In this document: piece by piece, positions 1 through 64,000 of the stretch
Position numbering within the stretch: the first letter of the stretch is position 1
Layout of the letters: each line of letters starts with the position of its first letter
Translations under genes and position numbers: made by a program
NCBI GenBank assembly: GCA_900230115.1
Contig: LT907983.1
Location: forward strand, 4,198,774-4,262,773
Source of the DNA: Spirosomataceae bacterium TFI 002
GTDB taxonomy: Bacteria; Bacteroidota; Bacteroidia; Cytophagales; Spirosomataceae
Length of the DNA: 64,000 bases
Reading direction: 5' to 3'
The notes under the pieces: generated by a model
The model's database searches: none
Told to the model about the DNA's origin: nothing
The model's input: the letters and a program-made list of their open reading frames with translations, nothing else

Positions 1-49
1 CATACCAGAGATAAATTTTAGTTATCTGGCAAACCCTAAACCTAAAGGT

Positions 50-3000
50 GTGTGCTTAAGGCACTTAGTCTTTGGGATTTTTGTGTTTTTACTTTTTTCA
101 ATATCCACAATAGCTCAGAACCGTCAAATTGAATTGGTTACTAATGGTGACTTTAGTGATGGCAGAAACGGATTCTCTTCAGATTATAATTGGAATTCAT
201 CGAGCAATGGTGGCTATGACATCGATAATGACCCTAATGATGTAAACTCAAATTATTTTTCTTTTTATGATCATACCACTGGTACTAGTTCGGGAAGGCT
301 TATAGCGGCAAACGGCTCAACAAATGCAAACGACGATGTTTGGAAGAATAATATAAATGTAACAAGCGGTCAAACATACACTATGACCGTATGGATAAAA
401 TCAATATATGCTACCAATCCTTCCTCTATTGGATGGTTTGTTGGTGGAAATCAAGTCGGAACAACGGTGGTGGCTAATAATAATTGGCAACAACTAACAG
501 TTACCTATACAGCCAACTTTACTGGACTCGCAACATTTTCTATAAGAGCTACGAGTGGAGAGTCGTCGGGAAATGCTTTTGCACTTGATGATGTATCTAT
601 AACAAGTGAAGTATCACCCACCTGCTCTGGAACTTATTATGATACAGGAGGGAACAATAGCAATTATTCGAATAATGAGGACTATACCCAAACTTTTTGT
701 GCAGGTGCTGGATCAAATATTAGATTCAGTTTTAACCAGTTCAATGTTGAAACAAATTGGGACTTTTTAAGGATTTATGACGGGATGTCTACTTCTGCAA
801 ATAGTCTTGGAACGTTCACCGGAACTAATAGCCCCAATACAGTTACTTCTAGTACGGGGTGTTTAACTTTTAGATTTACTGCAGATAATATATATAATAG
901 AAGTGGATGGCGTGCTGCTATTTCTTGTGTGCCTGATCCTGGTTGTGGCAGTATTAGTTCAGTAGTCATAAATGATTTAAGTGGTGGAGCTGATATTGAT
1001 ATTACAGGAGGTGCAACTGTATATGCAGGCCAACTTCCTAATAACTGGAACATTGAAGCAACAAAAACGGTAGGGACTGGGAGTATTAGATTTGAAGTAA
1101 CAGGCGATAATGTTCAGTCAAATGTAGAAAATGCTGGTCCTTATAGAATGCCCAATGATAACGATCCGTTGAATTGGGGACCAGGAACTTATAACATAAA
1201 AATAACTCATTATAGTGGTAACTCGGGGACTGGTAATATTTGTGACGTAGAGCAGTTCACATTAATTATTGACCAATGTGCCATTAATAACTTTCAAGTA
1301 AGTTCGAATTCAACAGTATGTACTGGTGCAAACTTGAATTTAACATCATCGGGTGGTGGAACTGGTGCTACTTATAATTGGGTAGGACCTAACAGTTTTA
1401 CTTCAACTCAGCAAAACCCAACTCTTCCTAGTGTTGGTGCAGCCGCATCTGGAGTTTATTTTGCAACAGTCACTAATTCAGGTTGCTCAGCAACAGCGTC
1501 CACTTCGGTAAGTGTGACTAATGCTCCTTCTGTTTCAGTAACTAGTCAAAATGCCAATTGCGGATTAAATAATGGCGAAGTTACTTTCACTTTTCCTGAC
1601 GAATCAAGTAGAACAAATATAGAATTTAGTACCAATGGTGGTTCTTCTTATCCTACTTATGTAAGTGATGGAATTGGAAGTACAACTGTTACAAACCTAG
1701 GGCCTGGAACATACGATTTATGGACAAGGTGGGGAAACGATGAATGCCCTGTTGATTTGCCAGATGTTACCATTATAAGAGCCACAGGGACGTTGACCAA
1801 AACTGCCGATCCTACTGCTTGTTCGGGAGCGGCAACGCCACTTTCTGTTTCTTTACAAAATGCTGTTGGTTCTACCACTTATTCTTGGAGTAATGGTCTA
1901 GGGACAGGAGCAAATAAGACGGTTAGTCCCAATTCAAGTATTACATATTCTGTAACAGGAGTTGATAGTCAGGGTTGTGTTGGTACAGCCAATATCACAG
2001 TTAATGTAAATGCACTTCCAGTTGCCACTGCCACAGCTAATTCTCCGGTATGCTCAGGAGGAACAATAAACCTTAATTCTTCTGGAGGAAATTCTTATTC
2101 ATGGGTTGGTCCAAATTCTTTTAGTTCTGGATTTCAAAACCCCAATATTACCATTGCTTCAAATGTAAATGCTGGAACTTATACAGTCACAGTTACAGAT
2201 GCAAATAGCTGTTCATCTACTGCAGCGGTTAATGTTTTAATAAATTCTGGTCTTACAGTTACTGCTTCTACACCTGCAAGCAATATATGTGCAGGGACAG
2301 ACTTAAACTTATTTTCATCGGGAGCGACATCTTATTCTTGGAGTGGTCCTGGTGGTTTTTCTTCAAATAGCCAAAACCCTGTTATCACAAATGCAACAGT
2401 ATCAAGATCTGGAACTTATACCATTACAGGTAGTAATGCTCTAGGTTGCACAGCTTCGGCAACTACTTCCGTTGCAGTTACAATTAACTCACCCACAGCA
2501 AGTAATGACGGTCCGAAATGTGAAGGCAGTACAATTAACCTATCAGCAGTAGGCGGAAACGAATATGTTTGGAGTGGACCTAATGGTTTTACATCGAATA
2601 TTGCAAACCCATCAATATCAAATGCTAATCTTAGTCATGAAGGGATATATACAGTAACTGTTAGTATTTCGGGAGCATGTCCTGTAACTGCAACTACAGA
2701 ACTTAGCATGCATGCCTTGCCTAATATTTTGGTTTCTAATACAGGGCCAGTGTGCTCGGGAGGTAATATCACTTTGAATGCAAGTGGTGGAACTTCATAC
2801 GTTTGGAGTGGACCAAATGGATTTAGTTCTTCAAATCAAAATCCAAGTATTTTTAATGTAAATAATTCAAAGACAGGTTCATATACAGTTACAGTTACGA
2901 ATGCTTCAGGCTGTACTGCTACCGCTACCACCGTAGTGGGATTGTCGTTTCCGAGTTTGACAGTATCTAGCGATACAGTTTTATGTGCAGGTGGAACAAT

Positions 3001-6000
3001 TAACTTACATGCAACTGGTGCTGTATCTTATGCTTGGACAGGGCCTAACTCGTTTTATGCAGCAGCGGCATCAGTTAGTATTCCAAGTGCAAGTTCATCA
3101 GAAAATGGAACATATACAGTTACAGTTAGTAATTCGCTAGGGTGTTCTGCTACGGCAAGTGTGGATGTTAGTATTTTAAATGTTGCTACGCCTATTGTTT
3201 CTAATGCTCCTGTATGTACCGGAGATTCTCTAAAAATGGAATTACCTGGCTGGACTACTTATTCATGGTCGGGTCCAGCTGCATTTAGTGCTGCGGTTGA
3301 AGATCCTTTTATTGCAAACCCAACAACAAGTAATAGTGGAGTTTACAGTGTTACTGCGTCTATTGCTGGTTGCACAACCACAGTTACTGCAAACCTAACT
3401 GTCCGGGCATTGCCCATTCCAACAGCGAGTAGTAATCAGCCAGTATGTGTAGGCACAACGCTTAATTTAACTAGTGCCTCGGCATCTAGTTATTCGTGGA
3501 AAGGGCCCAATGGTTTTACTTCATCTGTTAGGAATCCTAATATTGCTGTTACTGATACTTTGCCACAAGGGACCTACACACTCGTTGTTAGCAATTCATT
3601 TGGATGTTTAGACTCTACAACTCACGATGTCGATGTATCTTTTGTAGTTCCTACAGTGAAACCTTCGGGAAGGGCTTGTTTAAGTGCTTCATATCCGTTG
3701 ACAGCGGGTGGCGGAGCTTCATATTACTGGACTGGGCCAAATTCATTTAGCTCAGGAAATCAAAATCCATCCATTTCTAATATCAGCTTAGCGAAACAAG
3801 GTGTTTATTCTGTTACCATTACCAATGCAGATGGTTGTACAGCTTCGGTTACAACTAGTTTAACGGTTTCTATTCCTGTTGCCACAGCTTCCAGTAGTTC
3901 ACCAGTATGTGAGGACGATATTTTAGTTTTAACTTCTTCTGGCGGAGCTTCATATGATTGGAGTGGACCGCGTTCTTTTGCTTCTAATATTCAAAACCCG
4001 AATATCAGTATTGTAAAACAAAATCAACAAGGAGTTTATACCGTTACGGTTACCGACTCAGTAGGTTGTGTAGCAACTGCCACTACAGATGTGGTTATTA
4101 ATAAAAACACCAACGGTAGAATAAATGACAATGGACCTATTTGTGAGGGACAAAATCTTGAATTAGATGGTAGGGGAGGAGACGTGTATTATTGGTCAGG
4201 GCCTAATGGTTTTTTATCTTCATTAGAAGATCCAATTATTAATAGTGCGTCTGCTGCTGCAAATGGAACTTATACTTTACAAGTTACGGACTCGAATGGC
4301 TGCTCAGCAACTGTAACATCTAATATCACTGTTTATCCTAGTCCAATCGCCAATCCTACAGCTACAATTGCAGATATCTGCGTTGGGCAGACCTTAAATT
4401 TACTTTCCACCGTAAATGATCAATATAGTTGGTCGGGACCTAATAACTTTAACTCAAATCAACAAAATCCTATTCGCACAAATGCGACAACCAACATGTC
4501 GGGTGTATACACCCTGACTGTAACTGATATTCCAGAAAATTGTTCAGCTTCGGCTAGTGTAGCTATTTCGATTAATACCATTCCACCGCCTCCGGTCAGT
4601 CCAGCAGTATCTCGATGCGGCACAGGAACTGTTACACTAACGGCCTCTGGCTGTTCTGGTGTTTACCAGTGGTATGATACCAACTCTAGTTCTACTGTGT
4701 TAGGAACAGGAAGTAGTTTTACAACACCTTCTCTGAGTTCAGGTCGATCTTATTATGTAAACTGTACAGAATTTACGTGTCCAAGTAGTACACGAAGACA
4801 GGTTCAAATTACCATTTTAGCAAATCCTACAGCTACTGCAACTGTAACTCAAAGGCATTGTGTAGGTTCAACTGCGAAGTTTACTGGTGGTGGAAATAAT
4901 GTGAGTTCATATGCGTGGTCTGGTCCTTTAAGCTGGACAAGCAACGAACAATCTCCAACAAAATTGATAAATGGAACAAATAATGGCGGAACTTATACCA
5001 TTACAACAACAAGGTCAAATGGTTGTACTGCAACAGCGACAACAAACCTTCAAGTAATTACAAATTGTGATAACATTTGCGGAAGCCAGTATGTCATTAT
5101 TCCTACCAACCCACTTTCATGTGGATCAACCAATGGACAAGTTTATATTTCTGCTACTAACAGTTATGAGACAAGTTTGGATGGAGTAAATTGGACTCGT
5201 GGCTCTGTTACCTACAATAATCTAGGAGTTGGTAATTATTACTTTTATGTAAAAGATTACGCAACTCAAAACATTTGTAAGAATGTAAGTAATACATTGG
5301 TTTCAACTACTTCGAGTTATTTTACGGGACAATCAGTAACTGCTGCAAGTGATTGTTATTCAGCAAATGGTTCAATTACACTTCAAGGAGTACAGCCAAC
5401 AGATGATGTAAGCTGGCTTGCAACCTTGAAAGCTCCAAAAGTTCCTGTTTCTAGTTTAAGTCCTTCAAACACCATAAGTAACTTAACCCCAGGGAAATAT
5501 TATGTGAAAGTTTCTCGTGCAAATGATTTCTGTTATGCAGAGAGATATGTGGATGTTCCTAACAATGGTACTTCGTGTACTAGTAATACCTTCTGTGATG
5601 ATAGTACTGTGCCAAATCTTTTTCCAAATGGAGATTTTGGGTCTGGAGCAAATGAAAATGGTCCTGTTTTAATAGAAACTCAATATGGGTATTCTAATTA
5701 TACTTGTTATGCTCCATGGGATGGTTTTTACTCCATAACTAATAATACAGATTGTGATGGAAATGGAGGAAGAGCATTCTCAAATCAAGCAGTTGGTTCA
5801 TGGGATGTGTTAACAGAAGATCATACTGTGGGAGATGTCAACGGGTATATGATGGTTATAAATGCCGGTTATACACCTAATATAGTTGTTGAGAAACTTA
5901 TTGGTGATTTATGTCCCAATACGCAATATAACTTTACAGCATGGATGAGGAACATTTCTCCTGCCTCAACCATACAGCCAGATGCAGCATTTATCATAGA

Positions 6001-9000
6001 TGGGGTAATTAAAGCGACATCAGGGGCTGTAACAGGAAACCAATGGAAACAGGTGGGATTCTCCTTCAAGACTGGAGAAAACACTACAGAGGCTCTTTTT
6101 GCATTGAGAAACATTGCACCAGGAGGATTTGGTAATAACTGGATTCTTGATGACGTTAAAGTGAGCAAGTGCCCACTAGAAATAAATTTGAGTGGAACTA
6201 CAATCGCCTGTTTAGGCGGTAATAGTGAAGAAATAGAAGCAACTATCAACGACCCATATGAAGAATACACTTATTTCAAATGGGAAAAAAGTGATGATAA
6301 TGGAGCGACATGGCAAAATGTTACAACGGTAGCACAAGGGAGTTATGTTTCTGGGAACATGAATGTAGACCTAACGCTTCCAACTCCAATAGTTTCAGCA
6401 TTGAGTGGCAGAATTTATAGAATTAGATTGGCTACCACAGCAGCGACTATTGATGATCCACAATGTTCGGTATATAGTGCTCTTACACAAATTATTGTTC
6501 CTCCTATTGAACTGAATGTGACTCTTCCAATTGAAAAATGTATTGGTTCGGGTAGTGTTGCACTTACAGCAACTGCGAGTGGAGGTACAGCTCCTTACTC
6601 TTATTTATGGAGGAATTCAGTGGGTAATACACCAACAGTAAATGTAAATCCAAGTGCTACAACTACTTATGTTGTAGAAGCCTTTGACGCTGACAATTGT
6701 CCAGCAATTGATTCTGTTATAGTAACAGTCAAAGATCAGCCAACACTCACTGTTACTATAGAAGAAGATTCTGTTTGTTTAAACGGGACAACTCATATTA
6801 TAGCTCATGTAGAAGGCGGTTCAGGTAATTTTCAGTTTACATGGTACGAGTCTGCAGATGGTTCAACCAACTGGACTACGATAGCAGGCGTAACAGATTC
6901 GGTATATTCTCCTAATACCTCAGTAGCAGGACAAAAATACTTTAGAGTCTTTGTAGAAGATTTAACATTCGATTGTAATGATGCTACTTCAAATCCAGTA
7001 TTGTTTACGGTAGTCCCACTGCCATCGGTTAACATAAACCTAAGTGCATCTCCAGTATGTATTGGCGGAGCAGTAAACCTGACTGCTAATGTGACCTCAG
7101 GAGCAGGAGCTATTGAATACCAATGGTATAGGTCAACGAATAATACAACATTCAATGCCCTAGCTGATGATACACTTGGAACCTATTCGCCCAATACTGG
7201 AACAGCAGGAACGACTTATTATGAAGTAGAAGCAGTGGCATCCGCATCAGGATGTACAGCGGCACGCTCTTCAAGTGTAGCGGTACAAGTGCTTCCTAAT
7301 TTCGATGTAGATTTGCTAGTAAATAATGCAGTAGTGTGTATTGGAGGCTCAGCGATATTAACCGCAGATACGATAAGTGGAACAGGCAATATAACTTACC
7401 AATGGTTTAACTCTTCCGATGGTGTGAACTTCTCATCTATAACAGGAAGTACATCAACATTAACAGCCCCAACAGGCACAACGGGAATAACTTACTACCA
7501 AGTACAAGCAACTGCCTCAGGAGCAGGTTGTGGTTCTGCAACATCAACACCAACATCAGTAGAAGTATTACCAGTATTTGATGTAGATGTAACAGTAAAT
7601 AACTCACCAATTTGTATTGGAGGAAGTGTAACGTTAACCGCAGATACTTCCAATGGATTAGGCTCAGTGAGCTACCAATGGTTCGGTTCATTGGATAATG
7701 TAACGTTTAACCTTATTGGAGGCGAAACCAATTTATCCTATAATCCATCCACGACGAATTCAGGAACGACATATTACCGAGTAGAAGCAACAGCCTCAGG
7801 TTCAGGTTGCGGAACAGCAGTATCGGATGTAGTACCAGTCGTAGTATTACCAGTATTCTCAGTAGATGTAAATCCAAGTTCGAGTGTAGTGTGTGTGGGA
7901 GGAACAGTAAGCTTAGATGCAGATACAACGAATGGAACAGGAACAGTAACCTATCAGTGGCAACAGTCGACCAACAATGTAACCTTTAGCAACATAGCTG
8001 GAGCTACAGGAGAAACCTATAACCCATCAACTGCAACAGCAGGAACATTGTATTATAGAGTAAGAGCGACAGCAAGTGGCTCAGGTTGTGGCACAGTAAC
8101 CTCGGCAGGAGTATCAGTAGAAGTACTTCCAGTGTTTGAAGTATCAGTAACACCAAGCAATACTACTTTATGTTTGAATGGTTCATCAGTGATTACAGCC
8201 ACAACAGTAAGTGGAACAGGAACAATTACATACCAATGGTTTAACTCTACAGATAATACGACATTTAGCCCAATATCAGGAGCAACAGGAGCAACAACAA
8301 CAGCACCAACGACTGCGGTAGGAACGACCTATTATAGAATAGTAGCAAATGCCAGCGGAAATGGTTGTGGGAATGCAACTTCAGCAAGTGCGGTAGTGAG
8401 AGTATTACCAGTATTTGATGTAGAAGTAAGTTTAAATAATGCCGTAGTATGTATAGGAGGAAATGTAACACTTACAGCCGATACGGTAAATGGAACAGGA
8501 ACAGTTACATATCAATGGCTAGAGTCCACAGACAATGTTAGCTATACAGCGATATCAGGAGCCACTGGCGTTACTTATACAGCCAATACAGCTTCAGAAG
8601 GCCTAAAATATTATAGAGTTCAAGCAACAGCCTCAGGTTCAGGATGTGGCACAGTAGAGTCAGATGAAGTATCAGTAGAAGTATTACCTGTATTTTCGGT
8701 AGCAGTAAATCCAAGTTCAAGCACAGTATGTGTGGGAGGAGCAGTCACACTAGATGCAGATCCAACGAATGGAACAGGAACCATAACTTACCAATGGCAA
8801 GAGTCAACTAATAATTCAAGCTTTACCAATATCAGTGGAGCAACGAACGAAATATATACCCCATCAACAAGTGCAGAAGGAACAACATACTACAGGGTCA
8901 TTGCCTCAGCAACAGGAGCAGGTTGTGGAAGTGTAACATCAGGAAGTTCCATGGTACGAGTACTGCCAGTCTTTGATGTAGACATTGCGATCGATAATGC

Positions 9001-11938
9001 AGTGCTATGTTTAGGAGGAAGTGCAGTCATCACCGCCGATACAAGCAGTGGAAGTGGAACAGTAAGCTATCAGTGGTATAATTCAACAAACAATAGCACA
9101 TTTACAGCAATCTCAGGAGCAACAGGGGATTCCATCATAGTACCAACGAACGCAGAAGGAACTATTTACTACCGAGTAGTAGCAACAGCCAGCGGCGTAG
9201 GTTGCGGAAATGCTACCTCAGCAAGCGGAAGTGTAGAAGTATTACCAGTATTCGATGTAGATATTTCGGTTACTAACTCAATCGTATGTATTGGCGGGGC
9301 AGTAAACTTAGGAGCCTCACCAGTAAACGGAACAGGGACGATCACTTATCAATGGTTGGAGTCACCTGACAATAGCACATTTACAGCAATCTCAGGAGCA
9401 ACAAATGTTAACTATGTACCCAATACTGCAACAGCAGGAACAAAATATTATCAAGTACAAGCGACAGCCTCAGGATCAGGATGTGGAACAGTAGAGTCAG
9501 ACGTCGCAACGGTAAGAGTATTGCCGATTTTCTCAGTAGATGTAAACCCTAGCTCAAGTGTGGTGTGTCTAGGAGGAGCAGTAACGCTAGATGCAGATAC
9601 AACAAACGGAACCGGAACAGTAACTTATCAATGGCAAGAGTCAACTAATAATTCAAGCTTTACCAATATCAGTGGAGCAACGAACGAAACATATACCCCA
9701 TCCACAGCTACATTAGGAACAAGGTATTACAGAGTCATTGCCACAGCAACGGGAGCAGGATGTGGGAGTGTAACATCAGGAAGTGTATCAGTAGAAGTAC
9801 TACCAGTTTTCGATGTAGCTATCGTAGTTGATAATGCGATAGTTTGTTTGAATGGAGCAGTGACGCTCACCGCCGATACGATCAGTGGATCTGGTAATGT
9901 AACTTACCAATGGTACAACTCATCAGACGGAAGCACATTTGCGGCCATATCTGGAGCAACAAGCAAAACATTAACAGCACCCACATCAAGCCTAGGAGTG
10001 ATGCATTATCAAATCATGGCCAATGCCTCAGGAGCAGGTTGTGGAGATGCAACTTCAGCCTCAAGTACAGTAACGGTAGAGCCACAATTGATTGTAGAGC
10101 TAGATCAAACATCAGCAGAAATCTGTTTGAATGAATCACTGACATTGCAGAGTACAACGAGCCATGGAGTAGGAACCATTACTTACCAATGGCAAAGTTC
10201 ACCAGATGGATCAACATGGACCAATATTGTAGGTCAAACAAATGACAACCTATCAGTAAGTACCAGCACAGCAGGATTATTTTACTACCGAGTATTAGCC
10301 TTTGCAAGTGGAGTTGGTTGTAATGATGCCACAGCAGTACCTACGATAGTACGCATACATGATTATCCAACAGTAACGAGAACATTTGTATCTCCACTTT
10401 GTGAGCCCACAAACGGAACGATCACATTTACATTTAGCGATGAGCCAGCAATTGACTCCATTCAATTTAGCTTGGACAATGGCTTAACATATCCATATAC
10501 CACCAATGACGGAGCAGGAACGTATACTATTAATGGCTTAGGAGAAAATGTGTACGAACTAAGTGCCCAATACAAAGGAGGTTTATGTCCAGTGTCGATG
10601 ACGAATGTGACGATGGAAGAAAGGCCAGCACCAAGCGTGACTACCACTTATGTAGACCCCACTTGTACGACTGATAATGGTACGATCACATTTACATTCC
10701 CAGATGAGTCCACAAGAACTGATATCAAGTTCAGTAGAGATGGCGGAACGACTTATGCAAGTAATATCGCAGACAACTCAGGTTCATATACGATGAATGG
10801 AGTAGCACCAGGAATTTATAATTTATTCGCCATATGGGGGAATGATGAATGTCCAACAGACCTAGGCAGTGTAACCCTCACAGATCACCCAACACCAATA
10901 ATCACAGTATCAGCAGATACCGTATTGTGTGAAGGACAATCTTACACAATTTCAGTTTCAAGCACTGGAGGAGATAATCCAATAACCTATACTTGGGACA
11001 ATGGCCTTGGCAATGCATTGAGTCATACAGTAAGTCCATTGGTAGATACCTATTATGTGGTTTCGGTTGTGGATTCTAATAATTGTACTGTAAGCGACAC
11101 CGTTTTTGTTGAAGTCAATCCAGTACCAGTAGTAACAGCAACAGGAGGAACATTCTGTGAATTCGATACATTAGAATTAAGCTCAACAGGCGTAGGGATA
11201 TTTGAGTGGACGGGTCCAAATACATTTACAAGTTCAGATCAAAATCCACAAATAGCGAACGGACAGCTCACAGATGCAGGAATTTACACAGTAGTATTAA
11301 CCAATAATTTCTCTTGCCAAAGTACAGCCACAGCAGAGCTTATTGTAAATGATACCCCACCATCCCCATCAGTTGTGGAGGGCGAAAGATGTGGTCCTGG
11401 AGTTGTAAATCTTTCAGCAACTGGCTGTAATGGAAATATTGAATGGTACGATAGCCAATTTTCTTATTCATCGGTATCCTCTGGCACAAACTTTGCATCA
11501 TCAAATCTAGATGAAAGTAAATATTTCTTTGTGAATTGTACAACTACCTTGAATTGCGAAAGTATTGAAAGAGTGCCAGTATTGGCAAAGGTAAATGAGT
11601 TATCAGTAGCTCAGCTTTTACCAATTAACTCTACTTGTTTTGGAAATATAGCCATAAACAACGGTCAACTAATCGCAACTAGGTTTGAGGATGGCGAAAC
11701 ATTCTCATTCAGTGAAGGAAGTACCTACAATAGCAGTACGGCAACAAGTTTGGCAACCATACCAGCAAATGGCCTACTCTCACAAAGTATAAATAACCCA
11801 ACAACGCTCACGCAATCATACACAGTAAGAGTGAATAGTGTAGATGGCTGCCCAAGAGATATCGTTGTGGAATACCAAGAGTCTTGTGAAGAGTGTAAAC
11901 CTTATTGCGAACCTTCATCAATTGAACGAGTAAAATAG
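50..11938 (+). CDS. Giant secreted cell-surface adhesin-like protein (3962 aa). Architecture: signal peptide, CBM4_9/galactose-binding-like domain, CUB domain, about 14 short SprB-type repeats, a second CBM-like domain, about 13 Ig-like ~93-aa repeats, a Cys-rich C-terminal domain shared with the next gene
   Basis: Uninterrupted 11.9-kb ORF. N-terminus MCLRHLVFGIFVFLLFSISTIAQ looks like a signal peptide (GTG start at 50). There is no in-frame stop between position 2 and 50, so the true start may lie upstream of the window. Recurrent motif CxGxxLNLxSSGGxxYxWxGPNxFxSxxQNPxIxNxxxxxxGxYTVTVTxxxGCxxTA fits SprB-type repeats. A CUB-like segment (CSGTYYDTGGNNSNYSNNEDY...LRIYDG...) is present. NGDF...DDV segments look like CBM4_9. 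Confidence 0.85.
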   Translation: MCLRHLVFGIFVFLLFSISTIAQNRQIELVTNGDFSDGRNGFSSDYNWNSSSNGGYDIDNDPNDVNSNYFSFYDHTTGTSSGRLIAANGSTNANDDVWKNNINVTSGQTYTMTVWIKSIYATNPSSIGWFVGGNQVGTTVVANNNWQQLTVTYTANFTGLATFSIRATSGESSGNAFALDDVSITSEVSPTCSGTYYDTGGNNSNYSNNEDYTQTFCAGAGSNIRFSFNQFNVETNWDFLRIYDGMSTSANSLGTFTGTNSPNTVTSSTGCLTFRFTADNIYNRSGWRAAISCVPDPGCGSISSVVINDLSGGADIDITGGATVYAGQLPNNWNIEATKTVGTGSIRFEVTGDNVQSNVENAGPYRMPNDNDPLNWGPGTYNIKITHYSGNSGTGNICDVEQFTLIIDQCAINNFQVSSNSTVCTGANLNLTSSGGGTGATYNWVGPNSFTSTQQNPTLPSVGAAASGVYFATVTNSGCSATASTSVSVTNAPSVSVTSQNANCGLNNGEVTFTFPDESSRTNIEFSTNGGSSYPTYVSDGIGSTTVTNLGPGTYDLWTRWGNDECPVDLPDVTIIRATGTLTKTADPTACSGAATPLSVSLQNAVGSTTYSWSNGLGTGANKTVSPNSSITYSVTGVDSQGCVGTANITVNVNALPVATATANSPVCSGGTINLNSSGGNSYSWVGPNSFSSGFQNPNITIASNVNAGTYTVTVTDANSCSSTAAVNVLINSGLTVTASTPASNICAGTDLNLFSSGATSYSWSGPGGFSSNSQNPVITNATVSRSGTYTITGSNALGCTASATTSVAVTINSPTASNDGPKCEGSTINLSAVGGNEYVWSGPNGFTSNIANPSISNANLSHEGIYTVTVSISGACPVTATTELSMHALPNILVSNTGPVCSGGNITLNASGGTSYVWSGPNGFSSSNQNPSIFNVNNSKTGSYTVTVTNASGCTATATTVVGLSFPSLTVSSDTVLCAGGTINLHATGAVSYAWTGPNSFYAAAASVSIPSASSSENGTYTVTVSNSLGCSATASVDVSILNVATPIVSNAPVCTGDSLKMELPGWTTYSWSGPAAFSAAVEDPFIANPTTSNSGVYSVTASIAGCTTTVTANLTVRALPIPTASSNQPVCVGTTLNLTSASASSYSWKGPNGFTSSVRNPNIAVTDTLPQGTYTLVVSNSFGCLDSTTHDVDVSFVVPTVKPSGRACLSASYPLTAGGGASYYWTGPNSFSSGNQNPSISNISLAKQGVYSVTITNADGCTASVTTSLTVSIPVATASSSSPVCEDDILVLTSSGGASYDWSGPRSFASNIQNPNISIVKQNQQGVYTVTVTDSVGCVATATTDVVINKNTNGRINDNGPICEGQNLELDGRGGDVYYWSGPNGFLSSLEDPIINSASAAANGTYTLQVTDSNGCSATVTSNITVYPSPIANPTATIADICVGQTLNLLSTVNDQYSWSGPNNFNSNQQNPIRTNATTNMSGVYTLTVTDIPENCSASASVAISINTIPPPPVSPAVSRCGTGTVTLTASGCSGVYQWYDTNSSSTVLGTGSSFTTPSLSSGRSYYVNCTEFTCPSSTRRQVQITILANPTATATVTQRHCVGSTAKFTGGGNNVSSYAWSGPLSWTSNEQSPTKLINGTNNGGTYTITTTRSNGCTATATTNLQVITNCDNICGSQYVIIPTNPLSCGSTNGQVYISATNSYETSLDGVNWTRGSVTYNNLGVGNYYFYVKDYATQNICKNVSNTLVSTTSSYFTGQSVTAASDCYSANGSITLQGVQPTDDVSWLATLKAPKVPVSSLSPSNTISNLTPGKYYVKVSRANDFCYAERYVDVPNNGTSCTSNTFCDDSTVPNLFPNGDFGSGANENGPVLIETQYGYSNYTCYAPWDGFYSITNNTDCDGNGGRAFSNQAVGSWDVLTEDHTVGDVNGYMMVINAGYTPNIVVEKLIGDLCPNTQYNFTAWMRNISPASTIQPDAAFIIDGVIKATSGAVTGNQWKQVGFSFKTGENTTEALFALRNIAPGGFGNNWILDDVKVSKCPLEINLSGTTIACLGGNSEEIEATINDPYEEYTYFKWEKSDDNGATWQNVTTVAQGSYVSGNMNVDLTLPTPIVSALSGRIYRIRLATTAATIDDPQCSVYSALTQIIVPPIELNVTLPIEKCIGSGSVALTATASGGTAPYSYLWRNSVGNTPTVNVNPSATTTYVVEAFDADNCPAIDSVIVTVKDQPTLTVTIEEDSVCLNGTTHIIAHVEGGSGNFQFTWYESADGSTNWTTIAGVTDSVYSPNTSVAGQKYFRVFVEDLTFDCNDATSNPVLFTVVPLPSVNINLSASPVCIGGAVNLTANVTSGAGAIEYQWYRSTNNTTFNALADDTLGTYSPNTGTAGTTYYEVEAVASASGCTAARSSSVAVQVLPNFDVDLLVNNAVVCIGGSAILTADTISGTGNITYQWFNSSDGVNFSSITGSTSTLTAPTGTTGITYYQVQATASGAGCGSATSTPTSVEVLPVFDVDVTVNNSPICIGGSVTLTADTSNGLGSVSYQWFGSLDNVTFNLIGGETNLSYNPSTTNSGTTYYRVEATASGSGCGTAVSDVVPVVVLPVFSVDVNPSSSVVCVGGTVSLDADTTNGTGTVTYQWQQSTNNVTFSNIAGATGETYNPSTATAGTLYYRVRATASGSGCGTVTSAGVSVEVLPVFEVSVTPSNTTLCLNGSSVITATTVSGTGTITYQWFNSTDNTTFSPISGATGATTTAPTTAVGTTYYRIVANASGNGCGNATSASAVVRVLPVFDVEVSLNNAVVCIGGNVTLTADTVNGTGTVTYQWLESTDNVSYTAISGATGVTYTANTASEGLKYYRVQATASGSGCGTVESDEVSVEVLPVFSVAVNPSSSTVCVGGAVTLDADPTNGTGTITYQWQESTNNSSFTNISGATNEIYTPSTSAEGTTYYRVIASATGAGCGSVTSGSSMVRVLPVFDVDIAIDNAVLCLGGSAVITADTSSGSGTVSYQWYNSTNNSTFTAISGATGDSIIVPTNAEGTIYYRVVATASGVGCGNATSASGSVEVLPVFDVDISVTNSIVCIGGAVNLGASPVNGTGTITYQWLESPDNSTFTAISGATNVNYVPNTATAGTKYYQVQATASGSGCGTVESDVATVRVLPIFSVDVNPSSSVVCLGGAVTLDADTTNGTGTVTYQWQESTNNSSFTNISGATNETYTPSTATLGTRYYRVIATATGAGCGSVTSGSVSVEVLPVFDVAIVVDNAIVCLNGAVTLTADTISGSGNVTYQWYNSSDGSTFAAISGATSKTLTAPTSSLGVMHYQIMANASGAGCGDATSASSTVTVEPQLIVELDQTSAEICLNESLTLQSTTSHGVGTITYQWQSSPDGSTWTNIVGQTNDNLSVSTSTAGLFYYRVLAFASGVGCNDATAVPTIVRIHDYPTVTRTFVSPLCEPTNGTITFTFSDEPAIDSIQFSLDNGLTYPYTTNDGAGTYTINGLGENVYELSAQYKGGLCPVSMTNVTMEERPAPSVTTTYVDPTCTTDNGTITFTFPDESTRTDIKFSRDGGTTYASNIADNSGSYTMNGVAPGIYNLFAIWGNDECPTDLGSVTLTDHPTPIITVSADTVLCEGQSYTISVSSTGGDNPITYTWDNGLGNALSHTVSPLVDTYYVVSVVDSNNCTVSDTVFVEVNPVPVVTATGGTFCEFDTLELSSTGVGIFEWTGPNTFTSSDQNPQIANGQLTDAGIYTVVLTNNFSCQSTATAELIVNDTPPSPSVVEGERCGPGVVNLSATGCNGNIEWYDSQFSYSSVSSGTNFASSNLDESKYFFVNCTTTLNCESIERVPVLAKVNELSVAQLLPINSTCFGNIAINNGQLIATRFEDGETFSFSEGSTYNSSTATSLATIPANGLLSQSINNPTTLTQSYTVRVNSVDGCPRDIVVEYQESCEECKPYCEPSSIERVK
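620..950 (+). other. CUB-like domain within the giant protein
   Basis: CSGTYYDTGGNNSNYSNNEDYTQTFCAGAGSNIRFSFNQFNVETNWDFLRIYDGMSTSANSLGTFTG...LTFRFTADNIYNRSGWRAAISC matches the CUB consensus (C..Y......Y.n...C......i.l.F..f..E...D.l.iyDG). Confidence 0.5.
1300..4600 (+). repeat. Array of about 14 tandem short (70-75 aa) SprB-type/Ig-like coding repeats
   Basis: Repeated units such as CTGANLNLTSSGGGTGATYNWVGPNSFTSTQQNP...GVYFATVTNSGCSATAST, CSGGTINLNSSGGNSYSWVGPNSFSSGFQNPNITIASNVNAGTYTVTVTDANSCSSTAAV and others occur at 210-230 nt spacing. Confidence 0.8.
6500..10110 (+). repeat. Array of about 13 tandem Ig-like ~93-aa (~279-nt) coding repeats. A three-copy ~837-nt super-repeat spans 7567-10080
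   Basis: Units begin LPVFDVD/LPVFSVDVNP/LPVFEVSV and contain VCIGG..TLTADT.NGTGT.TYQW...YYRV.ATASGSGCG. Unit starts are at 7567, 7846, 8125, 8405, 8683, 8963, 9241, 9521, 9800 and 10080. Units 3-4-5, 6-7-8 and 9-10-11 correspond one-to-one. For example, nt 8797-8865 and 9636-9704 are near-identical (caatggcaagagtcaactaataattcaagctttaccaatatcagtggagcaacgaacgaaa.atatacccca). Confidence 0.85.
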
Positions 11939-11986
11939 TTTTCAAATTTTATAAATAAATAGTTTACAATTAATTTTTAGTTTATC

Positions 11987-14932
11987 ATGAAAAACAATTA
12001 TCTAACCAATTTACGAATGTCCTCGAGTGGGGGTATGCGATTTGGATGGTTTTTCATCGGGATTGTCACTTTTCTAATGAGCCAAACTTCCTTTGCTCAA
12101 ACTGTGTGTAGTCCTGAGTTGAAATTTACCGTTCAATCCACACTAAACACCGCAGAGGGTGTAGATGACGCAACAATGCGTATAACAGGTTTGGATCCTG
12201 CAGTAGACTACGTAGTAGCCTATGAACTGGGAACAAGCTTTACAGGTAGTATCGCTAATGGAGTTGCTTACAGCACACTTACTAATGGCGTTATTGCTAA
12301 TAATCTGGTTAATCCAACACTTGCCGCGGGTCAAGAATACGTGGTTAGAGTTTATCTACCAGATAATTCTTGTTATGCTGAAAAAGTATATGTTTTACCA
12401 AAAGCATACTTTAATGACAAACCAGATAACACTGACTTGGAAATTACAATGACCAAAAGTGCTGATGCAGCAAATCCAGGTGATATTGTAACAGTAACCG
12501 TTGTTGTAACAAACAATAATAGTGCAACTGATAATCCAGGATACAACATCATTCAAGCTGATAATGTTGAAATAACTGTTACAGCACCTGGTGGTGGAGC
12601 ACTTACATTTAACCCTACTGCAACGGCATCGCAAGGAACTTATGATGGGACCTCTGTTTGGTCTGTTGGTAGTTTGGCCCCTGGTCAAACAGAAACTCTT
12701 GTTTTGTCTTACACTATAAATGAAAGAGGTATTTATGAAATAGCTTCTGAAGTTACAGCTGCAGATGGTGATGATTTGGATTCATCTCCTTCTACAAGTA
12801 GTATCATTGAAGATGATTATACAACACAATGTTTGTCTACTCCTTTTGACTATTGCGATGATGATGAATTCGAATTTCGTTTAGCGAATCCTGCAATGTA
12901 CAGTCAAATTAGATATTTGAAAAATGGTACACCTATTACTATTACTGCCGGACAATCTGTTGCTGGTGAATATAGAATACATGCTGATGGATATTTGATT
13001 ATTGAGTCTGTAGGAACTTATAGTTACGAATCTACTGATCCTACTGCTTGCGGATTTGAATATTGTTGTCCAATAATTGTTGAAGAAGGTGAAAAGCCAG
13101 ATTTAGCACCTGTTACTCCAGTATCTATTTGCTTTGAATCTCCAATTGCTGATGTTGTAGTAATTGAGAACATGAATGCTGCAAACGATGCTGCTCCTGG
13201 TTCTGACTTTGATATTGATAGAGGAAATCTTGTATACCAATGGTTCTCTGATGGTGGTACTGGAAATCCTATTACAGGGAGTGATAGCCTTTTGGGTTAT
13301 ACTTCTTTAACATTGAATTTTGATGCTCTTCCAGCAGCTCCAGGTACTTATACTTACCGTATTGTTGGAATGGACGACTTGCACCAAACTTGTAAGGATA
13401 CAACTGAATTTGTAGTTGTAATACAAGATATTGAAAAGCCAATTGCTGCTGCAAACTCGCCAATTTGCGAAGAAGAAACACTTGAGTTGACTACAACCAA
13501 TATGGCTGATTATCAGTCAGGTGCACCATTTACTTTCACTTGGTGGAATGAAAACGCCAATGGCGGTGCTTGGACAGCGACTGGAGATAGCGTAGGTAGA
13601 ACTGATGCATTGCCAGCAATGTCTGATGAATACATCGTTGAAGTTTCTGTTGCTTACACAAACTTTACTCCAGCTCAAACCGTGACATGTAGTAAAACAG
13701 ATACTGTGACTGTACTTATTAATCCATTACCACCACTTCCAGATCCTATAGACTATGTTTATTGCCAAGGAGTTACTAATGCAGAAATGGATTCATTAAG
13801 ATTAAACAACGAAGATGTTGCATATACCATTAGATGGTATCATGAATCAGATACTTCTGTGATTGATTATTCTTACCCAAGCGTAAGACCTTTCCCATCG
13901 TCTTTAACAGCGGGATCTGATGTATGGCAAGTGTCATTCTATAATGAAGGAACAACTTGTGAATCACATAGAGCTGATCAAACCGTTACAATAGATACTA
14001 AGCCTGATATGCCAGTTGTTAATAACTTTGCCTTCTGTGAAGCAGGTTTAGCTACTGACCTTACTGCAATTGCAGAAGCGGGACATTCCTTGATATGGTA
14101 CGCAACGGATAGTGTATCTACTGTGCCAGATACGGTTGTGGCGTTTACGCCTCCACCTTCAACAGCAACAGTTGGTATTACTTCATATTTTGTGTCACAA
14201 TACAATACAACTTCAGGTTGTCAGTCATTTATCAATGAATTTGAGGTTCATATTCTTGATAGACCAGATGGCTTAGCATTTGCTGTTCCTGAATATTGTG
14301 TGGATCAAACTACAGGTATTCAGTCACTTGATAACCATTTGACAGTTTCACCTGCAAGTTCTAGTGCACCTACTCCAAGCACGTCGTATAGTTGGGATTA
14401 CCCAGGACATGGAACTCCTGCAACTCCTCCTACGCCGACAACTACAACAGTGGGAGCAACTTATGGTACTGTAACAGAAATATTTACTTATGATTATGTT
14501 CCTGCGGATAACTTCCAAGTTGTAACTATCGATTGTCCTTCAGATGTGCTTCCAGTGCATGTTGTAGTGAATCCAAAACCAGCAGCAGAAGTAATTGCAA
14601 TCAGTGCACTTTGTATTGGTGACGAAGACGTAGATAACGGAACGCTTATTCTTACAAGGTATGAGAACACAGATGTTCTTGAGTGGAATAGAGGAGCTGC
14701 TTACAGTAATTTAGCAGCAGATAATTACATAATTGAAAGCCCTGTTGCTGAAGGAACGCACGGTGGTGTATTTGCATCAACGCTTCCTAACCCTGATACA
14801 AGCCAAGATTACTTCGTAAGAATTACGAACATCCACGGTTGTCAGCAAGATATACCAGTTACCTTAGATGGTAAAGATTGTATCTGTCCTGGTGGGTATT
14901 GTGAGCCTGCATCTATCACACCTAATTTCTAA
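11987..14932 (+). CDS. Large secreted surface protein (981 aa) with a DUF11-like domain, a CCPIIVE-motif domain and a C-terminal domain homologous to the C-terminus of the giant upstream protein
   Basis: Signal-like N-terminus (alternative start at 12035, MRFGWFFIGIVTFLMSQTSFAQ). The DUF11-like segment is DLEITMTKSADAANPGDIVTVTVVVTNN...GTYDGTSVWSVGSLAPGQTETL (about 12435-12800). The C-terminus ...ALCIGDEDVDNGTLILTRYENTD...GCQQDIPVTLDGKDCICPGGYCEPASITPNF aligns with the upstream protein's ...STCFGNIAINNGQLIATRFEDGE...GCPRDIVVEYQESCEECKPYCEPSSIERVK. Confidence 0.8.
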   Translation: MKNNYLTNLRMSSSGGMRFGWFFIGIVTFLMSQTSFAQTVCSPELKFTVQSTLNTAEGVDDATMRITGLDPAVDYVVAYELGTSFTGSIANGVAYSTLTNGVIANNLVNPTLAAGQEYVVRVYLPDNSCYAEKVYVLPKAYFNDKPDNTDLEITMTKSADAANPGDIVTVTVVVTNNNSATDNPGYNIIQADNVEITVTAPGGGALTFNPTATASQGTYDGTSVWSVGSLAPGQTETLVLSYTINERGIYEIASEVTAADGDDLDSSPSTSSIIEDDYTTQCLSTPFDYCDDDEFEFRLANPAMYSQIRYLKNGTPITITAGQSVAGEYRIHADGYLIIESVGTYSYESTDPTACGFEYCCPIIVEEGEKPDLAPVTPVSICFESPIADVVVIENMNAANDAAPGSDFDIDRGNLVYQWFSDGGTGNPITGSDSLLGYTSLTLNFDALPAAPGTYTYRIVGMDDLHQTCKDTTEFVVVIQDIEKPIAAANSPICEEETLELTTTNMADYQSGAPFTFTWWNENANGGAWTATGDSVGRTDALPAMSDEYIVEVSVAYTNFTPAQTVTCSKTDTVTVLINPLPPLPDPIDYVYCQGVTNAEMDSLRLNNEDVAYTIRWYHESDTSVIDYSYPSVRPFPSSLTAGSDVWQVSFYNEGTTCESHRADQTVTIDTKPDMPVVNNFAFCEAGLATDLTAIAEAGHSLIWYATDSVSTVPDTVVAFTPPPSTATVGITSYFVSQYNTTSGCQSFINEFEVHILDRPDGLAFAVPEYCVDQTTGIQSLDNHLTVSPASSSAPTPSTSYSWDYPGHGTPATPPTPTTTTVGATYGTVTEIFTYDYVPADNFQVVTIDCPSDVLPVHVVVNPKPAAEVIAISALCIGDEDVDNGTLILTRYENTDVLEWNRGAAYSNLAADNYIIESPVAEGTHGGVFASTLPNPDTSQDYFVRITNIHGCQQDIPVTLDGKDCICPGGYCEPASITPNF

Positions 14933-15028
14933 TTCAATCCCAGAATTGATAAACTATTTTGAAGAGAAGTTGACCTCGGTTGACTTCTCTTCTTAAAAAT
15001 AGAACAATCCCCAACTTTAAAAATATAA

Positions 15029-16978
15029 ATGATTTTAAACTCTACAGCAATGCGAATTATAAGAGCATGTTTGTTTCTCTTCTTGGCTGTAGCTTCATTT
15101 TCAATCCATGCACAAGATTGTATAAAGCCAATCTATAAAATAACGTGGAATAACGTTTCTCAACCTAACCTAAGTGATGGAAGCATCACAGTCTATCAAA
15201 TCCAAAGTGCCACTCATTACGAATTACTTTTTGGTAATGAAGAAGAATTTAATTTTGCGGAAGCAGTTAAGTTCAAGCCTGGAGAAGACAAAATAGAAAT
15301 TAAAGGGCTCTCTAACCCAGCTGGTACTGACACCTACAAAATTAGAGTTTATAATGGCGAAAACTGTTACAGAACAGATGTGGTAAAACTATCACAATTA
15401 TATTTTGCCAAAGATCTTGAGAATACAGCTGTTGAACTAATACAAGGTGTGGATAATCCTTCTCCAAAAGTGGACGATGTCGTCACTTTTACTACACTTG
15501 TTCAAAGCAAAGGAACATCAAAAGTTGAAAATCTAGAAGTAAAACAGTTTTTAACCGAAAGCTTAGAAGTAATATATTTCTACGCTGACAAAGGAACATA
15601 TTCACAATATGCCAGAACTTGGAATATTGGAGATCTCAAAGGAGGGCAATCCATTAAGCTTGTTATAAGAGCTAGAGTGAAAAGTACTGGTCTTTCCTAC
15701 CTGACATCCTACATATCTGGAATTAATAAATTTAATATTATATATGGTCAATCCATTCCTACTCAAAGTTCAGAGTATTCAATAGCTGCAACAAACTGTG
15801 TTTCGGTTCCGATTCAAATTAAGCAAAATCAAATATACAGTATCCGACTGCCAACATACAAGGGAGTTACTTGGTACTACAAAGATTTAGCAGGGAACTT
15901 CTCAGAAATAGATGAGTTTACAAACCCTTCCATTGCTGAAGTAAATAAAGATAGCTCACTTAGCATTAAGCAAGGCGGAGAATACACTTTTACCAAAAAA
16001 GTAGATGAATGTACATTCAATAGTTGTTGTCCTGTCATTGTTGAAAGCTGTGCAGGGCCTCCTATTATAGTGGATTCGGTTTATTGTAACAAGAGCGTAG
16101 ATAGCTACAACATTGTTGTGCGTCTTCAAAATGACTCTTGGAGCGTAGTAGAAAAGGTCTATTATGCTATTGCAAATATTAGTTTTCCCGTTTTAACGAA
16201 CTTCCTGAGAAGAATAAATGCATTGCCTTTGACATCCAGTTCAGGTTATGTGACTTCACTGGGAAACAGTACTTATAAAATTGAAAACATACCTGCTTTT
16301 ATGCCAAATGTCACTTTGGTTTCAACCGATATGACTGGTCAGTGCCGAACAGTAAAAGTTGTAAACGCTCCCAATTGCCAACAGGCAATTATAAATGAAC
16401 CACAACTGGCAGAAGCCACCATGTATTATTTACCTGGTCAAACAATGCCAAACTTAAGAGTAACTAACCAACCAAAAGGATTTAAAACACTTTGGTTCAA
16501 AGATGAACTTGGGCAAAATGAATTAGATAAAGGGAAATCATTTGTACCGGAAGAGCCTGGTAAATATTACGTCGCATTTAAGGATAAAAAAACTGGAGCT
16601 TTAAGTCAATTGACTATTGCGACGGTAAGAGACATGACCGAAGATCAACCTGGTCAGTTTGTGGATGTGGTTGTATGTGATTGTAAAAATCCAAATATGA
16701 TTCCAACAGGAAAAATTGAGGACTATACGGTAACGAAGGCGTACCCCAACCCAGCAAATGATATTTTGAATATACAGTATAGAGTTCCAGAAGGCTCAAA
16801 AACAGTAAGTTTATTTATATTTAATATCAATGGAAGGCAAATGGCCTCCTACGAATTAGATAAAAATAAAACAGAAGTGAAGGTAAATGTCTTTGATTGG
16901 ACAGATGGCCTCTATGTTTACAATATCATAACTGATGGAGAAAAGCGAGCAACACAAAAGATCATTGTGCGGCATTAA
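15029..16978 (+). CDS. Secreted protein (649 aa) with a DUF11-like domain, a CCPVIVE-motif domain and a T9SS type-A C-terminal sorting domain
   Basis: N-terminal signal (MRIIRACLFLFLAVASFSIHAQ, alternative start 15050). A DUF11-like segment lies at about 15410-15720. The motif ...GGEYTFTKKVDECTFNSCCPVIVES is shared with the previous gene (GTYSYESTDPTACGFEYCCPIIVEE). The C-terminus KAYPNPANDILNIQYRVPEGSKTVSLFIFNINGRQMASYELDKNKTEVKVNVFDWTDGLYVYNIITDGEKRATQKIIV is a typical Por_Secre_tail CTD. Confidence 0.85.
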   Translation: MILNSTAMRIIRACLFLFLAVASFSIHAQDCIKPIYKITWNNVSQPNLSDGSITVYQIQSATHYELLFGNEEEFNFAEAVKFKPGEDKIEIKGLSNPAGTDTYKIRVYNGENCYRTDVVKLSQLYFAKDLENTAVELIQGVDNPSPKVDDVVTFTTLVQSKGTSKVENLEVKQFLTESLEVIYFYADKGTYSQYARTWNIGDLKGGQSIKLVIRARVKSTGLSYLTSYISGINKFNIIYGQSIPTQSSEYSIAATNCVSVPIQIKQNQIYSIRLPTYKGVTWYYKDLAGNFSEIDEFTNPSIAEVNKDSSLSIKQGGEYTFTKKVDECTFNSCCPVIVESCAGPPIIVDSVYCNKSVDSYNIVVRLQNDSWSVVEKVYYAIANISFPVLTNFLRRINALPLTSSSGYVTSLGNSTYKIENIPAFMPNVTLVSTDMTGQCRTVKVVNAPNCQQAIINEPQLAEATMYYLPGQTMPNLRVTNQPKGFKTLWFKDELGQNELDKGKSFVPEEPGKYYVAFKDKKTGALSQLTIATVRDMTEDQPGQFVDVVVCDCKNPNMIPTGKIEDYTVTKAYPNPANDILNIQYRVPEGSKTVSLFIFNINGRQMASYELDKNKTEVKVNVFDWTDGLYVYNIITDGEKRATQKIIVRH

Positions 16979-17035
16979 AAATATATAGCATCATTAATTG
17001 AGAACTGAGTTAGTAAAGCCGAAAGGCCAAAAAGT

Positions 17036-17065
17036 AGCTCCCTGAAAAGGGAGTTATTTTTTTGT
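17036..17065 (+). terminator. Rho-independent terminator after the surface-protein cluster
   Basis: ctccctgaaaagggag hairpin followed by ttattttttt. Confidence 0.6.
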
Positions 17066-17133
17066 CAACTTTTCTGTGAGCATCTTTGTTTGGTATGGGA
17101 AGATCGCTTGTTTTGCAGGCTTAAAAATAGAAT

Positions 17134-18519
17134 ATGACGACCACAATAGAGAACTTAACACCAAGGCAAATCGTAGCTGAATTGGATAAATACATCATTG
17201 GACAAGATGATGCAAAGAAAAATGTTGCAATAGCATTAAGAAATCGCTGGAGAAGGATGAATGCCTCCGACGATATGAAAACGGAAATTGTTCCAAATAA
17301 CATATTGATGATTGGTTCTACCGGAGTAGGTAAAACAGAAATTGCGAGAAGACTCGCAAAAATTGCTGATGCTCCATTTATAAAAGTAGAAGCGTCGAAA
17401 TTTACCGAAGTTGGTTATGTAGGTAGAGATGTGGAGTCAATGGTGAGAGACTTGGTAGAGCAATCTGTTAACATGGTAAAAACTGCTAAAAAAGAAGAAG
17501 TAAAGTTAAAAGCAGCAGAAGCAGTAGAAGAACAAATTTTATCTATTCTGATTCCACCTGTTAAGATTGGTGGAAAAGCCAGTAACTCAGAAACGGAAGA
17601 TCCAAGTAAAATGAACGAGGCTGAGCTGAATGAAAAAACGAGAGAAGCCTTTCGAAAAAAACTTCAAAACGGAGAACTGGAGGAAAGGAAAATAGAAATA
17701 GATATCAAAACGTCAGCTTCGGCACCAATAGGTGTGATGGGTGGTCCTATCGACGATATGTCAATGATGAATATTCAAGACATGATCAGTGGCATGATGC
17801 CCAAAAAGAATAAAAAGCGTAAACTCAGTATCGCAGATGCCCGAAAGTACCTTTTGGAAGAAGAGTCCTCTAAGCTTATCGACATGGACGAAGTTAAAGA
17901 CGAGGCTCTTTGGAAAGCTCAAAACTTAGGTATGATTTTCATAGACGAGATTGATAAAATCGCAGCAAGTGGCGGCGGAGGCAAAGGAGCGGATGTTAGT
18001 AGAGAAGGGGTACAGAGAGATCTATTGCCCATAGTAGAAGGAAGCACTGTGAATACAAAGCATGGAAGTATCAATACAGACCATATCTTGTTTGTTGCCG
18101 CCGGAGCGTTTCACGTAGCTAAACCTTCAGATTTAATTCCTGAACTACAAGGGCGTTTCCCAATACGTGTGGAGTTGGAATCTCTTACAGAAGAAAACTT
18201 CTTTCAGATATTGAAGAAACCGAAAAACGCACTTACAAAGCAATATACAGCTATGCTGGAATCAGAAGGCGTTTCATTAGAGTTTTCGGAAGATGCGATG
18301 AAGGAAATTGCTAAAATAGCTTTCTTAGCCAATTCTGAAGTTGAAAATATAGGAGCAAGAAGATTACAAACTGTTATGAGTCACTTGCTCAATGATATTT
18401 TATTTGATGTGCCAGATAAGATTGGCCCCGATTCAAAGATTACAATTGACAAAGATTTGGTAGTTGAAAAATTAGGTGCTTTGATCAAAAACAAAGACTT
18501 AAGCCAGTATATTCTTTAA
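17134..18519 (+). CDS. hslU: ATP-dependent protease ATPase subunit HslU (ClpY)
   Basis: IIGQDDAKKNVAIALRNRWRR, Walker A NILMIGSTGVGKTEIARRLAKIADAPFIKVEASKFTEVGYVGRDVESMVRDL, and FIDEIDKIA...GADVSREGVQRDLLPIVEG all match HslU. No hslV is adjacent. Confidence 0.95.
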   Translation: MTTTIENLTPRQIVAELDKYIIGQDDAKKNVAIALRNRWRRMNASDDMKTEIVPNNILMIGSTGVGKTEIARRLAKIADAPFIKVEASKFTEVGYVGRDVESMVRDLVEQSVNMVKTAKKEEVKLKAAEAVEEQILSILIPPVKIGGKASNSETEDPSKMNEAELNEKTREAFRKKLQNGELEERKIEIDIKTSASAPIGVMGGPIDDMSMMNIQDMISGMMPKKNKKRKLSIADARKYLLEEESSKLIDMDEVKDEALWKAQNLGMIFIDEIDKIAASGGGGKGADVSREGVQRDLLPIVEGSTVNTKHGSINTDHILFVAAGAFHVAKPSDLIPELQGRFPIRVELESLTEENFFQILKKPKNALTKQYTAMLESEGVSLEFSEDAMKEIAKIAFLANSEVENIGARRLQTVMSHLLNDILFDVPDKIGPDSKITIDKDLVVEKLGALIKNKDLSQYIL

Positions 18520-18527
18520 TCTAATAT

Positions 18528-19271
18528 TTATCGATTTAACTGCATTGCAAGCTTAACAATATCTTGACCTTTATTGAGGTCGAGATTTTGTTTAGACACA
18601 ATTGATTTTGCTTTATGTCCGTAAGGTCCCATAGACTTGAAGAAAGAATTCTTTGTTTTTACAGGTACTAGTTTATTGTTAATAACAAAGAAGTACTCTT
18701 CGGTTTTAACAAATTTCCCTTCATATTTACTTCCTGGGGTAATTCCATAAGCTATTTCAATTTTATCTTTTGTATTTGAGAAACTACCGCTGTGCTGAAT
18801 GAGCAACATTGGTTCGCCTTCTAAAGCTATATTGTAGTAATACTTTTTAGCACCAGCTACTTTGTCATCCATTCGTTGGAAAACCAAACTATCCAAAGTG
18901 AACCTTGGCGGGGTAAGCTCTATTGCTCGGGTGTTTTTATCAGGACTATAGTAAATTACTCCTTTGACTACATTGAATCCAATAAAACCTGGAGAAGGTT
19001 CAGAGCCTTTTAATGTCACAGTTCCAGCAAACAATTTGTTGCCAAAATAGGGGTTCCCTTTGTACTTTTTTACAACCTTATCGGGTGAGTTTAGGGATAG
19101 GTTGTTGGCATTGTATTCAAACTCCAGAATGGTGTCCCCATTTTCATCTATCTCCTTTATAAACCCTTCAGAGACCGTTGGGACTTCGTTTTGGAAATGT
19201 CCTTTTGTAGGGTTTTGCCCGAAAGTGTTGAAAGAAATATAGGTCAGTAAATAAAGAAATAGAGTTTTCAC
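18528..19271 (-). CDS. Secreted hypothetical protein, paralog A of a tandem pair
   Basis: Signal peptide MKTLFLYLLTYISFNTFGQ. It shares KGVIYYSPDKNT.AIEL.PP.F.LD.L.FQ.M......GAKKYYYN...EGEPML..QH.G..S.TKD with the 19447-20190 protein. Confidence 0.7.
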   Translation of the reverse strand: MKTLFLYLLTYISFNTFGQNPTKGHFQNEVPTVSEGFIKEIDENGDTILEFEYNANNLSLNSPDKVVKKYKGNPYFGNKLFAGTVTLKGSEPSPGFIGFNVVKGVIYYSPDKNTRAIELTPPRFTLDSLVFQRMDDKVAGAKKYYYNIALEGEPMLLIQHSGSFSNTKDKIEIAYGITPGSKYEGKFVKTEEYFFVINNKLVPVKTKNSFFKSMGPYGHKAKSIVSKQNLDLNKGQDIVKLAMQLNR

Positions 19272-19446
19272 AATTTCACCTTTTGGAATTTAAGTTTTTG
19301 AAATCAAATAATTTTTGAAAACTTAAAAAAACAGTTTTTAGTACTTCTTCGCTTTTTCTTAATGTTTGTTTTTAATAATTCAATAAGAAAAGATGTTGGC
19401 ATTGCAACTCACCCACTTTTTACGTCAAATGATTGATGTTTGCTTA

Positions 19447-20190
19447 TTATTGGTTCAATAAATGAGCAAGTTTAATAATATCATTGGGAAGACTTAAGTC
19501 TAAATTATATTTTGATACAATTTCTTTCACTTTATGGTGATATGGCCCCATAGCTTTGGCAAATGATTTCTTAGGTTTTACTAGCACAAGTGTTTTTTGA
19601 ATCACGAAGTAATAATCTTCGTATTTTTCAAACTTCCCTTCAAACTCGTTACTTGACGATGTACCATAGGCCACATCTACACCATCTTTGGTACTCGAGT
19701 ATTTGCCGGTGTGTTGCTTAATTAACATGGGTTCGCCTTCTACTAATACATTGTAATAATATTTTTTTGCCCCTTGAATTTCCTTGTTCATTTGTTGGAA
19801 AATTAACCCATCAAGGGCAAATTTAGGTGGACTAAGTTCAATCGCTTGCGTATTCTTGTCTGGACTATAATAAATGACACCTTTGACAACATTAAACCCA
19901 ACCAGTCCTGGAGATGGATCGGAGCCTTCCATGGTTACTGTTCCCAAGTACCACTTGTTGCCATAATATGGGGTTCCCATGTATTTCTTAACCAAAGTTG
20001 ACGGTGTGTTGAGAGCAAGGTTGTTTCCATTATAGTTGGAAACCAAGATGGTGTCACCATTTGCGTTCACTTCGATAGTCGAACCTTCGGCAGACATCCC
20101 AACTTCGTTGAGAAAATAGCCGGTTGTTGTATTTTGACCGAAAGAATTTAAGCCAATAAAAGAGAGCAAAAAGATAGTAATGAATTTCAT
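19447..20190 (-). CDS. Secreted hypothetical protein, paralog B
   Basis: Start taken at the internal MKFITIFLLSFIGLNSFGQ (ATG at 20190-20188), 4 nt downstream of the nspC stop. Paralogous to the 18528-19271 protein. Confidence 0.7.
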   Translation of the reverse strand: MKFITIFLLSFIGLNSFGQNTTTGYFLNEVGMSAEGSTIEVNANGDTILVSNYNGNNLALNTPSTLVKKYMGTPYYGNKWYLGTVTMEGSDPSPGLVGFNVVKGVIYYSPDKNTQAIELSPPKFALDGLIFQQMNKEIQGAKKYYYNVLVEGEPMLIKQHTGKYSSTKDGVDVAYGTSSSNEFEGKFEKYEDYYFVIQKTLVLVKPKKSFAKAMGPYHHKVKEIVSKYNLDLSLPNDIIKLAHLLNQ

Positions 20191-20194
20191 AATT

Positions 20195-21319
20195 TCATAT
20201 TCTGTCTTTAAAGCTCTCGAAACCAAAGGATTTTTGCAACTCAAAGGCGTTATTTCTCCAAACCCCAATACTCGGAAGTCCCACCCCATTGAAAGTTGTT
20301 GTCTTTACCATGGTGTAATGGATCATGTCATCAAAAACGAGCGTGTCTCCAATTTTTAAGGGTTCGTCAAAGCTGTAATCCCCCATAAAATCACCAGCCA
20401 AACATGTCATCCCGCCCATGCGATAAGTTGGTTTGCCTGCTACAGGTTCATGGTGAGACCCTAAAATGAATGGTTTGTACGGCATTTCGAGTGTATCTGG
20501 CATGTGTGCAGCAAAAGAAATGTCCAGTATTGCGACATCAATTCCCTGAGCGTCAACAATATCGAGCACAGTTGATTTTAGGTATCCAGTTTGCCATGCA
20601 ATTGCAGACCCTGGCTCCATTATTATTTCAAGCTGATATTTTGATTTCAGTTTTTTGATTAACTCCACTACATGATTTGTATCATATCCTTTTTTGGTCA
20701 TGAGGTGACCACCGCCCATATTTAACCATTTAACTTGGTGAAGTAGATCGCCAAATTTCTCTTCTACATGTTTCAGTGTTCGTTCCAATACATGAGAATC
20801 GTTTTCGCAAAGCGTATGAAAGTGTAACCCTTCTATTCCTTCAGGTAAATGGGGAAGCTGATCTCTTGTAACTCCAAGTCTTGAACCAGCAATGCAAGGA
20901 TTATACATGTCAGTTTCTACCTCAGCATATTGAGGGTTGATTCTTATTCCGTAAGATATATTTGGCTTCATTTTACCTTTAAATTGCTCATATTGAGAAA
21001 TTGAATTAAAAGTTAAATGAGAACTGTAAGATTGTATTTCGTCATACTCTTCGGGTTTATACACCGGAGAGTAAGTATGTGCTTTACATTTCATTTCTTC
21101 TACAATTAGTCTTGCTTCATGAAGTGAGCTAGCTGTAGCACCTGAGAGATACTCCTTCACAAGCGGAAACTGACTGTACATGGAGAAACCTTTCAAAGCT
21201 AAAATAATAGAAGCCCCAGACTTTTCTTGAACATCACTTATAAGTTTGAGATTACGAATAAGTAACTCTTGGTCAAGTACGTAACAAGGTGAGGGGATTT
21301 GTGTGAAATCAACGTTCAT
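20195..21319 (-). CDS. nspC: Carboxynorspermidine/carboxyspermidine decarboxylase (PLP-dependent, fold type III)
   Basis: MNVDFTQIPSPCYVLDQELLIRNL...ALKGFSMYSQFPLV...HFHTLCEN...GGGH..MEPGSAIA is characteristic of NspC. The start was chosen at the internal Met (the 375-aa version). Confidence 0.85.
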   Translation of the reverse strand: MNVDFTQIPSPCYVLDQELLIRNLKLISDVQEKSGASIILALKGFSMYSQFPLVKEYLSGATASSLHEARLIVEEMKCKAHTYSPVYKPEEYDEIQSYSSHLTFNSISQYEQFKGKMKPNISYGIRINPQYAEVETDMYNPCIAGSRLGVTRDQLPHLPEGIEGLHFHTLCENDSHVLERTLKHVEEKFGDLLHQVKWLNMGGGHLMTKKGYDTNHVVELIKKLKSKYQLEIIMEPGSAIAWQTGYLKSTVLDIVDAQGIDVAILDISFAAHMPDTLEMPYKPFILGSHHEPVAGKPTYRMGGMTCLAGDFMGDYSFDEPLKIGDTLVFDDMIHYTMVKTTTFNGVGLPSIGVWRNNAFELQKSFGFESFKDRI

Positions 21320-21389
21320 AAGTATGCTTTTTAATAACAAATGCGAACTTATGAGATAAGTTCGCATTCATCAAAAGAAACAGAAATTA

Positions 21390-22211
21390 TTAATTCAACT
21401 TAAATTTGATAGGTATCGTAAATCTTACTCGAACGGGCTTCCCATTTTGCATTCCTGGGTTCCAATTTGGCATTTTTTTGATTGTTTTAATGGCCTCTTC
21501 ATCGCATCCAAATCCGATTCCTTTTAAGATTTTAACATCTGAAATTGAACCGTTTCTTTCTACAATAAATGCAACATAAACAGTTCCTTGTGTACCGCTA
21601 GCTTGTGCTACTCTAGGATATTTTAAGTTTTTGCCAAGCCATTGGTACATTTCACTTTGTCCACTTGCAAAACTTGGTTGAGTTTCGGCAAAGTCAAATA
21701 TTTTAGGTTCTTCAGTTTGTTTCACTGGTTCTTCTGTACTTATTCCATTTCCACTTATTGGAATTACGGCTCCAAAGTGCCCTTCTGTTTCACTCAGTTT
21801 TAACCCAGGGGCGGTTATAGTTGAGATCACCACATCTTCAAGGTCTGTAAAATTAGGTATTCGCTCTTCATGGGCTTTTTCATCCTCCACAGCCACGGGA
21901 TCAACTGACCTCACTGTTTCAAGAATCGGTTGTTCTAATGGTAAATTAGGCTCTTCCTTTACTTTTTCTATTTCAATTGGTGGTTCAAATATTTTTGTAA
22001 GGTCGATTATTTGAGGTTTTGGCTTTGCTTTTTCAATGGGGTGCGATCGAAAAAAAGCAAAACTGCTTAAGACTATCAAAAGGACGAAGGAAGTGCCAAT
22101 AATAAAAGCTTTTAGGAGATGCGAACTGTACTTTGTTCTAAGATCGTATGCACCGTAAGCTTTATTTTTTTGCTCAAAAAGCATGTCGAGAATGGTCGTT
22201 TGATTTTTCAT
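21390..22211 (-). CDS. TonB family energy-transducer protein (C-terminal TonB domain)
   Basis: N-terminal TM segment, a Pro/Glu-rich linker, and C-terminus YPRVAQASGTQGTVYVAFIVERNGSISDVKILKGIGFGCDEEAIKTIKKMPNWNPGMQNGKPVRVRFTIPIKFKL. Confidence 0.7.
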   Translation of the reverse strand: MKNQTTILDMLFEQKNKAYGAYDLRTKYSSHLLKAFIIGTSFVLLIVLSSFAFFRSHPIEKAKPKPQIIDLTKIFEPPIEIEKVKEEPNLPLEQPILETVRSVDPVAVEDEKAHEERIPNFTDLEDVVISTITAPGLKLSETEGHFGAVIPISGNGISTEEPVKQTEEPKIFDFAETQPSFASGQSEMYQWLGKNLKYPRVAQASGTQGTVYVAFIVERNGSISDVKILKGIGFGCDEEAIKTIKKMPNWNPGMQNGKPVRVRFTIPIKFKLN

Positions 22212-22327
22212 TTTGTTTGATATTTAAGAGTTAAAACTAAAATATTAAATAAATAACTAAAAATATAGTTCAATTCAAAATTTCAATATCAAAAAAGAAG
22301 AGTATCGGCCAGTTAAAACAAAAAAAG

Positions 22328-22352
22328 AGACGCCGAGGCGTCTCTTAAAGTC
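22328..22352 (-). terminator. Rho-independent terminator downstream of the carboxynorspermidine synthase gene
   Basis: On the minus strand, gagacgcctcggcgtctc hairpin followed by ttttttt. Confidence 0.65.
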
Positions 22353-22371
22353 TTATTATTTTAAAATTGAA

Positions 22372-23583
22372 TCAATATTCGTGGGGAAGTTCAATGTTTA
22401 CCTTTTCGTTCCAAGGTAGACCATGAATATTTAATTGCTCCATGAAAGGATCAGGGTTGAGTTCTTCACAATTATAAACTCCAGCTTTCATCCATTCTGG
22501 GTTTGTTAGCATTAACATGGCACCAATCATAGCAGGTACTCCAGTTGTATAAGAAACTGCTTGCGACCTTACTTCTTTGTATGCTTCGGCGTGATGACAA
22601 TTGTTCCAAACATAATAGGTAGCTTCTTTCCCATCTTTTATACCCTTGATTTGGCATCCAATGGAGGTTTGTCCAGTATAGTTTTCACCCAATGATTCTG
22701 GTGGTGGAAGTACGGCTTTTAAGAATTCTAAAGGAACAATTTCCTTTCCTTGAAAACTGATAGGCTTGATACTTGTCATTCCTACATTTTCTAGCACTTG
22801 TAGGTGAGTTATATATTGTTGTCCAAAAGTCATCCAAAAGCGAGCTCTCTTTAACGTCGGGAAATTTTTAACCAAAGACTCTAACTCTTCGTGATAAAGT
22901 ACATAAGACTCCTTGTCACCAATGTTAGGGTAATCAATAGGCTTATGAATAGACATTGCTGGAATTTCAACCCATTCACCATTTTCCCAGTATCTACCAG
23001 GTTGTGTGATTTCACGTATGTTTATCTCAGGATTAAAATTGGTAGCAAAGGCTTTTCCGTGATCACCAGCATTGCAATCAATGATATCTAAGTAATGCAT
23101 TTCATCGAAATAGTGTTTCGCTGCATATGCAGTAAATACTTGTGTAACACCTGGGTCAAAACCACAACCTAAAAGAGCCATCAAACCTGCTTTTTTAAAT
23201 CGCTCTTGGTATGCCCATTGCCAGCTGTATTCAAACTTGGCAACATCCTTAGGTTCGTAATTTGCTGTATCAAGATAATGTACACCTACCTCAAGGCAAG
23301 CATCCATAATGGTCAGATCTTGGTAGGGTAGGGCAACATTGATAACCATTTTGGGCTGAAAAGACTTCAATAAGGCTACAATCTCAGAAACCACATCCGC
23401 ATCAAGTGCAGCTGTTGCTATTTCAACTCCATGCATTTCTTTTACCTCTTGCGAAATTCTATCACATTTAGATTTCGTTCGGCTAGCAAGCATGATTTCT
23501 GAAAACACATGCTTATTCAATGCACATTTATGAGCAACTACGGTTCCAACTCCCCCTGCTCCTATGATAAGGACTTTTGACAT
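22372..23583 (-). CDS. Carboxynorspermidine synthase / carboxyspermidine dehydrogenase (saccharopine-dehydrogenase-like)
   Basis: MSKVLIIGAGGVGTVVAHKCA Rossmann N-terminus. The whole sequence is collinear with the CANSDH family and pairs with nspC. Confidence 0.85.
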   Translation of the reverse strand: MSKVLIIGAGGVGTVVAHKCALNKHVFSEIMLASRTKSKCDRISQEVKEMHGVEIATAALDADVVSEIVALLKSFQPKMVINVALPYQDLTIMDACLEVGVHYLDTANYEPKDVAKFEYSWQWAYQERFKKAGLMALLGCGFDPGVTQVFTAYAAKHYFDEMHYLDIIDCNAGDHGKAFATNFNPEINIREITQPGRYWENGEWVEIPAMSIHKPIDYPNIGDKESYVLYHEELESLVKNFPTLKRARFWMTFGQQYITHLQVLENVGMTSIKPISFQGKEIVPLEFLKAVLPPPESLGENYTGQTSIGCQIKGIKDGKEATYYVWNNCHHAEAYKEVRSQAVSYTTGVPAMIGAMLMLTNPEWMKAGVYNCEELNPDPFMEQLNIHGLPWNEKVNIELPHEY

Positions 23584-24125
23584 AATTTAAATTTTTAGTA
23601 AAGGTAAAAGCGTTTTTATAATAATCACATAGACAATAAAACGTTTAATAATATTTACTGTAAAGCGATAGAACTTTGTTCATTTTATTAAAAAAAGCTA
23701 GCTCACAAGGCAACATAACGGTACAAGTATTGTCTTTTGAACTGCAAAAGAAATCAATCATGTTCAATTCCACTAAATACTTCTTATAAAATGTTGGAGT
23801 CATTTATTTTTATGATTGTTAGTGTTTTGGTTGTTATTAGCAAATGAGTCGGTTAATTTTGCAGTACCGTTTTTTATGTTTATATTATAAAAATATTAAC
23901 ACCCCAAAAGTAAAAACCAAAATTTCACAAACAATTCGCCTCGTTCAGGTGGATGTCATTCCAGTATTCTTTTGAAAAAGTATAAATCAGATATCGACAA
24001 GTCATTTTTTGAAAACGTTGAGATAGTTTTCTTTATAATAATCAGTATTCTAGTAATTATAAGTATCATCCTAAGTTGACCCTTAGTGTAATAAGTTCTA
24101 CTTTTGTTTTTTTTACTTCGAAAAG

Positions 24126-25151
24126 ATGAAAATAGACCTGAGAAGCGACACTATTACCAAGCCTTCTTCTCCAATGCTCAATGCAATGTTTGCCGCTACG
24201 GTGGGAGATGATGTATTTGGCGATGACCCCACTGTTTCAGAGTTTGAGCACAAAGTTGCACAACTATTCGGAATGGAAGCAGGTTTGTTTTGCCCCTCCG
24301 GTACCATGGCAAACCAACTTGCCATAAAAGTACATACAAGTCCAGGTGGTCAGGTAATTTGTCATAAAAATAGCCATGTTTATTTATATGAAGGAGGAGG
24401 GATTGCTCTTAATTCAAATTGCTCCGTGAAATTGCTGGATGGTGAGTTTGGGTTACTTTCTGCAGTTGATGTAAAAGAGGCAATCAATGATAAAGATGAT
24501 ATTCATTTCCCCATCAGTCAATTGGTATCTTTAGAAAATACCATGAATAAAGGTGGTGGAGCCTGTTACAACTTCGAAGATTTTGTTGCCATAAAGGAAG
24601 TATGCATACAAAATGGTTTGAAACTACACCTTGACGGAGCTCGGCTATTTAATGCCATCGTTGCGAATGGAGAGTCAACTCTTGCCTACGGTAGTGTTTT
24701 TGATACCATTTCAATTTGTTTTTCAAAAGGCCTAGGTTGTCCTATAGGATCGGTACTTATAGGCTCTAAGGAAGATATAAAAAGTGCTCGAAGAGCGAGA
24801 AAAGCTATGGGTGGTGGCTGGAGACAAGCTGGCTATTTAGCCGCAGCTGGTCTTTTTGCTTTAGAGAATAACATAGAAAGGCTTAGTGAAGATCATCGCC
24901 GTGCAAAAGAAATAGGAGAGGTACTTTCTACGCTTGGATTTGTTAAAAATGTATACCCAGTACATACCAATATTGTAATTTTCGAGTTAAAAGAAGAAGT
25001 CTCAGGCATTGATTTTGTTGCCAATCTATTGGAGAAGGATATCCATGTCGTGACCTTCGGGAAAAACTTGGTTCGTATTGTTACTCATTTAGATTTTGAT
25101 GAAGAGCAACTCGAACTATTAATCAAAACTTTATTAGCATTATCAATTTGA
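24126..25151 (+). CDS. ltaE: Low-specificity L-threonine aldolase
   Basis: DLRSDTITKPSSPMLNAMFAATVGDDVFGDDPTV...CPSGTMANQLAIKVHT...KGLGCPIGSVL. Confidence 0.85.
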   Translation: MKIDLRSDTITKPSSPMLNAMFAATVGDDVFGDDPTVSEFEHKVAQLFGMEAGLFCPSGTMANQLAIKVHTSPGGQVICHKNSHVYLYEGGGIALNSNCSVKLLDGEFGLLSAVDVKEAINDKDDIHFPISQLVSLENTMNKGGGACYNFEDFVAIKEVCIQNGLKLHLDGARLFNAIVANGESTLAYGSVFDTISICFSKGLGCPIGSVLIGSKEDIKSARRARKAMGGGWRQAGYLAAAGLFALENNIERLSEDHRRAKEIGEVLSTLGFVKNVYPVHTNIVIFELKEEVSGIDFVANLLEKDIHVVTFGKNLVRIVTHLDFDEEQLELLIKTLLALSI

Positions 25152-25915
25152 AATATTTTCGTTGCGTCTTATTTGTTTTAGTAAGTTTCTATGCTTCCGC
25201 CCAAGAGAGAAATACTTTAAAAATCAATTTGCTTTCACCAGTATCTAAGATCTGGTCAGTTCAATACGAACTAAAAATTAACGACAGACTTTCCTTTAAT
25301 AACACCCTATTTTATAGAAAACAAAGTTCCATTCCATTTGCAGATGAGCTAGATAAAGTCGCAAAAAGTAGGGGTTTAGGAATCACAGGGGTTGATTTTA
25401 CCTACATTTTTATTGATAAATCTCAAATTGGTATAAAGGGATATTCTCCGGAATTACGATACTATTTCAAAAGTAAAAAACACCCTTGGTTTATTGGTGG
25501 ATTTGCTCAGTTTGAACAATTTGATATGACCGTACCAGCCTCGTTTTTAGTTAGGTACGATGGGTCCATTGCGAACGTAGAACTTCCTGTAGATTTCGAT
25601 ATTTCAACTACGAGTGGAGGGATTTTAATTGGTAAAAAATTCGTTTTTAATCGTGTTTCACTTGATGTAGTTTTGGTAGGGCCGCATTTTGGAAGTGCTA
25701 AAAAAGTAGACGCTCAAATTAACGAGCCGCTTCTAAATCGACTATCGGATGCCGATCAAGAATTTTTAAGACAAGGAGTTATAGAGAGGTTTAAGCTTGA
25801 TGAAAGCTATTTTAATGTAGGCGTTCTCGGAGAGCAAGCTAGGATTAATGCAAAACAAAAAGTTCCATATTTTGGTATAAGAGGACTAGGGTTTAACTTA
25901 GGTTATTCCTTTTAA
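25148..25915 (+). CDS. Putative outer-membrane beta-barrel protein (DUF3575-like), secreted
   Basis: Signal peptide MKYFRCVLFVLVSFYASAQ. Alternating hydrophobic pattern with a C-terminal ...GFNLGYSF. A 4-nt overlap with ltaE suggests co-transcription. Confidence 0.5.
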   Translation: MKYFRCVLFVLVSFYASAQERNTLKINLLSPVSKIWSVQYELKINDRLSFNNTLFYRKQSSIPFADELDKVAKSRGLGITGVDFTYIFIDKSQIGIKGYSPELRYYFKSKKHPWFIGGFAQFEQFDMTVPASFLVRYDGSIANVELPVDFDISTTSGGILIGKKFVFNRVSLDVVLVGPHFGSAKKVDAQINEPLLNRLSDADQEFLRQGVIERFKLDESYFNVGVLGEQARINAKQKVPYFGIRGLGFNLGYSF

Positions 25916-26640
25916 TGTTTGACGGTAATTTCATTTAAAGGAACTCTCCATCTAGGATTCGTAACACCTTCTGGCGTAGCTTTGCCACAAGCCACTATCA
26001 TTGTTATTTCAGCTTTTGAAGGTAAATTAAGTAGCTTTTTAGCCATTTTTTCATCAAACCCTTCCATTGGGCAAGTGGCATATCCTTCGTTTTGCATAGC
26101 AAGCATGAAAGTTTGAGCCGCCAATGCAGTTGATTTATGTGTTACGACACGTTGATCAGCCTTAGTAGTCAGTTGCATCATTGGTTTGCCTGCCAATCCT
26201 CTGAAAAGTACAATTGCCTTCCTTAATAAAGTTTTAAGAGGCCAAGGGAAATTATCATAAAACAAGGGAATGATTTTGGCGTAATAATCCATACCTCTTT
26301 TTTCCTGTTTAGTAAGAGAAGAAGGGTTTTCGACTTGGCTTTTGATTTTATCTAAATTCCAGTTTGCTCTTTCTTTCCATTTGTCCAGTCGCGAAACAAA
26401 TACTACCATTTCGGATGCTGTTCGAGCTGCACCTTGCCCCATGCTTATGGTAACTAGTTGTTCTTTTGCTTCAGGCGATATAACTCTATGAAATTCCCAT
26501 AACTGTAGGTTGGAGGAATTTGGAGATAATACCGCGAGTTCTAATGCCCTTTCTACTGCCGAATGATCGAACTTATGCGAAGCGTCAAACCTTCTTATTG
26601 ACCTTCTTTCGTTTACTAGTTCATTCAATGTCTTGCTCAT
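25912..26640 (-). CDS. Nitroreductase family protein
   Basis: RRSIRRFDASHKFDHSAVERALELAVLSPNSSNLQLWEF. Confidence 0.75.
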   Translation of the reverse strand: MSKTLNELVNERRSIRRFDASHKFDHSAVERALELAVLSPNSSNLQLWEFHRVISPEAKEQLVTISMGQGAARTASEMVVFVSRLDKWKERANWNLDKIKSQVENPSSLTKQEKRGMDYYAKIIPLFYDNFPWPLKTLLRKAIVLFRGLAGKPMMQLTTKADQRVVTHKSTALAAQTFMLAMQNEGYATCPMEGFDEKMAKKLLNLPSKAEITMIVACGKATPEGVTNPRWRVPLNEITVKH

Positions 26641-26649
26641 GTGGCAAGT

Positions 26650-27306
26650 TTAATGATTCTCTTTCAAAAGCTCAGGGAATTTAGCTTGAAACCTTTTCAG
26701 TCTAGGAACAGAAACATTTACAACGTACGACTGATTTGGGTTACGCTTTTCATAATCTTGGTGGTACTCTTCTGCTTTCCAAAACTTTTTGAATTTTACA
26801 ATTTCAGTAGCAATTGGTTGCTTGTATGCTCCACTAGCATCCAATGAGTCTTTAAAAGCAGTAGCAATTGCTTTTTCTTCATCGTTTTGATAATAAATCA
26901 TTGATCGATATTGCGGCCCAAAATCTGGTGCCTGACCATTAACTGTTGTGGGGTTATGTGAGCCATAGAATACTTTCACGAGTGTTTGGTAGCTAATTAC
27001 ATTTGGGTCATAAAAAACCTCTACTGCTTCAGCATGGCTAGTGAGTCCAGCTCCCACCTGTTGGTAAGTTGGGTTTGATTCTGTGCCACCACTGTAGCCA
27101 GATACAGACTCTTTTACTCCTTTTACACTTTCAAATACCGCCTCAACACACCAAAAACAACCACTAGCGAAATAAGCTTTTTGCAAACCTTGAAGTTCTT
27201 CTGCTGGAGTTTCTACATAAGTTGTTTGAGTATTGTTGCTAGAGCATTCTTCCAATTGGAAGGACATTAAAAGAGGCAAAAGACAAAATATTAGTAATTT
27301 TTTCAT
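26650..27306 (-). CDS. msrA: Peptide-methionine (S)-S-oxide reductase MsrA, secreted/lipoprotein form
   Basis: AYFASGCFWCVEAVFE...AEAVEVFYDP...YHQDYEKRNP. Confidence 0.9.
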   Translation of the reverse strand: MKKLLIFCLLPLLMSFQLEECSSNNTQTTYVETPAEELQGLQKAYFASGCFWCVEAVFESVKGVKESVSGYSGGTESNPTYQQVGAGLTSHAEAVEVFYDPNVISYQTLVKVFYGSHNPTTVNGQAPDFGPQYRSMIYYQNDEEKAIATAFKDSLDASGAYKQPIATEIVKFKKFWKAEEYHQDYEKRNPNQSYVVNVSVPRLKRFQAKFPELLKENH

Positions 27307-27318
27307 TGTGTTTTTATT

Positions 27319-28590
27319 TTAAATTACTCCTGCTTTTTCAATTGAATGATTCAGGAATTCTTTGTGATTAACTATTTTTTTTAAACGCACGACCAGATCA
27401 TACAATTCTTCAAAAGATTGATATAAAGGTGTTAGTGCAATTCTGATAATATTTGGAGGTCTGTGATCTGTTATGAAGACCTTCTCATCTTTCTTGTACG
27501 GATTGATCAACGAAAGGTTGATTCTGTATGCCTCTTCGTGCAATAAAGCAATGTGAGAGCCTCTATTTTCAAACTCAAGAGGTGTACCAATTTGGAAACC
27601 CAATTGCTCTAACTCTAATACAAACATCTCATTGAAATAGTTGAAAAGCTTTTCACTTTTCTGCCAAATCAAATTCTGATCGTAATTTATAAAAATATCT
27701 ACTCCAGATTCAATTCCTTTCAGAGATAGAATGGGAGGGGTGCCTACCAAAAATCCTTTGGCAGTTTGACTAGCTTCAAAATTTTGATCGAAATCAAATG
27801 GTTGTGCGTGTGAAAACCAACCCGAAATAGGGTTTCTTAGTTTTGTTGAAAGCTCTTTTTTGATGTAAATAAAAGCAGGAGCACCTGGCCCTCCATTGAG
27901 AAATTTGTAGGTACAACCCACAGCCATATCAATACCCATTTCCTTTACGTCAATACGCACAGCACCAATAGAATGGCTAAAATCCCATAGATTTAATGCC
28001 CCCACTTTACGAGCCTTTTCATTAATTGTAGCTACATCATATTTGAAACTAGTTTTGTAGGCTACGTGACTCAGGCTTACTAGGGCAGTATCTTTTCCAA
28101 TTGAATTTACGACTTTATCATTTTGATTAGTCACATCATTTTGGTCAATGACTTTAAGGCTGTTTTGGGGAAACGAGTCTTTTATTAAGCTTTGGAAAAT
28201 GTAAAGATCGCTTGGGAAATTTAGGGAATCAGTTAAAATCTTAGCCTTCTGCTGTTGGGCTTTGAGAGCAGCAAAAGCAAGTTTATAGAGGTTTACTGAG
28301 ACACTATCGCACACGATTACTTCATCGGGTTCGGCATTGATAAGTTTCGCAATCTTGGCGGCAGTTCTTTCGTGACTAGCCAGCCAGTCTTCATTCCAGC
28401 TACGGATCAACCTTTTGCCCCATTGATTCTCAACAGTTTCTTTGATTATGTCTATGGTTTTTAGAGGTAATACTCCTAAGGAGTTTCCATCCAAGTAGGC
28501 ACAATTAGGATCTAAATTGAATTGGTTTCTCACTTCTTTCAAAGGGTCTTTTGTATCCAACTCTTTAGCCTTGCTGAGTAAATTGTGCAT
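27319..28590 (-). CDS. kynU: Kynureninase (PLP-dependent)
   Basis: The start at MHNLLSKAKELD overlaps the upstream stop as TAATG. Motifs: LDGNSLGVLP...IRSWNEDW...SVSVNLYKLAF...CTYKFLNGGPGA. Confidence 0.85.
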   Translation of the reverse strand: MHNLLSKAKELDTKDPLKEVRNQFNLDPNCAYLDGNSLGVLPLKTIDIIKETVENQWGKRLIRSWNEDWLASHERTAAKIAKLINAEPDEVIVCDSVSVNLYKLAFAALKAQQQKAKILTDSLNFPSDLYIFQSLIKDSFPQNSLKVIDQNDVTNQNDKVVNSIGKDTALVSLSHVAYKTSFKYDVATINEKARKVGALNLWDFSHSIGAVRIDVKEMGIDMAVGCTYKFLNGGPGAPAFIYIKKELSTKLRNPISGWFSHAQPFDFDQNFEASQTAKGFLVGTPPILSLKGIESGVDIFINYDQNLIWQKSEKLFNYFNEMFVLELEQLGFQIGTPLEFENRGSHIALLHEEAYRINLSLINPYKKDEKVFITDHRPPNIIRIALTPLYQSFEELYDLVVRLKKIVNHKEFLNHSIEKAGVI

Positions 28591-29276
28591 TATTTCAATT
28601 TTTGAATTACAATCGGAGTGATTTTTTCTACCCAAGCGGTATACATATCTCCAGAAGGGTGCAAGCCATCACCTGCTACATAGTTAGGCTTGTTTGAGGC
28701 TTCACGTGATATAGGTGTGATATCTATATAGGTTACTCCTTTAGCTTTGCAAATTTCTTCGGAAGCAGCATTGTACTCATCAATTTCTAACGATATTTTC
28801 ATTGGGTTTCTAGATTGTGCGAAAGGCGTAACGCCATAATCTGGTATGGAAACCACGAAAACCTTGTCTTTGTTTCCTCCGGCGAATCCTATTGCACGAT
28901 CTAGTAAAGCACTGAATTCTGGTTTAAATTCTCCAACTGGTTTTCCTCTATATTGATTGTTTACTCCAATAAGTAATGAGACGATATCATATTCTTTTTC
29001 TAAGTTGGATCTGTCTATTGCAGCATTTAGTTCGTCGGTTGTCCAACCCGTTTTTGCAACAATAACAGGTTCATTGAGTTCAAAACCCCCATTGTTGAGT
29101 TTTTGAGCCAATTGTACTGGCCACCTAAGGTCTGTAGAAACACTTTCACCGATGGTGTAAGAGTCGCCCAGAGCGAGATAAGATATTTTGCTATTTGAAT
29201 TGTTGGGTATCACTTTCTTTTGACAAGATGTCAAAGCAAAGAACGCAAGAAGTATTGATAAGATTGAATATTTCAA
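28590..29276 (-). CDS. SGNH/GDSL hydrolase family lipoprotein
   Basis: Lipobox LTSC, a GDSYT block and a DGLHPS block. Confidence 0.75.
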   Translation of the reverse strand: MKYSILSILLAFFALTSCQKKVIPNNSNSKISYLALGDSYTIGESVSTDLRWPVQLAQKLNNGGFELNEPVIVAKTGWTTDELNAAIDRSNLEKEYDIVSLLIGVNNQYRGKPVGEFKPEFSALLDRAIGFAGGNKDKVFVVSIPDYGVTPFAQSRNPMKISLEIDEYNAASEEICKAKGVTYIDITPISREASNKPNYVAGDGLHPSGDMYTAWVEKITPIVIQKLK

Positions 29277-29473
29277 ATTAGTAAGTTTTAGTATAAATAC
29301 GAATAGAAACCTGTTTTGGTTTTGAAGCGGTCGATAATCTTGAATTTCGTTTAGAACTTTAGAATAAAAATATATAGTAAAGCTAAGTCTGTACTAATAG
29401 GAACCGAATCATTTTACATTCCTATATTGTACGCAATTCAATCAAATTAGAACTTTTGCTATTCGTTTAATCA

Positions 29474-30553
29474 ATGAAAAACATAATCGGTATTTTATTC
29501 TTTTGCCCATTTCTATTAATGTCATGTGCTAAAAAAGAAAGTTTGAATTCATCCAAAATAAAAGAAAACTCATTCAAAGTACACCGAGGAACCAATATCG
29601 CACACTGGTTAAGCCAAAGTAAGAAAAGGGGAGAGGATAGAGCAATGTTTTTTACAGAAGCAGATGTTGCTTTCATTGATTCTGTTGGTTTTGATCATAT
29701 CCGAATGCCAGTTGACGAAGAGCAACTATGGGACCAAGGCGGTAACCGCAACGAAGAAGCATTTAAGCTATTAGATAATTTCCTCGGCTGGGCTCAAAAA
29801 TATGAATTGAAGGTAATTCTAGACTTACATAAACTGCGTTCGCACCATTTCAATGCAACAGAGAAGCCACTATGGGAAAAGCCAGAAGAACAGCAGAAGT
29901 TTATTAAGCTTTGGAAGGACTTGGCAAGTGCAGTGAATAAGTATCCTAACTCAATGTTGGCATACGAATTCATGAATGAACCTGTGGCGGATACTGCCGA
30001 AGAATGGAACAAACTACTTGGAATGGTCGCTGATTCTATTCGCTCATGGGAGCCAAAGCGAGTACTTGTTATTGGCTCAAATCGCTGGCAATCTGTTAAT
30101 ACATTTGATGAGTTAAGAGTGCCTGCAAATGATAAAAACATACTTCTGAGTTTTCATTTTTATGAGCCTTTCTACTTGAGCCATTACAGAGCTTCGTGGA
30201 CAAAAATGAAGGATTTTGCAGGTGAGGTAAATTACCCAGGGCAGATAGTAGTAAATGGTGTTACACAGGAAGAAAAACGAATTTACAATCGTGAATCGCT
30301 CGAGAAAATGATGGCAAAACCTATTCACTTGGCTGATAGTCTAGGACTGCCGCTGTATTGTGGGGAGTTTGGAATAATTGATGGCTCGCCAGAAAATGCC
30401 AAACTTGCTTGGTACAAAGACATGGTTGCAATTTTTGAAAAACACAAGATTGGCTATGCCAACTGGAACTACAAAGCTGGTTCGTTTGGTATTGTGGATA
30501 AGGATATGAAACCAAGAGGGGAGTATGTTGAAATTCTTACTAAGGAGAATTAA
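29474..30553 (+). CDS. Glycoside hydrolase family 5 (endoglucanase-like) lipoprotein
   Basis: Lipobox LLMSC. HRGTNIAHWLSQ...FDHIRMPV..., FMNEP (catalytic acid/base) and ...CGEFG (nucleophile Glu). Confidence 0.8.
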   Translation: MKNIIGILFFCPFLLMSCAKKESLNSSKIKENSFKVHRGTNIAHWLSQSKKRGEDRAMFFTEADVAFIDSVGFDHIRMPVDEEQLWDQGGNRNEEAFKLLDNFLGWAQKYELKVILDLHKLRSHHFNATEKPLWEKPEEQQKFIKLWKDLASAVNKYPNSMLAYEFMNEPVADTAEEWNKLLGMVADSIRSWEPKRVLVIGSNRWQSVNTFDELRVPANDKNILLSFHFYEPFYLSHYRASWTKMKDFAGEVNYPGQIVVNGVTQEEKRIYNRESLEKMMAKPIHLADSLGLPLYCGEFGIIDGSPENAKLAWYKDMVAIFEKHKIGYANWNYKAGSFGIVDKDMKPRGEYVEILTKEN

Positions 30554-30658
30554 AACCCACACTTTCTGAGAAGGTGCCGTTAAAAAAATACTTTAGTCAT
30601 TTCATAAAGGATATTATTTACTCATGTAAATTGGGGATTCAAATCAATTAATCCACTT

Positions 30659-31225
30659 ATGGAATTCCTCAACGAGCTAGAACCGTTCTTGAAAATCTTT
30701 TGGTACGTCGCTATTCCGACTAGTTTAATTTTTGTTATTCAAACCATACTCACTTTTTCAGGTATGGGTGCAAGTGATGGAATAGATGCAGACTTTGATG
30801 GAGATTTCAATGGAGAAGATACCCCGTTTCAAATATTTTCACTCAGAAATTTGATTAATTTTCTACTTGGATTTAGTTGGACTGGGATATCATTGTACCA
30901 CAGCATTTCTAACGAATTCGCTCTTATTGGAATCTCATTTATAGTGGGGTTTCTATTTGTGTTTCTTTTTTTTGTGGTGATAAATCAAGTACAAAAACTT
31001 GCTGAAGACAACACATTTAAAATTCAAAACGTAGTTGGTAAAACTGGCGAAGTGTATCTTAATATTCCAGCAGAAAAAAATGGTAAAGGCAAAGTAATGG
31101 TGAGTGTGAATGGAGCATATCATGAGCTTGATGCTGTTACTGAAGGAAAAGCGTTAAAACCTCACAGCCTTGTAAAAATCAAATCACTCGAAAGTGGGAA
31201 TCTTCTTATCGTAGAATCAATTTAA
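30659..31225 (+). CDS. NfeD-like membrane protein (flotillin partner, OB-fold C-terminus)
   Basis: Two or three TM helices, then VGKTGEVYLNIPAEKNGKGKVMVSVNGAYHELDAV. Lies immediately upstream of the flotillin gene. Confidence 0.7.
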   Translation: MEFLNELEPFLKIFWYVAIPTSLIFVIQTILTFSGMGASDGIDADFDGDFNGEDTPFQIFSLRNLINFLLGFSWTGISLYHSISNEFALIGISFIVGFLFVFLFFVVINQVQKLAEDNTFKIQNVVGKTGEVYLNIPAEKNGKGKVMVSVNGAYHELDAVTEGKALKPHSLVKIKSLESGNLLIVESI

Positions 31226-31235
31226 TCAAAACTAT

Positions 31236-32765
31236 ATGAGTCCAATTATTATTATTGTTGTTGCTGCTGTTGTGCTTTTTGTAACAATAGCTGCATTAGT
31301 TGCAAGGTACAAAAGGTGCCCCTCTGACAAAATTCTTGTCATTTATGGTAGAACGGGTGGTACCTCTGCAAAGTGTATTCATGGTGGTGGGGCATTTGTA
31401 TGGCCAGTTATTCAGGATTACGCTTACCTCGACCTTAAGCCACTTTCTATTGAAGCCAACTTAACTAATGCTCTAAGTAGACAAAATATTAGGGTTGATG
31501 TCCCTTGTCGATTTACAATTGCGATATCCACAGAAACTGATAATATGAATACAGCGGCTGAAAGATTACTTGGCTTAACTTCAGTTGATATTCAAGAATT
31601 AGCTAAAGACATTTTATTCGGTCAGTTGAGATTGGTAATTGCCACCATGACAATTGAAGAAATCAACTCGGATCGAGATAAGTTTTTGGAGAATATTTCT
31701 AAAAACGTAGATAGCGAACTGAAGAAAATTGGTCTAAAGCTGATAAACGTAAACGTAACTGATATCAAGGACGAGTCTGGTTATATTGAAGCTTTAGGAA
31801 AAGAAGCCGCTGCAAAAGCAATCAACGAAGCAATCATTAGTGTAGCCGAACAAGAGAAGATAGGAGAGACAGGAAAAGCCCTTGCAGATAGAGAAAAAGA
31901 TGTTCAAATTGCAGAGACGCATAGAGACAGAGATGTTCAAATTGCAATCACAAACAAGAATAAAGAAATCAGTATTGCTACTGCTCGGAGAGACGAAACT
32001 ATTGGAAAAGCAGAGGCAGAAAGAGATACAAGAGTTAAGACTTCCGAAGCTAACGCAATTGCCATACAAGGTGAAAACGAAGCGAAAATTCAAATCGCTC
32101 AATCTGAGGCATTGCGAAGAGAGAAAGAAGCAGAAGCTTTAAAAATTGCTTTGGCATCGGAAAAAGTACAAAGTGCTAGAGCATTGGAGGAGTCTTACAT
32201 TGCTGAGCAAAAAGCCGAAACTGCGAGAGCAGAAAGAGAAAGATCAACTCAAAATGCAAACGTTGTTGTTCCTGCCGAAATAGCTAAACAAAGGGCGATT
32301 ATTGAAGCTCAGGCAGAAGCTGAAAGAATAAGAGAGCAAGCCAAAGGAGAGGCAGATGCAATTTTTGCCAAAATGGATGCTGAAGCAAAGGGACTTTACG
32401 AAATCTTGACCAAACAAGCAGAAGGTTACAAAGATGTTGTTTCTGCTGCTGGCGGTGATCCAAATAAGGCTTTCCAGTTATTGCTTATCGAGAAACTACC
32501 TGAATTAGTGAGAACTCAAGTTGAAGCAGTCAAAAACATTAAAATTGACAAAATCACTGTTTGGGATTCTGGAAATGGAAATAGTGAAAATTCATCAACA
32601 GCCAACTTTGTATCCGGAATGATGAAAACAGTTCCACCTTTAAACGACTTGTTTAATATGGCAGGCCTTGATTTACCAGATTACTTAAAGGGCAACAAAT
32701 CAATTCCGGAAGAGACTAAAAAAGAGGTAAATAAAGAAGATAAGCCCCAAAGGAATAATGAATGA
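31236..32765 (+). CDS. Flotillin-like SPFH/band-7 protein
   Basis: N-terminal TM. The SPFH core is RYKRCPSDKILVIYGRTGG...DVPCRFTIAIS, with a long EA-rich coiled-coil (AEAERD...). Confidence 0.85.
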   Translation: MSPIIIIVVAAVVLFVTIAALVARYKRCPSDKILVIYGRTGGTSAKCIHGGGAFVWPVIQDYAYLDLKPLSIEANLTNALSRQNIRVDVPCRFTIAISTETDNMNTAAERLLGLTSVDIQELAKDILFGQLRLVIATMTIEEINSDRDKFLENISKNVDSELKKIGLKLINVNVTDIKDESGYIEALGKEAAAKAINEAIISVAEQEKIGETGKALADREKDVQIAETHRDRDVQIAITNKNKEISIATARRDETIGKAEAERDTRVKTSEANAIAIQGENEAKIQIAQSEALRREKEAEALKIALASEKVQSARALEESYIAEQKAETARAERERSTQNANVVVPAEIAKQRAIIEAQAEAERIREQAKGEADAIFAKMDAEAKGLYEILTKQAEGYKDVVSAAGGDPNKAFQLLLIEKLPELVRTQVEAVKNIKIDKITVWDSGNGNSENSSTANFVSGMMKTVPPLNDLFNMAGLDLPDYLKGNKSIPEETKKEVNKEDKPQRNNE

Positions 32766-32884
32766 ATTGAATTGTTCATAAATCATTAAAGAGCTGCCTA
32801 AGGGTGGCTCTTTTGCTTCATAATAGCTATTTGTCGATAAGTAGGTTCTTCTGATTAAATTGAAGTTAAAGGATCAACAAGAAT

Positions 32885-33130
32885 GAATTCCCCGCTGGAA
32901 AGCGAACCGAAAAGAAAGAGGGGGGAGTTTTGGAGTTCGAAGAAAAAGAATCCATTCAAGCAGTATTTGGCAGCTTCTTATTCATATTTAAATTTACTCG
33001 GACGCCAGTAGAAAAACATAAACTCCCAATTGGAAAGTGAGCCGGAGAACTGGTTTCGTCTATTTTGGCGAAGAAGGAAAAGAGCCAATTGAAACAGTTA
33101 AGGCTACTTTTGAATTTACTTGGACAGCTT
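32885..33130. repeat. Degenerate tandem direct repeat (two copies of about 115 bp) in the intergenic region upstream of the MFS gene
   Basis: Copy A runs about 32890-33006 and copy B about 33023-33128. Shared blocks are c.ggaaag.ga.ccg.a, ttttgg.g..cgaaga..gaaaaaga..c.att.aa.cagt and tttgaatttact.ggac.gc. Confidence 0.55.
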
Positions 33131-33146
33131 TAATTAAAAAAACTAC

Positions 33147-34337
33147 TTGCCATTAAAACCATTCTCTACTTTTGTCCCAATGACCCCAATTCTTAAAAGT
33201 CGAATTGCTATTTCGACCTTCTTTTTTGTTAATGGATTTCTCTACGCCAATCTCATGGCTCGGATTCCTGAGCTTCAAGCGTTTTTCGAAATTTCGAATA
33301 GCACATTGGGTAACATGCTTTTCATGGTTGCTTTTGGAGCTTTGATAGCCTTACCACTCACAGGTTGGTTGACAATTAAGTTTGGCTCCGATATAATTTT
33401 GCGAATAGCTACTGTTCTTTTTTGCTTGAGTGTTCCACTTATTGTGATTCAAGAAAACATTTGGATTGCGGTATTTTTTGCTGCTCTCACAGGAGCATTT
33501 ATGGGAGCTATGGATGTTTGCATGAATGGTCAGGCAATCTATGTTGAGCGACTCTACAAGCGACCTATAAATTCTTCATTTCATGCGATTTTTAGTATTG
33601 GTATGGCTGTTGGTGCAGTTACGGGTGGGATGTTTGCTAAGATAGGTTTTACACTTTTTCACCATTTAATGACTTTTTCAGTGGTATTACTCATTGCATC
33701 TATTTTAGCTTCATTTTATGTGGTAGAAGATGTTGAAACAGCAAATAAAGGTAATGATCATAGCAAGGGTTTCCAATGGCCTACAAAGGCAATCATCCCT
33801 TTAGGAATTATTGCATTTTGCAGCATGACTGGTGAAGGTTCTCTCACCGACTGGTCTTCTATGTTTATGAATAAGGTTGTAGGTAAGGATCTTGCTTTTA
33901 GTGCTTTTGCTTTTGGCGTTTACGCAACAGGAATGACCATTGGTAGGCTGTTTGGAGATCGTCTTCGGACTATGTTGGGTGATCGTAAATTGCTCGTTTA
34001 CAATACTATACTTTCATTTGTTGGATTAAGTATTGCCATATTTTTTGCTACGCCTTATACGACTTTGGGTGGTTTTTTTATTGTTGGCTTAGGTGTTGCT
34101 AATATTGTTCCTGTGATTTTTTCTTTGGCAGGAAATACAAAAGGAGTAAACCCAGCGGTTGGTATTTCTATGGTGACGAGTATTGGTTACACTGGCTTTT
34201 TTGTAGGCCCACCTACGATCGGTTACTTATCTGATCTTTTTAACCTGAGAATTGCGTTTACATTTACCCTACTGCTATTTTTTGTTATGCTTATTTTTGT
34301 CCTGAAGTTTATAAAAAAAAACAGTATTGTTGAATGA
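33147..34337 (+). CDS. MFS transporter
   Basis: Twelve predicted TM helices with MFS-like loops (GRLFGDRLR). Alternative start at 33180. Confidence 0.75.
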   Translation: MPLKPFSTFVPMTPILKSRIAISTFFFVNGFLYANLMARIPELQAFFEISNSTLGNMLFMVAFGALIALPLTGWLTIKFGSDIILRIATVLFCLSVPLIVIQENIWIAVFFAALTGAFMGAMDVCMNGQAIYVERLYKRPINSSFHAIFSIGMAVGAVTGGMFAKIGFTLFHHLMTFSVVLLIASILASFYVVEDVETANKGNDHSKGFQWPTKAIIPLGIIAFCSMTGEGSLTDWSSMFMNKVVGKDLAFSAFAFGVYATGMTIGRLFGDRLRTMLGDRKLLVYNTILSFVGLSIAIFFATPYTTLGGFFIVGLGVANIVPVIFSLAGNTKGVNPAVGISMVTSIGYTGFFVGPPTIGYLSDLFNLRIAFTFTLLLFFVMLIFVLKFIKKNSIVE

Positions 34338-35305
34338 AAAGTGAGTTAAAAACTACGAGCATTGATGTTAAAAAATCTCCTTCTCAGCAGCAGTATGAAA
34401 CCTTGGTACACAACATAGCCGAGAGCCAAGCAGAAAAAGAAAACCTGAAAAATGTCCTAAGAAAACTAGCTCCAAGGATACAAAAAGAACTGTTACCGCT
34501 CATACGGAAACGCACATCATCCATTCGCTCAAGACTTATCCGTTTAGATACACTTGCCGACGAGATAGGAGTAAGCAAAGAAAATGCAGCTTATTTCGAG
34601 CAATTTATGATTGCCAAGGTAATAGAATTCTTGCAAGACAAAGACTTCAAAGATGATGACTTAGTAGAAATTTACAAGAAATACAAAGGCGAAAGTCCAG
34701 CACCTGATTTGGAGGATAAGCTATTCGAAAGGCAAGAGAAAGACCACCAACAAGATGCCGATACTTTTGAGCCATACGAATCCAAAGATTATGACTTTCA
34801 AAAGGCTCATAAAGATACCAAGCAAGAAAAAGTACTTACGCAAGACTCAAAGGCAGTTTACATGAGGTTGATGAAGAAATTTCATCCAGACTTGGAACAA
34901 GATGAATTGCTAAAAGTGGAGAAAACAGCCATTGTACAAAAAATAACCAAAGCTTATAAAGACAAAGACTTCTTCAAATTGCTTGATCTACAATTCCAAT
35001 ATTTGGATAATGATGCTCAGGCTCTTGGCGATGAGCTCCTAAAGCAATACAATAATATGCTAGCCAAACAATTGGCTGGAATCAAGCAAGAAATTGAGGT
35101 TATTAAGTTGAATTCAAAAGACATATTCGAAGACTTTTTTGACCACAATACCATTTTTAGCGAACGCAGGTTTAGAGCATCCAAGAAAAACCTAAAAATA
35201 GAAATTGATAGCATAGAAGCCGACACAAGAGAATCATTTAAAAATGACAAAGGCTGGTTCAAAGCCTGGGTAAGAGAGATTAGGGATATGTCGGTTGGGT
35301 TTTGA
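34334..35305 (+). CDS. Hypothetical coiled-coil protein with a J-domain-like segment (HPD motif)
   Basis: AVYMRLMKKFHPDLEQDELLKVEKTAIVQKITKAYKDKD resembles a DnaJ J-domain helix II-III with HPD. A 4-nt ATGA overlap with the MFS gene. Confidence 0.5.
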   Translation: MKSELKTTSIDVKKSPSQQQYETLVHNIAESQAEKENLKNVLRKLAPRIQKELLPLIRKRTSSIRSRLIRLDTLADEIGVSKENAAYFEQFMIAKVIEFLQDKDFKDDDLVEIYKKYKGESPAPDLEDKLFERQEKDHQQDADTFEPYESKDYDFQKAHKDTKQEKVLTQDSKAVYMRLMKKFHPDLEQDELLKVEKTAIVQKITKAYKDKDFFKLLDLQFQYLDNDAQALGDELLKQYNNMLAKQLAGIKQEIEVIKLNSKDIFEDFFDHNTIFSERRFRASKKNLKIEIDSIEADTRESFKNDKGWFKAWVREIRDMSVGF

Positions 35306-35360
35306 ATGCTGAGATTAGGGGGTGTTTGGTGGTTTTTGGTTGAGGTTTTAATCTAGAGAT

Positions 35361-35455
35361 TGAGTGAGCCGCCGTACCGATAGCTATCGGTACGAGACCC
35401 GTACGTACGGTGGTGTGAGAGGCGTACCGAGGGCTTATGGCTCACGGCCGTATAC
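35361..35455. other. GC-rich palindrome-dense non-coding island between convergent genes
   Basis: A perfect 20-bp palindrome gtaccgatagctatcggtac (35374-35393). A perfect 12-bp palindrome ccgtacgtacgg (35399-35410). Repeated cgtaccga motifs. A G/T-rich run precedes it (35307-35350). Confidence 0.6.
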
Positions 35456-35469
35456 TCGATTAGCATCAG

Positions 35470-36132
35470 TTATTTTTTTTGGGCCTGAATCCAATAAAAT
35501 AAAATTCCAGTTAAAATTACTCCAAGTGTCGGCCAGCTCATTCCAGAGTTCGGGTTTATAATTTTATTAATAAGTAGTCCAGAGGCAATTAAAGTCAAGA
35601 TTATTAAAAGCCATTTAAAAGATTTAGTTTGAAAATCAGTTTTACCTTTTTCGATTGCAACTGTATTGCTATGACTAATGCTATTGATGAATTTAGGAAA
35701 CTGGGTTAAGAATTTCTGAAAATCATCTTTCTGAGGAAAGTAAGTATATCGATAAAATTTAAACTGCTGATTGTTTGTCAATGTTAGTCTAAAGGAGTCC
35801 AAACCACGGTCTTCTTGGTTCACATAGTTTATTATTCGATCCCAGCCTAGTTCAATATTAGATTCACGGCTAAGAAAAAATCGTTTAACCCAAATCGTTC
35901 GAAATGCCTCGTCAGTTAGTTCAATCTTAATCTTTCCTCTTGAAAGAATTGTTACTGGAAGTATTGGAGCGAAGAATAAAATTGCAACAGTACCGAAGTT
36001 CACGAAGCTTGGCCATTCTCTCGGAATTAATGTCATCAAGTAAATGGATAAGCCAAAAAAACATATGGCAACTGGAATGGCTCTTACGTTTGAGTTTATA
36101 TTGATTTCGTAGCTTCTCATAATGAATGCCAA
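35470..36132 (-). CDS. Hypothetical integral membrane protein
   Basis: Four predicted TM helices. No recognisable motif. Confidence 0.5.
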   Translation of the reverse strand: MAFIMRSYEININSNVRAIPVAICFFGLSIYLMTLIPREWPSFVNFGTVAILFFAPILPVTILSRGKIKIELTDEAFRTIWVKRFFLSRESNIELGWDRIINYVNQEDRGLDSFRLTLTNNQQFKFYRYTYFPQKDDFQKFLTQFPKFINSISHSNTVAIEKGKTDFQTKSFKWLLIILTLIASGLLINKIINPNSGMSWPTLGVILTGILFYWIQAQKK

Positions 36133-36252
36133 CGTTTTGCAGCTACACGCAGGTGGGGATTTTTAGCACTGAACTTCATTAAAAGTACAGAACTTTGGTT
36201 TAGCACTTCACTTTCATAAAAGTACTGAACCCCCACTTGCGTGTAGGTGCTG

Positions 36253-36951
36253 TTAGTGGCTGGTGTTCTTTTCATTCTTAGGTGTCCTTCCTATAATTAA
36301 TAATATTTCCTGTGCACTTCTATGGTCACCGTCTTTGCCTGCCAACTCTAAATGAAATCGTGCTTTGTCAATATCCTTTTCAATCACTTCGCCTTCTAAA
36401 TAAATTTTACCAATCATATAATTTGCCTCGTCAACTTCATAAGGTGTCACGTTTGGTAAAGTAATTGATTTGAAGATTTCTAATGCTTTCAACTTGTCTT
36501 TAGTTACTCCAACTCCGTAATAATAGCACATTCCAATTGTCAATTCTTGGAAGAATTCTTCATTTCGGTGTGCTCTCTCATAGTAGTCAAAAGCTTTTTC
36601 ATATTCTTGTTTGTTTCTATATTCCAGTCCCAAGCAATAAGTAGCGTAGTTGTTACCATTGTTCATTTCCTCTTCATACAATTTCATACCTAAGTCAATA
36701 TCAAGTATACCAAGTGGGTTATTTCTGTTTGTCAAGTAATGAGCGTAACTGATTTTTGCTTCTTTGTGTCCATTTTCAAAAGCCTTTTTTGTCCAACTGA
36801 AAGCACTTTGTATGTCCTTTTTTACAATTTCAAGGTTATCAATATTCAGTCCGTTTTCATAAACAGTCGCAACTTCAAATTGAGCAGAAGTGTCGCCTAA
36901 GTCTGCCTTTTTCAATAGGTCATTCCATTTTTCAGTTGTAGTTATGTCCAT
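36253..36951 (-). CDS. Sel1/TPR-like repeat protein
   Basis: Repeated ...A...Y..G.GV..D...A..W..KAA..G.... Confidence 0.6.
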   Translation of the reverse strand: MDITTTEKWNDLLKKADLGDTSAQFEVATVYENGLNIDNLEIVKKDIQSAFSWTKKAFENGHKEAKISYAHYLTNRNNPLGILDIDLGMKLYEEEMNNGNNYATYCLGLEYRNKQEYEKAFDYYERAHRNEEFFQELTIGMCYYYGVGVTKDKLKALEIFKSITLPNVTPYEVDEANYMIGKIYLEGEVIEKDIDKARFHLELAGKDGDHRSAQEILLIIGRTPKNEKNTSH

Positions 36952-37412
36952 TTTTCAGATTTTGTTTGTCTGTCACCGGTCTGCTGCGTTATACTTGCCA
37001 CTAACATTTAGGTAGACGTACTTGTCAATTAAATAATTATTTATGCTACCCATTAATTTTGCCCTAAAATAGCCTTTAATTCTCTTTAAAGGTGATTTTA
37101 TGAGTTTTTATTATCGGTTACTAACGGATAATATCGGTTAAGCTTCTTCAATAAAATGCCTTTCTTTTCCTCCTTCGCTTTTACTAGGAGAGTGAATTAG
37201 TGATTTCTAAGATCATCATTTTTAGTCCTTTGAATTTGTAGGTGAGTAGTGTGTCGGTTGTTTTGAGATGCTAGCACTCTATGTCAAAAGTATAAGTTTT
37301 TCTAAGCACACTATCACTCAAGATACCATCAAACTCATAAATAAACCCAACTAAACTTCCCCATCTAAATATTTTCTCTAGTTTTGTATACAGTATTCAA
37401 AATAAATAAATC

Positions 37413-38051
37413 TTGATAGCTCATAAAGACCTAAGTGTTCTAGCTTACGAAAAGCTCAAAGCAAATATTATCAGTGGCAAACTAGCTCCTGGAGAAAAGC
37501 TCGTGCAAGAGAAATTGGCGGCTGACCTAGGCGTAAGTAGAATGCCGCTGCACCGTGCTTTTCAAATGCTAGAATCGGAAATGCTTGTAGAAGCAAAACC
37601 TAGAAGAGGATTTTATGTCCGTAATGTTTCGCTCAATACTTTAATTGAAGCATTTGAATGTAGGGAAGTATTGGAAGGACTCGCTGTAAGGCGAATTGCT
37701 CAGGGTGATAAAGCCCTAGAAATTGGAGAAAAGCTTTGGAACAACTTTAAGAGTTTTGAAGGTCAAGAATCGATAGACGAAGACGCTTACCGTAAAGCTG
37801 ATCAAGTCTTTCACAATTCTTTGATGGATTATGCCGATAACGAGGTACTCAAAAGGTTGAATTCTTTTAGCCATTTCCTTAAGCAATCTTATGTTTTTGG
37901 GTTAGTTCGTGATGTCAAAGAAACTATAATAGAACACAAAGATATTTGCGAAGCAATCAAAAGAAAAGACGCTCGTGAGGCAGAAAGGCTAATAAGAGAG
38001 CATGCAAGTAAATCAATTGAAATAATAAAACAGAAAAATAAACAAGAATGA
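37413..38051 (+). CDS. GntR family transcriptional regulator (FadR/FCD-type C-terminal domain)
   Basis: YEKLKANIISGKLAPGEKLVQEKLAADLGVSRMPLHRAFQMLESEMLVEAKPRRGFYV winged-HTH. TTG start at 37413, so the start is uncertain. Confidence 0.8.
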   Translation: MIAHKDLSVLAYEKLKANIISGKLAPGEKLVQEKLAADLGVSRMPLHRAFQMLESEMLVEAKPRRGFYVRNVSLNTLIEAFECREVLEGLAVRRIAQGDKALEIGEKLWNNFKSFEGQESIDEDAYRKADQVFHNSLMDYADNEVLKRLNSFSHFLKQSYVFGLVRDVKETIIEHKDICEAIKRKDAREAERLIREHASKSIEIIKQKNKQE

Positions 38052-39100
38052 ATTCTCACAAAATTGCCATAGTGAATGGCGACGGAATCGGGCACGAAAT
38101 TGTACCCATGGCAGTAGAAGTAATGAAAAAAGCAGCTGAAAAGTTTGGCTTCAATTTAGAATTGGAGTCGTTTCCTTTTGGTGCTGGTTACTATGAGCAA
38201 CATGGAGATTTCATGACTGAAGATGGACTTGAGGTTTTAAAGAATTTCGATGCGATTCTTTTTGGAGCCGTTGGTTTACCCTCAGTTGATGATACACTGC
38301 CGTTCAAGCTTTTTACAAATAAAGTAAGGACAAATTTTGAGCAATACGTGAACTACCGTCCTGTGAAATTGCTAAGTGGAATTGATAGTCCATTGAGAAC
38401 AAAAACTCAAAAGGATATCGATTTTGTGGTGATAAGAGAAAACAACGAGGGTGAGTTCGTTCAGAATGGGCGTCAAATGTACCCTGATAAGCCTTATGGA
38501 TTTGCCACTGATACTAGTTTGTTTACTAGAGTTGGGATTGAGCGTATTGCTCATTATTCATTCCAATTGGCCCAAAAGAGAAGAAAAAATGTGATCAATG
38601 TGACGAAGTCAAATACGATGATCAATACATTGGCTTATTGGGATAGAGTAATTGCTGAGGTGGCTGATCAATACCCAGATGTAACTTATCGAAAAATGTA
38701 CATCGATGCTGCAACAGCGAACTTTGTGCTACATCCAGAGTATTTTGATGTGGTTTTAACTACAAACATGTTAGGTGATATTTTATCTGATTTGGGTGGT
38801 GCGATCATGGGAAGTTTAGGTTTTGGGCCATCTGGAAACTTGAACCCAACTGGCGAATTTCCAAACATGTACGAGCCTATTCATGGCTCTGCACCAGATA
38901 TTGCTGGCAAAGGAATTGCAAATCCAATTGGTCAGATTTGGTCTGCAGCAATCATGCTGGAACATTTAGGTGAGATTGAAGCTGCAAAAGCGATTGAAGC
39001 GGCAATAAATAAGACAACTGAACAAGGTATATTAACAGGTGATGCTGGCGGAAAAGCAAGTACGCAAGAGGTAGGAGCGGCTATCATCGCTAATCTGTAA
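38048..39100 (+). CDS. Tartrate dehydrogenase / D-malate dehydrogenase (decarboxylating) family enzyme (isocitrate/isopropylmalate DH fold)
   Basis: IAIVNGDGIGHEIVPMAVEVMKKAAEKFGF...FDAILFGAVG...NLNP...GSAPDIAGKGIANP. ATGA overlap with the GntR gene. Confidence 0.75.
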   Translation: MNSHKIAIVNGDGIGHEIVPMAVEVMKKAAEKFGFNLELESFPFGAGYYEQHGDFMTEDGLEVLKNFDAILFGAVGLPSVDDTLPFKLFTNKVRTNFEQYVNYRPVKLLSGIDSPLRTKTQKDIDFVVIRENNEGEFVQNGRQMYPDKPYGFATDTSLFTRVGIERIAHYSFQLAQKRRKNVINVTKSNTMINTLAYWDRVIAEVADQYPDVTYRKMYIDAATANFVLHPEYFDVVLTTNMLGDILSDLGGAIMGSLGFGPSGNLNPTGEFPNMYEPIHGSAPDIAGKGIANPIGQIWSAAIMLEHLGEIEAAKAIEAAINKTTEQGILTGDAGGKASTQEVGAAIIANL

Positions 39101-39106
39101 AATATT

Positions 39107-39745
39107 ATGAAAGTCATCGATCTTACAATGACCTATTCAGACAAGATTGCGGGTTTCTCTCGAAAAGAGGCCCGAAACTTGGAAAACGATGGGTGGAATG
39201 CAAGTGAGTTGACGATCTATTCCCATGCCGGAACTCACATGGATGCTCCTTTTCATTTCGGTGTAAGTGAAGAAACCATAGATAAGGTAGATCCAAAGAA
39301 ATATGTTGGAAGAGCTTGGTTAGTGGATCTGAGCTTTGTGAAAGAAAGCCAACTTTTGCAAGTAAATGACTTTCAACATATGGCATCGAAAATAGAAAAG
39401 GGAGATAGTCTTTTATTAAGAACTGATTGGCACAAAAGACTTGGAACTGACCAATACCGAAATGCCATGCCTCGGATTTCAGAAGAATTGGCAAATTGGA
39501 TGGTTGACAAAGGAGTAAATATGTTAGGTGTGGAGGCACTTTCAGTTGCCGATGTGAACAACCTACCCGAAGTAACCAAAATTCATGAAATATTGCTAGG
39601 TGGAGGAATCACAATAATAGAAGGCTTATGCAATCTAGAATTGATCAAAGAGGAAACTGTGACGCTCATTGCATTGCCAATAAAATTTGAAAATGGGGAC
39701 GGAGCTCCCGCACGAGTTATAGCAATTGAAAACATGCAGATTTAA
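39107..39745 (+). CDS. Cyclase-family protein (kynurenine-formamidase-like metal hydrolase)
   Basis: YSHAGTHMDAPFHF signature. Confidence 0.7.
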   Translation: MKVIDLTMTYSDKIAGFSRKEARNLENDGWNASELTIYSHAGTHMDAPFHFGVSEETIDKVDPKKYVGRAWLVDLSFVKESQLLQVNDFQHMASKIEKGDSLLLRTDWHKRLGTDQYRNAMPRISEELANWMVDKGVNMLGVEALSVADVNNLPEVTKIHEILLGGGITIIEGLCNLELIKEETVTLIALPIKFENGDGAPARVIAIENMQI

Positions 39746-39788
39746 AACTTGATTTTTTACGATTACCTGATTATAAGAAAGTATAACA

Positions 39789-41168
39789 TTGGATTCATTT
39801 ATTCAAACATACCTCGCTGACCATTTCGACTTTCACTTGAAAGCACGATCAGGCTCGTTATTGGATAAAATCAAAAGAAATGTATCCAAAAATCACATTT
39901 ACATCATTTTGGACGATGATCCCACTGGTACGCAGACAGTTCATGACATTGATGTTTACACTTCGTGGGATAATGAAACGCTAACTAGCCTTTTCAACTC
40001 TGGTGAGCAAATTGCTTTTATTTTAACCAATTCAAGAGCATTAACTGAACCCAAGGCGGTTTATATAGCGAGAGAAATTGGTAGGAAAATCAAAAGAATA
40101 GCAGCTAAAACAGGAAAGAGTTTTACAATTGTAAGTAGAGGAGATTCTACCTTGAGAGGACATTTTCCTGCAGAAGTTGATTGTCTATTAGAGGAGCTTG
40201 GTCAACCTGAAGCTATAAAAATGATTGTTCCTGCCTTCTTTCCTGGTGGTCGGTATACTTTTAATGATATCCATTATGTAAAAGAGGGTGAAACATTGAT
40301 TCCTGTTGCGGAAACGCCTTTTGCAAAAGATAAAAGTTTTGGGTTTTCTTCGTCCAATTTGAGAAACTGGGTCATTGAAAAGTATAAAGGTCAAATCGAA
40401 GAAAGTCAGGTTCACAGTATTTCTTTAGAGCAAATTCGAACATTGACTCTCAAGGAGCTAAGTTTTCACATAAATAAGTTGCCAAACGGGAGTTCGTGTA
40501 TCGTGAATGCTACAGAACAAACTGATTTAGAGCAGTTTGTTAAAGCGACTCAATTTGTTAGTCGTCAAGTATTTTTCAGGACTGCGGCATCACTTGTACC
40601 AATTTTGATAGGTCAAAAACAGAGTGACTTATTAAAGAAAAAGGATTTTCAATCCTCCGAAACAAATGGAAGTCTTATCGTTGTGGGTTCTTATGTGCCC
40701 AAAACGACAAGTCAGCTACGCTATTTGATGAAAAAATCTGATATCGAGACACTAGAAATAGATGTCAATCAGCTTTTTGGACGTAATACCAAAGTTTACC
40801 TTGATGCCAAAATTAACTACTGCTCCACTTTAATTGAGAAGGGTAGAGATGTAGTGATTTTCACGAGTAGGGATTTGAAATTTGGAGGCAATCAAAAAAG
40901 AAATTTAAAGATTGGGAAAACAATCTCTACTGCCTTGGTTTCAATTGTATCTGGCTTACAAGTTAAACCAAAAACAATCATTGCAAAAGGAGGCATCACC
41001 TCTAGTGACATTGCAACCAAAGCCCTAAAAATTAAAAAAGCCAGAGTTTTAGGGCAAATTCTTCCTGGTGTACCGGTTTTGCAATTTGGAGAAAATCAAA
41101 AATATATTGTTTTTCCTGGAAACGTAGGAGATGATACAGCATTATACCTAGCCTATAAAAAAATATGA
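39789..41168 (+). CDS. Four-carbon acid sugar kinase family protein (OtnK-like, DUF1537/DUF1357)
   Basis: N-terminal IILDDDPTGTQTV (DDxTG motif). C-terminal KGGITSSDIATKAL...VLGQILPGVPV. Confidence 0.7.
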   Translation: MDSFIQTYLADHFDFHLKARSGSLLDKIKRNVSKNHIYIILDDDPTGTQTVHDIDVYTSWDNETLTSLFNSGEQIAFILTNSRALTEPKAVYIAREIGRKIKRIAAKTGKSFTIVSRGDSTLRGHFPAEVDCLLEELGQPEAIKMIVPAFFPGGRYTFNDIHYVKEGETLIPVAETPFAKDKSFGFSSSNLRNWVIEKYKGQIEESQVHSISLEQIRTLTLKELSFHINKLPNGSSCIVNATEQTDLEQFVKATQFVSRQVFFRTAASLVPILIGQKQSDLLKKKDFQSSETNGSLIVVGSYVPKTTSQLRYLMKKSDIETLEIDVNQLFGRNTKVYLDAKINYCSTLIEKGRDVVIFTSRDLKFGGNQKRNLKIGKTISTALVSIVSGLQVKPKTIIAKGGITSSDIATKALKIKKARVLGQILPGVPVLQFGENQKYIVFPGNVGDDTALYLAYKKI

Positions 41169-42409
41169 AAAAGAGACATTTATTGGTAGTAACTACTTTT
41201 TCACTTACACTGCTCTTATACATTGACAGGGTATGTATTTCAGCAGCAAAAGGACCAATTTCTGATGCTCTTGGTTTAGATGATAAGCAATTTGGCTGGG
41301 TTTTATCTGCATTTGCTTTAGGTTATGCTTTGTTTCAGGCACCAAGTGGGAAGCTAGTGGACAAATACGGGCCAAGAATCGTCATCACTTCTATTGTAAC
41401 AATTTGGTCAGTTCTCACTGCGGTGACGGGTGCAGCATTCAGTTTTGTTAGTTTGCTTACAACAAGATTTTTGTTTGGAGTAGGGGAGGCGGGAGCCTTT
41501 CCGGGTATTGCTAAAAGTACTTATTCTTGGATTCCGCTTCAAGAGCGAGGTATTGTTACTGGAATCAATTTCTCTGGGTCTAGATTAGGTGCAGCATTCG
41601 CCATGCCTTTGATCACGTGGATGATCGCTACTTTCGATTGGCGAAATTCTTTTTATATTTTAGGTTTTGTTGGTGTTTTCTGGGCACTTGTTTGGTATTA
41701 TTGGTTTAGAGACAAGCCTGAAGAACACAGCTCCATATCAAGCACTGAACTCGACTATATCATTGCCAACAGGCAAGATAAAACGATAAAGAAGAAGGCA
41801 TTGATTCCATTTATGAGCCTGATTAAATCCAATAGTGTGTTGTTGGCTATGGGGCAATATTTTAGTAGTAATTATATCAACTTCTTTTGCTTATCATGGC
41901 TTTTCCCATATGTGAAAGAGCGATACGGTTTAAGCATGATGGATGCAGGCTTTCACACCATGTTTCCTTTACTTGCCGGAGCTTTTGGTAATTACTTTTC
42001 AGGTTACTTGGTTGACAAAATATATAACAAGGGCAATTGGAAGCTATCAAGAAGGGTTCCGGCTATAATAGGTTTTAGCTTGGTAATAGTTGGACTCATG
42101 ATTAGTCTCCAAATGGAATCGGTTCAAGGTGCAGTGATATTTCTTTCCTTGGCTGTTTTTGGTGCAGATATGACACTTAGTCCTAGCTGGTCTTACTGTG
42201 TTGATATTGGTAAAGAAAATGCCGGAGCAGTATCAGGAACAATGAACATGGCAGGAAATATTGGCTCGTTTCTCACAGCATTAGCGTTTCCTTATTTGGC
42301 AGATTGGACAGGAACAACCGATACGTTTTTCTATGTGGGTGCAATTTTGGCTCTGTTTGCAATTTTCTGTTGGTTGAAAATGAATCCTCAAAAAAGTTTA
42401 ACAGTATGA
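41165..42409 (+). CDS. MFS transporter (anion/acid-sugar type)
   Basis: Twelve TM helices. A 4-nt overlap with the upstream kinase gene. Confidence 0.8.
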   Translation: MKKRHLLVVTTFSLTLLLYIDRVCISAAKGPISDALGLDDKQFGWVLSAFALGYALFQAPSGKLVDKYGPRIVITSIVTIWSVLTAVTGAAFSFVSLLTTRFLFGVGEAGAFPGIAKSTYSWIPLQERGIVTGINFSGSRLGAAFAMPLITWMIATFDWRNSFYILGFVGVFWALVWYYWFRDKPEEHSSISSTELDYIIANRQDKTIKKKALIPFMSLIKSNSVLLAMGQYFSSNYINFFCLSWLFPYVKERYGLSMMDAGFHTMFPLLAGAFGNYFSGYLVDKIYNKGNWKLSRRVPAIIGFSLVIVGLMISLQMESVQGAVIFLSLAVFGADMTLSPSWSYCVDIGKENAGAVSGTMNMAGNIGSFLTALAFPYLADWTGTTDTFFYVGAILALFAIFCWLKMNPQKSLTV

Positions 42410-43407
42410 AATTGAGAGGAGTAGCAATAGGGGCGGGGTATTTCAGTGATTTTCATTTTGACGCTTGGCAAAGAATGCCAGGAGTTGAAATAATTGGCTT
42501 GTGTGATCAATATGAATCTAAAGCAAAGTCAAAAGCTTTGCAATATGGGATTCCAAACTATTTCACCAGCATTGAGAATATGCTTGAAATGGACGATATT
42601 GACTTTATTGATATCATTACTCCACCTGTCACGCACTACGAACTTGTTAAAAAAGCTGCGGATAAGGGGTTGGCTATAATTTGCCAAAAACCCATTGCTC
42701 CCGATGCAAATGAGGCTGTAGAAATGGTAAACTATGCGAAAAAGCTGAATGTGCCTTTAATGATACATGAGAATTTTCGTTTTCAGCCTTGGCACCGAGA
42801 AATTAAAAAGCTTTTGGATCAAAATCTAATCGGAGAGCTCAACAAGATTACCCACTTCTGCCGCATGGGAGATGGATGGGGTGATGATGCTTATTTAGCA
42901 AGGCAGCCATATTTTCAAGATTATAAGAGATTATTGATCTATGAAACGGGCATTCATTTCATAGATACGTACAGGTTTTTGGCAGGTGAATTCAAAGATG
43001 TATTTGCCAAACTGAGAAGACTCAACCCTGTTATCAAAGGAGAGGATAGTGGAATGATGGTTTTTGAAATGGAAAGTGGCGTGTGGATCACTTGCGATTT
43101 TTCAAGATTTAATGAATCTAATGCGGAAAATGCTCGCTACACTTTTGGTGAGTTTACTTTTGAAGGTTCCAAAGGCACCATAAGGTTATATCCAGATGGT
43201 AATATTACCATTCAGAAATTGGGTGCCAAAGAAACCAAACACAAGTACATGCACAATCAAATAGGCTTTGCAGGTGACTGTGTTTATGCTACTCAAAAGC
43301 ACTTCATAGATTCACTGATCAATAAAACACCATTTGAAACAAGCGGAGAGGATTACTTGAAAAGCTTATCAATTCAAGAAAGGATTTATGCCGCGTGTAG
43401 TATTTAA
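42406..43407 (+). CDS. Gfo/Idh/MocA family oxidoreductase
   Basis: Start at MKLRGVAIGAGYFSDFHFDAWQRM (ATGA overlap with the MFS stop). Rossmann fold plus a GFO_IDH_MocA C-terminal domain. Confidence 0.8.
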   Translation: MKLRGVAIGAGYFSDFHFDAWQRMPGVEIIGLCDQYESKAKSKALQYGIPNYFTSIENMLEMDDIDFIDIITPPVTHYELVKKAADKGLAIICQKPIAPDANEAVEMVNYAKKLNVPLMIHENFRFQPWHREIKKLLDQNLIGELNKITHFCRMGDGWGDDAYLARQPYFQDYKRLLIYETGIHFIDTYRFLAGEFKDVFAKLRRLNPVIKGEDSGMMVFEMESGVWITCDFSRFNESNAENARYTFGEFTFEGSKGTIRLYPDGNITIQKLGAKETKHKYMHNQIGFAGDCVYATQKHFIDSLINKTPFETSGEDYLKSLSIQERIYAACSI

Positions 43408-43415
43408 ACCATTTA

Positions 43416-43763
43416 TTAACAATTTCTACAGTGTTTAATATTTAAGATGTGCCCCAGCACCAAAACTAGGCTTGCGAAGTAGCTTAGGAGTTCAGCAAAC
43501 TCGAAAGTATCTTCTAGTATTATACAAAAGCTAAGTATTGCAAAACCTATCCAAACTAGTAGAAAGATATGGCGAGGAGGTTTAGACTTAGTTGCCTCCC
43601 AAGCTGCTGTAAAACTGACCAGTAAAAACAAATAACTAAGGTTTGCCCACCATTCGTATTTTATAACTAAGACAATCAAAAAAGGAGTCAATATGCAATG
43701 TACCACGCAGAGCGTGGCACTTGCAATTCCCAAATAATTGGAAAAATTGAAGAGATTTTTCAT
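43416..43763 (-). CDS. MerC-domain-like small membrane protein
   Basis: LGIASATLCVVHCILTPFLIVL resembles the MerC N-terminal Cys motif. Four TM helices. C-terminus HCRNC. Confidence 0.5.
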   Translation of the reverse strand: MKNLFNFSNYLGIASATLCVVHCILTPFLIVLVIKYEWWANLSYLFLLVSFTAAWEATKSKPPRHIFLLVWIGFAILSFCIILEDTFEFAELLSYFASLVLVLGHILNIKHCRNC

Positions 43764-43773
43764 ACTGTTAAAC

Positions 43774-44988
43774 TTAATGTATTTCGTTGCTTTCGTATCC
43801 CAATACCGTAATGCTATAAGGTCTATTTGAAACCTTAATTCGCTGTTGTATTGAAGGGTTCTTAATATTCACCATTAATACTTCACCAATTTTCGGTTGA
43901 GTGATGTACGCAAATTTACCGGATACAACCATTTGAGGTTTTTGTGTCTCATCTTTAGCCGTAGCGGCCAATAAAGCGGGATTTGATTTAATTATACCTC
44001 CTGTAAAAATATCTTTGTAAACCATGTCGCCCGAGTGGGATAGGATGGCAATGCGACTATAATCCATGCTTACTTTGGCTTGCATGATATCATTACTTTC
44101 GTGAATAGGTTTAATTTCATTTGTCGTGGTATTGATCAAATAAACTCCCTTTGAGGCTGTGTAGCCAAGAAAATTACCTTGTTTAGATGTTTCCATGATA
44201 GTCCCAAACCACGTTGTGCCAAAATCAGAAGGGTGCGGTATGAACTTTTGATTTCCGTTTTCTTCTACTACCAAAATACCACTAGCAGAGCCGAATACCG
44301 CTGAGTTACCGTCGGTTGCGTTACCGTGAATACCTTCAGTGGCTAATTTTGACTCGTGGATAGTTTTACCGCTTGAGTCGATGATTTTAACTCTTTCGGG
44401 TAGCGTGCCGGGTATACTATTGTCTTTCTCGGTGACAGCATAAGTGCCATTCATAAAATGAGCCATTGCACCATGATGTGCTTTAAGGTTGGCGTTTATT
44501 ACCTGCATTTTTATATCTGGAACGTGTATTTCACTTTCTTTTCCTATAGAAAGTGTACCGTCACCGTCATTGAATGTCAGGATTTCGCCTCTCTTACTTT
44601 TAAAATGGGTTGGTTTAGATGATTGCCCTTCCAATGCTCCAAACTTGGGTGTTCCTTTTACATCAACATGATCGCCATGATTTTCAAGGCCGATATCAAA
44701 GGTTTGCATCATGTCGTTGTCACGGTGGACAATTCCTGCAAATCGACTTGATTCTGTGGTGTAAAGTGCCGATTTTGGATACTGTGCTTGAAAACTTAAA
44801 ACTTCTTTAGAGAAAGGGTTCACAAGTGAAATGTCATTAGTTACTTCATCTGATACTAAAATTCGGATGTGTCGAAACTCTGCATTAGGGTCTTCTTCAG
44901 GATTAACATCTACCGAATTGTTTTCGCATGATGTGATTACAAATAAGGCTGAGGCAGCCAAGGCCAATGGTAAAATTCTTTTAAACAT
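43774..44988 (-). CDS. Hypothetical lipoprotein (possibly a beta-propeller)
   Basis: Lipobox ITSC followed by ENNSV. Gly/Asp-rich repeated strands. Confidence 0.5.
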   Translation of the reverse strand: MFKRILPLALAASALFVITSCENNSVDVNPEEDPNAEFRHIRILVSDEVTNDISLVNPFSKEVLSFQAQYPKSALYTTESSRFAGIVHRDNDMMQTFDIGLENHGDHVDVKGTPKFGALEGQSSKPTHFKSKRGEILTFNDGDGTLSIGKESEIHVPDIKMQVINANLKAHHGAMAHFMNGTYAVTEKDNSIPGTLPERVKIIDSSGKTIHESKLATEGIHGNATDGNSAVFGSASGILVVEENGNQKFIPHPSDFGTTWFGTIMETSKQGNFLGYTASKGVYLINTTTNEIKPIHESNDIMQAKVSMDYSRIAILSHSGDMVYKDIFTGGIIKSNPALLAATAKDETQKPQMVVSGKFAYITQPKIGEVLMVNIKNPSIQQRIKVSNRPYSITVLGYESNEIH

Positions 44989-45009
44989 ATTTATACTTTG
45001 TTTTGTAAA

Positions 45010-45064
45010 TGCAACAATGTTGCAAATATAAAATCAAATAAATCCTAAATGCAACAATGTTGCA
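45010..45064. promoter_or_regulatory. Two copies of the perfect 15-bp palindrome TGCAACAATGTTGCA (putative operator pair) in a divergent promoter region
   Basis: Copies at 45010-45024 and 45050-45064, 40 bp centre to centre. A third half-site-like ggttgcaaaaag lies at 45078-45089. Confidence 0.6.
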
Positions 45065-45351
45065 TAAATAAGTTTTGGGTTGCAAAAAGTTAGGTAATCC
45101 CTACTATGAGGAATTCCATTTTGACAGGGATAAATAATACTTAACTCACTTCCTTTTTCTTAAACCCAGAGTTAATATTACCAGAATAAGTAGAAAAGCG
45201 ATGTTCAAACGATTAGATTATTGATTACTATTTGAAGATACGACAGTGATTTTTGATACTTAAAGAAGTGGATCTGTCTCGCTTAAAAGTTTTTAAATAC
45301 TCGGTTTTGAACGATTATTGTTCTAAATTTCGTCTTAATTCAACCCATTCA

Positions 45352-46266
45352 ATGACTTCACGAAGAACATTTATCAAGCAATCTAGCTTAGGACTGGCTG
45401 CTTTAACTTTTCCATTTTCTAAAACCAAGTCTGTTGCTCCGCTTTGTTATTTTACAAAAGAAATGCAGTGGGCAAGTTATGATGAGGTAGGAATGATGCT
45501 GAACGAACTTGGTTTTGATGGGGCAGACTTATCCCTTAGAAAAAGAGGTAGCATAGAGCCTGAAAATGCAGCTAAAGAATTACCAAAATTCGTTTCAGCA
45601 CTTAATCGCCATGGTATAAGTGTGCCTATGATGGCAAGCGATATTGGAGGCGTAGGTTATCCAAATATTGAGGAATTCTTGAAGATTATCAGCGACAATG
45701 GGATCAAGTATTACCGCATGGCATACCTCAAGTATGATTTCAAAAAGTCTATAGAAGCAAATATTGAAATTTTCCATGCTGGCTTTCAAAAACTAGCAGC
45801 CTTGAATGCCAAATATGGTCTTGCAGCATCTTACCAAAATCATGCTGGCACTAGCCTAGGAGCGAGTGTATGGGATGTGGTTTATTCATTGAAAGGTATA
45901 GATAAAAAGCAAGTAGGGGCACAGTTCGATATCAGGCATGCAGTGGTAGAAGGAGGAGAATCTTGGCCTGTGGATTTTGCAGCCATAAAGTCCCATATCA
46001 ATACCATAGTAACAAAAGATTTTTATTGGGCAAAGAACGAAGCAGGTAAATGGAAAGTGAAAAATGTGCCTCTGGGAGAAGGAATGGTTGATTTTGATGC
46101 CTATTTCAAACTATACAAAGAAGCAGGTTTGGATGTTCCTATGACAAACCATACTGAATACCCAATTTTCAATGAAGAGCAAGAACACCTTTCGAATAAG
46201 GAGAAAATGAAGATTATTCTTCCAGTTATCAGGAAAGACCTTAATGTAATAAAGAAATACTTGTGA
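45352..46266 (+). CDS. Sugar phosphate isomerase/epimerase (xylose-isomerase-like TIM barrel) with a Tat signal
   Basis: MTSRRTFIKQSSLGLAALTF twin-arginine signal. Acidic and His residues typical of a TIM barrel. Confidence 0.65.
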   Translation: MTSRRTFIKQSSLGLAALTFPFSKTKSVAPLCYFTKEMQWASYDEVGMMLNELGFDGADLSLRKRGSIEPENAAKELPKFVSALNRHGISVPMMASDIGGVGYPNIEEFLKIISDNGIKYYRMAYLKYDFKKSIEANIEIFHAGFQKLAALNAKYGLAASYQNHAGTSLGASVWDVVYSLKGIDKKQVGAQFDIRHAVVEGGESWPVDFAAIKSHINTIVTKDFYWAKNEAGKWKVKNVPLGEGMVDFDAYFKLYKEAGLDVPMTNHTEYPIFNEEQEHLSNKEKMKIILPVIRKDLNVIKKYL

Positions 46267-46301
46267 GATTTTCATTAATTGAAATGAAGCGTTGAACTTG
46301 C

Positions 46302-46679
46302 TTAGTCCTTTTTTACCATTTGACTAACTTTCCAACTAATCCAAATCAATAAAAACTGTATGGGAAGTCGAATATAAGCGGCTTTTGTGCTTCCAATTGC
46401 CGGCGTGTCGGAGAAAATGTCGCCTATGTGAATTGGAAGAAAAATAAGCATCAAAGCTATTATACCTAATGCACCGTAGTAGGAGTATTTCGGGATAAGA
46501 AGTAGCACGCCAAATAGGATTTCTAAAAATCCTGAGGCATAAATGATGAGCATTTTTGCAAATAAAAAATCTGGGACGAAAGCCAAGTAGAACTCTGGTT
46601 TTAGAAAATGCTGAACCCCTCCATAAATAAGAAATAGAGCAAGAATATACTTTAATGCAATCCAGATTTTAGTTTTCAT
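46302..46679 (-). CDS. DoxX family membrane protein
   Basis: ILALFLIYGGVQHFLKPEFY and four TM helices. Confidence 0.7.
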   Translation of the reverse strand: MKTKIWIALKYILALFLIYGGVQHFLKPEFYLAFVPDFLFAKMLIIYASGFLEILFGVLLLIPKYSYYGALGIIALMLIFLPIHIGDIFSDTPAIGSTKAAYIRLPIQFLLIWISWKVSQMVKKD

Positions 46680-46689
46680 TTTTGTAGGG

Positions 46690-46722
46690 TTTAAATAAAA
46701 AAGGTCGAAAAATCGACCTTTT
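46690..46722 (-). terminator. Bidirectional-looking rho-independent terminator
   Basis: aaaaaaggtcgaaaaatcgacctttttg: a hairpin flanked by an A-run and a T-run. Confidence 0.6.
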
Positions 46723-46742
46723 TGTAATTGTGAGAATATACT

Positions 46743-47699
46743 TTATTCAAAAACCTCAATACTGTTAAGTTCTGGTCCTCCACCTCTATTTTGTGAACCT
46801 GCTGCAGTATAAATCTTTCCGTTTATAACTCCTGCACCAGTACCGTGTCTTCCCATATTGAGTTTTGGCATGCTTGTCCATTTCATTGTTTTAGGATCGA
46901 AAGCCTCAACTTCACTGTGAGCAGGCAACTGACCACCACTTTCACCACCTAAAATCACCACTTTGTTATTGAAAACAACTGCGGAAGAACCTGCACGCAT
47001 AGTTGGGATATGACCTTCCATTTCTGCAGATTTCCATTTGTTGGTGGCAAAGTCAAAAACGTCAACATTTGATTCTGTTAGTGACATAACTTCGTTTGTT
47101 TTTGCCCTTGACCTTCTTCCTCCAGCGACTACGAGCTGAGTGCCAATGGTTGCAACCCCAACATGGTCTCTCGCACGAGGTGCGTCGGGTAATTGAGCCC
47201 ACCTTCCAGTAGCTGGGTCCAAGCTATCAAACCAAGTTACATGGCCATTCCAATGTCCGTCTACAATGCCACATACCAGGTATATTTTGTCATTGTAAAC
47301 AAAACATCCAGCTCCACCTCTTTTGCGAGGAATCTCTGGCCCTTTTCGCCATTCATTTTTCTTTGGATTGAAAATATAAACATGGGGGATTGGAGTTTCA
47401 TGGGGATATCTTCCTGTCAAAGCTCCAATCACATAAAGCTCATCTTTATAAGCGATGGCCTGAAAATGGTGCATTTCGAGTGGTGTTTCTGCCAATTGCT
47501 CCCATGTGTTGGTTTTTGTATGAAAAACTTCAACAGGCTTTATTCCTCTTCCACCGATGACATAAAAGTCGTCGCCAAGAGCAACCGCTGAGTTTTCGTG
47601 ACGAACAGTAGGGTTTCCTTTTGCTTCAATTGTTTTCCAATTTTGTGCAATTGAAACTGGTGCCGAAATAAGGATAAATACTAATACTAAATATTTCAT
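46743..47699 (-). CDS. Kelch-repeat beta-propeller protein, secreted
   Basis: Signal peptide. Repeated ...YVIGG.....W...P...R..... Confidence 0.75.
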   Translation of the reverse strand: MKYLVLVFILISAPVSIAQNWKTIEAKGNPTVRHENSAVALGDDFYVIGGRGIKPVEVFHTKTNTWEQLAETPLEMHHFQAIAYKDELYVIGALTGRYPHETPIPHVYIFNPKKNEWRKGPEIPRKRGGAGCFVYNDKIYLVCGIVDGHWNGHVTWFDSLDPATGRWAQLPDAPRARDHVGVATIGTQLVVAGGRRSRAKTNEVMSLTESNVDVFDFATNKWKSAEMEGHIPTMRAGSSAVVFNNKVVILGGESGGQLPAHSEVEAFDPKTMKWTSMPKLNMGRHGTGAGVINGKIYTAAGSQNRGGGPELNSIEVFE

Positions 47700-47702
47700 T
47701 TT

Positions 47703-49130
47703 TTATAATGGTTGAAGTTTGTAAACGATACCTGGCTTTTCTACAGAAACGTAGATAAATCCATCTTGACCTTGAATAATATTTCTTGTGCGGCCAATAT
47801 TCAGAAGTACCTTTTCCTCTTTTACGATTTTATTATTTTTCATAACGCAACGATTAACATAATTGAACCGAAGCGAACCTGCTAGTAAGTCACTTTTCCA
47901 GCCTGGATATTTATCGCCTGTTACAAAAGTAAGTCCAGATGGAGCAATAGAAGGTAACCAATAGATTTGCGGTTGTTCCATGCCTTTTTTCTCGGTCAGT
48001 GTTGTGAAAGTTGTACCGTCGTAGTTTATTCCATAAGAAATAACTGGCCAGCCAAAGTTCTTGCCTTTTTCAATGATATTGACCTCATCTCCTCCTCTAG
48101 GGCCATGCTCAGTTTCCCATAGTTGGTTGGTCGTAGGGTTTAGAGCTAAACCCTGAGGATTCCTGTGTCCATAACTCCATATCGTCTTCATAGCTCCATT
48201 CTGCTTATAAAACGGATTATCTGTTGGAATGCTGCCATCGTCATTAATACGGTGGATTTTACCGCACTGACTTGCTAAACTCTGAGGGTTTTCGTCTCTA
48301 TTTCCTCTGTCTCCAACAGAAATAAATAGGTATCCTTCTCTGTTAAATTCCAACCTAGATCCATAATGATGCCTAGTTTTGGAATACGGAAGTGCTTCAA
48401 AAACCTCTTTGGAATTTACCCAATTTCCGTTTTCTATTTGGCCTCTTATTACTGCTGTTGTACTAAGCTTCTCGCCATCTTCTTCTTTGGATTTGGAGTA
48501 AGAAATATATACGAATCCGTTGGAGGCGTATTTGGGATGAAGTTTTAAATCAAGCATTCCACCTTGTCCTTCGGAAAGGGCCTCTGGAAGTCCTTTGATT
48601 TTTATTTTGTTGCCATCAGTATTCACTTGTAATAAGTCACCACTTCTATCGGTAACGAATATTTTTCCATCAGGCAAAACGGCCATACCCCATGGTACAT
48701 CAATACCTTCAACTACTGGAACAAGTTTTATTGTCATACCATCTACGGTATACACTTCTTGTTTTTTTACGTCTTTGAAATCATATTGTGTCACTGTACC
48801 GAGGCTCTGAACAATTAAATCGGCCATGGCATCAATTTCTCCTTTAGTTAATGCGGCTGACCAAGTTGGCATTCCCTCGTCTACATAACCATTTGTAATG
48901 CTAGCAATGATTTCGGGTTTTGTGTTGCCATGTTTCCATTTTCTGTCTACAAAGGCTTCTACTTTTTGTCCATGACAACCGGAGCATAGTTCGGTATATA
49001 TTTCTGATGGATCGCGTTCTTTGCTAGCCAAAAGGTCGCTGCTGGCAGTGGCTACTTGCTTGTTTTGGACGCAGTTCGTTATTAGAAAAGTGCTTCCTAT
49101 TAAGCCTAATAAGATTGATATTATTTTCAT
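47703..49130 (-). CDS. PQQ-dependent sugar (glucose/sorbosone) dehydrogenase with an N-terminal cytochrome-c domain
   Basis: CSGCHGQK (CxxCH) followed by Met ligand context. GDH-B-like: MAVLPDGKIFVTDRSGDL...GGMLDLKLHP...GHRNPQGLA. Confidence 0.8.
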   Translation of the reverse strand: MKIISILLGLIGSTFLITNCVQNKQVATASSDLLASKERDPSEIYTELCSGCHGQKVEAFVDRKWKHGNTKPEIIASITNGYVDEGMPTWSAALTKGEIDAMADLIVQSLGTVTQYDFKDVKKQEVYTVDGMTIKLVPVVEGIDVPWGMAVLPDGKIFVTDRSGDLLQVNTDGNKIKIKGLPEALSEGQGGMLDLKLHPKYASNGFVYISYSKSKEEDGEKLSTTAVIRGQIENGNWVNSKEVFEALPYSKTRHHYGSRLEFNREGYLFISVGDRGNRDENPQSLASQCGKIHRINDDGSIPTDNPFYKQNGAMKTIWSYGHRNPQGLALNPTTNQLWETEHGPRGGDEVNIIEKGKNFGWPVISYGINYDGTTFTTLTEKKGMEQPQIYWLPSIAPSGLTFVTGDKYPGWKSDLLAGSLRFNYVNRCVMKNNKIVKEEKVLLNIGRTRNIIQGQDGFIYVSVEKPGIVYKLQPL

Positions 49131-49244
49131 TGTTGAAATTTAAAGAAGCAAGTTACGATAATGGCTTAAATCCTCCTCAAAATGTAAAAGAAAAGCCACT
49201 ACCCAGAGGATAGCGGCTTTATTGTAGATATAGATGTAATGTAT

Positions 49245-51389
49245 TTACTTTTTCATTGCAGCAACTTCAGCTTCGAGCTTTTCAATTCGCTCATTAGCTT
49301 GTATGATGTACAATGTTAATTCTTCAATTTTTTCCATTTGCTTTGCAGCAATTTCTGCCATATCAATTCCGTTTTCGGCTACTTCCTGTGCAGATGGCAC
49401 ATTTGGTAGGTGCTTGTATTCTTCAATGAACTTAGCAACATCCTTTATTGGCATTAATTTATAACTTCTGTCGAAAACGTAGTCAGCCCATTTATCGGAG
49501 TTTGCAACTGCAACTCTAACTCTCTCGGCTAGTATACCATTTTTAACATAAAGGTTAAAACCATCTGGAAGCTTAGTGATACCTGCTCCAATTACAACTT
49601 TCTCGTTGTTTTGAGTTACGATAGTTCCGTTTTGGGTTTTCCAAAAACCATCTGTTACCGTAGTTCCACCAGACCCTGAAGGGGCACTTGTAAGGATAAC
49701 ATAACCTTCTGAATTGACAGATAAGGCTTTACCATTGGAGGGTTGTGGATTTGAATTTGCATTGATTGTCATGAATTTTATTCCATAGTCAGCTACACCT
49801 AGTCCTCTAGTGAAAACAGCAGAGGTAAAGAGTGTTTCTTCCACATCTAGGTTTCCTTGAATCCTTACTTTTCTATCAGTATTGGTAACTCTATCTTCAG
49901 AGTCAAGGGACCAAAATCCACTATCTCCTCCACCAGTTGTTGTTCCAGAAGTACCTATTTTATCGTTAACTAAGATTACTTTTCCTTCACTATCGACACT
50001 TAAAACTTTTCCGTTTGAAATTGTAGAAGGGGAGTTGCTATTGAAATTACTGAATTTCAATCCGTTCGAAATATTTACCAATCCTACATTGTTATTTGAG
50101 ATATCACCGCCTGATACATTCCAAGTTATTTGGCTAGTTCCTGTAGGGGTGCTACTTATAGGGGCATTTACAAGCGTTACTTTTCCGTTTGCATCAAGAC
50201 TTAAGAACTTACCTGTTGCACTTCCTAGTCCACTTAATGTAAGGCCGCCATTCTCAACAAACATAGCATTAGACCTTAATATTCCACCAATGGTAGCATC
50301 TCTATTGATCAATACATTTCCTGAGTTATTATTGACAAGGTCGTTTCCGTTCAGTTGCCAGTTTGAAGCACTTTTGGGTTCATAATAATCATTTACCAAA
50401 ACTACTTCTCCCGAACTATTAAGAGCGAGAACTTTTCTATTTCCATTTGTAGCAGGAGAATTGCTGTTCAGTTTTTCAAAACTCAATCCACTTGTGTTAA
50501 GCTTTCCGCTATTGATTGTAAAGGCACTAGTAAGTGAAGTTGTATTGATACCAACTCTTGCAGCATCAAAATCTCCATATATAAGGGAAGCCTTACCAGC
50601 GTCATTACTGATATGTAGTTTATTGTTTGATGATTCGAAGTAACCTGCTTGGAAACCCAAGAATACGTTTCCTTTTCCAGTTGACTTGTATCCCGCGAGT
50701 GAACCCAATGCAGTATTCTTTTCACTACCGCCATTTGCGGCCAAGGCACCACTACCGATAGCTACGTTGTGATCACCATTATCATTATTAAATAATGTTT
50801 GATACCCTATTGCTACGTTGTTTCCGCCAGTATTTGCCTTTTGCATGGCTAAAGCTCCAACTATTACAGAGTTATAACCCTTGCTAAGAAATCCAGCTTT
50901 ATAACCAAAAGAACTCATTCCTCTACGGTAATCTATTGTTCCCGAAGCGAAGTTGTTTACTTTGAACTGAATAGAAGTTGTATCCGTAGTTCCTATAAAG
51001 TGTTCTGAACTATTAAGCCCAGAATTTCCGGCGGTACCCCAAGTTGTTGCATCGTTCGCTTCAAGATTCGCTCCTGCGTTACTTCCTGATACTAGAGACC
51101 ACTTATTTGAATTATATACGTATAATCCACTTAGCATGTTGGTTTGAAAAACCATTAGGCCTTGAGCTGGACTTAGAATATTTGCCCTTTCTGTAAGGGT
51201 CATTCTAGGTAAAAGTAGCCCTTTCGACTTAGAAGAAAGATCTAAGATGGCTGATTGATCCGGTTGTGTTGTACCTATACCGACTCCGCCCTCGCTTTCT
51301 TTTTTTGTTTGACCAAAAACTGTACTTGCTGAAACTGAAGTTAATATTAGGATAAGCCGGAGATACTTAATTGTGTTAAGTGTTCTCAT
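49245..51389 (-). CDS. Secreted tail-fibre-like repeat protein with a C-terminal peptidase-S74 (endosialidase intramolecular chaperone) domain
   Basis: Signal peptide. Gly/Asn-rich repeats (GNNVAIGYQTLFNNDNGDHNVAIGSGALAANGG...). C-terminus ...NSDKWADYVFD...LMPIKDV...HLPNVPSAQEVAENGIDMAEIAAKQMEKIEELTLYIIQANERIEKLEAEVAAMKK matches the S74 chaperone plus coiled coil. Confidence 0.65.
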   Translation of the reverse strand: MRTLNTIKYLRLILILTSVSASTVFGQTKKESEGGVGIGTTQPDQSAILDLSSKSKGLLLPRMTLTERANILSPAQGLMVFQTNMLSGLYVYNSNKWSLVSGSNAGANLEANDATTWGTAGNSGLNSSEHFIGTTDTTSIQFKVNNFASGTIDYRRGMSSFGYKAGFLSKGYNSVIVGALAMQKANTGGNNVAIGYQTLFNNDNGDHNVAIGSGALAANGGSEKNTALGSLAGYKSTGKGNVFLGFQAGYFESSNNKLHISNDAGKASLIYGDFDAARVGINTTSLTSAFTINSGKLNTSGLSFEKLNSNSPATNGNRKVLALNSSGEVVLVNDYYEPKSASNWQLNGNDLVNNNSGNVLINRDATIGGILRSNAMFVENGGLTLSGLGSATGKFLSLDANGKVTLVNAPISSTPTGTSQITWNVSGGDISNNNVGLVNISNGLKFSNFNSNSPSTISNGKVLSVDSEGKVILVNDKIGTSGTTTGGGDSGFWSLDSEDRVTNTDRKVRIQGNLDVEETLFTSAVFTRGLGVADYGIKFMTINANSNPQPSNGKALSVNSEGYVILTSAPSGSGGTTVTDGFWKTQNGTIVTQNNEKVVIGAGITKLPDGFNLYVKNGILAERVRVAVANSDKWADYVFDRSYKLMPIKDVAKFIEEYKHLPNVPSAQEVAENGIDMAEIAAKQMEKIEELTLYIIQANERIEKLEAEVAAMKK

Positions 51390-51681
51390 TTAGTTAAATT
51401 ATTTTCTCTTGACAAATTAGTTGTGAGTTTTTACCTCGAATACACGACTTCAAAAAAGATGCCACTTTTCGAAAAATTGACCGTTTAATAAAATAATTGC
51501 CTCGCTGAGGACTATTGTAAGAATGAGAGTGTCTTCATAAGCTTATATTTTTTTTGCATTTAATCCAATTTGCCAATCAAGATTTCTTTTTTTTAGCGAA
51601 TAGGCTTATAAAATCCTTTGGTGAGTCTGCTTAATTCTATTTACTTTTGCGATCAGTGAAAACGAACTACTAAAGTATCGA

Positions 51682-52656
51682 ATGAAAAAAGTTGCAGTAT
51701 TTACATCAGGTGGAGATGCTCCAGGAATGAACGCTTGTATAAGAGCGATTGTGAGAGGTGGGATATATCATGGATTAGATATATATGGAATTAAAAGAGG
51801 TTACAATGGAATGATCTCAGGAGACATTTTCCAGATGGACTCTAGATCGGTAAGTAATATTATACAAATAGGAGGTACTATTTTAAAATCGGCAAGAAGC
51901 AAGGAGTTCATGACTCCCGAAGGTCGAAAAAAAGCCTACGAAACATTAATGAGTAATGGTATAGATGGACTTATTGCTATCGGTGGAAATGGTACTTTCA
52001 CAGGAGCAGAGGTATTTTTTAATGAATACCAGATTCCTTGTGTAGGTTGCCCAGGTACTATTGATAACGATTTATTTGGTACAGATTATACCATTGGGTT
52101 TGACACCGCGGTAAACACCTCACTTGAGGCGATTGATAAAATTAGAGATACAGCTGACTCTCACGATAGAATATTCTTTATCGAAGTAATGGGTCGTGAC
52201 TCTGGTTATATCGCTATTCAATCTGGAATAGGTGGAGGTGCAGAAATTGTAATGGTTCCAGAAACGCATACTCCTATAAAAGCAGTTGTAAAAACATTGA
52301 AAGAAGGCTGGAGAAGATCTAAGTCCTCTTCTATTGTTGTTGTTGCTGAAGGTGATGAAGAAGGTAAAGCACCCGAAATTGCTGAGAAAATAAGAAAACA
52401 AGTTGGAGACAAGCTTGATATTAGGGTAACTACGCTTGGACACATTCAAAGAGGAGGTGGTCCTACTGCTTATGACCGCATATTGGCGAGCAGATTAGGT
52501 CTTGGTGCTATTGAAGGTCTTATTCGCGGTGAAAAGAATGTGATGGCTGGAATTGTAAACAATGAATTGGTATTTACTCCATTTATTGATACAATTCAAA
52601 AACATAAGCCAATTCATGATGACCTACTTCGCATGGTTCACATATTAAGCACTTAA
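51682..52656 (+). CDS. pfkA: ATP-dependent 6-phosphofructokinase
   Basis: KKVAVFTSGGDAPGMNACIRAIVR...GIKRGYNGM...GGDGT...MGRDSG. Confidence 0.95.
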   Translation: MKKVAVFTSGGDAPGMNACIRAIVRGGIYHGLDIYGIKRGYNGMISGDIFQMDSRSVSNIIQIGGTILKSARSKEFMTPEGRKKAYETLMSNGIDGLIAIGGNGTFTGAEVFFNEYQIPCVGCPGTIDNDLFGTDYTIGFDTAVNTSLEAIDKIRDTADSHDRIFFIEVMGRDSGYIAIQSGIGGGAEIVMVPETHTPIKAVVKTLKEGWRRSKSSSIVVVAEGDEEGKAPEIAEKIRKQVGDKLDIRVTTLGHIQRGGGPTAYDRILASRLGLGAIEGLIRGEKNVMAGIVNNELVFTPFIDTIQKHKPIHDDLLRMVHILST

Positions 52657-53405
52657 AGGTAGCCTTTGGCTTTGTATACCCAGTAACCTACTACTTCTTT
52701 AATAAGATATTCGCTAATTACGAAATTCTTAGCTTGAGGAAGTAGTACATAAATATCCCATGGAGCATTATAATTCATGTTGGAGGCTGGGTAAAGTAGG
52801 TAATCAAGACCTTGTTTTTGAAAACAAGCTTGTGCTCTTTTTAAATGATATGCTGAGGAAACAAGAATGCCATTCTTGCCCAAGTTTTGTTTTTTGACCA
52901 TTTGGGAGGTAAAAAGTGCATTTTCGTAGGTATTAACTGCCTCGGTTTCCTGAAGGATAGAATCTGCAGGTACACCGTTTTGTACTAGAAATTCCTTTGC
53001 TAAGGAGTTTTCATTCACTTTTTTTGGGTTTATGTCGCCACCAGAGATGATAATTTGATCTATTTTCTTGTTTTGATAAAGTTGTAAAACTTTCCAAAGC
53101 CTATCTCCAGATACTCCAAGTTGTATGTTACTGTCATGCTCATTCACCAATCCACCAGTAAGCAAAACTGCGTAATCGTGCTTTTGAACTTTGTTAATTT
53201 CTAGTTTTGGAATTTCCCAAAAGGCTCCTAATTGTCTTAAAAAGAAGGAACTACAAAAAATATATGTTAAGCTAATGCTAAAAATAGCAAGCCATTTGAC
53301 TTTGGTATGATTTTTTCGATTGAGGTAAATAAGAACGCCCAATATAAGCAAGATGCCTTGTGGTAAAACCATGAAACCAAGGAATTTGGAAAAGAAGAAA
53401 AACAT
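52653..53405 (-). CDS. DUF218/YdcF (SanA/ElyC-like) family membrane protein
   Basis: YAVLLTGGLVNEHD...IIISGGD. Its stop overlaps the pfkA stop (convergent TTAA). Confidence 0.65.
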   Translation of the reverse strand: MFFFFSKFLGFMVLPQGILLILGVLIYLNRKNHTKVKWLAIFSISLTYIFCSSFFLRQLGAFWEIPKLEINKVQKHDYAVLLTGGLVNEHDSNIQLGVSGDRLWKVLQLYQNKKIDQIIISGGDINPKKVNENSLAKEFLVQNGVPADSILQETEAVNTYENALFTSQMVKKQNLGKNGILVSSAYHLKRAQACFQKQGLDYLLYPASNMNYNAPWDIYVLLPQAKNFVISEYLIKEVVGYWVYKAKGYL

Positions 53406-53477
53406 AAGGCTTTGTTAATATGTATGTAGAGTAAGCGTTATTTAATAAATTTGCAAAAAATAAAGCATAACCTAATA

Positions 53478-54905
53478 ATGAACAAAATTCTAAGTATTAT
53501 AACGGTATTTCTACTTTCGGCGAGTTTTTGTTTCGGGCAGCCAGCTTACGATATCAAAGTAAAACTAAAAAGTGGCCCAGCAGATAAGTATATTCACTTA
53601 GCTCACTATTTTGGATACAACCAATATATTAAGGTGGATTCGGCGAAATTAGAAAATGGAGAGTATCGTTTTTCTGGCGATGAAAAACTTAAAGGTGGAG
53701 TTTACCTTATAGTTTTGAACACAAGTAAATATTATGATTTTGCTTACAGTGGAAACGAAACTAATATCAATATTTCAGCCGATACCACAGATTATGTGGG
53801 TACTGTGAAATTTGAAGGTTCAAAAGAAAACGATGTTCTTTTTACTTATCGTAAGTTTTTGAAAGATAAAGGTGCAGAAGCTGCTGCTTTGAATAAATTG
53901 ATGAGCACCGAAAAAGATCCTGCAATTCAAGAAGAGAACCGTCAAAAGATGATGAATCTACAGACAGAAGTTGCCAAATACATGAAAGATGTGGTTGAAG
54001 AGAATAAAGGAACCTTTGCTGCAGCAATTATTAAGGCCAATTTTGAACCTGAAGTACCTAAAGAAATTCCTCTGAATGTAGATGGTACAAAAGACTCAAC
54101 TTTTGCTTTCCGTTACTACAAAGGACATTTTTGGGATAATATAGATTTTACAGATGAGCGAATCTTGAGAACGCCATTTTATCAAACTAAGTTGGAGAAA
54201 TACTATAAAGACTTGGTATTCCAAATCCAAGACAGCATAATCATAGACTCTGATAGAATATTAAAGCTATCTAAGCAAAATCCAGAAGTATTTAGATATA
54301 CACTTTGGTGGGTTACAAATAAATACGAAAACATTGATATCGTTGGATTGGATGGTGTTTTTATTCACCTAGCGGAGAACTATTACCTTAAAGAGGCCGA
54401 TTGGTTGGATAGTACGCAAAGAGCGAAATTCGAGGATAGAGTGAGGATACTGAAGCCATTAAGAACTGGTTTTACCTTTCCAGAGCTGAAAGTAACCGAC
54501 ATGAATGGTCGTGAGTTTGAGGTGAAAGAGAACAAGTCAAAATATACTATAGTGTATTTCTACGATCCAGATTGTGGACATTGTAAGGAGTCGGCACCTA
54601 AATTGGTGGAGTTTCAAGAAAAAAATAAGGGTAAAGTCAGCGTTTACAACATTGCGGTAGAATACGAATTAGACAAAATCAAAGGTTTTGTAGAGAAATA
54701 TAAAACCGGGAATATGGTGAATGCTTGGGATGCCAAAGGTCGCTACTACTTTAGAGAGAAGTTCGATATTTATTCCACGCCAACGTCTTATATGTTGAAT
54801 GAAAAGAAGGAAATTATAGGGAAAAGAATTCCTATCGAGGAGTTTGATAGATTTATCGAATTCTACGAGAAACGCCAACAAGAGCAAGCCAAGAGCATGA
54901 AATAG
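53478..54905 (+). CDS. Thioredoxin-fold thiol-disulfide oxidoreductase (TlpA/AhpC-TSA-like) with an N-terminal DUF4369-like domain
   Basis: Signal peptide MNKILSIITVFLLSASFCFGQ. C-terminal TIVYFYDPDCGHCKESAPKL. Confidence 0.75.
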   Translation: MNKILSIITVFLLSASFCFGQPAYDIKVKLKSGPADKYIHLAHYFGYNQYIKVDSAKLENGEYRFSGDEKLKGGVYLIVLNTSKYYDFAYSGNETNINISADTTDYVGTVKFEGSKENDVLFTYRKFLKDKGAEAAALNKLMSTEKDPAIQEENRQKMMNLQTEVAKYMKDVVEENKGTFAAAIIKANFEPEVPKEIPLNVDGTKDSTFAFRYYKGHFWDNIDFTDERILRTPFYQTKLEKYYKDLVFQIQDSIIIDSDRILKLSKQNPEVFRYTLWWVTNKYENIDIVGLDGVFIHLAENYYLKEADWLDSTQRAKFEDRVRILKPLRTGFTFPELKVTDMNGREFEVKENKSKYTIVYFYDPDCGHCKESAPKLVEFQEKNKGKVSVYNIAVEYELDKIKGFVEKYKTGNMVNAWDAKGRYYFREKFDIYSTPTSYMLNEKKEIIGKRIPIEEFDRFIEFYEKRQQEQAKSMK

Positions 54906-54929
54906 CTCTTATCCGAATTAAGAAACAGT

Positions 54930-54958
54930 AAAAAAGCCCGCGAAGCGGGCTTTTTTTA
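54930..54958 (+). terminator. Rho-independent terminator
   Basis: aaaaaagcccgcgaagcgggcttttttt. Confidence 0.75.
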
Positions 54959-55140
54959 TGGGTGGATAGTCAATTATTTCTTTTTAAAATGTCCAATTTA
55001 AATCAATGGATTTAATAACCTTTGGAACTTAGGCCTCTGAAATTTTGAACTCCTTGATAGAAATTTAAAGTTGATTTATCCTTATATTTAATTGAGATTT
55101 CAACAACTTAATTTTTATTCTTCCACGTAATCAGTTTGTT

Positions 55141-56226
55141 ATGAAGCTTCTATTACTTTTTGTAAACACGCTGTTGTATCTGAGTAATACTGTTGTACAA
55201 GATAAAACTTCGAGTGTGCACCTTCAAGGAAGTATCTGGGATGCCGAAATTGGGATTGACTTGGATACGAAGATTTATGGGATTATTAATTCTGAGAAAA
55301 TTGAATTGGGTTTTTCTAAAGTTCAACAACTTAACTTAGAGATCCCGACAAATGCGACCGAGCTAGTTTTTGAAACAGAAGGATATAAAACGTTGCATGT
55401 CCCAGTCTTTTTTCATGGACCATTTAAGAAGAGTACGCAAGTATATTTTAGTCTTCAAACTACGAAAGGAGAAGGGGTGATTGAAGAAAAAAATGGGTTA
55501 ATAATGGCAACACAATCATCTTCTTATACCGGAAATGCAATACATACTTTTTTTGAGTTCATAAATGAGAGATTCGTTTACAAAAGATCAATTTCCTCCA
55601 TCGTTAATGATACTCGTTTTAGTTGTAACATTAGTGTTCAAAAACAATCTTCTAATCAATTTAGAATTTTTGTAAATGTCGGCGATGAGTTTCCAATGAA
55701 CAAAAGGGATTTTAGAACTGGTGAAGGAATAAACATTGTCGATGTAAACTATTATCCTGAAGAAAGTGAGTTTGAAAGCGTAAAAACATCTTCAGAGGCA
55801 AGCGAAGAGCGTTATGCTGATATACCTCAAAAAGCAAATCAATCCCTAAATCTAGGAAAAATTGTTAACGAAGAGGATACCTTCGAAAATGTAAGTTCTG
55901 TTTTAGGGCTTAAGTCAATTTATTTTGAACAGAGCAAATTTGAACTCACAAATGAAGCTAAAATGGTTCTAGATGAAGTTATTGCTTTTTTGAAGGACAA
56001 TGAAAACAAGTCAATTTCGATTGAAGGATTTACGGATAATATTGGAGACCAATCGAAGAATATAATTCTCTCTCAGTATCGAGCTAAAGTAGTAGCTGGA
56101 TATTTAAAACAAAATGGAATAAATGAAGGTCGATTAAATTTGCTTTGGCAAAAGTCAATTAAAGCGGAGGAAAATAATACAACACTCAATAAGCTTAGAA
56201 GGGTTGAAATACGTAGTTTGGATTGA
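55141..56226 (+). CDS. OmpA-family protein (C-terminal OmpA peptidoglycan-binding domain)
   Basis: IEGFTDNIGDQSKNIILSQYRAKVVAGYL...RVEIR. Confidence 0.75.
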   Translation: MKLLLLFVNTLLYLSNTVVQDKTSSVHLQGSIWDAEIGIDLDTKIYGIINSEKIELGFSKVQQLNLEIPTNATELVFETEGYKTLHVPVFFHGPFKKSTQVYFSLQTTKGEGVIEEKNGLIMATQSSSYTGNAIHTFFEFINERFVYKRSISSIVNDTRFSCNISVQKQSSNQFRIFVNVGDEFPMNKRDFRTGEGINIVDVNYYPEESEFESVKTSSEASEERYADIPQKANQSLNLGKIVNEEDTFENVSSVLGLKSIYFEQSKFELTNEAKMVLDEVIAFLKDNENKSISIEGFTDNIGDQSKNIILSQYRAKVVAGYLKQNGINEGRLNLLWQKSIKAEENNTTLNKLRRVEIRSLD

Positions 56227-56304
56227 AATTAAACAAAGAACACCTCGTTGAATTCAATTTGGGATCTGTTTAATTTAGAAGCTTTTACCGCCTTGATAGT
56301 AAGC

Positions 56305-56796
56305 CTACCACAATCTCACGCCACCTTCTGCTCTTAATTTAAAATATGATTCTTCATTGAGAGAGCTTACGATCACACCTCGAGAGGTAGATGCATGAAT
56401 GAAGTGAACACCGTCATTGTCGTTTTTGACAACTATTCCCACATGTCCAATTGGGCTTTGGTAACTGCTGCTTTTTCGAAAGAAAATAAGATCACCAGCA
56501 GATAAATCTGAAACAGGAAGCTTGTAGCCGTTGTCCGGCAGGTTATAGCTCGCTTGGGTAAGTTCGTAGCCAAAATGATTGAAAACATAGCGAACAAAAC
56601 CTGAGCAATCGAAAGCACTCGGAGTGGTTCCACCGAATTGGTAAGGTGTACCTTTGAATTTTTTAGCATACTTCAATATGGCATTGATGTCTTTTTTTGG
56701 AAGTTCATTTGCCTGGAGTGAAAAAGAAGAAACTAAAAACGTAATAATTAAAGTTATTTGTAAGGATCGCATCGTAAATGGGAGTTTATTAATCAT
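56305..56796 (-). CDS. NlpC/P60 (C40) family peptidoglycan peptidase
   Basis: GTPYQFGGTTPSAFDCSGFVRYVF...GDLIFF...IGHVGIVV...FIHAST. Confidence 0.85.
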   Translation of the reverse strand: MINKLPFTMRSLQITLIITFLVSSFSLQANELPKKDINAILKYAKKFKGTPYQFGGTTPSAFDCSGFVRYVFNHFGYELTQASYNLPDNGYKLPVSDLSAGDLIFFRKSSSYQSPIGHVGIVVKNDNDGVHFIHASTSRGVIVSSLNEESYFKLRAEGGVRLW

Positions 56797-56889
56797 GCTA
56801 TTGCAAAACGCTTGCCAAAAGCTTTTGATTGTTTACTTCGGTGCTAAGTTTTGCTTAATTATCTTTGTGTTTTACTCAATAAGTCCCGC

Positions 56890-57753
56890 ATGACCCATAG
56901 TGTCAAAATATTAACGTTGCTTTTTTTTATAATGTCTATTAGTTCTTGTAACGCACAACCCAAGCATAGAACTGGGGAGTCGCTAACATTGAAAGAACTA
57001 CTGGTTGAAATTCGTGAAGAGACTATTTCTGAAGCCGAAGCAAGATTAGTTTTTGCTGAAATCGCCCAAAAACTGCAGGAACAATATCCTACACCAAAGC
57101 TCGACTCTGCCAATATGCAAATGGTTTTTCCGCTAAGAGGGAAAAACTACCGTGATGTAGGAGGGAAAGGTAGAGGTTTTTACGCTCGACTTTTTAATCT
57201 TTTTGATCACTCAATTAGTAGGAGTCACCCTGCACATGATATTTTCATTTACGATGTTAATCGTGATTTGAGGGACGACAATAATGGTGAATTTGTTGAT
57301 ATATTAGCTGTGAATGATGGTTTCGTAGTAGCTACAGAAACCAACTGGCAAGAAGGTGACGAATTCAAAGGTGGGAATTATGTATGGTTATACGACTTCA
57401 CCAATGGTGGACTGTGGTATTATGCCCACATGAGACAAGTATATGCTGTAGAAGGTCAGTTGGTAAAGGCAGGAGATAAGCTTGGAGAGGTAGGTCGTAC
57501 CGGGTTTAATGCAGAAAACCGTAGGTCGGATACTCATCTTCATTTGATGTTTTTGGCAATTGACGAAAATGGAAGTCCCAGACCTATAAATCATTACCCC
57601 TGGTTGAAAAAAGCAAAAACGGTTTATAAGACACAATTACCAACTCACTTTCCGAGAAAGAACTTTGACATTGGTTTAATAAAGCCCAATAATACTCCTG
57701 TTTATCTTCCTACAAATCTTGGGATGTTCGGATTGCCGTCACGCCTTTTTTAA
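56890..57753 (+). CDS. M23 family metallopeptidase lipoprotein
   Basis: Lipobox ISSC. HPAHDIF...GNYVWLYD...HLHLMF (HxxxD...HxH). Confidence 0.85.
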   Translation: MTHSVKILTLLFFIMSISSCNAQPKHRTGESLTLKELLVEIREETISEAEARLVFAEIAQKLQEQYPTPKLDSANMQMVFPLRGKNYRDVGGKGRGFYARLFNLFDHSISRSHPAHDIFIYDVNRDLRDDNNGEFVDILAVNDGFVVATETNWQEGDEFKGGNYVWLYDFTNGGLWYYAHMRQVYAVEGQLVKAGDKLGEVGRTGFNAENRRSDTHLHLMFLAIDENGSPRPINHYPWLKKAKTVYKTQLPTHFPRKNFDIGLIKPNNTPVYLPTNLGMFGLPSRLF

Positions 57754-58455
57754 GAAAAGTAAACTGATTATTGAAAAGACGAGGTAAAGGGTAATTAAAA
57801 GCGGTATGGCTACAAACTTTAAGCCTACTAGCGATATGAGTCCTACTAGTAAAAATCCGTAAATTAACTTATTGGTTTGCCATCCAAAGCCCTTAAACTT
57901 TAGTGATGCCATAGGAAGCTCCGAAATCATTAGTACCGATATTGCAATGGAGTATACGATCAAAAATGTCGGAGATAAAAAAAGCTCCGAATATGAAGAT
58001 TGATAAGTGCCTATCAGTACAAATGAGGCAACTACGATCGCATTAGATGGGGTTGGGAGGCCCAAGAATCCATTTGACTGCCTTGTGTCGATATTGAACT
58101 TTGCCAACCTTAGAGCGGATGCAAGAGCTGGTAGAATACTCACAAACACCCAAATATTAGGAGTTAGGCAAGTACTGCATTCTCTTGGTAAAACCTGATT
58201 AAGTAAATAGTACAAAATAAAACTTGGCAAAACTCCAAAACTCACCATGTCGGCAAGGGAATCTAGCTGTTTCCCTATTTCGCTAAATGAATTGAGTAAT
58301 CTCGCAAAAAAACCATCAAAAAAATCTAAAATCGCTGCTATAATAATCATGAATGCAGCAACTTCAATCTTATATGAAAAGATACACCATATACCAAGTA
58401 TCCCACAAGTGAGATTGGCAAGTGTAATCATATTTGGAATAGTGAATAGCTTCAT
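57739..58455 (-). CDS. CDP-alcohol phosphatidyltransferase (phosphatidylserine-synthase-like)
   Basis: DFFDGFFARLLN...GKQLDSLADMVSFG (the D..DG..AR...G...D...D motif). Confidence 0.75.
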   Translation of the reverse strand: MKLFTIPNMITLANLTCGILGIWCIFSYKIEVAAFMIIIAAILDFFDGFFARLLNSFSEIGKQLDSLADMVSFGVLPSFILYYLLNQVLPRECSTCLTPNIWVFVSILPALASALRLAKFNIDTRQSNGFLGLPTPSNAIVVASFVLIGTYQSSYSELFLSPTFLIVYSIAISVLMISELPMASLKFKGFGWQTNKLIYGFLLVGLISLVGLKFVAIPLLITLYLVFSIISLLFLKKA

Positions 58456-58461
58456 GCTTTA

Positions 58462-59091
58462 TCAAAAAAATGGGTTGTGTTCTTTCTCTTCTCCAATAGT
58501 AGTTTCGTCCATATGGCCTGCATACACCACGTAATCATCGGGTAAAGTGAAAAACTTATTTTTTATACTATTTATTAAAGCTTCGTGGCTACATCCTGGG
58601 AAGTCTGTTCGCCCAATACTACGTTTAAAAAGGCAATCGCCACCGATAATGTATCGCTCGGCATGGTTGATAAACGCCACATGACCTGGAGCGTGACCTG
58701 GAACGTGAATAATATCAAACTTCGTTGTTCCAAATTCGAAGGTATCTCCTTCGGCAAGAAATTCATCGGCCTCTACAGGTTCATAGCCAGGAATCCCCCA
58801 CATTTTGCATCTATTCTCTACATCGGCAAGAACTTGTAAATCATCCTTGTGAAGATACATTTTTACATCAAAAATACGTTTGACATAAGCACTTCCAAAA
58901 ACATGATCCAAGTGTGCGTGTGTTTGAAGTAAAGCTTTAACTTTAATATCATTTTCCACAACAAATGCTTTCAATGTTTCCTTTTCTGCCTGAGTGAGGC
59001 AACCAGGGTCAATTACAACCCCTTCCTTGGTTTCGTCGTATATAATATAGGTGTTTTCGGCAAGCGGAGAAAAAACGAATTTTTGAACCAT
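58462..59091 (-). CDS. MBL-fold metallo-hydrolase (hydroxyacylglutathione-hydrolase-like)
   Basis: THAHLDHV...HVPGHAPGHV. Confidence 0.8.
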   Translation of the reverse strand: MVQKFVFSPLAENTYIIYDETKEGVVIDPGCLTQAEKETLKAFVVENDIKVKALLQTHAHLDHVFGSAYVKRIFDVKMYLHKDDLQVLADVENRCKMWGIPGYEPVEADEFLAEGDTFEFGTTKFDIIHVPGHAPGHVAFINHAERYIIGGDCLFKRSIGRTDFPGCSHEALINSIKNKFFTLPDDYVVYAGHMDETTIGEEKEHNPFF

Positions 59092-59253
59092 AGTATGTTT
59101 ATAAAGAAGCCAAAATTAGTCAAAATTGTGGAATCTGAAGCTATGATTAGGAGGCAGCATTTTCAAGAACTTATGATGTTTTATTTTAAACCTTTTGATT
59201 TAGAAGTGGTTAGTTTATTAGAAATCTAACGAATTAATAGTAAGAAGACGAAA

Positions 59254-59793
59254 ATGGAAAAATGGGTTAAAATAGATATAGATGTTGAAGGAGTAGAGAA
59301 TCCTCCATGTTACGAGGTTTCCAACTTTGGAAGATTGAGGAGTTTTCAGAATGATCCACATGGAAAAATACTGAAAGGCTCAACAATTCAGGGTTACAAA
59401 TCTTTGAATATTAGACTTCCTCAAAAGAAGTCCTTCAATCGCTATGTACACAAACTGGTTGCCGATTTTTTTATCCTGAGACCAAGTGAAGAACACAAGT
59501 TTGTCATTCATTTAGATTTCGATAAGAAAAACAACCATTTCGAAAATCTCAAGTGGGTTACAAAAGAGGAAATGGTGGATCACAATAGAGTAAATCCTAA
59601 TGTAACCAATAGGCCTAGACCAGTGCATTCTAAAAACTATAAACTCAATGAGTCTAAAGTGAGAATTATTAAGAAAATGTTACAGTCAAATAATAATACA
59701 AGACTCAAAATGATTGCCAAGCAATTTGGAATCACTCATTCGCAGTTGAATAGAATTCGGTCTGGCGAAAATTGGGGACATGTAAAGCTCTAA
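59254..59793 (+). CDS. NUMOD4-motif HNH homing-endonuclease-like protein with a C-terminal HTH
   Basis: YEVSNFGRLRS (NUMOD4) and an HNH_3-like segment (YVHKLVADFF, ...H...). C-terminal LKMIAKQFGITHSQLNRIRSG helix-turn-helix. Confidence 0.65.
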   Translation: MEKWVKIDIDVEGVENPPCYEVSNFGRLRSFQNDPHGKILKGSTIQGYKSLNIRLPQKKSFNRYVHKLVADFFILRPSEEHKFVIHLDFDKKNNHFENLKWVTKEEMVDHNRVNPNVTNRPRPVHSKNYKLNESKVRIIKKMLQSNNNTRLKMIAKQFGITHSQLNRIRSGENWGHVKL

Positions 59794-59795
59794 GA

Positions 59796-62700
59796 TTAGA
59801 TTGAAAGAGGGATATCGACGTAGAAGGTTGTTCCAAGATCTTCTTCAGTTTCGAACCAAATATTTCCTCCTCCGTGTTCAATACCTCTTTTTGCCATGGC
59901 AAGTCCAAGGCCTGAGCCACCAACTTTAGTACTGAAGTTAGGGATAAATACCTTTTTGCGGATATCTTCTGGTATTCCGCTACCATTGTCTTTAACTTCA
60001 ATTACTGCATATTTCTCCTCCTCATTGCGGTACATTTTTATGTGAATGCAAGGTAGGCGGGTAGGGGGTACAGACTGAATCCCATTTATAATAAGGTTGG
60101 TAACGACTCTATTGATTAACTGACGGTCACTTCTTATTCTGATTTCATCTTCTGGAGCCTCTATTTTAATTTCAATGTTATTGTTTTGAGCATATAAATA
60201 GGCGGTTTTACGCACTATTTCAATCATGTTGAAAACCTCGCTTCTAGGAACGGGCATTTTAGCAAATTCACTAAACGAGTTAGCAATTTCACTGATGTTG
60301 TCAATTTGCTCTGTTAATGAACTCAATGCTCTTTCAATTCTTTTTCTTGAATCGGCATCAATAGAAGGCAATGTTCTTTGCAATTGCTGGATTGAAAGCT
60401 TCATTGGTGTCAATGGATTTTTAATCTCATGGGCAACTTGCTTTGCCATTTCTCTCCAAGCAGACTGTTTCTCACTTTGAGAAAGTGCGTCTTTACTCTC
60501 TTCGAGCTTTAAAATCATTTTATTATACGACTTCGTTAGCACGCCAATCTCATCATCACTATTCCACTCCAATGGCTCATTGAGCTTATCAAGGTTTGTT
60601 CTTCTTAGCTTTTGCGTGATAAGACTCAGTGGGTGTGTAAGTTGATTAGAAGCAAAGTAAGAAATGATCATTAAAAGGATAAAGAGCAAGATAAATACAC
60701 TCAAAATCGTATTTACGACTTCAGATACTTGATCATCCAATGCGGTTTTAGCATCGAAAAATGGAATGCTAATTACTCCTAAACTTCCGTTTTTACGATC
60801 TCTTACATTTACATAGGCTGCTCTATATTTCAGGTCGCCTAATGATTCATTAAGCAAAATATCACTTTCATGATTCTCTATGATTTTTTTGAATGCATCT
60901 GGATTGATATAGCGTGAAAGTAAAAAGTAGTCGTAAATAAGTGGCCTAGTGGTAAAGTCCAACTTGCCGTTATTGTCAAAGTAATTGATGTCTACATTGG
61001 TTTCTCTAGCAAGTTCATTCATCTCTTGCTCAAAAAACGCCCTGCTCATCTTTTGGTTTTTATAGCTTTCTAGGTGAAGCTGAATTGTAGATGTAGTGTT
61101 TTTTGTGTTTTCAAGATAGAATTTCTCTTGCACTTTCATGAGTGTGGAGCGAATTACACTCAAGGTAATAACGATTACCAGTATCAACGGAAGCAAGAAT
61201 GCAGCATTCAAATAAAGCTGAATCTTGGTTGAGAAATTCATGTTCAGCCTTTTTAGGCCGTATCTCAGTCCATATAGCAATATGACGAGAGAAATCACAA
61301 CTACCGAAATCAAGAATAGAAAAGAGAAATCTGATAGTAATTTTTTCCAAAGGTCGTTTTTAGAGGAGACAATGATATATCGGTCGTTTACTCCTTGCAC
61401 GACCACATGGCTGTAATCAGCGACTTTAAAACTTTTTCTATTGTAGCTTTTAAAGTCTATACCTTGATTTTGTAGTTTATCATAATTGAATGAACCGTAA
61501 CTAAACAATATTTCATCGTCCGAATTGTATATGCCATAGCTGTAGTTTTTGTTGACTGTTGGCTGAATCAACTTTTTATCCATTAATAGTTCAGGATATA
61601 CACTTTCTTTATAGTCATCTTTATGTTTAAAATCCAGCACAATAGTGGAGTTGTTTGCAGGGACATCAACAAAGACCACGTATTGTTTAATGAAATCATT
61701 CCCCACATCATCAATAAAGAAAATGTTAGGGTTGTCCGTAACATAATCTTGTCTTTTGTATCGCTCGTTTAATACTGAAAGGTTTATGTGCTCCTGATCA
61801 GAATTTAAGTTTTCACCATTTTGGTTAAATACTTGAATGTCAGTGTCGTACTTGTCAAAATATAAATCTAAGTGATTGCTTCTAATGAGTTGATTGGTAG
61901 CTTCAAGTGCTAGTTTGTCTCTACCGGCAGCAAGTCCAATAAGTTCGTCTTTTTGGATGTTTTCAGCCATTCTTACCATGAGTCCTTCTCCAAGGAAGTC
62001 ATTTTCGGCAAGGTATTTTTTACCAAAAGCTTGTTTGTCGAATACCTCTTTTTTCGCCTCTTCTATTCTAATTACCTCAACAGCAATAAGCGTAAATACA
62101 AAAGCACCAATAAAGAAATAGATAGATGTTTTATACCTGAAATTGTAAAAAAACCTAGGGAGCTTGAAAAAGTAAGCGATTAAGAAATACAACCCTACCA
62201 CAAGGTAGATCCATGAAAACATGTTAAGTATGAGTAAAATGGCAGAAACCATTACGACACCATAAACCCAATGAAAGAACCCCTTTATTCTATCCTTATT
62301 TAGTCTGTAAAATATACTAATAAGTACATGTAGGCTCAGGAAAAAGAGCATACATAAAACTATGAAAAAGGCCAAAACCCCAATTTTGAGATTGGAATAA
62401 CTAACACTTAAAGAATAGTCTAATAGGTATTCCGATTTTTCATAAATATTTGTAAGACTCTTAAAGCAATAATATGTGATAAAGCAGGCAACGGCTACTA
62501 AGATAACCGATACAATGCTTTTAACAGGTTTGCTAGCTTTCAGTAAATTGCGATATAAGTTTGATTGGTAATAATAGATACTAAAATAAAGCACAACTGC
62601 TCCAACACAAAGGGCATTTACAATCAAGTCTCCTAAAGAAGGAGCCATGGCATTTATACCAAAATATTTCGGGTTGAAAAGGTCACTTTCCGTGAATAGG

Positions 62701-63506
62701 AATGGAATACTGTTTGCAAGTGTGAACCATCGGAATGTAAGCAAATAGCCTATAAGGAGCCCTAAGCCAAGCAAAGTGCGTTTACCTTCAACTAATTTTG
62801 CAAGAATGTAAATAAGGTATAGGCCAAGTACAATTAGCAAACATATTAGGATCAGTAAAGTATTGGACGGGATAGTTGTGCTGCGAAGCTTTTCAAGGCT
62901 TGGAGGTTCAATTGAAAAGATAAATCGCCCATTTTCGTCCGAAATGTTAAGGTTGATCTTATCATTTGCGGTGTTTTTTAAACTTGCAGGTGCAATGGAA
63001 AAGATTTGCTCGTTATATCCCGATTTTAGATATTCGTTTTCGTTTTGGTATTTGGTGTAGAGCGGAATTAAACCAAAGACTTCCACTTTGCTTTGTCTGT
63101 GCTTGAATTCTAACCTACAAGCAAGGTTAATCTTATTATTACTCGTAATTACTTTGCATTCATAGTTTCCTGCAAGGTCTCGGTAAGATGGAGTGTATCT
63201 ATGGTCTGACCAGTAAACGAGCTTTCCGTCTTCAAAAACGTAGAAAGGATATTTTGTATTCTCTGGAAAAACCGAAAAGTCTACTTTTTCACTCTGTTGA
63301 TATTTTAAGCCTGCTTCAGTGATTTCTCTTCGCAAAAAAGTGAGCTCTTCTGTGATGTTTTCTTGTATTTGCGAAGTGTATTGCTGTTCAGTGGCAGTAG
63401 GTGCGTTTTGCTCAAATACCCAATAATTTACCCCAGCAGACACCGCCAGGATGCCAGATAGGAGTAAAAAGAAATACTTTGAGAGCCACTTTTTTATCAT
63501 TTCCAT
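59796..63506 (-). CDS. Large multi-TM sensor histidine kinase (1236 aa). No receiver domain
   Basis: HisKA H-box AKQVAHEIKNPLTPM. HATPase_c segments VTNLIINGIQ...DNGSGIPEDIRKKVFIPNFSTK..GSGLGLAMAK. About 10 hydrophobic helices and three extracytoplasmic segments. Confidence 0.85.
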   Translation of the reverse strand: MEMIKKWLSKYFFLLLSGILAVSAGVNYWVFEQNAPTATEQQYTSQIQENITEELTFLRREITEAGLKYQQSEKVDFSVFPENTKYPFYVFEDGKLVYWSDHRYTPSYRDLAGNYECKVITSNNKINLACRLEFKHRQSKVEVFGLIPLYTKYQNENEYLKSGYNEQIFSIAPASLKNTANDKINLNISDENGRFIFSIEPPSLEKLRSTTIPSNTLLILICLLIVLGLYLIYILAKLVEGKRTLLGLGLLIGYLLTFRWFTLANSIPFLFTESDLFNPKYFGINAMAPSLGDLIVNALCVGAVVLYFSIYYYQSNLYRNLLKASKPVKSIVSVILVAVACFITYYCFKSLTNIYEKSEYLLDYSLSVSYSNLKIGVLAFFIVLCMLFFLSLHVLISIFYRLNKDRIKGFFHWVYGVVMVSAILLILNMFSWIYLVVGLYFLIAYFFKLPRFFYNFRYKTSIYFFIGAFVFTLIAVEVIRIEEAKKEVFDKQAFGKKYLAENDFLGEGLMVRMAENIQKDELIGLAAGRDKLALEATNQLIRSNHLDLYFDKYDTDIQVFNQNGENLNSDQEHINLSVLNERYKRQDYVTDNPNIFFIDDVGNDFIKQYVVFVDVPANNSTIVLDFKHKDDYKESVYPELLMDKKLIQPTVNKNYSYGIYNSDDEILFSYGSFNYDKLQNQGIDFKSYNRKSFKVADYSHVVVQGVNDRYIIVSSKNDLWKKLLSDFSFLFLISVVVISLVILLYGLRYGLKRLNMNFSTKIQLYLNAAFLLPLILVIVITLSVIRSTLMKVQEKFYLENTKNTTSTIQLHLESYKNQKMSRAFFEQEMNELARETNVDINYFDNNGKLDFTTRPLIYDYFLLSRYINPDAFKKIIENHESDILLNESLGDLKYRAAYVNVRDRKNGSLGVISIPFFDAKTALDDQVSEVVNTILSVFILLFILLMIISYFASNQLTHPLSLITQKLRRTNLDKLNEPLEWNSDDEIGVLTKSYNKMILKLEESKDALSQSEKQSAWREMAKQVAHEIKNPLTPMKLSIQQLQRTLPSIDADSRKRIERALSSLTEQIDNISEIANSFSEFAKMPVPRSEVFNMIEIVRKTAYLYAQNNNIEIKIEAPEDEIRIRSDRQLINRVVTNLIINGIQSVPPTRLPCIHIKMYRNEEEKYAVIEVKDNGSGIPEDIRKKVFIPNFSTKVGGSGLGLAMAKRGIEHGGGNIWFETEEDLGTTFYVDIPLSI

Positions 63507-63545
63507 GTTAGGATTTCAGTAGAGAAAAGGAAAAAACCGTGCCAA

Positions 63546-63824
63546 CTAATCTATAGAAACCTTGAAAATTGGTACTTTTCCATTATGTTCTACACTTACC
63601 TTAGACCCAATGACATACATGAGGTGTTTCTGAGCAATTACAACGGGAATTTGATCAATTTCCATAATTTCATCCTTTTCACCTGCTTTATCTAGCCCAA
63701 AAATAACGGTGCCTTCACATGCACTTCCTTTGATACCTAACCTCACGCGTATGTTTGCAGGTATTTCAGCGGAGGCTAAAACTCTCAATATCTCTTCTTT
63801 TGCTTCCTTACTGAACTCAATCAT
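63546..63824 (-). CDS. Small hypothetical protein (weak HesB/IscA-like resemblance)
   Basis: RVRLGIKGSACEGTVIFGLD recalls the HesB core but lacks the C-terminal Cys pair. Confidence 0.35.
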   Translation of the reverse strand: MIEFSKEAKEEILRVLASAEIPANIRVRLGIKGSACEGTVIFGLDKAGEKDEIMEIDQIPVVIAQKHLMYVIGSKVSVEHNGKVPIFKVSID

Positions 63825-64000
63825 AAATCAAAATTAAAACTATATATGCAAAAGGTTTTTAAGCAAGCTAAGAATGTTGTAAAATTGGGCTCAACTTTAA
63901 CGTTTCAATGAAGCTAGATAATCTCGGTGACTTCCTAATCATTCTAATTCCAGCTGGGCTAGTGCTCGTGGGGATGTATTTATTAATGCGTTCCTTCTTG

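Follow-up and report, generated by a model that had tools for sequence, protein, structure and literature searches.

Intragenic tandem repeats evolve in concert by gene conversion, as exemplified by the streptococcal alpha C/Rib and M proteins, and arrays of domains can also grow by the duplication of several domains at once, of which the super-repeats of the titin A-band are one example. Copying blocks of several domains within the central part of an array is the common way in which domain repeats grow, with the 7-module repeat of nebulin as another example (PMC1553488; Björklund, Ekman & Elofsson 2006). Among bacterial proteins, GhpA of Aureispira sp. CCB-QB1 has a signal peptide followed by dozens of Ig-like repeats that are "slightly varying", and hooks of the GhpA type have a uniform length and a heptameric hollow stem (10.1101/2024.01.29.577165). 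A different type is represented by the Periscope Proteins (SasG, Rib, and Sgo_0707, among others), whose repeats are detected at ≥80% protein identity (often 82-100%) and whose repeat number varies between strains (PMC8201768; Whelan et al. 2021).

Here, we compare these systems with a giant gene of Spirosomataceae bacterium TFI 002, located in a stretch of 64,000 nucleotides (hereafter, the window; GenBank assembly GCA_900230115.1, contig LT907983.1, forward-strand positions 4,198,774 to 4,262,773). According to the list of open reading frames and their translations, the gene (positions 50-11938 of the window, forward strand) is unbroken over 11.9 kb and encodes a protein of 3,962 aa. The protein begins with a signal-like hydrophobic segment and a CUB domain, followed by an array of 77-79-aa Ig-like domains, a middle region, an array of 93-aa Ig_7 domains, and a C-terminal part with SprB-like and Ig modules; its Pfam matches are Ig_7 in 14 stretches (E 2.5e-100; 329 bits), Ig_2, and CUB. 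It is probably a secreted surface protein of the Ig-repeat type, and a role as an adhesin is plausible by its likeness to GhpA and the SprB-type giant T9SS adhesins. The best solved relative of the whole protein is GhpA (9flp_A; E 1.6e-295 over 11 stretches, phmmer against PDB), although this match comes mainly from the 77-79-aa array, and the 93-aa array alone matches GhpA weakly (E 8.6e-13, 50 bits).

The two proteins share the giant size, a Bacteroidota host, a signal-like N terminus, and an extended stem of Ig-like repeats that are similar in sequence between the two, and differ in several other respects. That is, the N-terminal module of the window protein is a CUB domain, and, whereas GhpA ends in a T9SS sorting domain, a Pfam and NCBIfam search of the whole window protein revealed no T9SS sorting domain or anchor at its C terminus (i.e., no Por_Secre_tail and no CHU_C). 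Further, GhpA is followed by homologues of PorP/PorE (GhpB/GhpC), whereas none were found among the open reading frames downstream of the giant gene, which encode a DUF11+Ig_7 protein, a DUF11+Por_Secre_tail protein, and an AAA_2/ClpB_D2-small ATPase; a T9SS sorting domain (Por_Secre_tail) is carried by the third gene downstream (15029-16978). Since neither a sorting domain nor PorP/PorE homologues were detected, we do not assign the window protein to GhpA proper.

Anatomy of the three-domain super-repeat

The 93-aa array consists of 13 units (numbered 0 to 12; 6734-10354, forward strand). Units 1 (7013-7288) and 2 (7289-7564) are 276 nt long each, and from 7565 to 10354 the spacing is exactly 279 nt and in frame, in agreement with the 278-280 nt between unit starts given in the original prediction for this locus. 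When 6900-10300 was compared with itself at all offsets, identity was highest at 837 nt (59.0%), followed by 55.5% at 279 nt and 53.7% at 558 nt. For lags of 3, 6, and 9 units, mean nucleotide identity was 0.68, 0.655, and 0.663, respectively, compared to 0.57-0.60 at all other lags. The units fall into class A (units 3, 6, and 9), class B (4, 7, and 10), and class C (2, 5, 8, and 11), and this period-3 partition of units 2-11 ranked first among the 2,100 possible partitions at both the nucleotide and the protein level. Hence, both the greater similarity within 3/6/9, 4/7/10, and 5/8/11 than between neighbors and the block identity of higher order in self-comparison, as previously proposed, are borne out. 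Tandem Repeats Finder, applied to positions 1-20000, reported no repeat because the identity between units is too low for its threshold and its period limit is shorter than 837 nt; the super-repeat was detected with custom offset and lag analyses. The N-terminal 77-79-aa array showed no higher-order period in the same type of comparison, with every lag at 37-40%.

The predicted 837-bp super-repeat of three Ig-like domains is thus real, with an extent that is wider than proposed: including unit 2, it covers 7289-10075 (~3.3 copies). Unit 2 (92 aa; class C) forms a partial first copy and is nearest to unit 11 (66% nucleotide and 62% amino acid identity), followed by block 1 (units 3, 4, and 5 of classes A, B, and C; 7565-8401), block 2 (units 6, 7, and 8 of classes A, B, and C; 8402-9238), and block 3 (units 9, 10, and 11 of classes A, B, and C; 9239-10075), all on the forward strand. 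Nucleotide and amino acid identities are 67.4% and 64.5% between blocks 1 and 2, 67.4% and 65.2% between blocks 1 and 3, and 71.6% and 71.0% between blocks 2 and 3. Adjacent units share 49-66% of their amino acids, and 80-84% is reached only by the single unit pairs 4/10 and 7/10.

The triplet blocks are also present, yet the tree prefers a phase other than the proposed 3-4-5: units 5-6-7 (8123-8959) and 8-9-10 (8960-9796) emerge as the youngest block pair, since 5 is sister to 8, 6 to 9, and 7 to 10 (bootstrap 65-99%). Bootstrap values of individual clades were 98-99% for the B units (4, 7, and 10), 90-99% for 7 and 10, 73-81% for 6 and 9, 65-72% for 5 and 8, and 51-69% for the C units (2, 5, 8, and 11). 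The motifs that had been used to recognize the blocks were found in most of the units named, i.e., ATASGSGCGTVESD in units 6 and 9, RVIA.ATGAGCGSVTSGS in units 7 and 10, and GCGNATSAS in units 5 and 8, with unit 11 having GCGDATSAS instead.

The edges of the array are diverged and outside the super-repeat. Units 0 and 1 together occupy 6734-7288 (forward strand), and unit 0 is only 27-33% identical to the other units vs. 62-66% to its positional orthologues (the genomes of which are described below). Window unit 1 shows only 28-29% identity to unit 1 of either relative and 48-51% to window units 4, 9, and 10. At the other end, unit 12 (10076-10354, forward strand) shares 39-43% of its amino acids with units 2-11 and 30-34% with units 0 and 1, and its counterparts in the two relatives are 64% identical to each other.

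Unit number and exchange among units

Our comparison included three genomes, i.e., that of the window and two metagenome-assembled genomes at genus-level distance from it, one of Arcticibacterium (L001) and one of Jiulongibacter (L002; OZ252236.1), one of these two assemblies being chromosome-level. Exact-protein look-up for the giant protein and four neighboring genes returned no identical proteins, and the comparison of copy number is therefore one between genera. The orthologues (3,986 aa in Arcticibacterium and 3,999 aa in Jiulongibacter) are collinear with the window protein, and in a three-way protein alignment all three arrays have 13 units, with internal indels of merely 1-8 residues. 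The period-3 partition ranked first among 2,100 in Jiulongibacter and 11th among 2,100 in Arcticibacterium. Since the number of units (13) and the period-3 pattern are common to both orthologues and the window protein, copy number has remained unchanged across the genera. The genomes also have the classes in common: between the two relatives, units of the same class were more identical than units of different classes (57.3% vs. 49.6%; p = 2e-4), while the window and Arcticibacterium showed no class signal between them (55.6% for both same-class and different-class units); synonymous divergence between orthologues is saturated (pS 0.70-0.83).

Two short patches within the window stand out from this diverged background. 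The first is an exact match of 61 nt between units 7 and 10 (8792-8852 and 9629-9689, forward strand), the longest exact repeat in 6700-10400; when the 50 mismatches between these units were permuted 200,000 times, a run of this length arose only 11 times (p = 5.5e-5). It is the core of the ~70-nt near-identical stretch noted earlier: 8797-8865 matches 9634-9702 at 68 of 69 positions, and the second coordinate proposed previously (9636-9704) was off by 2 nt, with 16 of 69 positions matching there. The second patch is an exact match of 35 nt between unit 8 (class C; 9090-9124) and the adjacent unit 9 (class A; 9369-9403, same strand), not reached in any of 200,000 permutations (p < 5e-6) and embedded in units that are otherwise 61% identical; it marks conversion across classes with no change in length. 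The two runs correspond to about 20 and 11 consecutive codons without a synonymous difference. In Jiulongibacter, a tract of 526 nt (13140-13665) recurs 843 nt downstream at 95.8% identity. It has sharp edges, with flanks of 65% and 75% identity, and contains a mismatched island of 51 nt besides exact runs of 234 and 182 nt. As it spans about two of the three units, this tract is not a whole-block duplication; it could in principle be an artefact of assembly or consensus. The exact runs in Arcticibacterium are 41, 29, and 26 nt long.

The relationships among units follow a similar pattern. Among the 21 internal units (units 4-10 of each genome), 19 are closest to a unit of the same genome that lies three or six positions away, and same-class identity within a genome (64-67%) exceeds that of positional orthologues (51-58%). 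In the two relatives, units 0, 1, 2, and 12 are nearest to their positional orthologues. Taken together, the sequences of the window patches, the Jiulongibacter tract, and the likeness of paralogues point to patchy, in-register conversion that leaves the length unchanged. The resemblance to the streptococcal repeats lies in internal repeats homogenized within the genome, edges that escape, and mosaic tracts with sharp borders; the window differs in that homogenization is weak and patchy, acts at a register of 837-843 nt rather than between neighbors, and copy number is constant.

Hence, we consider it likely that 7289-10075 is an ancient super-repeat of three Ig_7 domains, with a fixed number of units and occasional in-register gene conversion. 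The data show the layout of the repeat, its age, the constant number of units, and the traces of conversion. Specifically, the A-B-C cassette would have formed when several domains were duplicated as a block, at a time when the lineage of the window had not yet separated from those of Arcticibacterium and Jiulongibacter, and the number of units would have stayed constant after that split. Copies 837 nt apart would swap short segments now and then by non-reciprocal homologous recombination (gene conversion), and internal units would therefore evolve partly in concert inside each genome; the latest exchanges in the window would be small (i.e., the 61-nt and 35-nt patches).

Alternatively, blocks might have been born and lost in each lineage by unequal crossing-over, with the length of the rod under selection, instead of being converted. 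Such turnover would also leave internal units nearest to same-genome units three positions away, and it agrees with the lack of any gain from position between the two relatives (56.9% for positional orthologues vs. 57.3% for non-positional units of the same class); the uniform length of GhpA-type hooks makes selection on length plausible as well (10.1101/2024.01.29.577165). We nonetheless regard this scenario as unlikely, since each of three lineages would need to return to exactly 13 units, the tracts are partial (about two units with sharp internal borders and the 51-nt island in Jiulongibacter, and 61 and 35 nt in the window), and the patch at offset 279 links adjacent units of different class with no alteration of length.

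It is also conceivable that the array reflects nothing more than an ancient triplication followed by class-specific purifying selection, with no recombination since. In agreement with this, the same-class signal of the window is mostly non-synonymous (pN 0.11-0.36 within vs. 0.20-0.40 between classes) and pS is nearly saturated. At synonymous sites the window has only a weak period-3 signal (0.564 vs. 0.607; rank 44 of 2,100 partitions, p ~0.02), which comes mainly from class B and fits an old age of the repeat. Runs of ~20 and 11 codons without synonymous change at the probabilities given above, paralogues that are closer to each other than to positional orthologues, and the long exact runs of Jiulongibacter are difficult to reconcile with a complete lack of recombination and make this explanation very unlikely. 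We therefore retain ancient duplication combined with later conversion.

Age, selection, and stability of the array

The super-repeat had originally been interpreted as a recent triplet-block duplication, whose long direct repeats would be prone to RecA-mediated expansion or contraction and would serve as a device for length or antigenic variation in the manner of a Periscope Protein. The period-3 structure behind this interpretation is genuine, copies in the family clearly have recombined, and the 61-nt match at offset 837 could on rare occasions let 837 nt be gained or lost in frame. The duplication itself is not recent, however: the blocks are 67-72% identical at the nucleotide level, and same-class unit pairs show pS of 0.39-0.64, i.e., near saturation, and dS of 0.55-1.4. 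There is only a single exact match ≥30 nt at each offset (61 nt at 837 nt and 35 nt at 279 nt), the 837-nt offset has no further match ≥25 nt, and divergence has by now made the copies an inefficient substrate for unequal crossing-over. Length variation is not supported, as the orthologues in two other genera are collinear and have 13 units each. Similarly, dN/dS between same-class units (0.17-0.52) indicates purifying selection, and with all values <0.55 we reject antigenic or diversifying selection. Overall, recent origin with ongoing expansion and contraction is a highly improbable account of the array.

The comparison with the Periscope Proteins leads to the same outcome. The window protein shares with them a surface-type bacterial protein, a long tandem array of Ig-like/E-set domains with short linkers, intragenic recombination, and a probable rod. 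It differs from them in repeat identity, which is below the 80% used to detect Periscope repeats (49-66% for adjacent units and 65-72% for blocks; PMC8201768), and in the invariant number of units in the three genomes available, and we do not count it as a member for these two reasons. As for the layout, Periscope Proteins have a surface anchor at one end and project a ligand-binding domain at the other; in the window protein, a signal-like segment and CUB were found at the N terminus, and no anchor or T9SS sorting domain was detected at the C terminus.

Mis-joining or collapse during assembly, a general risk of repetitive genes with nothing specific to this one, is extremely improbable as an explanation, since a longest exact repeat of 61 nt and blocks of ≤72% identity can be resolved by ordinary reads and k-mers, no stretch is similar enough to collapse as had been feared, the 11.9-kb reading frame is intact and collinear with two independent assemblies (one chromosome-level), and all three assemblies agree on the number of units.

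The super-repeat is, in other words, real but ordinary, and neither recent nor unstable; repeated domains are known to be duplicated in blocks, and gene conversion between repeats is textbook knowledge. What appeared to be a recombination hot-spot or an assembly trap is an old, diverged repeat with a copy number that is stable across genera. For this reason, both the assembly and the gene model are trustworthy, and the locus does not belong in a list of length- or phase-variable adhesins. It also provides a small, clean example of how the giant Ig-repeat proteins of Bacteroidota (GhpA/SprB-like) grow by multi-domain cassettes that are later patched by short in-register conversion, with the number of domains fixed.

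Domain fold and rod length

Each 279-aa block matches Ig_7 (PF19081) in three stretches at 61-67 bits (cut-off 27.3), and the AlphaFold2 model of units 6-8 (mean pLDDT 93.4, pTM 0.75) shows three tandem all-β sandwich domains; that is, the units are Ig_7 β-sandwich domains as modelled. Foldseek matches of this model are tandem Ig/FN3 proteins that include Hoc, GhpA, and SiiE, and the top full-length structural match is a fragment of the GhpA stem (9flw_A; TMq 0.60).

We infer that the fixed length has been selected because the array would serve as a spacer or rod whose length matters, and that the block-wise layout would keep neighboring domains dissimilar (~55% identity), which may limit misfolding between domains; the locus fits this idea of a selected rod length with neighbors kept dissimilar. 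It is tempting to go further and view the three-domain cassette as the structural period of a GhpA-like stem that has a fixed length and may be multimeric, i.e., a "molecular ruler", with in-register conversion and the strictly constant unit count reflecting selection for rod geometry. While we find this rather doubtful, the cassette would, if true, give the super-repeats of titin and nebulin a bacterial counterpart and be more than a frozen history of duplication. The likeness to titin and nebulin consists of several domains copied together in the middle of an array, identity at lag n that is higher than between neighbors, and diverged edges. The differences are that the window protein is bacterial, lacks exons, has three Ig_7 domains per cassette with later in-register conversion, and keeps its unit count strictly in three genera.

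Finally, a homologue search with the 279-aa block as the query returned only fragments at ≤51% identity and no close relative, and a search of the unique middle region against metagenomes gave no orthologue at >38% identity over a substantial stretch, aside from one fragment of 23 residues. A 3.5-kb contig (L071), too short to reach the 93-aa array, encodes a middle-region protein that is 74% identical to that of the window.

A three-unit super-repeat in the giant gene

The giant gene (window ORF 50-11938, plus strand; 3,962 aa) encodes, at 6734-10354, an array of 13 Ig_7 domains of about 93 aa (279 nt), numbered here as units 0 to 12. The original prediction that this array contains a three-unit (837-nt) super-repeat is borne out. 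That is, when region 6900-10300 was scanned against itself, the best offset was 837 nt (59.0% identity), followed by 279 nt (55.5%) and 558 nt (53.7%), and the period-3 partition of units 2-11 ranked first among 2,100 partitions at both the nucleotide and the protein level. The resulting classes A (units 3, 6, and 9), B (4, 7, and 10), and C (2, 5, 8, and 11) showed within-class nucleotide identities of 63-71%, 72-82%, and 59-66%, respectively, vs. 54-68% for pairs of different classes, and mean identity was 0.68, 0.655, and 0.663 at lags of 3, 6, and 9 units vs. 0.57-0.60 at other lags. The super-repeat is real and statistically solid, and unit 2 (7289-7564) is part of it. With the protein set in 93-residue rows from the codon at 7565, units 3-12 line up exactly; units 1 and 2 have 92 aa each.

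Neighbor-joining trees of the units recovered {4,7,10} with 98-99% bootstrap support, {7,10} with 90-99%, {6,9} with 73-81%, {2,11} with 66-78%, {5,8} with 65-72%, and {3,6,9} with 30-64%. With 5-8, 6-9, and 7-10 as sister pairs, the youngest block pair is 8123-8959 and 8960-9796, and hence the phase proposed originally (block 1, 7565-8401; block 2, 8402-9238; block 3, 9239-10075) is off by about one unit. The peptide motifs reported for the classes were found, except that unit 11 reads GCGDATSAS rather than GCGNATSAS. The near-identical stretch also stands (68 of 69 nt match between 8797-8865 and 9634-9702, the second copy lying 2 nt from the coordinate first given), with an exact core of 61 nt (8792-8852 = 9629-9689).

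Age and stability of the array

The duplication was originally described as recent, which the divergence of the copies contradicts: nucleotide (amino acid) identity is 67.4% (64.5%) between blocks 1 and 2, 71.6% (71.0%) between 2 and 3, 67.4% (65.2%) between 1 and 3, and, in the best phase (units 5-6-7 vs. 8-9-10), 72.5% (72.4%), and same-class unit pairs show pS of 0.39-0.65 and dS of 0.55-1.5, with dN/dS of 0.17-0.52 (Nei-Gojobori). At synonymous sites the period is barely visible (mean pS 0.564 for same-class vs. 0.607 for different-class pairs; rank 44 of 2,100 partitions).

When the unique middle region (5000-6733) was used to search one genome per species, two orthologous loci were found, in an Arcticibacterium MAG (L001) and a chromosome-level Jiulongibacter MAG (L002), whose middle regions are 75% and 72% identical to the window's at the amino acid level and whose ORFs encode 3,986 and 3,999 aa, respectively. 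Aligned with each other, the three proteins are collinear (52-60% identity) and show indels of just 1-8 residues, differing start codons aside; synonymous sites between orthologues are saturated (pS 0.70-0.83). Each genome has the full set of 13 units, and the period-3 partition ranks 1 of 2,100 in L002 and 11 of 2,100 in L001. Further, classes are shared between genomes (L001 vs. L002: 57.3% same-class vs. 49.6% different-class identity, p = 2e-4; window vs. L002: p = 2e-4). It follows that the cassette predates the split of the three lineages, since which the unit number of the array has not changed; at the available resolution, neither the length variation nor the antigenic variation originally suggested is supported.

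The supposed proneness to RecA-mediated expansion or contraction fares no better. The efficiency of RecA-dependent recombination drops sharply once perfect identity is shorter than some 50-100 bp, and at 70-80% sequence identity exchange is suppressed by mismatch repair. Region 6700-10400 holds only two exact repeats of at least 25 nt, of 61 nt (offset 837) and 35 nt (offset 279), and therefore the window array is a poor substrate for unequal crossing-over. Given these short repeats and blocks only 67-72% identical, short-read assemblers would not collapse it either, as had been feared.

The super-repeat is thus old, stable in copy number, and within a known evolutionary pattern: domain repeats mostly expand several domains at once, mid-array, with family-specific cassette sizes (Björklund et al., PMC1553488), and the window array is a bacterial case with a cassette of 3 (vs. 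7 in nebulin). The mechanism proposed originally is that of Periscope Proteins, which are defined by repeat identity of at least 80% and varying repeat number (PMC8201768); the window array does not reach that identity, and repeat number is the same in the three genomes compared. High identity between neighboring domains is normally disfavored owing to misfolding (PMC8201768), and the array fits this norm (adjacent units are 49-66% identical); the cassette layout would permit duplication without near-identical neighbors.

Sequence exchange among copies

The copies evolve partly in concert. When all 39 units of the three genomes were compared, 19 of the 21 internal units (4-10) were closest to a unit 3 or 6 positions distant in their own genome; units pairing with their positional orthologues were the edge units 0 and 12, as well as units 1 and 2 (all L001/L002). 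Same-class identity within a genome (64-67%) exceeds that of positional orthologues (51-58%). Between L001 and L002, same-class units at other positions are as similar (57.3%) as positional orthologues (56.9%).

Individual tracts are also visible. Shuffling the 50 mismatches between window units 7 and 10 gave a run as long as their 61-nt exact match in 11 of 200,000 permutations; the 35-nt run shared by units 8 and 9, neighbors of different class with 61% identity outside it, was reached in none of 200,000. L001 also has exact runs, one at offset 837 (41 nt) and two at offset 279 (29 and 26 nt; 14624/14903 and 12944/13223), the latter two between adjacent units of different classes; their resemblance to the 35-nt patch indicates that small cross-class conversion patches recur in this protein family. 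In L002, 13140-13665 (526 nt) is 95.8% identical to 13983-14508, 843 nt downstream; a 51-nt island carrying 11 mismatches separates two exact stretches of 234 and 182 nt, and identity falls to 65% and 75% in the flanks. This tract spans about two of the three units (5-6 vs. 8-9; protein identity 99% and 98%). Partial and mosaic, as one would typically see after gene conversion rather than whole-block duplication, it looks like a recent conversion event. The L002 array, unlike the window copy, currently holds a good recombination substrate. Finally, unit 1 of the window (7013-7288) shares 28-29% identity with its L001 and L002 counterparts (53% between those two) vs. 48-51% with units 4, 9, and 10 of the window, suggesting that this edge unit was overwritten by an internal-type unit in the window lineage.

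The giant protein, its relatives and its neighborhood

The giant protein starts with a hydrophobic, signal-like segment, followed by a CUB domain (aa 204-289), and ends in …CEECKPYCEPSSIERVK; Pfam also matched Ig_2 and, in 14 stretches (E 2.5e-100), Ig_7 (PF19081, "Ig-like domain CHU_C associated"), with three matches per 279-aa block of the super-repeat region. AlphaFold2 modeled units 6-8 (alignment of 24 sequences; mean pLDDT 93.4, pTM 0.75) as three successive all-β domains whose boundaries are the unit boundaries. Foldseek against the PDB matched this model to tandem Ig/FN3 proteins, including phage Hoc and Salmonella SiiE, the best full-length superposition being with 9flw_A, a stem fragment of the Aureispira grappling-hook protein GhpA (TMq 0.60). 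The whole protein also matches GhpA by sequence (E 1.6e-295), mainly through its N-terminal 77-79-aa array; the 93-aa array alone scores just 50 bits. No T9SS sorting domain was detected on it in Pfam and NCBIfam scans, and it lacks both the sorting domain and the PorP/PorE-type neighbor genes of GhpA. Rather than a GhpA orthologue, it is a giant Ig-repeat protein of the GhpA/SprB-like type, and may be an adhesin.

The 77-79-aa array, distinct from the 93-aa one, comprises about 13 Ig-like units (1300-4600; aa ~420-1520) with the motif W.GP...QNP, sharing just 27-53% pairwise identity and showing no higher-order period (37-40% at all lags). An ~85-aa module (…C…NG.(V/I)TFTF.DE……(F/I).FS…GG..Y………G.Y.L…(W/Y).(N/G)..CP…) occurs in three copies, one near aa 500 (1538-1800) and a tandem pair at aa 3445-3620 (10379-10640 and 10643-10900). 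The first and last copies, ~9 kb apart, are about 50% identical (BLOSUM62 local score 246). The module has no Pfam match above the gathering threshold, and weak, sub-threshold SprB matches in the protein fall outside it.

Downstream lie two DUF11-containing ORFs, at 11987-14932 (first after the giant gene; both orthologous loci have an ORF of ~984-990 aa in the same position) and at 15029-16978 (third gene downstream), only the last of which carries the T9SS sorting domain Por_Secre_tail. Within the giant gene, 8001-10000 shows a strong coding-strand AT skew (+0.218) and locally raised GC content (0.43 vs. about 0.37-0.39 elsewhere), both probably due to the Thr/Ala/Gly/Ser-rich Ig_7 units (ACN/GCA/GGA codons).

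What the first reader, a model, noticed from the sequence alone, without database searches (positions are those of the whole stretch)
11597..14932. Two large surface proteins share a novel ~110-aa Cys-rich C-terminal module that is not a canonical T9SS CTD
The giant protein ends ...STCFGNIAINNGQLIATRFEDGETF...GCPRDIVVEYQESCEECKPYCEPSSIERVK. The next protein ends ...ALCIGDEDVDNGTLILTRYENTDVL...GCQQDIPVTLDGKDCICPGGYCEPASITPNF. They are collinear, with conserved C-x-G...NG.LI.TR[YF]E...GC..DI.V......C.C...YCEP[SA]SI and a stop 4-5 residues later. Only the third gene (15029-16978) has the textbook type-A T9SS tail (YPNPANDILNIQ...). All three have signal peptides. A terminal, conserved, cysteine-containing module at the extreme C-terminus of two co-transcribed giant surface proteins looks like an uncharacterised sorting, anchoring or docking signal. 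It could be a new CTD class, or a module that docks onto the T9SS-cargo partner encoded just downstream.
Basis: partly seen in the sequence, partly recalled or inferred. Interest (0 to 1): 0.75.

Follow-up and report, generated by a model that had tools for sequence, protein, structure and literature searches.

The report
Divergent CVP-CTERM tail on surface adhesins
Two giant secreted adhesin-like proteins of a Cytophagales bacterium end in the same Ig-like domain plus a 17-residue cysteine-knotted tail; that tail is an undetected variant of a "putative sorting signal" (CVP-CTERM) that NCBI has catalogued but nobody has tested.

Summary
The last ~125 aa of the 3962-aa and 981-aa proteins are homologous (31% identity, E=4e-20) and match no T9SS type A or B model. 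The third gene has a clear type A CTD.

The "110-aa module" is two separate things.
- A previously unannotated Ig/FN3-like beta-sandwich. It is a general repeat domain, with up to 22 tandem internal copies in other proteins. It also forms the N-terminal domain of genes 2 and 3 here.
- A 17-aa terminal peptide, C-x-C-P-x3-C-[E/V]-P-x7-stop. This peptide is the part specific to the C-terminus.

Relatives with the peptide (Spirosoma) pass NCBIfam NF058574.1, "CVP-CTERM putative sorting domain". The window's "CEP" versions do not hit that model, but they align collinearly with members that do. So the kind is already catalogued, though it is absent from the searched literature. This is a new variant.

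The peptide is the most conserved stretch of protein 2 across 29 orthologues. The tail–tail–type-A-CTD–hslU operon is conserved in 30 Spirosomataceae loci.

The most likely function, by inference only, is a C-terminal sorting or retention signal that replaces a T9SS CTD. The rivals are a structural cap and head-to-tail docking.

The parts
50..11938 (+). P1, a giant adhesin-like protein (3962 aa from the GTG at 50; the frame is open to base 2). It has 21 Ig_7 repeats, a CUB domain, SprB-like repeats and CBM/MAM-like N-terminal domains.
11546..11935 (+). P1 C-terminal beta-sandwich module plus tail (aa 3833-3962)
   Evidence: A2 family HMM 146 bits, hmm positions 2-132; BLASTP against the P2 tail E=4e-20
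11885..11935 (+). P1 terminal peptide CEECKPYCEPSSIERVK (aa 3946-3962). It is the CEP variant of the CVP-CTERM-type tail, with 9 residues after the last Cys.
   Evidence: no NF058574.1 hit
11987..14932 (+). P2, 981 aa (NCBI: hypothetical protein SAMN06298216_3446, Spirosomataceae bacterium TFI 002)
12077..12415 (+). P2 N-terminal copy of the same beta-sandwich module (aa 31-143), without the Cys-rich tail. It starts at C-S-P directly after the signal peptide.
   Evidence: A2 HMM 38.4 bits; AF2 model pLDDT 75.9; conserved in orthologues
12434..12799 (+). P2 DUF11/CLIPPER domain (aa 150-271)
   Evidence: Pfam PF01345 2.8e-12; renamed CLIPPER in bioRxiv 10.1101/2025.04.25.650565
13061..13105 (+). 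P2 internal YCCPIIVEEGEKPDL connector, the second most conserved window of P2. It resembles the tail (C-x-P followed by a hydrophobic strand) but is followed by acidic residues.
   Evidence: the same motif lies directly upstream of the terminal module in Spirosoma proteins
14525..14929 (+). P2 C-terminal beta-sandwich module plus tail (aa 847-981)
14879..14929 (+). P2 terminal peptide CICPGGYCEPASITPNF (aa 965-981). It contains the most conserved 15-aa window of the whole protein and has 9 residues after the last Cys.
15029..16978 (+). P3, 649 aa. It is a paralogue of the P2 N-terminal half (module + DUF11/CLIPPER + SCCPVIVES) and ends in a T9SS type A CTD.
15125..15403 (+). P3 N-terminal copy of the module (aa 33-125)
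   Evidence: A2 HMM 24.9 bits, alignment shown
16742..16972 (+). P3 T9SS type A C-terminal sorting domain (aa 572-648)
   Evidence: PF18962 1.7e-13; TIGR04183 9.7e-12

Best explanation
SHOWN. P1 and P2 each end in two separable elements.

(a) A ~100-aa Ig/FN3-like beta-sandwich that no Pfam or NCBIfam model covers. It is a general building block of Cytophagales adhesin-like proteins. It occurs in tandem arrays of up to 22 copies, as the N-terminal domain of P2 and P3, and most often as the last domain.

(b) A 17-aa peptide, C-x-C-P-x3-C-[E/V]-P-x7-stop, found only at the extreme C-terminus. The window's peptides (CEECKPYCEPSSIERVK and CICPGGYCEPASITPNF) are a divergent 'CEP' form of the element that NCBIfam models as NF058574.1, 'CVP-CTERM putative sorting domain'.

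INFERRED. After Sec export, the three tail cysteines form intramolecular disulfides, giving a rigid knot. The knot presents a short 9-residue free end, which is basic in most family members. That end acts as a C-terminal sorting or surface-retention signal. It takes the place that a T9SS type A or B CTD holds in paralogous proteins, such as P3 next door. P1 and P2 would thereby reach and stay on the cell surface, while P3 is exported and LPS-anchored by the standard type A route. Which machine reads the peptide is unknown; candidates are the T9SS itself, a PorV/PorP-like receptor, or something else.
For: Homology and family:
- A profile of the two window tails finds 442 representatives at E<=1e-3. 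100 of the best 150 carry the module as the very last domain, ending 0-16 aa from the stop.
- NF058574.1 hits 12 of 32 and 58 of 147 family tails. It covers 'CSCPAEVCVPFVISQSK' in Spirosoma proteins at 25 bits (cutoff 19).
- The P2 tail aligns with such a member at E=2e-16, with CICPGGYCEPASIT opposite CSCPAEVCVPFVIS.

Terminal specificity:
- C.C.{2,5}C.P occurs 84 times within 22 aa of a stop and 0 times internally in 209,433 residues. C.CP alone occurs 70 times internally, at the ends of internal module copies.
- The last Cys is exactly 9 aa from the stop in 49 of 119 motif-positive proteins, and 18 aa from it in a second large group that ends in the Spirosoma-type ...RIGDPR extension.
- The residues after the last Cys average 2.85 K/R against 0.63 D/E.

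Modularity: the same peptide follows a GEVED domain in at least 4 proteins.

Constraint: aa 964-978 is the most conserved 15-aa window of P2 across 29 orthologues (0.883 against a mean of 0.546).

Substitution for T9SS CTDs:
- P3 shares P2's N-terminal architecture but ends in a type A CTD.
- A few family members end in type A or B CTDs instead.

Elimination (inference from established knowledge): P1 and P2 have Sec signal peptides, which excludes T1SS, and no beta-barrel, which excludes T5SS. The organism has T9SS cargo. 15 of 102 experimentally known T9SS substrates have unclassified CTDs (PMC10515386).

Even Cys counts (mature P1 100, P2 22, P3 12; 28 of 29 P2 orthologues have 22 or 28) fit an all-disulfide knot.
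Against: - There is no experimental or structural evidence for any sorting role. NCBI itself calls the domain 'putative', and no paper in the searched library mentions it.
- The window's tails do not reach the NF058574.1 model at all.
- P2's own tail (EPASITPNF) has no basic residue after the last Cys, and P1's (EPSSIERVK) is net neutral (2 K/R, 2 D/E), unlike most members.
- Tail-like C-x-P-plus-strand elements occur internally: CCP[VFI]IVE, and the linkers in module-module arrays. The N-modules of P2 and P3 also begin C-x-P-x-x-[FY]-T. The tail could therefore be only a structural connector stub.
- AF2 models the last 20 aa at pLDDT ~51.
- The enrichment of terminal tails among the hits is partly ascertainment, because the query profile contained the tail.
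Confidence: 0.45

Rival explanations
1. Structural cap. The terminal peptide is only the Cys-knot interdomain connector plus the first few residues of what would be the next beta-sandwich. It is kept at the chain end to close and stabilise the last domain, and has no targeting role. P1 and P2 would be exported by some other feature.
For: - Internal module copies end in the same C-x-C-P (70 internal occurrences).
- Linkers in module-module arrays read C-x-x-P-C-[VI]-x-P-x-[FY] (P0008).
- N-terminal modules of P2 and P3 orthologues begin C-x-(x)-P-x-[FY]-T-[IV]. The AF2 model puts the first main beta-strand (residues 11-16) a few residues downstream of that Cys-x-Pro.
- CCP[VFI]IVE connectors are also highly conserved internally.
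- Even Cys counts imply that all tail cysteines are used within the protein.
Against: - The third Cys-x-Pro is never seen internally (0 against 84).
- The 9-residue distance to the stop is fixed and the end is basic.
- The peptide follows an unrelated GEVED domain.
- It is the most conserved window of P2.
- This explanation leaves unanswered how a 3962-aa Sec-exported protein without a CTD leaves the periplasm.
Confidence: 0.25
2. Head-to-tail docking. The C-terminal module plus tail of P1 binds the N-terminal module of P2, and that of P2 binds the N-terminal module of P3. This builds a P3-P2-P1 fibre, tethered to the cell through P3's type A CTD (A-LPS anchoring). It is essentially the reader's docking idea.
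For: - The operon holds exactly two tails (P1, P2) and two tail-less N-terminal modules (P2, P3).
- The gene order tail / module...tail / module...type-A-CTD is conserved in 30 Spirosomataceae loci (Emticicia, Lacihabitans, Jiulongibacter, Arcticibacterium, Leadbetterella).
- Loci with an extra gene (L012, L019) add a protein that again carries both a P2-like N-terminal region and a tail.
- P1 has CBM/CUB-like tip domains.
Against: - The synteny is orthologous conservation within one clade, not independent evidence.
- CVP-type genes elsewhere stand alone. Their downstream genes are housekeeping (DHFR, YdjC, 3-keto-disaccharide hydrolase, glutamine synthetase) in the contigs that were scanned.
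- Small 233-aa tail-bearing proteins exist.
- The N-modules look complete, not strand-deficient.
- There is no free Cys for covalent docking.
- Docking does not by itself explain outer-membrane crossing.
- No multimer prediction could be run.
Confidence: 0.2
3. It is a canonical T9SS CTD (type A, B or C) too diverged for the reader to recognise.
Against: - No hit to TIGR04183, TIGR04131, PF18962, PF13585 or any other NCBIfam or Pfam model at E<=10 on isolated tails.
- The same library does detect type A and type B tails in the few family members that have them.
- The beta-sandwich occurs internally in tandem, which CTDs do not do.
Confidence: 0.03

Closest known systems
NCBIfam NF058574.1 CVP_CTERM, 'CVP-CTERM putative sorting domain' (17-position HMM, cutoff 19 bits)
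   Same: The position is the same (extreme C-terminus). The cysteine/proline skeleton C-x-C-P-x3-C-x-P followed by a short strand is the same. The preceding beta-sandwich module and the host protein types (DUF11/CLIPPER, Ig_7) are the same, and so is the order (Cytophagales). The alignment is collinear: P2 tail against a Spirosoma member E=2e-16.
   Different: The window's tails have Glu instead of Val after the last Cys (CEP, not CVP), GGY or KPY in the spacer, and only 9 residues after the last Cys. They lack the QTKRxxRIGDPR extension. P2's tail has no basic residues. Neither tail scores against the model at E<=10. The family is only 'putative' and is absent from the searched literature.
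T9SS type A CTD (TIGR04183 / PF18962 Por_Secre_tail)
   Same: A C-terminal element on Sec-exported, repeat-rich surface proteins of Bacteroidota. The Ig-like beta-sandwich lies immediately at the C-terminus. It occupies the same position in the paralogue P3.
   Different: There is no sequence match. The beta-sandwich here is a repeat domain also used internally. The terminal-specific part is only ~17 aa and is Cys-rich. None of the type A CTD sequence motifs described in the literature (PMC10202324) is recognisable; for example, the YPNP-type start seen in P3 is absent.
T9SS type B CTD (TIGR04131 / PF13585 CHU_C) and type C CTD (ChiA type, cl41395; PMC10202324)
   Same: These are alternative, non-type-A C-terminal signals on large Cytophaga/Flavobacterium surface proteins, often together with Ig_7 ('CHU_C associated') domains.
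   Different: There is no HMM match. Type B genes usually sit next to a porP/sprF-like gene (PMC9143113), and none is seen here. Type B needs a >200-aa region. The type C model was not seen to hit.
Signature-motif '-CTERM' sorting signals (PEP-CTERM/exosortase, GlyGly-CTERM/rhombosortase, LPXTG/sortase) - from general knowledge
   Same: A short signature motif at the extreme C-terminus followed by basic residues, found on many otherwise unrelated surface proteins of one lineage.
   Different: Those signals contain a transmembrane helix between the motif and the basic cluster, and they co-occur with a dedicated sorting enzyme. The CVP/CEP tail has only 3-6 hydrophobic residues and no candidate enzyme was identified.
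Ig_7 (PF19081) / SprB repeat (PF13573) beta-sandwich repeats of Cytophaga-Flavobacterium adhesins
   Same: The module body is the same sort of Cys-stapled Ig-like stalk repeat. It alternates with Ig_7 in giant proteins.
   Different: It is a distinct sequence family: no Pfam hit at E<=1 for 32 members and no PDB sequence relative.

Membership tests
CVP-CTERM putative sorting domain (NCBIfam NF058574.1) | Score at or above the curated cutoff (19 bits) against the 17-position HMM | tested here: not met
   There is no hit for full-length P1 or P2 (E<=1), or for the ~120-aa tails or 35-aa terminal peptides (E<=10). P2-type orthologue P0016 is also negative. Spirosoma members P0018 and P0024 score 25 bits.
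CVP-CTERM putative sorting domain (NCBIfam NF058574.1) | Homology to bona fide members across the motif | tested here: met
   A profile of the two window tails retrieves HMM-positive members through profile positions 126-127 of 128. BLASTP of the P2 tail against the P0018 tail gives E=2e-16, with C-x-C-P-x3-C-x-P aligned. 58 of 147 family tails hit the model.
CVP-CTERM putative sorting domain (NCBIfam NF058574.1) | Location at the extreme C-terminus with the C-x-C-P...C-V-P signature | tested here: inconclusive
   Position and Cys/Pro skeleton are met: 9 residues follow the last Cys, the modal value. The eponymous Val is Glu in both window proteins. The usual basic end is absent in P2 (TPNF) and weak in P1 (ERVK).
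T9SS type A CTD (TIGR04183 / PF18962) | HMM match at the C-terminus | tested here: not met
   No hit for the P1 or P2 tails at E<=10. P3 is the positive control: 9.7e-12 and 1.7e-13.
T9SS type B CTD (TIGR04131 / PF13585) | HMM match at the C-terminus | tested here: not met
   No hit at E<=10. The model is present in the library and detects one family member's tail.
T9SS type C CTD (ChiA type, cl41395) | Match to the NCBI type C model | tested here: inconclusive
   No NCBIfam model of any kind hits the tails at E<=10. I could not confirm with a positive control that the type C model is in the library copy.
T9SS cargo in general | N-terminal Sec signal peptide, no transmembrane or beta-barrel anchor, organism possesses a T9SS | tested here: met
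   The signal peptides were read by eye. No Pfam barrel or anchor domain was found. The adjacent P3 has a type A CTD, which implies a T9SS. The organism is a member of the Spirosomataceae.
T9SS cargo in general | Secretion depends on T9SS genes (gldK/L/M/N, sprA, porV) | not testable with these tools
   This needs genetics or secretome proteomics.
Ig/FN3-like beta-sandwich fold (module body) | Predicted two-sheet beta-sandwich with structural neighbours among Ig/FN3 domains | tested here: met

The most novel reading that the evidence does not exclude
The CVP/CEP tail is a genuine fourth class of outer-membrane sorting or anchoring signal in Cytophagales, read by the T9SS or by a still unidentified receptor. 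In this conserved operon it additionally drives ordered head-to-tail assembly: P1 tail onto the P2 N-module, and P2 tail onto the P3 N-module. The result would be a three-protein adhesive fibre tethered by P3's type A CTD, a new way of building a surface filament in Bacteroidota.
Probability: 0.15. Interest if true: 0.75.

Novelty: new variant of a known kind. Interest (0 to 1): 0.5.

Why it matters
T9SS substrate prediction relies on three CTD models, and about 15% of experimentally known substrates fit none of them (PMC10515386). At least several hundred Cytophagales surface proteins carry the terminal peptide described here, including 4000-5000-aa adhesins. Current annotation calls them 'hypothetical', 'DUF11' or 'Ig-like' proteins.

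The existing NCBI model catches only 58 of 147 tails in this sample. Among those tested, it misses the CEP subgroup found in the window organism and in orthologues from Emticicia, Lacihabitans, Jiulongibacter and Arcticibacterium.

This analysis gives three things:
- It places the functional unit in the last 17 residues rather than the 110-aa module.
- It supplies a broader alignment for a better model.
- It identifies a conserved three-gene operon in cultivable genera as a tractable system. That system can test whether the tail is a secretion signal, an anchor or a docking element.

Tried and rejected
1. Word-indexed homologue search with the P2 tail found nothing. With a 32-sequence alignment it found only 5 short proteins. 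The exhaustive profile search was what opened the family.
The closer alignment A3 worked.
3. Pfam, PDB sequence search and Rfam gave nothing for the tails or the region.
5. The intermolecular-disulfide or free-Cys docking or lipidation idea was rejected. Mature P1, P2 and P3 have 100, 22 and 12 Cys, and 28 of 29 P2 orthologues have exactly 22 or 28.
6. The donor-strand idea (tail as an orphan A-strand for a strand-deficient N-module) was considered. The N-modules begin with their own C-x-P segment and model as complete sandwiches, so the idea is not supported.
7. A general adjacency of tail-bearing genes to a type A CTD partner was rejected from metagenome contexts.
8. No DNA-level tandem repeats were found in P1 to P3, and no nearby T9SS component genes were found among the ten window ORFs scanned.
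9. A multimer prediction was not possible. The tool takes one chain, and the in-frame read-through between genes contains stop codons.

Full report
**1. What is in the window**

Three co-directional genes lie in the same reading frame. P1 is 50..11938 (3962 aa; the frame is open to base 2, so the true start may be upstream). P2 is 11987..14932 (981 aa). P3 is 15029..16978 (649 aa). They are followed by hslU at 17134..18519.
- P1 carries 21 Ig_7 repeats, a CUB domain and weak SprB/MAM-like matches.
- P2 and P3 each carry a DUF11 domain. Only P3 has a T9SS type A CTD (PF18962 1.7e-13; TIGR04183 9.7e-12).
- DUF11 has recently been renamed CLIPPER, an isopeptide-bonded stalk domain of fibrillar adhesins (bioRxiv 10.1101/2025.04.25.650565).
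- P2 is identical to NCBI 'hypothetical protein SAMN06298216_3446' of Spirosomataceae bacterium TFI 002.

**2.

Both proteins stop exactly 9 residues after the last cysteine. No Pfam or NCBIfam model matches either tail, even at E<=10 on the isolated sequences. So the tails are not type A or type B CTDs.

**3. The family**

A profile of just these two tails, run against 1.84 billion representatives, found 442 proteins at E<=1e-3 and 172 at E<=1e-10. Inspection of the best 150 separates two components.

First, the ~100-aa body is a repeat domain. Its pattern is C-x-G..N-x-[DN]G-x-I-x-L..Y-x-Y..G..Y..IP..G-x-I...L-x-NP...Q-x-Y-x-VR[IV]..GC..D..V. It occurs in 16-22 tandem copies alternating with Ig_7-like domains in 4000-5400-aa proteins (P0001 to P0003), and back-to-back in P0008. 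A family HMM (A2) also detects it as the N-terminal domain of P2 (aa 31-143, 38.4 bits) and P3 (aa 33-125, 24.9 bits), and of nearly all their orthologues.

Second, 100 of the best 150 proteins have the module as the very last domain, followed by a short peptide. The three-cysteine pattern C.C.{2,5}C.P occurs 84 times within 22 residues of a stop and never internally in 209,433 residues. C.CP alone occurs 70 times internally, at the ends of internal module copies. Because the query profile contained the tail, the terminal enrichment is partly ascertainment. The complete absence of the third Cys-x-Pro from internal copies is not.

Further features of the peptide:
- The last Cys is exactly 9 residues from the stop in 49 of 119 motif-positive proteins. 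It is 18 residues from the stop in a second large group, which ends in the Spirosoma-type ...QTKRxxRIGDPR extension.
- The residue pair after the last Cys is VP (49), EP (32), LP or IP (8 each) or PP (5).
- The residues after the last Cys are basic on average (2.85 K/R against 0.63 D/E).
- The same peptide follows a GEVED domain (PF20009) in at least four proteins. It is therefore modular.

**4. It is already catalogued, in part**

I scanned family tails against NCBIfam release 20. NF058574.1, 'CVP_CTERM: CVP-CTERM putative sorting domain-containing protein', hit 12 of 32 tails and 58 of 147 tails. It is a 17-position model with a 19-bit cutoff. It covers CSCPAEVCVPFVISQSK in Spirosoma proteins at 25 bits.

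The window's tails and the P2-type orthologues do not hit it at all. They are nevertheless plainly homologous. The P2 tail aligns with the tail of HMM-positive P0018 at E=2e-16, with CICPGGYCEPASIT opposite CSCPAEVCVPFVIS. No paper in the searched library mentions CVP-CTERM. Reviews list only type A, B and C CTDs (PMC10202324; PMC10515386). The window therefore holds a divergent 'CEP' variant of a database-level, experimentally untested putative sorting signal.

**5. Context**

A genome scan returned 33 loci, all Cytophagales/Spirosomataceae: Emticicia, Lacihabitans, Jiulongibacter, Arcticibacterium, Leadbetterella and MAGs. In 30 of them the order is as follows (also L034):
- a P1-like gene ending in module plus tail;
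- a P2-like gene with N-module and C-module plus tail;
- a P3-like gene with N-module and type A CTD;
- hslU, present in 24 of the loci.

Some loci insert an extra gene that again has both a P2-like N-terminal region and a tail (L012, L019). Across 29 P2 orthologues, the most conserved 15-residue window of the whole protein is aa 964-978, DCICPGGYCEPASIT (0.883 against a mean of 0.546). The second is the internal YCCPIIVEEGEKPDL.

Named CVP-type members are Spirosoma proteins, annotated only as DUF11 or Ig-like proteins. CVP-type genes on other contigs have housekeeping genes downstream in the contigs scanned, and no type A CTD partner.

**6. Mechanism**

The following points are shown:
- The peptide is specific to the C-terminus.
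- It is modular.
- It sits at a fixed distance from the stop.
- It is under strong constraint.
- It replaces type A or B CTDs in paralogues.

The following points are inferred. P1 and P2 have Sec signal peptides and no barrel, so T1SS and T5SS are excluded, and the organism makes T9SS cargo. A C-terminal sorting or retention signal is therefore the best reading (confidence about 0.45). The even cysteine counts (100, 22 and 12; 28 of 29 P2 orthologues have 22 or 28) indicate that the tail cysteines form intramolecular disulfides. They argue against a free cysteine used for covalent docking or lipidation.

There are two serious rivals. One is a purely structural cap. In its favour, similar C-x-P-strand connectors occur internally and at the start of the N-modules, and AF2 is unsure of the last 20 residues. 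The other is head-to-tail docking of P1, P2 and P3. The two-tails/two-N-modules arithmetic and the conserved synteny favour it. Against it, tail genes elsewhere stand alone, and no multimer test could be run. A cryptic canonical CTD is essentially excluded.

**7. Verdict**

The finding is a new variant of a kind that NCBI has already flagged but nobody has characterised. The useful corrections are these:
- The signal-like unit is the last 17 residues, not the 110-aa module.
- The module body is a new, widespread Ig-like repeat family.
- The current NCBI model misses the CEP-type tails tested here.

Interest is moderate (0.5). The finding is not a categorical novelty. It does offer a well-defined, testable candidate for a fourth C-terminal sorting signal in Bacteroidota, with a conserved operon in cultivable genera.

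Noticed in passing
window 13061-13105 (P2 aa 359-373) and 16022-16048 (P3 aa 332-340): A 'C-C-P-[VIF]-I-V-E' connector motif is shared by P2 and P3. It is the second most conserved window of P2 across 29 orthologues. In Spirosoma proteins the same motif (CPDFSCCPFIVEED) sits directly upstream of the terminal module. It resembles the terminal tail but is followed by acidic rather than basic residues.
   Followed up: partly
window 17134-18519: hslU lies immediately downstream of the adhesin operon, and this adjacency is conserved in 24 of the related loci. No hslV is evident next to it in the window. The two ORFs that follow on the minus strand (18528-19271 and 19447-20289) have no Pfam match.
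   Followed up: no
window 1-139: The P1 reading frame is open from base 2, so the annotated GTG start at 50 is uncertain and the gene may begin upstream of the window. Whatever precedes the operon (promoter, further genes) could not be seen here or in the related loci, which are all cut within P1.
   Followed up: no
window 119-900 and about 5300-5900 (P1 aa ~24-290 and ~1760-1930): P1 has two CBM/MAM-like jelly-roll regions (weak MAM hit) and a CUB domain (PF00431, 1.3e-10). These suggest a carbohydrate- or ligand-binding tip. This is unusual company for Ig_7 stalk repeats.
   Followed up: no
window 16673-16705 (P3 aa 549-559): P3 has a 'V-C-D-C-K-N-P' C-x-C element about 13 residues before its type A CTD begins. 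The CTD therefore sits where the CEP tail sits in P2. This fits the idea that the two endings are interchangeable.
   Followed up: partly
L038 3-965: A partial ORF with a thrombospondin type 3 repeat match (sub-threshold, 20.5 bits) ends in ...CVSCVSKCVPIVITLAQRRR. This is another CVP-type tail that appears not to be preceded by the module. It lies two genes upstream of an 1888-aa CVP-CTERM protein.
   Followed up: partly
L005 (CALRLS020000467.1): A contig binned as 'Cyanobium sp. NIES-981' MAG carries an Emticicia-like P2/P3 operon (49% identity to the query). This is probably bin contamination.
   Followed up: no
P0147 (representative), C-terminus: The protein ends ...SLIHISEPTRPY. LIHISEPTR is the translation of the Nextera adapter CTTATACACATCTCCGAGCCCACGAGA, so this database protein is truncated by adapter read-through.
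   Followed up: yes
P0152 / P0153: These are minimal 233-aa family members consisting of a signal peptide, one SprB-like repeat, one module and a CVP-type tail. They would be convenient small constructs for testing the tail's function.
   Followed up: no

Follow-up and report, generated by a model that had tools for sequence, protein, structure and literature searches.

The T9SS exports its type A cargo, which is linked to anionic LPS, and SprB-like giant adhesins have a type B C-terminal sorting domain (CTD) and a cognate PorP/SprF-like neighbour (PMC9143113). Fibrillar adhesins with CLIPPER stalks are laid out as a signal peptide, an Ig-like stalk and a C-terminal sorting element, with the CLIPPER domains in tandem arrays, and the Lys-Asp-Asn isopeptide triad is present in only part of the CLIPPER family (PMC12617251). 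The giant 'DUF11 domain-containing' proteins of Spirosoma and Runella end in a CVP-CTERM element, for the function of which no experiment or paper was found in our literature search. Sortase-assembled pili have their tip, shaft and base encoded in one gene cluster, and in cellulosomal scaffoldin clusters the dockerin of one protein binds the cohesin of the next protein, the last one being anchored to the cell wall.

This work compares these systems with three genes, g1 ('tip'), g2 ('middle') and g3 ('base'), in a window of 64,000 nucleotides from Spirosomataceae bacterium TFI 002, which is the whole stretch of DNA that was analysed and to which all positions refer. Like T9SS type A cargo, g3 combines a signal peptide with a CTD scoring above both model cutoffs, whereas g1 and g2 lack such a CTD. 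The g1 protein resembles the SprB-like adhesins in being giant and Ig_7-rich and in adjoining a much smaller, dedicated partner gene on which its anchoring to the surface may depend, but no CHU_C/TIGR04131 domain occurs in g1 or g2, and the partner is not a PorP-like β-barrel; it is an Ig protein of the soluble type that ends in a type A CTD. The layout of the CLIPPER fibrillar adhesins is shared by g2 and g3, yet each has a single CLIPPER in which the isopeptide triad is missing (K/V/I in g2 and Q/Q/L in g3 at the positions of the canonical repeats). Like g1 and g2, the CVP-CTERM proteins are Sec-exported and rich in CLIPPER and Ig_7 domains; as in these two, their putative signal is located at the extreme C-terminus, a T9SS CTD is absent and the same module of ~95 aa lies upstream of the tail. 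We read g1-g3 as a conserved cassette of Sec-exported, Ig-rich surface proteins of the adhesin type, assembled from a lineage-specific Cytophagales domain kit and equipped with two C-terminal signals, a reading in which we place about even confidence.

Layout of the locus and domain map of its proteins

The three open reading frames lie in one row on the + strand, g1 at 50-11938 (3962 aa), g2 at 11987-14932 (981 aa) and g3 at 15029-16978 (649 aa), and the spacers measure 48 bp (g1/g2) and 96 bp (g2/g3), as given in a preliminary description of this DNA. That description also placed a single terminator behind the trio. An intrinsic-terminator-like hairpin with a T-run does stand between g3 and hslU (17038-17064, + strand; CTCCCT-GAAA-AGGGAG followed by TTATTTTTTT), but a second strong structure is found in the g2-g3 spacer, directly 3' of the g2 stop codon. 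This RNA stem-loop (14954-15002, + strand) is without T-run and has 21 pairs, a dG of -25.7 kcal/mol and a z of -6.1, with equally stable structures in 0 of 200 shuffles. Two other loci (L003 and L002) keep it, with T-A replaced by C-G in compensation, and Arcticibacterium has a canonical terminator at its position. Because of this conserved stem-loop, the Arcticibacterium terminator and the spacers of 250-1100 bp in Emticicia loci, one 17-kb transcript for all three genes is doubtful. A terminator scan listed the hairpin at 17038-17064 on the - strand only.

The predicted Sec signal peptides, which like the hairpin were read from the sequence, all end in A|Q. The one of g1 (STIA|Q) is followed by a CUB domain, an Ig_2 domain and 14 Ig_7 ('CHU_C associated') domains (Pfam, NCBIfam), making g1 a giant, stalk-like Ig-repeat protein; an SprB repeat stays below threshold. 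Its C-terminus consists, like that of g2, of a β-sandwich module of ~95 aa and a three-Cys tail of 17 aa (11591-11935, + strand; local HMM E 2e-47). The module has no match in Pfam or NCBIfam, and the tail, C-E-E-C-K-P-Y-C-E-P-S-S-I-E-R-V-K (11885-11935), is directly followed by the stop codon.

The g2 protein is the same as SAMN06298216_3446, a hypothetical protein of Spirosomataceae bacterium TFI 002. Its N-terminal module (12101-12436, + strand; local HMM E 9e-43) begins at the predicted mature N-terminus (FA|QTVC...) and is followed by a CLIPPER domain (DUF11, PF01345; 12434-12799, aa 150-271, E 2.8e-12) and by a small, unannotated β domain delimited by alignments, termed the CCP domain (12800-13102), which ends in C-G-F-E-Y-C-C-P-I-I-V-E; its CCP motif is ACGFEYCCPIIVEEGEKP (13046-13099, aa 354-371). 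An Ig-like stalk, including an Ig_7 domain at aa 673-749, leads to the C-terminal module and tail (14585-14929), for which AF2 predicts seven strands (pLDDT 69.8) and a disordered tail. The tail itself, D-C-I-C-P-G-G-Y-C-E-P-A-S-I-T-P-N-F, occupies 14879-14929 at the C-terminus.

In g3, the hydrophobic N-terminus ending in IHA|Q is kept in orthologues. The N-terminal module (15113-15442, + strand; local HMM E 9e-49), a CLIPPER domain (DUF11; 15440-15691, aa 138-221, E 9.9e-14) and a CCP domain (15761-16063) come next, the latter ending in C-T-F-N-S-C-C-P-V-I-V-E, with ECTFNSCCPVIVESCAGP as its CCP motif (16007-16060, aa 327-344). Two further β domains follow. A C-D-C motif (16676-16684), with K-N-P after it, is found ~20 aa upstream of the sorting domain and is conserved as C-x-C in all 31 base proteins aligned. 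The protein ends in a T9SS type A CTD (16742-16975, aa 572-648), which scores 51.1 bits against PF18962 (cutoff 27) and 44.7 bits against TIGR04183 (cutoff 23).

Among the three proteins, this T9SS domain (Por_Secre_tail/TIGR04183) was found in g3 only (Pfam, NCBIfam). For g1 and g2, neither TIGR04183/PF18962 nor TIGR04131/PF13585 was matched at E ≤ 0.01, and their isolated C-terminal modules gave no T9SS CTD match in Pfam at E ≤ 10. Comparison of these modules with type A and type B CTDs by hhalign yielded a probability of 0.2 % each, a test of low power because type A against type B itself yields 0.4 %. The earlier view that only one member carries a secretion tag thus holds for recognised T9SS domains, but g1 and g2 have a C-terminal element of their own, related to CVP-CTERM.

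Shared segments and conservation of the cassette

Genes 2 and 3 had been described as sharing a DUF11-like domain, and both CLIPPER domains indeed exceed the Pfam gathering score of 24.6 (47.4 bits in g2 and 52.1 bits in g3). The similarity is wider, however, and collinear, spanning aa 21-371 of g2 and aa 16-344 of g3 (23 % identity, E 3e-15), so that the N-terminal ~350 aa common to both proteins comprise the module of ~100 aa, the CLIPPER/DUF11 domain and the domain ending in CCP[IV]IVE. Of the Cys motif given for the pair, C.F..CCP[IV]IVE is exact, but the spacing of the preceding G.Y.......C is off by one to two residues. Both Cys of the CC pair are invariant and the Pro is at least 90 % conserved among 66 orthologues and paralogues. 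The C-termini of g1 and g2 are 32 % identical over 133 aa (E 4e-16), which bears out the C-terminal module noted earlier; in pairwise and in profile comparisons alike, the similarity of the shared segments reaches significance.

The N-terminal module of g2 and g3 and the C-terminal module of g1 and g2 are homologues: hhalign between the module sets gave 95.4 % and 98.9 %, and the C-terminal-module HMM matches the g2 N-terminal module at 1.4e-7. Within the window, the module occurs only at four termini (g1 C, g2 N, g2 C and g3 N). No homology was found between the CCP domain and the module. The AF2 model of the g3 CCP domain has a low confidence (pLDDT 56) and is for that reason not usable as a structure-search query; the alignments behind the structure predictions are shallow, since word-indexed protein searches gave only 6 and 3 fragments. 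With the g2 and g3 CLIPPER domains as queries, sequence searches of the PDB gave spurious matches only.

Order and orientation of the trio are the same in all 39 loci examined. These come from metagenome contigs and from species-level genomes, at least 32 in number, that belong to Emticicia, Lacihabitans, Arcticibacterium, Jiulongibacter, Leadbetterella and unclassified relatives. Each locus follows one grammar: a gene ending in module and tail, one to three genes with a module at the N-terminus and a module and tail at the C-terminus, and a gene that starts with the module and ends with the T9SS CTD. The trio is thus conserved as a unit, which argues for a functional unit. In the loci examined, the C-terminal unit always finishes 5-8 aa upstream of the stop codon, and g1, g2 and 71 tails from the loci all have their last Cys 9 aa from the end. 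A C-terminal unit and a T9SS CTD were never found together in one protein among those examined. The tail C-x-C-P-G-G-Y-C-E-P-A is invariant in the gene immediately upstream of the base gene.

Base proteins hardly vary in mature length (617-622 aa) or number of Cys, whereas tip and middle proteins vary widely; depending on the genome, the tip protein measures at least 1271 to about 3980 aa. The Cys counts of g1 (100), g2 (22) and g3 (12) are all even; across the loci, 35 of 37 middle proteins have an even count and 29 of 36 base proteins have exactly 12, so that an unpaired Cys need not be assumed. Mean pairwise identities are 0.44 for the base N-module, 0.46 for the middle N-module, 0.53 for the middle C-module and 0.43 for the upstream C-module; these means, which are uninformative on this point, reveal no co-variation of conservation between putative partner modules.

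The C-terminal unit and its CVP-CTERM relatives

A profile of the module and tail unit retrieved 688 clusters at E ≤ 1e-3 and 304 at E ≤ 1e-10. In ~100 of the best 147 clusters, the module is located at most 35 aa from the C-terminus and is followed by a three-Cys, Pro-containing, basic tail. The tails of the Spirosoma/Runella type match NCBIfam NF058574, 'CVP-CTERM putative sorting domain', a 17-position HMM with a cutoff of 19 bits, at 21.7-33 bits. The window-type module and tail can be aligned over their whole length, column by column in the tail, with the ends of hundreds of Spirosoma/Runella-type proteins; the window-type profile matches CVP-type proteins at E 1e-18 to 1e-35 through the last tail column, and the g2 unit is gap-free in the tail when aligned to bona fide CVP-CTERM ends. 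Neither the g1 and g2 tails nor four others (three of the YCEP type) matched NF058574 itself at E ≤ 10, and in the same run two Spirosoma-type tails scored 29.3 and 33.1 bits. A tail-only HMM gave 2.8 and -1.6 bits for the two window tails, which is the level of shuffled tails. The kinship with CVP-CTERM therefore rests on the module-plus-tail alignment and on the Cys/Pro spacing. Judged by these two, the C-terminal unit of g1 and g2 is a diverged 'C-E-P' form of the 'module + CVP-CTERM' end.

The divergence concerns both the composition of the tail and its gene context. C-I-C-P-G-G-Y-C-E-P of g2 fits the CVP-CTERM spacing C-x-C-P-x3-C-x-P, whereas C-E-E-C-K-P-Y-C-E-P of g1 has a C-x2-C spacing. 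Window tails have Glu-Pro-Ala/Ser where CVP-CTERM has Val-Pro-Phe-Val-Ile, and the Lys/Arg residues that come after in CVP-CTERM are absent or reduced to a short basic extension: g2 ends in TPNF, without a basic residue, and g1 in ERVK. Genes with window tails are always followed by a T9SS-tagged paralogue; CVP-type genes, in contrast, are single or in tandem, with a downstream base gene in 0 of 6 loci. A seventh CVP-type locus (L047) has three such genes in tandem, with no T9SS-CTD gene listed. The Cys count is even in 23 CVP-type proteins and odd in 23. Elsewhere, the module forms internal tandem arrays, with 24-25 copies in one protein (P0028), and is also the N-terminal domain of a T9SS type A cargo protein that stands alone (P0163). 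That GEVED domains precede sorting signals was considered as well and found no support in the paper defining GEVED.

Export, docking and diversification as explanations

Under the reading of a cassette with two C-terminal signals, g3 would be ordinary T9SS type A cargo that crosses the outer membrane via the T9SS and stays attached to the surface, and the module and tail of g1 and g2 would most likely be an export or anchoring signal of their own. The pairwise-shared domains would stem from domain shuffling, with g2 combining a g3-type N-terminal half (module, CLIPPER and CCP domain), an Ig stalk and a g1-type C-terminal unit. We infer a surface location of the proteins, a sorting role of the tail and a joint working of all three; the Cys-rich tail, which is unstudied, probably sorts or docks proteins. 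The two-signal reading leaves unexplained that the diverged CEP tail is always accompanied by a g3-type gene (39/39 loci), that the first gene never has an N-terminal module, and that the tail subtypes are position-specific and conserved across genera. A head-to-tail chain, taken as a whole, we regard as a tentative and less likely alternative. Each C-terminal module and tail would dock on the module-CLIPPER-CCP half of the next protein, g1 being the distal giant adhesin, g2 the adaptor(s) and g3 the sole outer-membrane anchor via its T9SS type A domain, and additional middle genes would make the chain longer. The strict grammar speaks for such a chain, as do the confinement of the module in the window to the four termini and the position-specific tail subtypes, and so does the contrast between the less hydrophobic CEP tail, always followed by a base gene, and the canonical CVP tail, never so in its six loci. 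The constancy of the base next to a variable tip and middle is as expected of an anchor piece, and the odd Cys numbers of the tail (3) and the CCP region (5) would allow one intermolecular disulfide per junction. Docking is nonetheless putative. With 12 Cys in g3, one disulfide to g2 leaves an unpaired Cys elsewhere, and Cys parity as a test of intermolecular disulfides gives neither support nor exclusion. Moreover, the module is a generic repeat elsewhere, its N-terminal placement recurs in solitary T9SS cargo, close relatives of the C-terminal unit need no neighbour gene, the putative partner modules do not co-vary in conservation, and the association of CEP tail and base gene goes back to one evolutionary event within a single clade. 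Both g1 and g2 would still need an outer-membrane route, and our literature search found no paper on T9SS piggyback export. Sortase pili and scaffoldins serve as an analogy for the chain only, in that gene order is the supposed assembly order, the anchor signal comes last and the middle proteins are double-ended; no sortase, pilin, cohesin or dockerin domain was found in g1-g3 (Pfam, NCBIfam), and the two ends are homologous to each other in the cassette, unlike cohesin and dockerin. The gene grammar would fit the co-assembled surface complex proposed in the preliminary description, but does not demonstrate it. Against such a complex stand the frequent use of the module in other proteins, the close relatives of the C-terminal unit that manage with no partner gene, and Cys counts in which obligatory intermolecular disulfides leave no sign. 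Slightly more speculative than the chain itself is a self-assembling polar surface fibre, new for Bacteroidota, composed of the T9SS-anchored base g3, one to three adaptors and a distal adhesin of ~4000 aa, in which the CEP tail would have been a CVP-CTERM sorting signal by origin and would now serve as a docking peptide for the next N-terminal unit, possibly through a disulfide.

The module and Cys tail may also be a mere structural stalk cap, with g1 and g2 routed otherwise, or periplasmic or released. We consider this unlikely: it is favoured by the generic, Ig-like nature of the β-sandwich repeat, by the predicted disorder of the tail and by the lack of a published function for CVP-CTERM, but three Cys and a Pro at fixed spacing recur at the very C-terminus in hundreds of clusters of several genera, the unit and a T9SS CTD were not seen together in the proteins examined, and the tail was independently modelled as a putative sorting domain by the NCBI curators. 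The adhesin diversification locus that had been suggested, with paralogous segments as substrates for recombination or gene conversion, appears very improbable. It draws on the mosaic architecture, the one to three middle genes and the variable length of the tip proteins, but no DNA repeat common to g1, g2 and g3 and no inverted repeat of at least 30 nt was found, and the shared protein segments are only 23-32 % identical. The internal DNA repeats of g1 (periods of 279 nt and 234 nt) are diverged to 60-77 % identity, apart from one 64-nt copy at 92 %, and TRF detected no tandem arrays. The same architecture is present in orthologues across genera, so the mosaic is old and fixed.

Bacteroidota display very large adhesins, and in many of them no T9SS domain accounts for the route to the surface. 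The locus described here joins an unannotated module of ~100 aa that is abundant in Cytophagales surface proteins, a CVP-CTERM-type tail known only as an NCBIfam name and a conserved gene grammar, and is therefore a testable entry point; the cassette is present in cultured strains of Arcticibacterium and Emticicia. It could reveal the function of CVP-CTERM-type ends and whether T9SS-anchored proteins form the base of multi-protein surface fibres. If the chain model is wrong, annotation still gains two new domain definitions and a conserved cassette.

Domain architecture and shared segments of the three genes

Three genes are arranged head to tail on the + strand: g1 (50-11938, an ORF of 3962 aa), g2 (11987-14932, 981 aa) and g3 (15029-16978, 649 aa), also called the tip, middle and base gene. 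They are separated by spacers of 48 bp (g1-g2) and 96 bp (g2-g3), and hslU is next after g3, from 17134. All three signal peptides are hydrophobic and end in Ala|Gln. Based on Pfam and NCBIfam, g1 comprises CUB, Ig_2 and 14 stretches of Ig_7 ('CHU_C associated'), with a SprB repeat matching at sub-threshold level only. The g2 product, which is identical to a hypothetical protein of Spirosomataceae bacterium TFI 002 (Cytophagales), contains a CLIPPER domain (DUF11, PF01345; aa 150-271) and an Ig_7 domain (aa 673-749), both detected by Pfam. The g3 product has a Pfam-detected CLIPPER domain (aa 138-221), followed at aa 572-648 by a T9SS type A sorting domain (PF18962, 51.1 bits; TIGR04183, 44.7 bits). 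The Lys-Asp-Asn isopeptide triad described for the CLIPPER family (PMC12617251) is absent from both CLIPPER domains (K/V/I in g2, Q/Q/L in g3).

The preliminary description had reported DUF11 domains common to g2 and g3, two related Cys-containing peptides and a C-terminal module common to g1 and g2, and all were recovered here. The DUF11 coordinates agree within a few bases (g2) or about 30 (g3), the peptides ACGFEYCCPIIVEEGEKP and ECTFNSCCPVIVESCAGP are present and mutually aligned in the g2/g3 comparison, and the C-termini of g1 and g2 share 32 % identity across 133 aa (E 4e-16). The similarity between g2 and g3 forms a single collinear block (g2 aa 21-371 versus g3 aa 16-344, E 3e-15), made up of an N-terminal module (~100 aa, beginning where the mature protein begins), the CLIPPER domain and a 'CCP domain', likewise of ~100 aa, with the C-terminal motif C-x4-C-C-P-[IV].

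Judged by profile comparison, the C-terminal module (g1, g2) is homologous to the N-terminal module (g2, g3). Alignment with hhalign gave 95.4 % (E 1.8e-8) with eight sequences per side and 98.9 % (E 3.7e-17, 103 columns) with 71 versus 75 sequences, and reciprocal HMM matches range from 1e-7 to 1e-8. The module is confined to four termini within the 64-kb window (C-terminal in g1, both in g2, N-terminal in g3); all remaining Ig domains of g1 match the module HMMs at E ≥ 0.01 only. Pfam gives no match to the N- or the C-terminal module at E ≤ 10, nor does NCBIfam match g1 or g2 in the module region. Cys totals are even (100 in g1, 22 in g2 and 12 in g3) and parts hold odd numbers (three in the C-terminal tail, five in the CCP region), so an intermolecular disulfide is possible, not required.

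An adhesin diversification locus had also been proposed. Diversification by recombination is not supported: no DNA repeats common to g1, g2 and g3 and no inverted repeats of at least 30 nt were found, and the only DNA repeats are diverged ones inside g1, with periods of 279 nt and 234 nt. The stretch 6900-10300, inside g1, contains about 11 Ig_7 units in tandem, 279 nt each; at the DNA level they are just 60-77 % identical, with one 64-nt stretch at 92 %. The g1 orthologue of locus L002 is called at 1271 aa (open frame to 1339 aa), and elsewhere lengths are 3962-3984 aa; either stalk length differs among genomes or the L002 assembly collapsed.

Conservation of the gene order

Full-length g2 homologues occur in Arcticibacterium luteifluviistationis and two metagenome contigs, where a big Ig protein, g2, g3 and hslU follow each other as in the window. 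A scan with the C-terminal unit (module plus tail) as query, using one genome per species, yielded 33 loci, throughout from Cytophagales save one short contig binned as Cyanobium. Carriers are Emticicia, Lacihabitans, Arcticibacterium, Jiulongibacter, Leadbetterella and unclassified Spirosomataceae and Cytophagaceae. The Cyanobium contig (CALRLS020000467.1, 4.5 kb, binned as 'Cyanobium sp. NIES-981') carries the cassette and is almost certainly a mis-binned Cytophagales contig, because its sequence is Emticicia-like.

Including the window and two more metagenome contigs, every ORF of 39 loci was mapped with local HMMs. The same grammar was found in 39/39 loci, so the trio is conserved as a unit. 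The first gene has a C-terminal module and tail only, the middle genes (one to three per locus) have an N-terminal module as well as a C-terminal module and tail, and the last gene combines an N-terminal module with a T9SS type A CTD. More than one middle gene (two or three) occurs in five Emticicia-type loci (L007, L016, L023, L024 and L026). The tail preceding the base gene reads C-x-C-P-G-G-Y-C-E-P-A in every locus; the first-gene tail is more variable (C-x2-C-x3/4-C-x-P). Base proteins have a nearly invariant mature length (617-622 aa), with 12 Cys in 29/36, and middle and tip proteins show a wide length spread.

A C-x-C motif (often C-D-C-K/D-N-P; window 16676-16684) located ~20 aa ahead of the g3 sorting domain (T9SS type A) is kept in base proteins, as seen in an alignment of 31 g3 orthologues. 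It is similar to the first two Cys of the g1/g2 tail, as though a shortened tail had been extended by the sorting domain. Beyond hslU, two tandem paralogous genes without Pfam match lie on the - strand (18528-19271 and 19447-20289; 247 and 280 aa), with signal-peptide-like N-termini; in L001 (Arcticibacterium) and L003 an unannotated 249-aa gene occupies the equivalent position.

The C-terminal unit and its CVP-type relatives

A full HMMER search with the module-plus-tail profile against 1.84 billion cluster representatives matched 688 clusters at E ≤ 1e-3 (304 at E ≤ 1e-10), which identifies the module as a common, unannotated Ig-like repeat; in one 5418-aa protein it is repeated up to 24-25 times in tandem. 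Among the best 147 proteins, about 100 have the module within 35 aa of their C-terminus, with a three-Cys, Pro-containing, Lys/Arg-rich tail behind it, such as CGCPADVCVPFVITQTKRAKRIGDPR, CACPPAKCVPFVIKRVK and CCPTPNCKSVTVIKKSK. All members with a name belong to Spirosoma or Runella. These tails score 21.7-33.1 bits against NCBIfam NF058574, 'CVP-CTERM putative sorting domain' (cutoff 19); a literature search found no paper using the name CVP-CTERM.

The alignment of the window-type unit with CVP-type ends reaches the last tail column (C-e-C-P-g-g-y-C-e-P-a-t-v-t-K-t-K versus C-G-C-P-A-D-V-C-V-P-F-V-I-N-Q-T-K), but the window tails alone do not match NF058574 at E ≤ 10 and score at shuffled-sequence level against a tail-only HMM made here. 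They are therefore regarded as diverged CVP-CTERM relatives, not members. For the C-terminal unit of g2, AF2 (10 sequences) predicts a seven-stranded β-sandwich (pLDDT 69.8) with a disordered tail. Among the representative proteins P0091, P0112, P0132, P0029 and P0034, some relatives have CCP-[IV]-[IV]-[IV] only ~10 residues upstream of the Cys tail, e.g. CCPIIIESGVNCCPEDLCIPFTIKKRKK, and Spirosoma-type proteins have CCPFIVEED immediately before the C-terminal module. Motif and tail may together form a single recurring element, structural or functional.

CVP-type genes stand singly or in tandem. In the six loci compared (S. radiotolerans and five metagenome contigs), no g3-type gene lies downstream of them. 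Spirosoma sp. KCTC 42546 encodes three CVP-type giants in tandem, with small CLIPPER proteins before each. Two further proteins carry the module at their start: P0163, a solitary T9SS type A cargo, and P0075, a GEVED-containing protein with a Cys tail at its end. Together, these cases mark the module as a building block of general use and, as far as gene context tells, indicate that the CVP-type end would work without a partner gene alongside.

In the KCTC 42546 locus (CP041360), the genes at 8525-9103, 21042-21596 and 21644-22795 encode small secreted proteins (192, 184 and 383 aa) and lie immediately 5' of two giant CVP-CTERM genes; a thioredoxin-like gene (7075-8502) adjoins them. Each small protein stops within CLIPPER, between positions 81 and 85 of the 113 in the local HMM, and thus lacks the last strands, isopeptide Asn position included. 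They could represent a naturally split CLIPPER completed in trans.

Transcription signals and interpretation

The terminator noted after g3 is present as a hairpin and T-run at 17038-17064. A strong stem-loop at 14954-15002 (dG -25.7 kcal/mol, z -6.1), 22 nt past the stop codon of g2, points to attenuation or to g3 being transcribed separately. Both L003 and L002 retain it, with one compensatory change (T-A to C-G); Arcticibacterium has a canonical terminator at the equivalent place (L001 12952-12990), and the g2-g3 spacer of Emticicia loci measures 250-1100 bp. Hence, g3 may be separately or differentially transcribed. The promoter scan, a simple sigma-70 one, is uninformative for Bacteroidota.

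The best-supported reading, to which we give about an even chance, is a conserved cassette whose surface adhesin-type proteins co-operate and use two kinds of C-terminal signal. The g3 signal is T9SS type A and that of g1 and g2 would be a diverged CVP-CTERM-type unit, and the mosaic architecture would stem from old domain shuffling. Three features are not explained by this reading: the strictness of the grammar, the dependence of the tails on gene position, and the invariable pairing of the window-type tail (Glu-Pro after the last Cys) with a base gene. A chain, in which each C-terminal unit docks onto the N-terminal half of the next-encoded protein with g3 as base, accounts for all three; the generic nature of the module and the autonomy of the CVP-type relatives speak against it, and we consider it rather unlikely. 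The cassette and the chain are compatible, as the tail could be needed for export while also docking on the next protein.

T9SS type A cargo, CLIPPER and Ig_7 stalk domains and, by name only, the CVP-CTERM model were already known. New are definitions for two domains (the ~100-aa module and the CCP domain), the connection of the window tails with CVP-CTERM, and an invariant tip, middle and base gene grammar within a Cytophagales clade.
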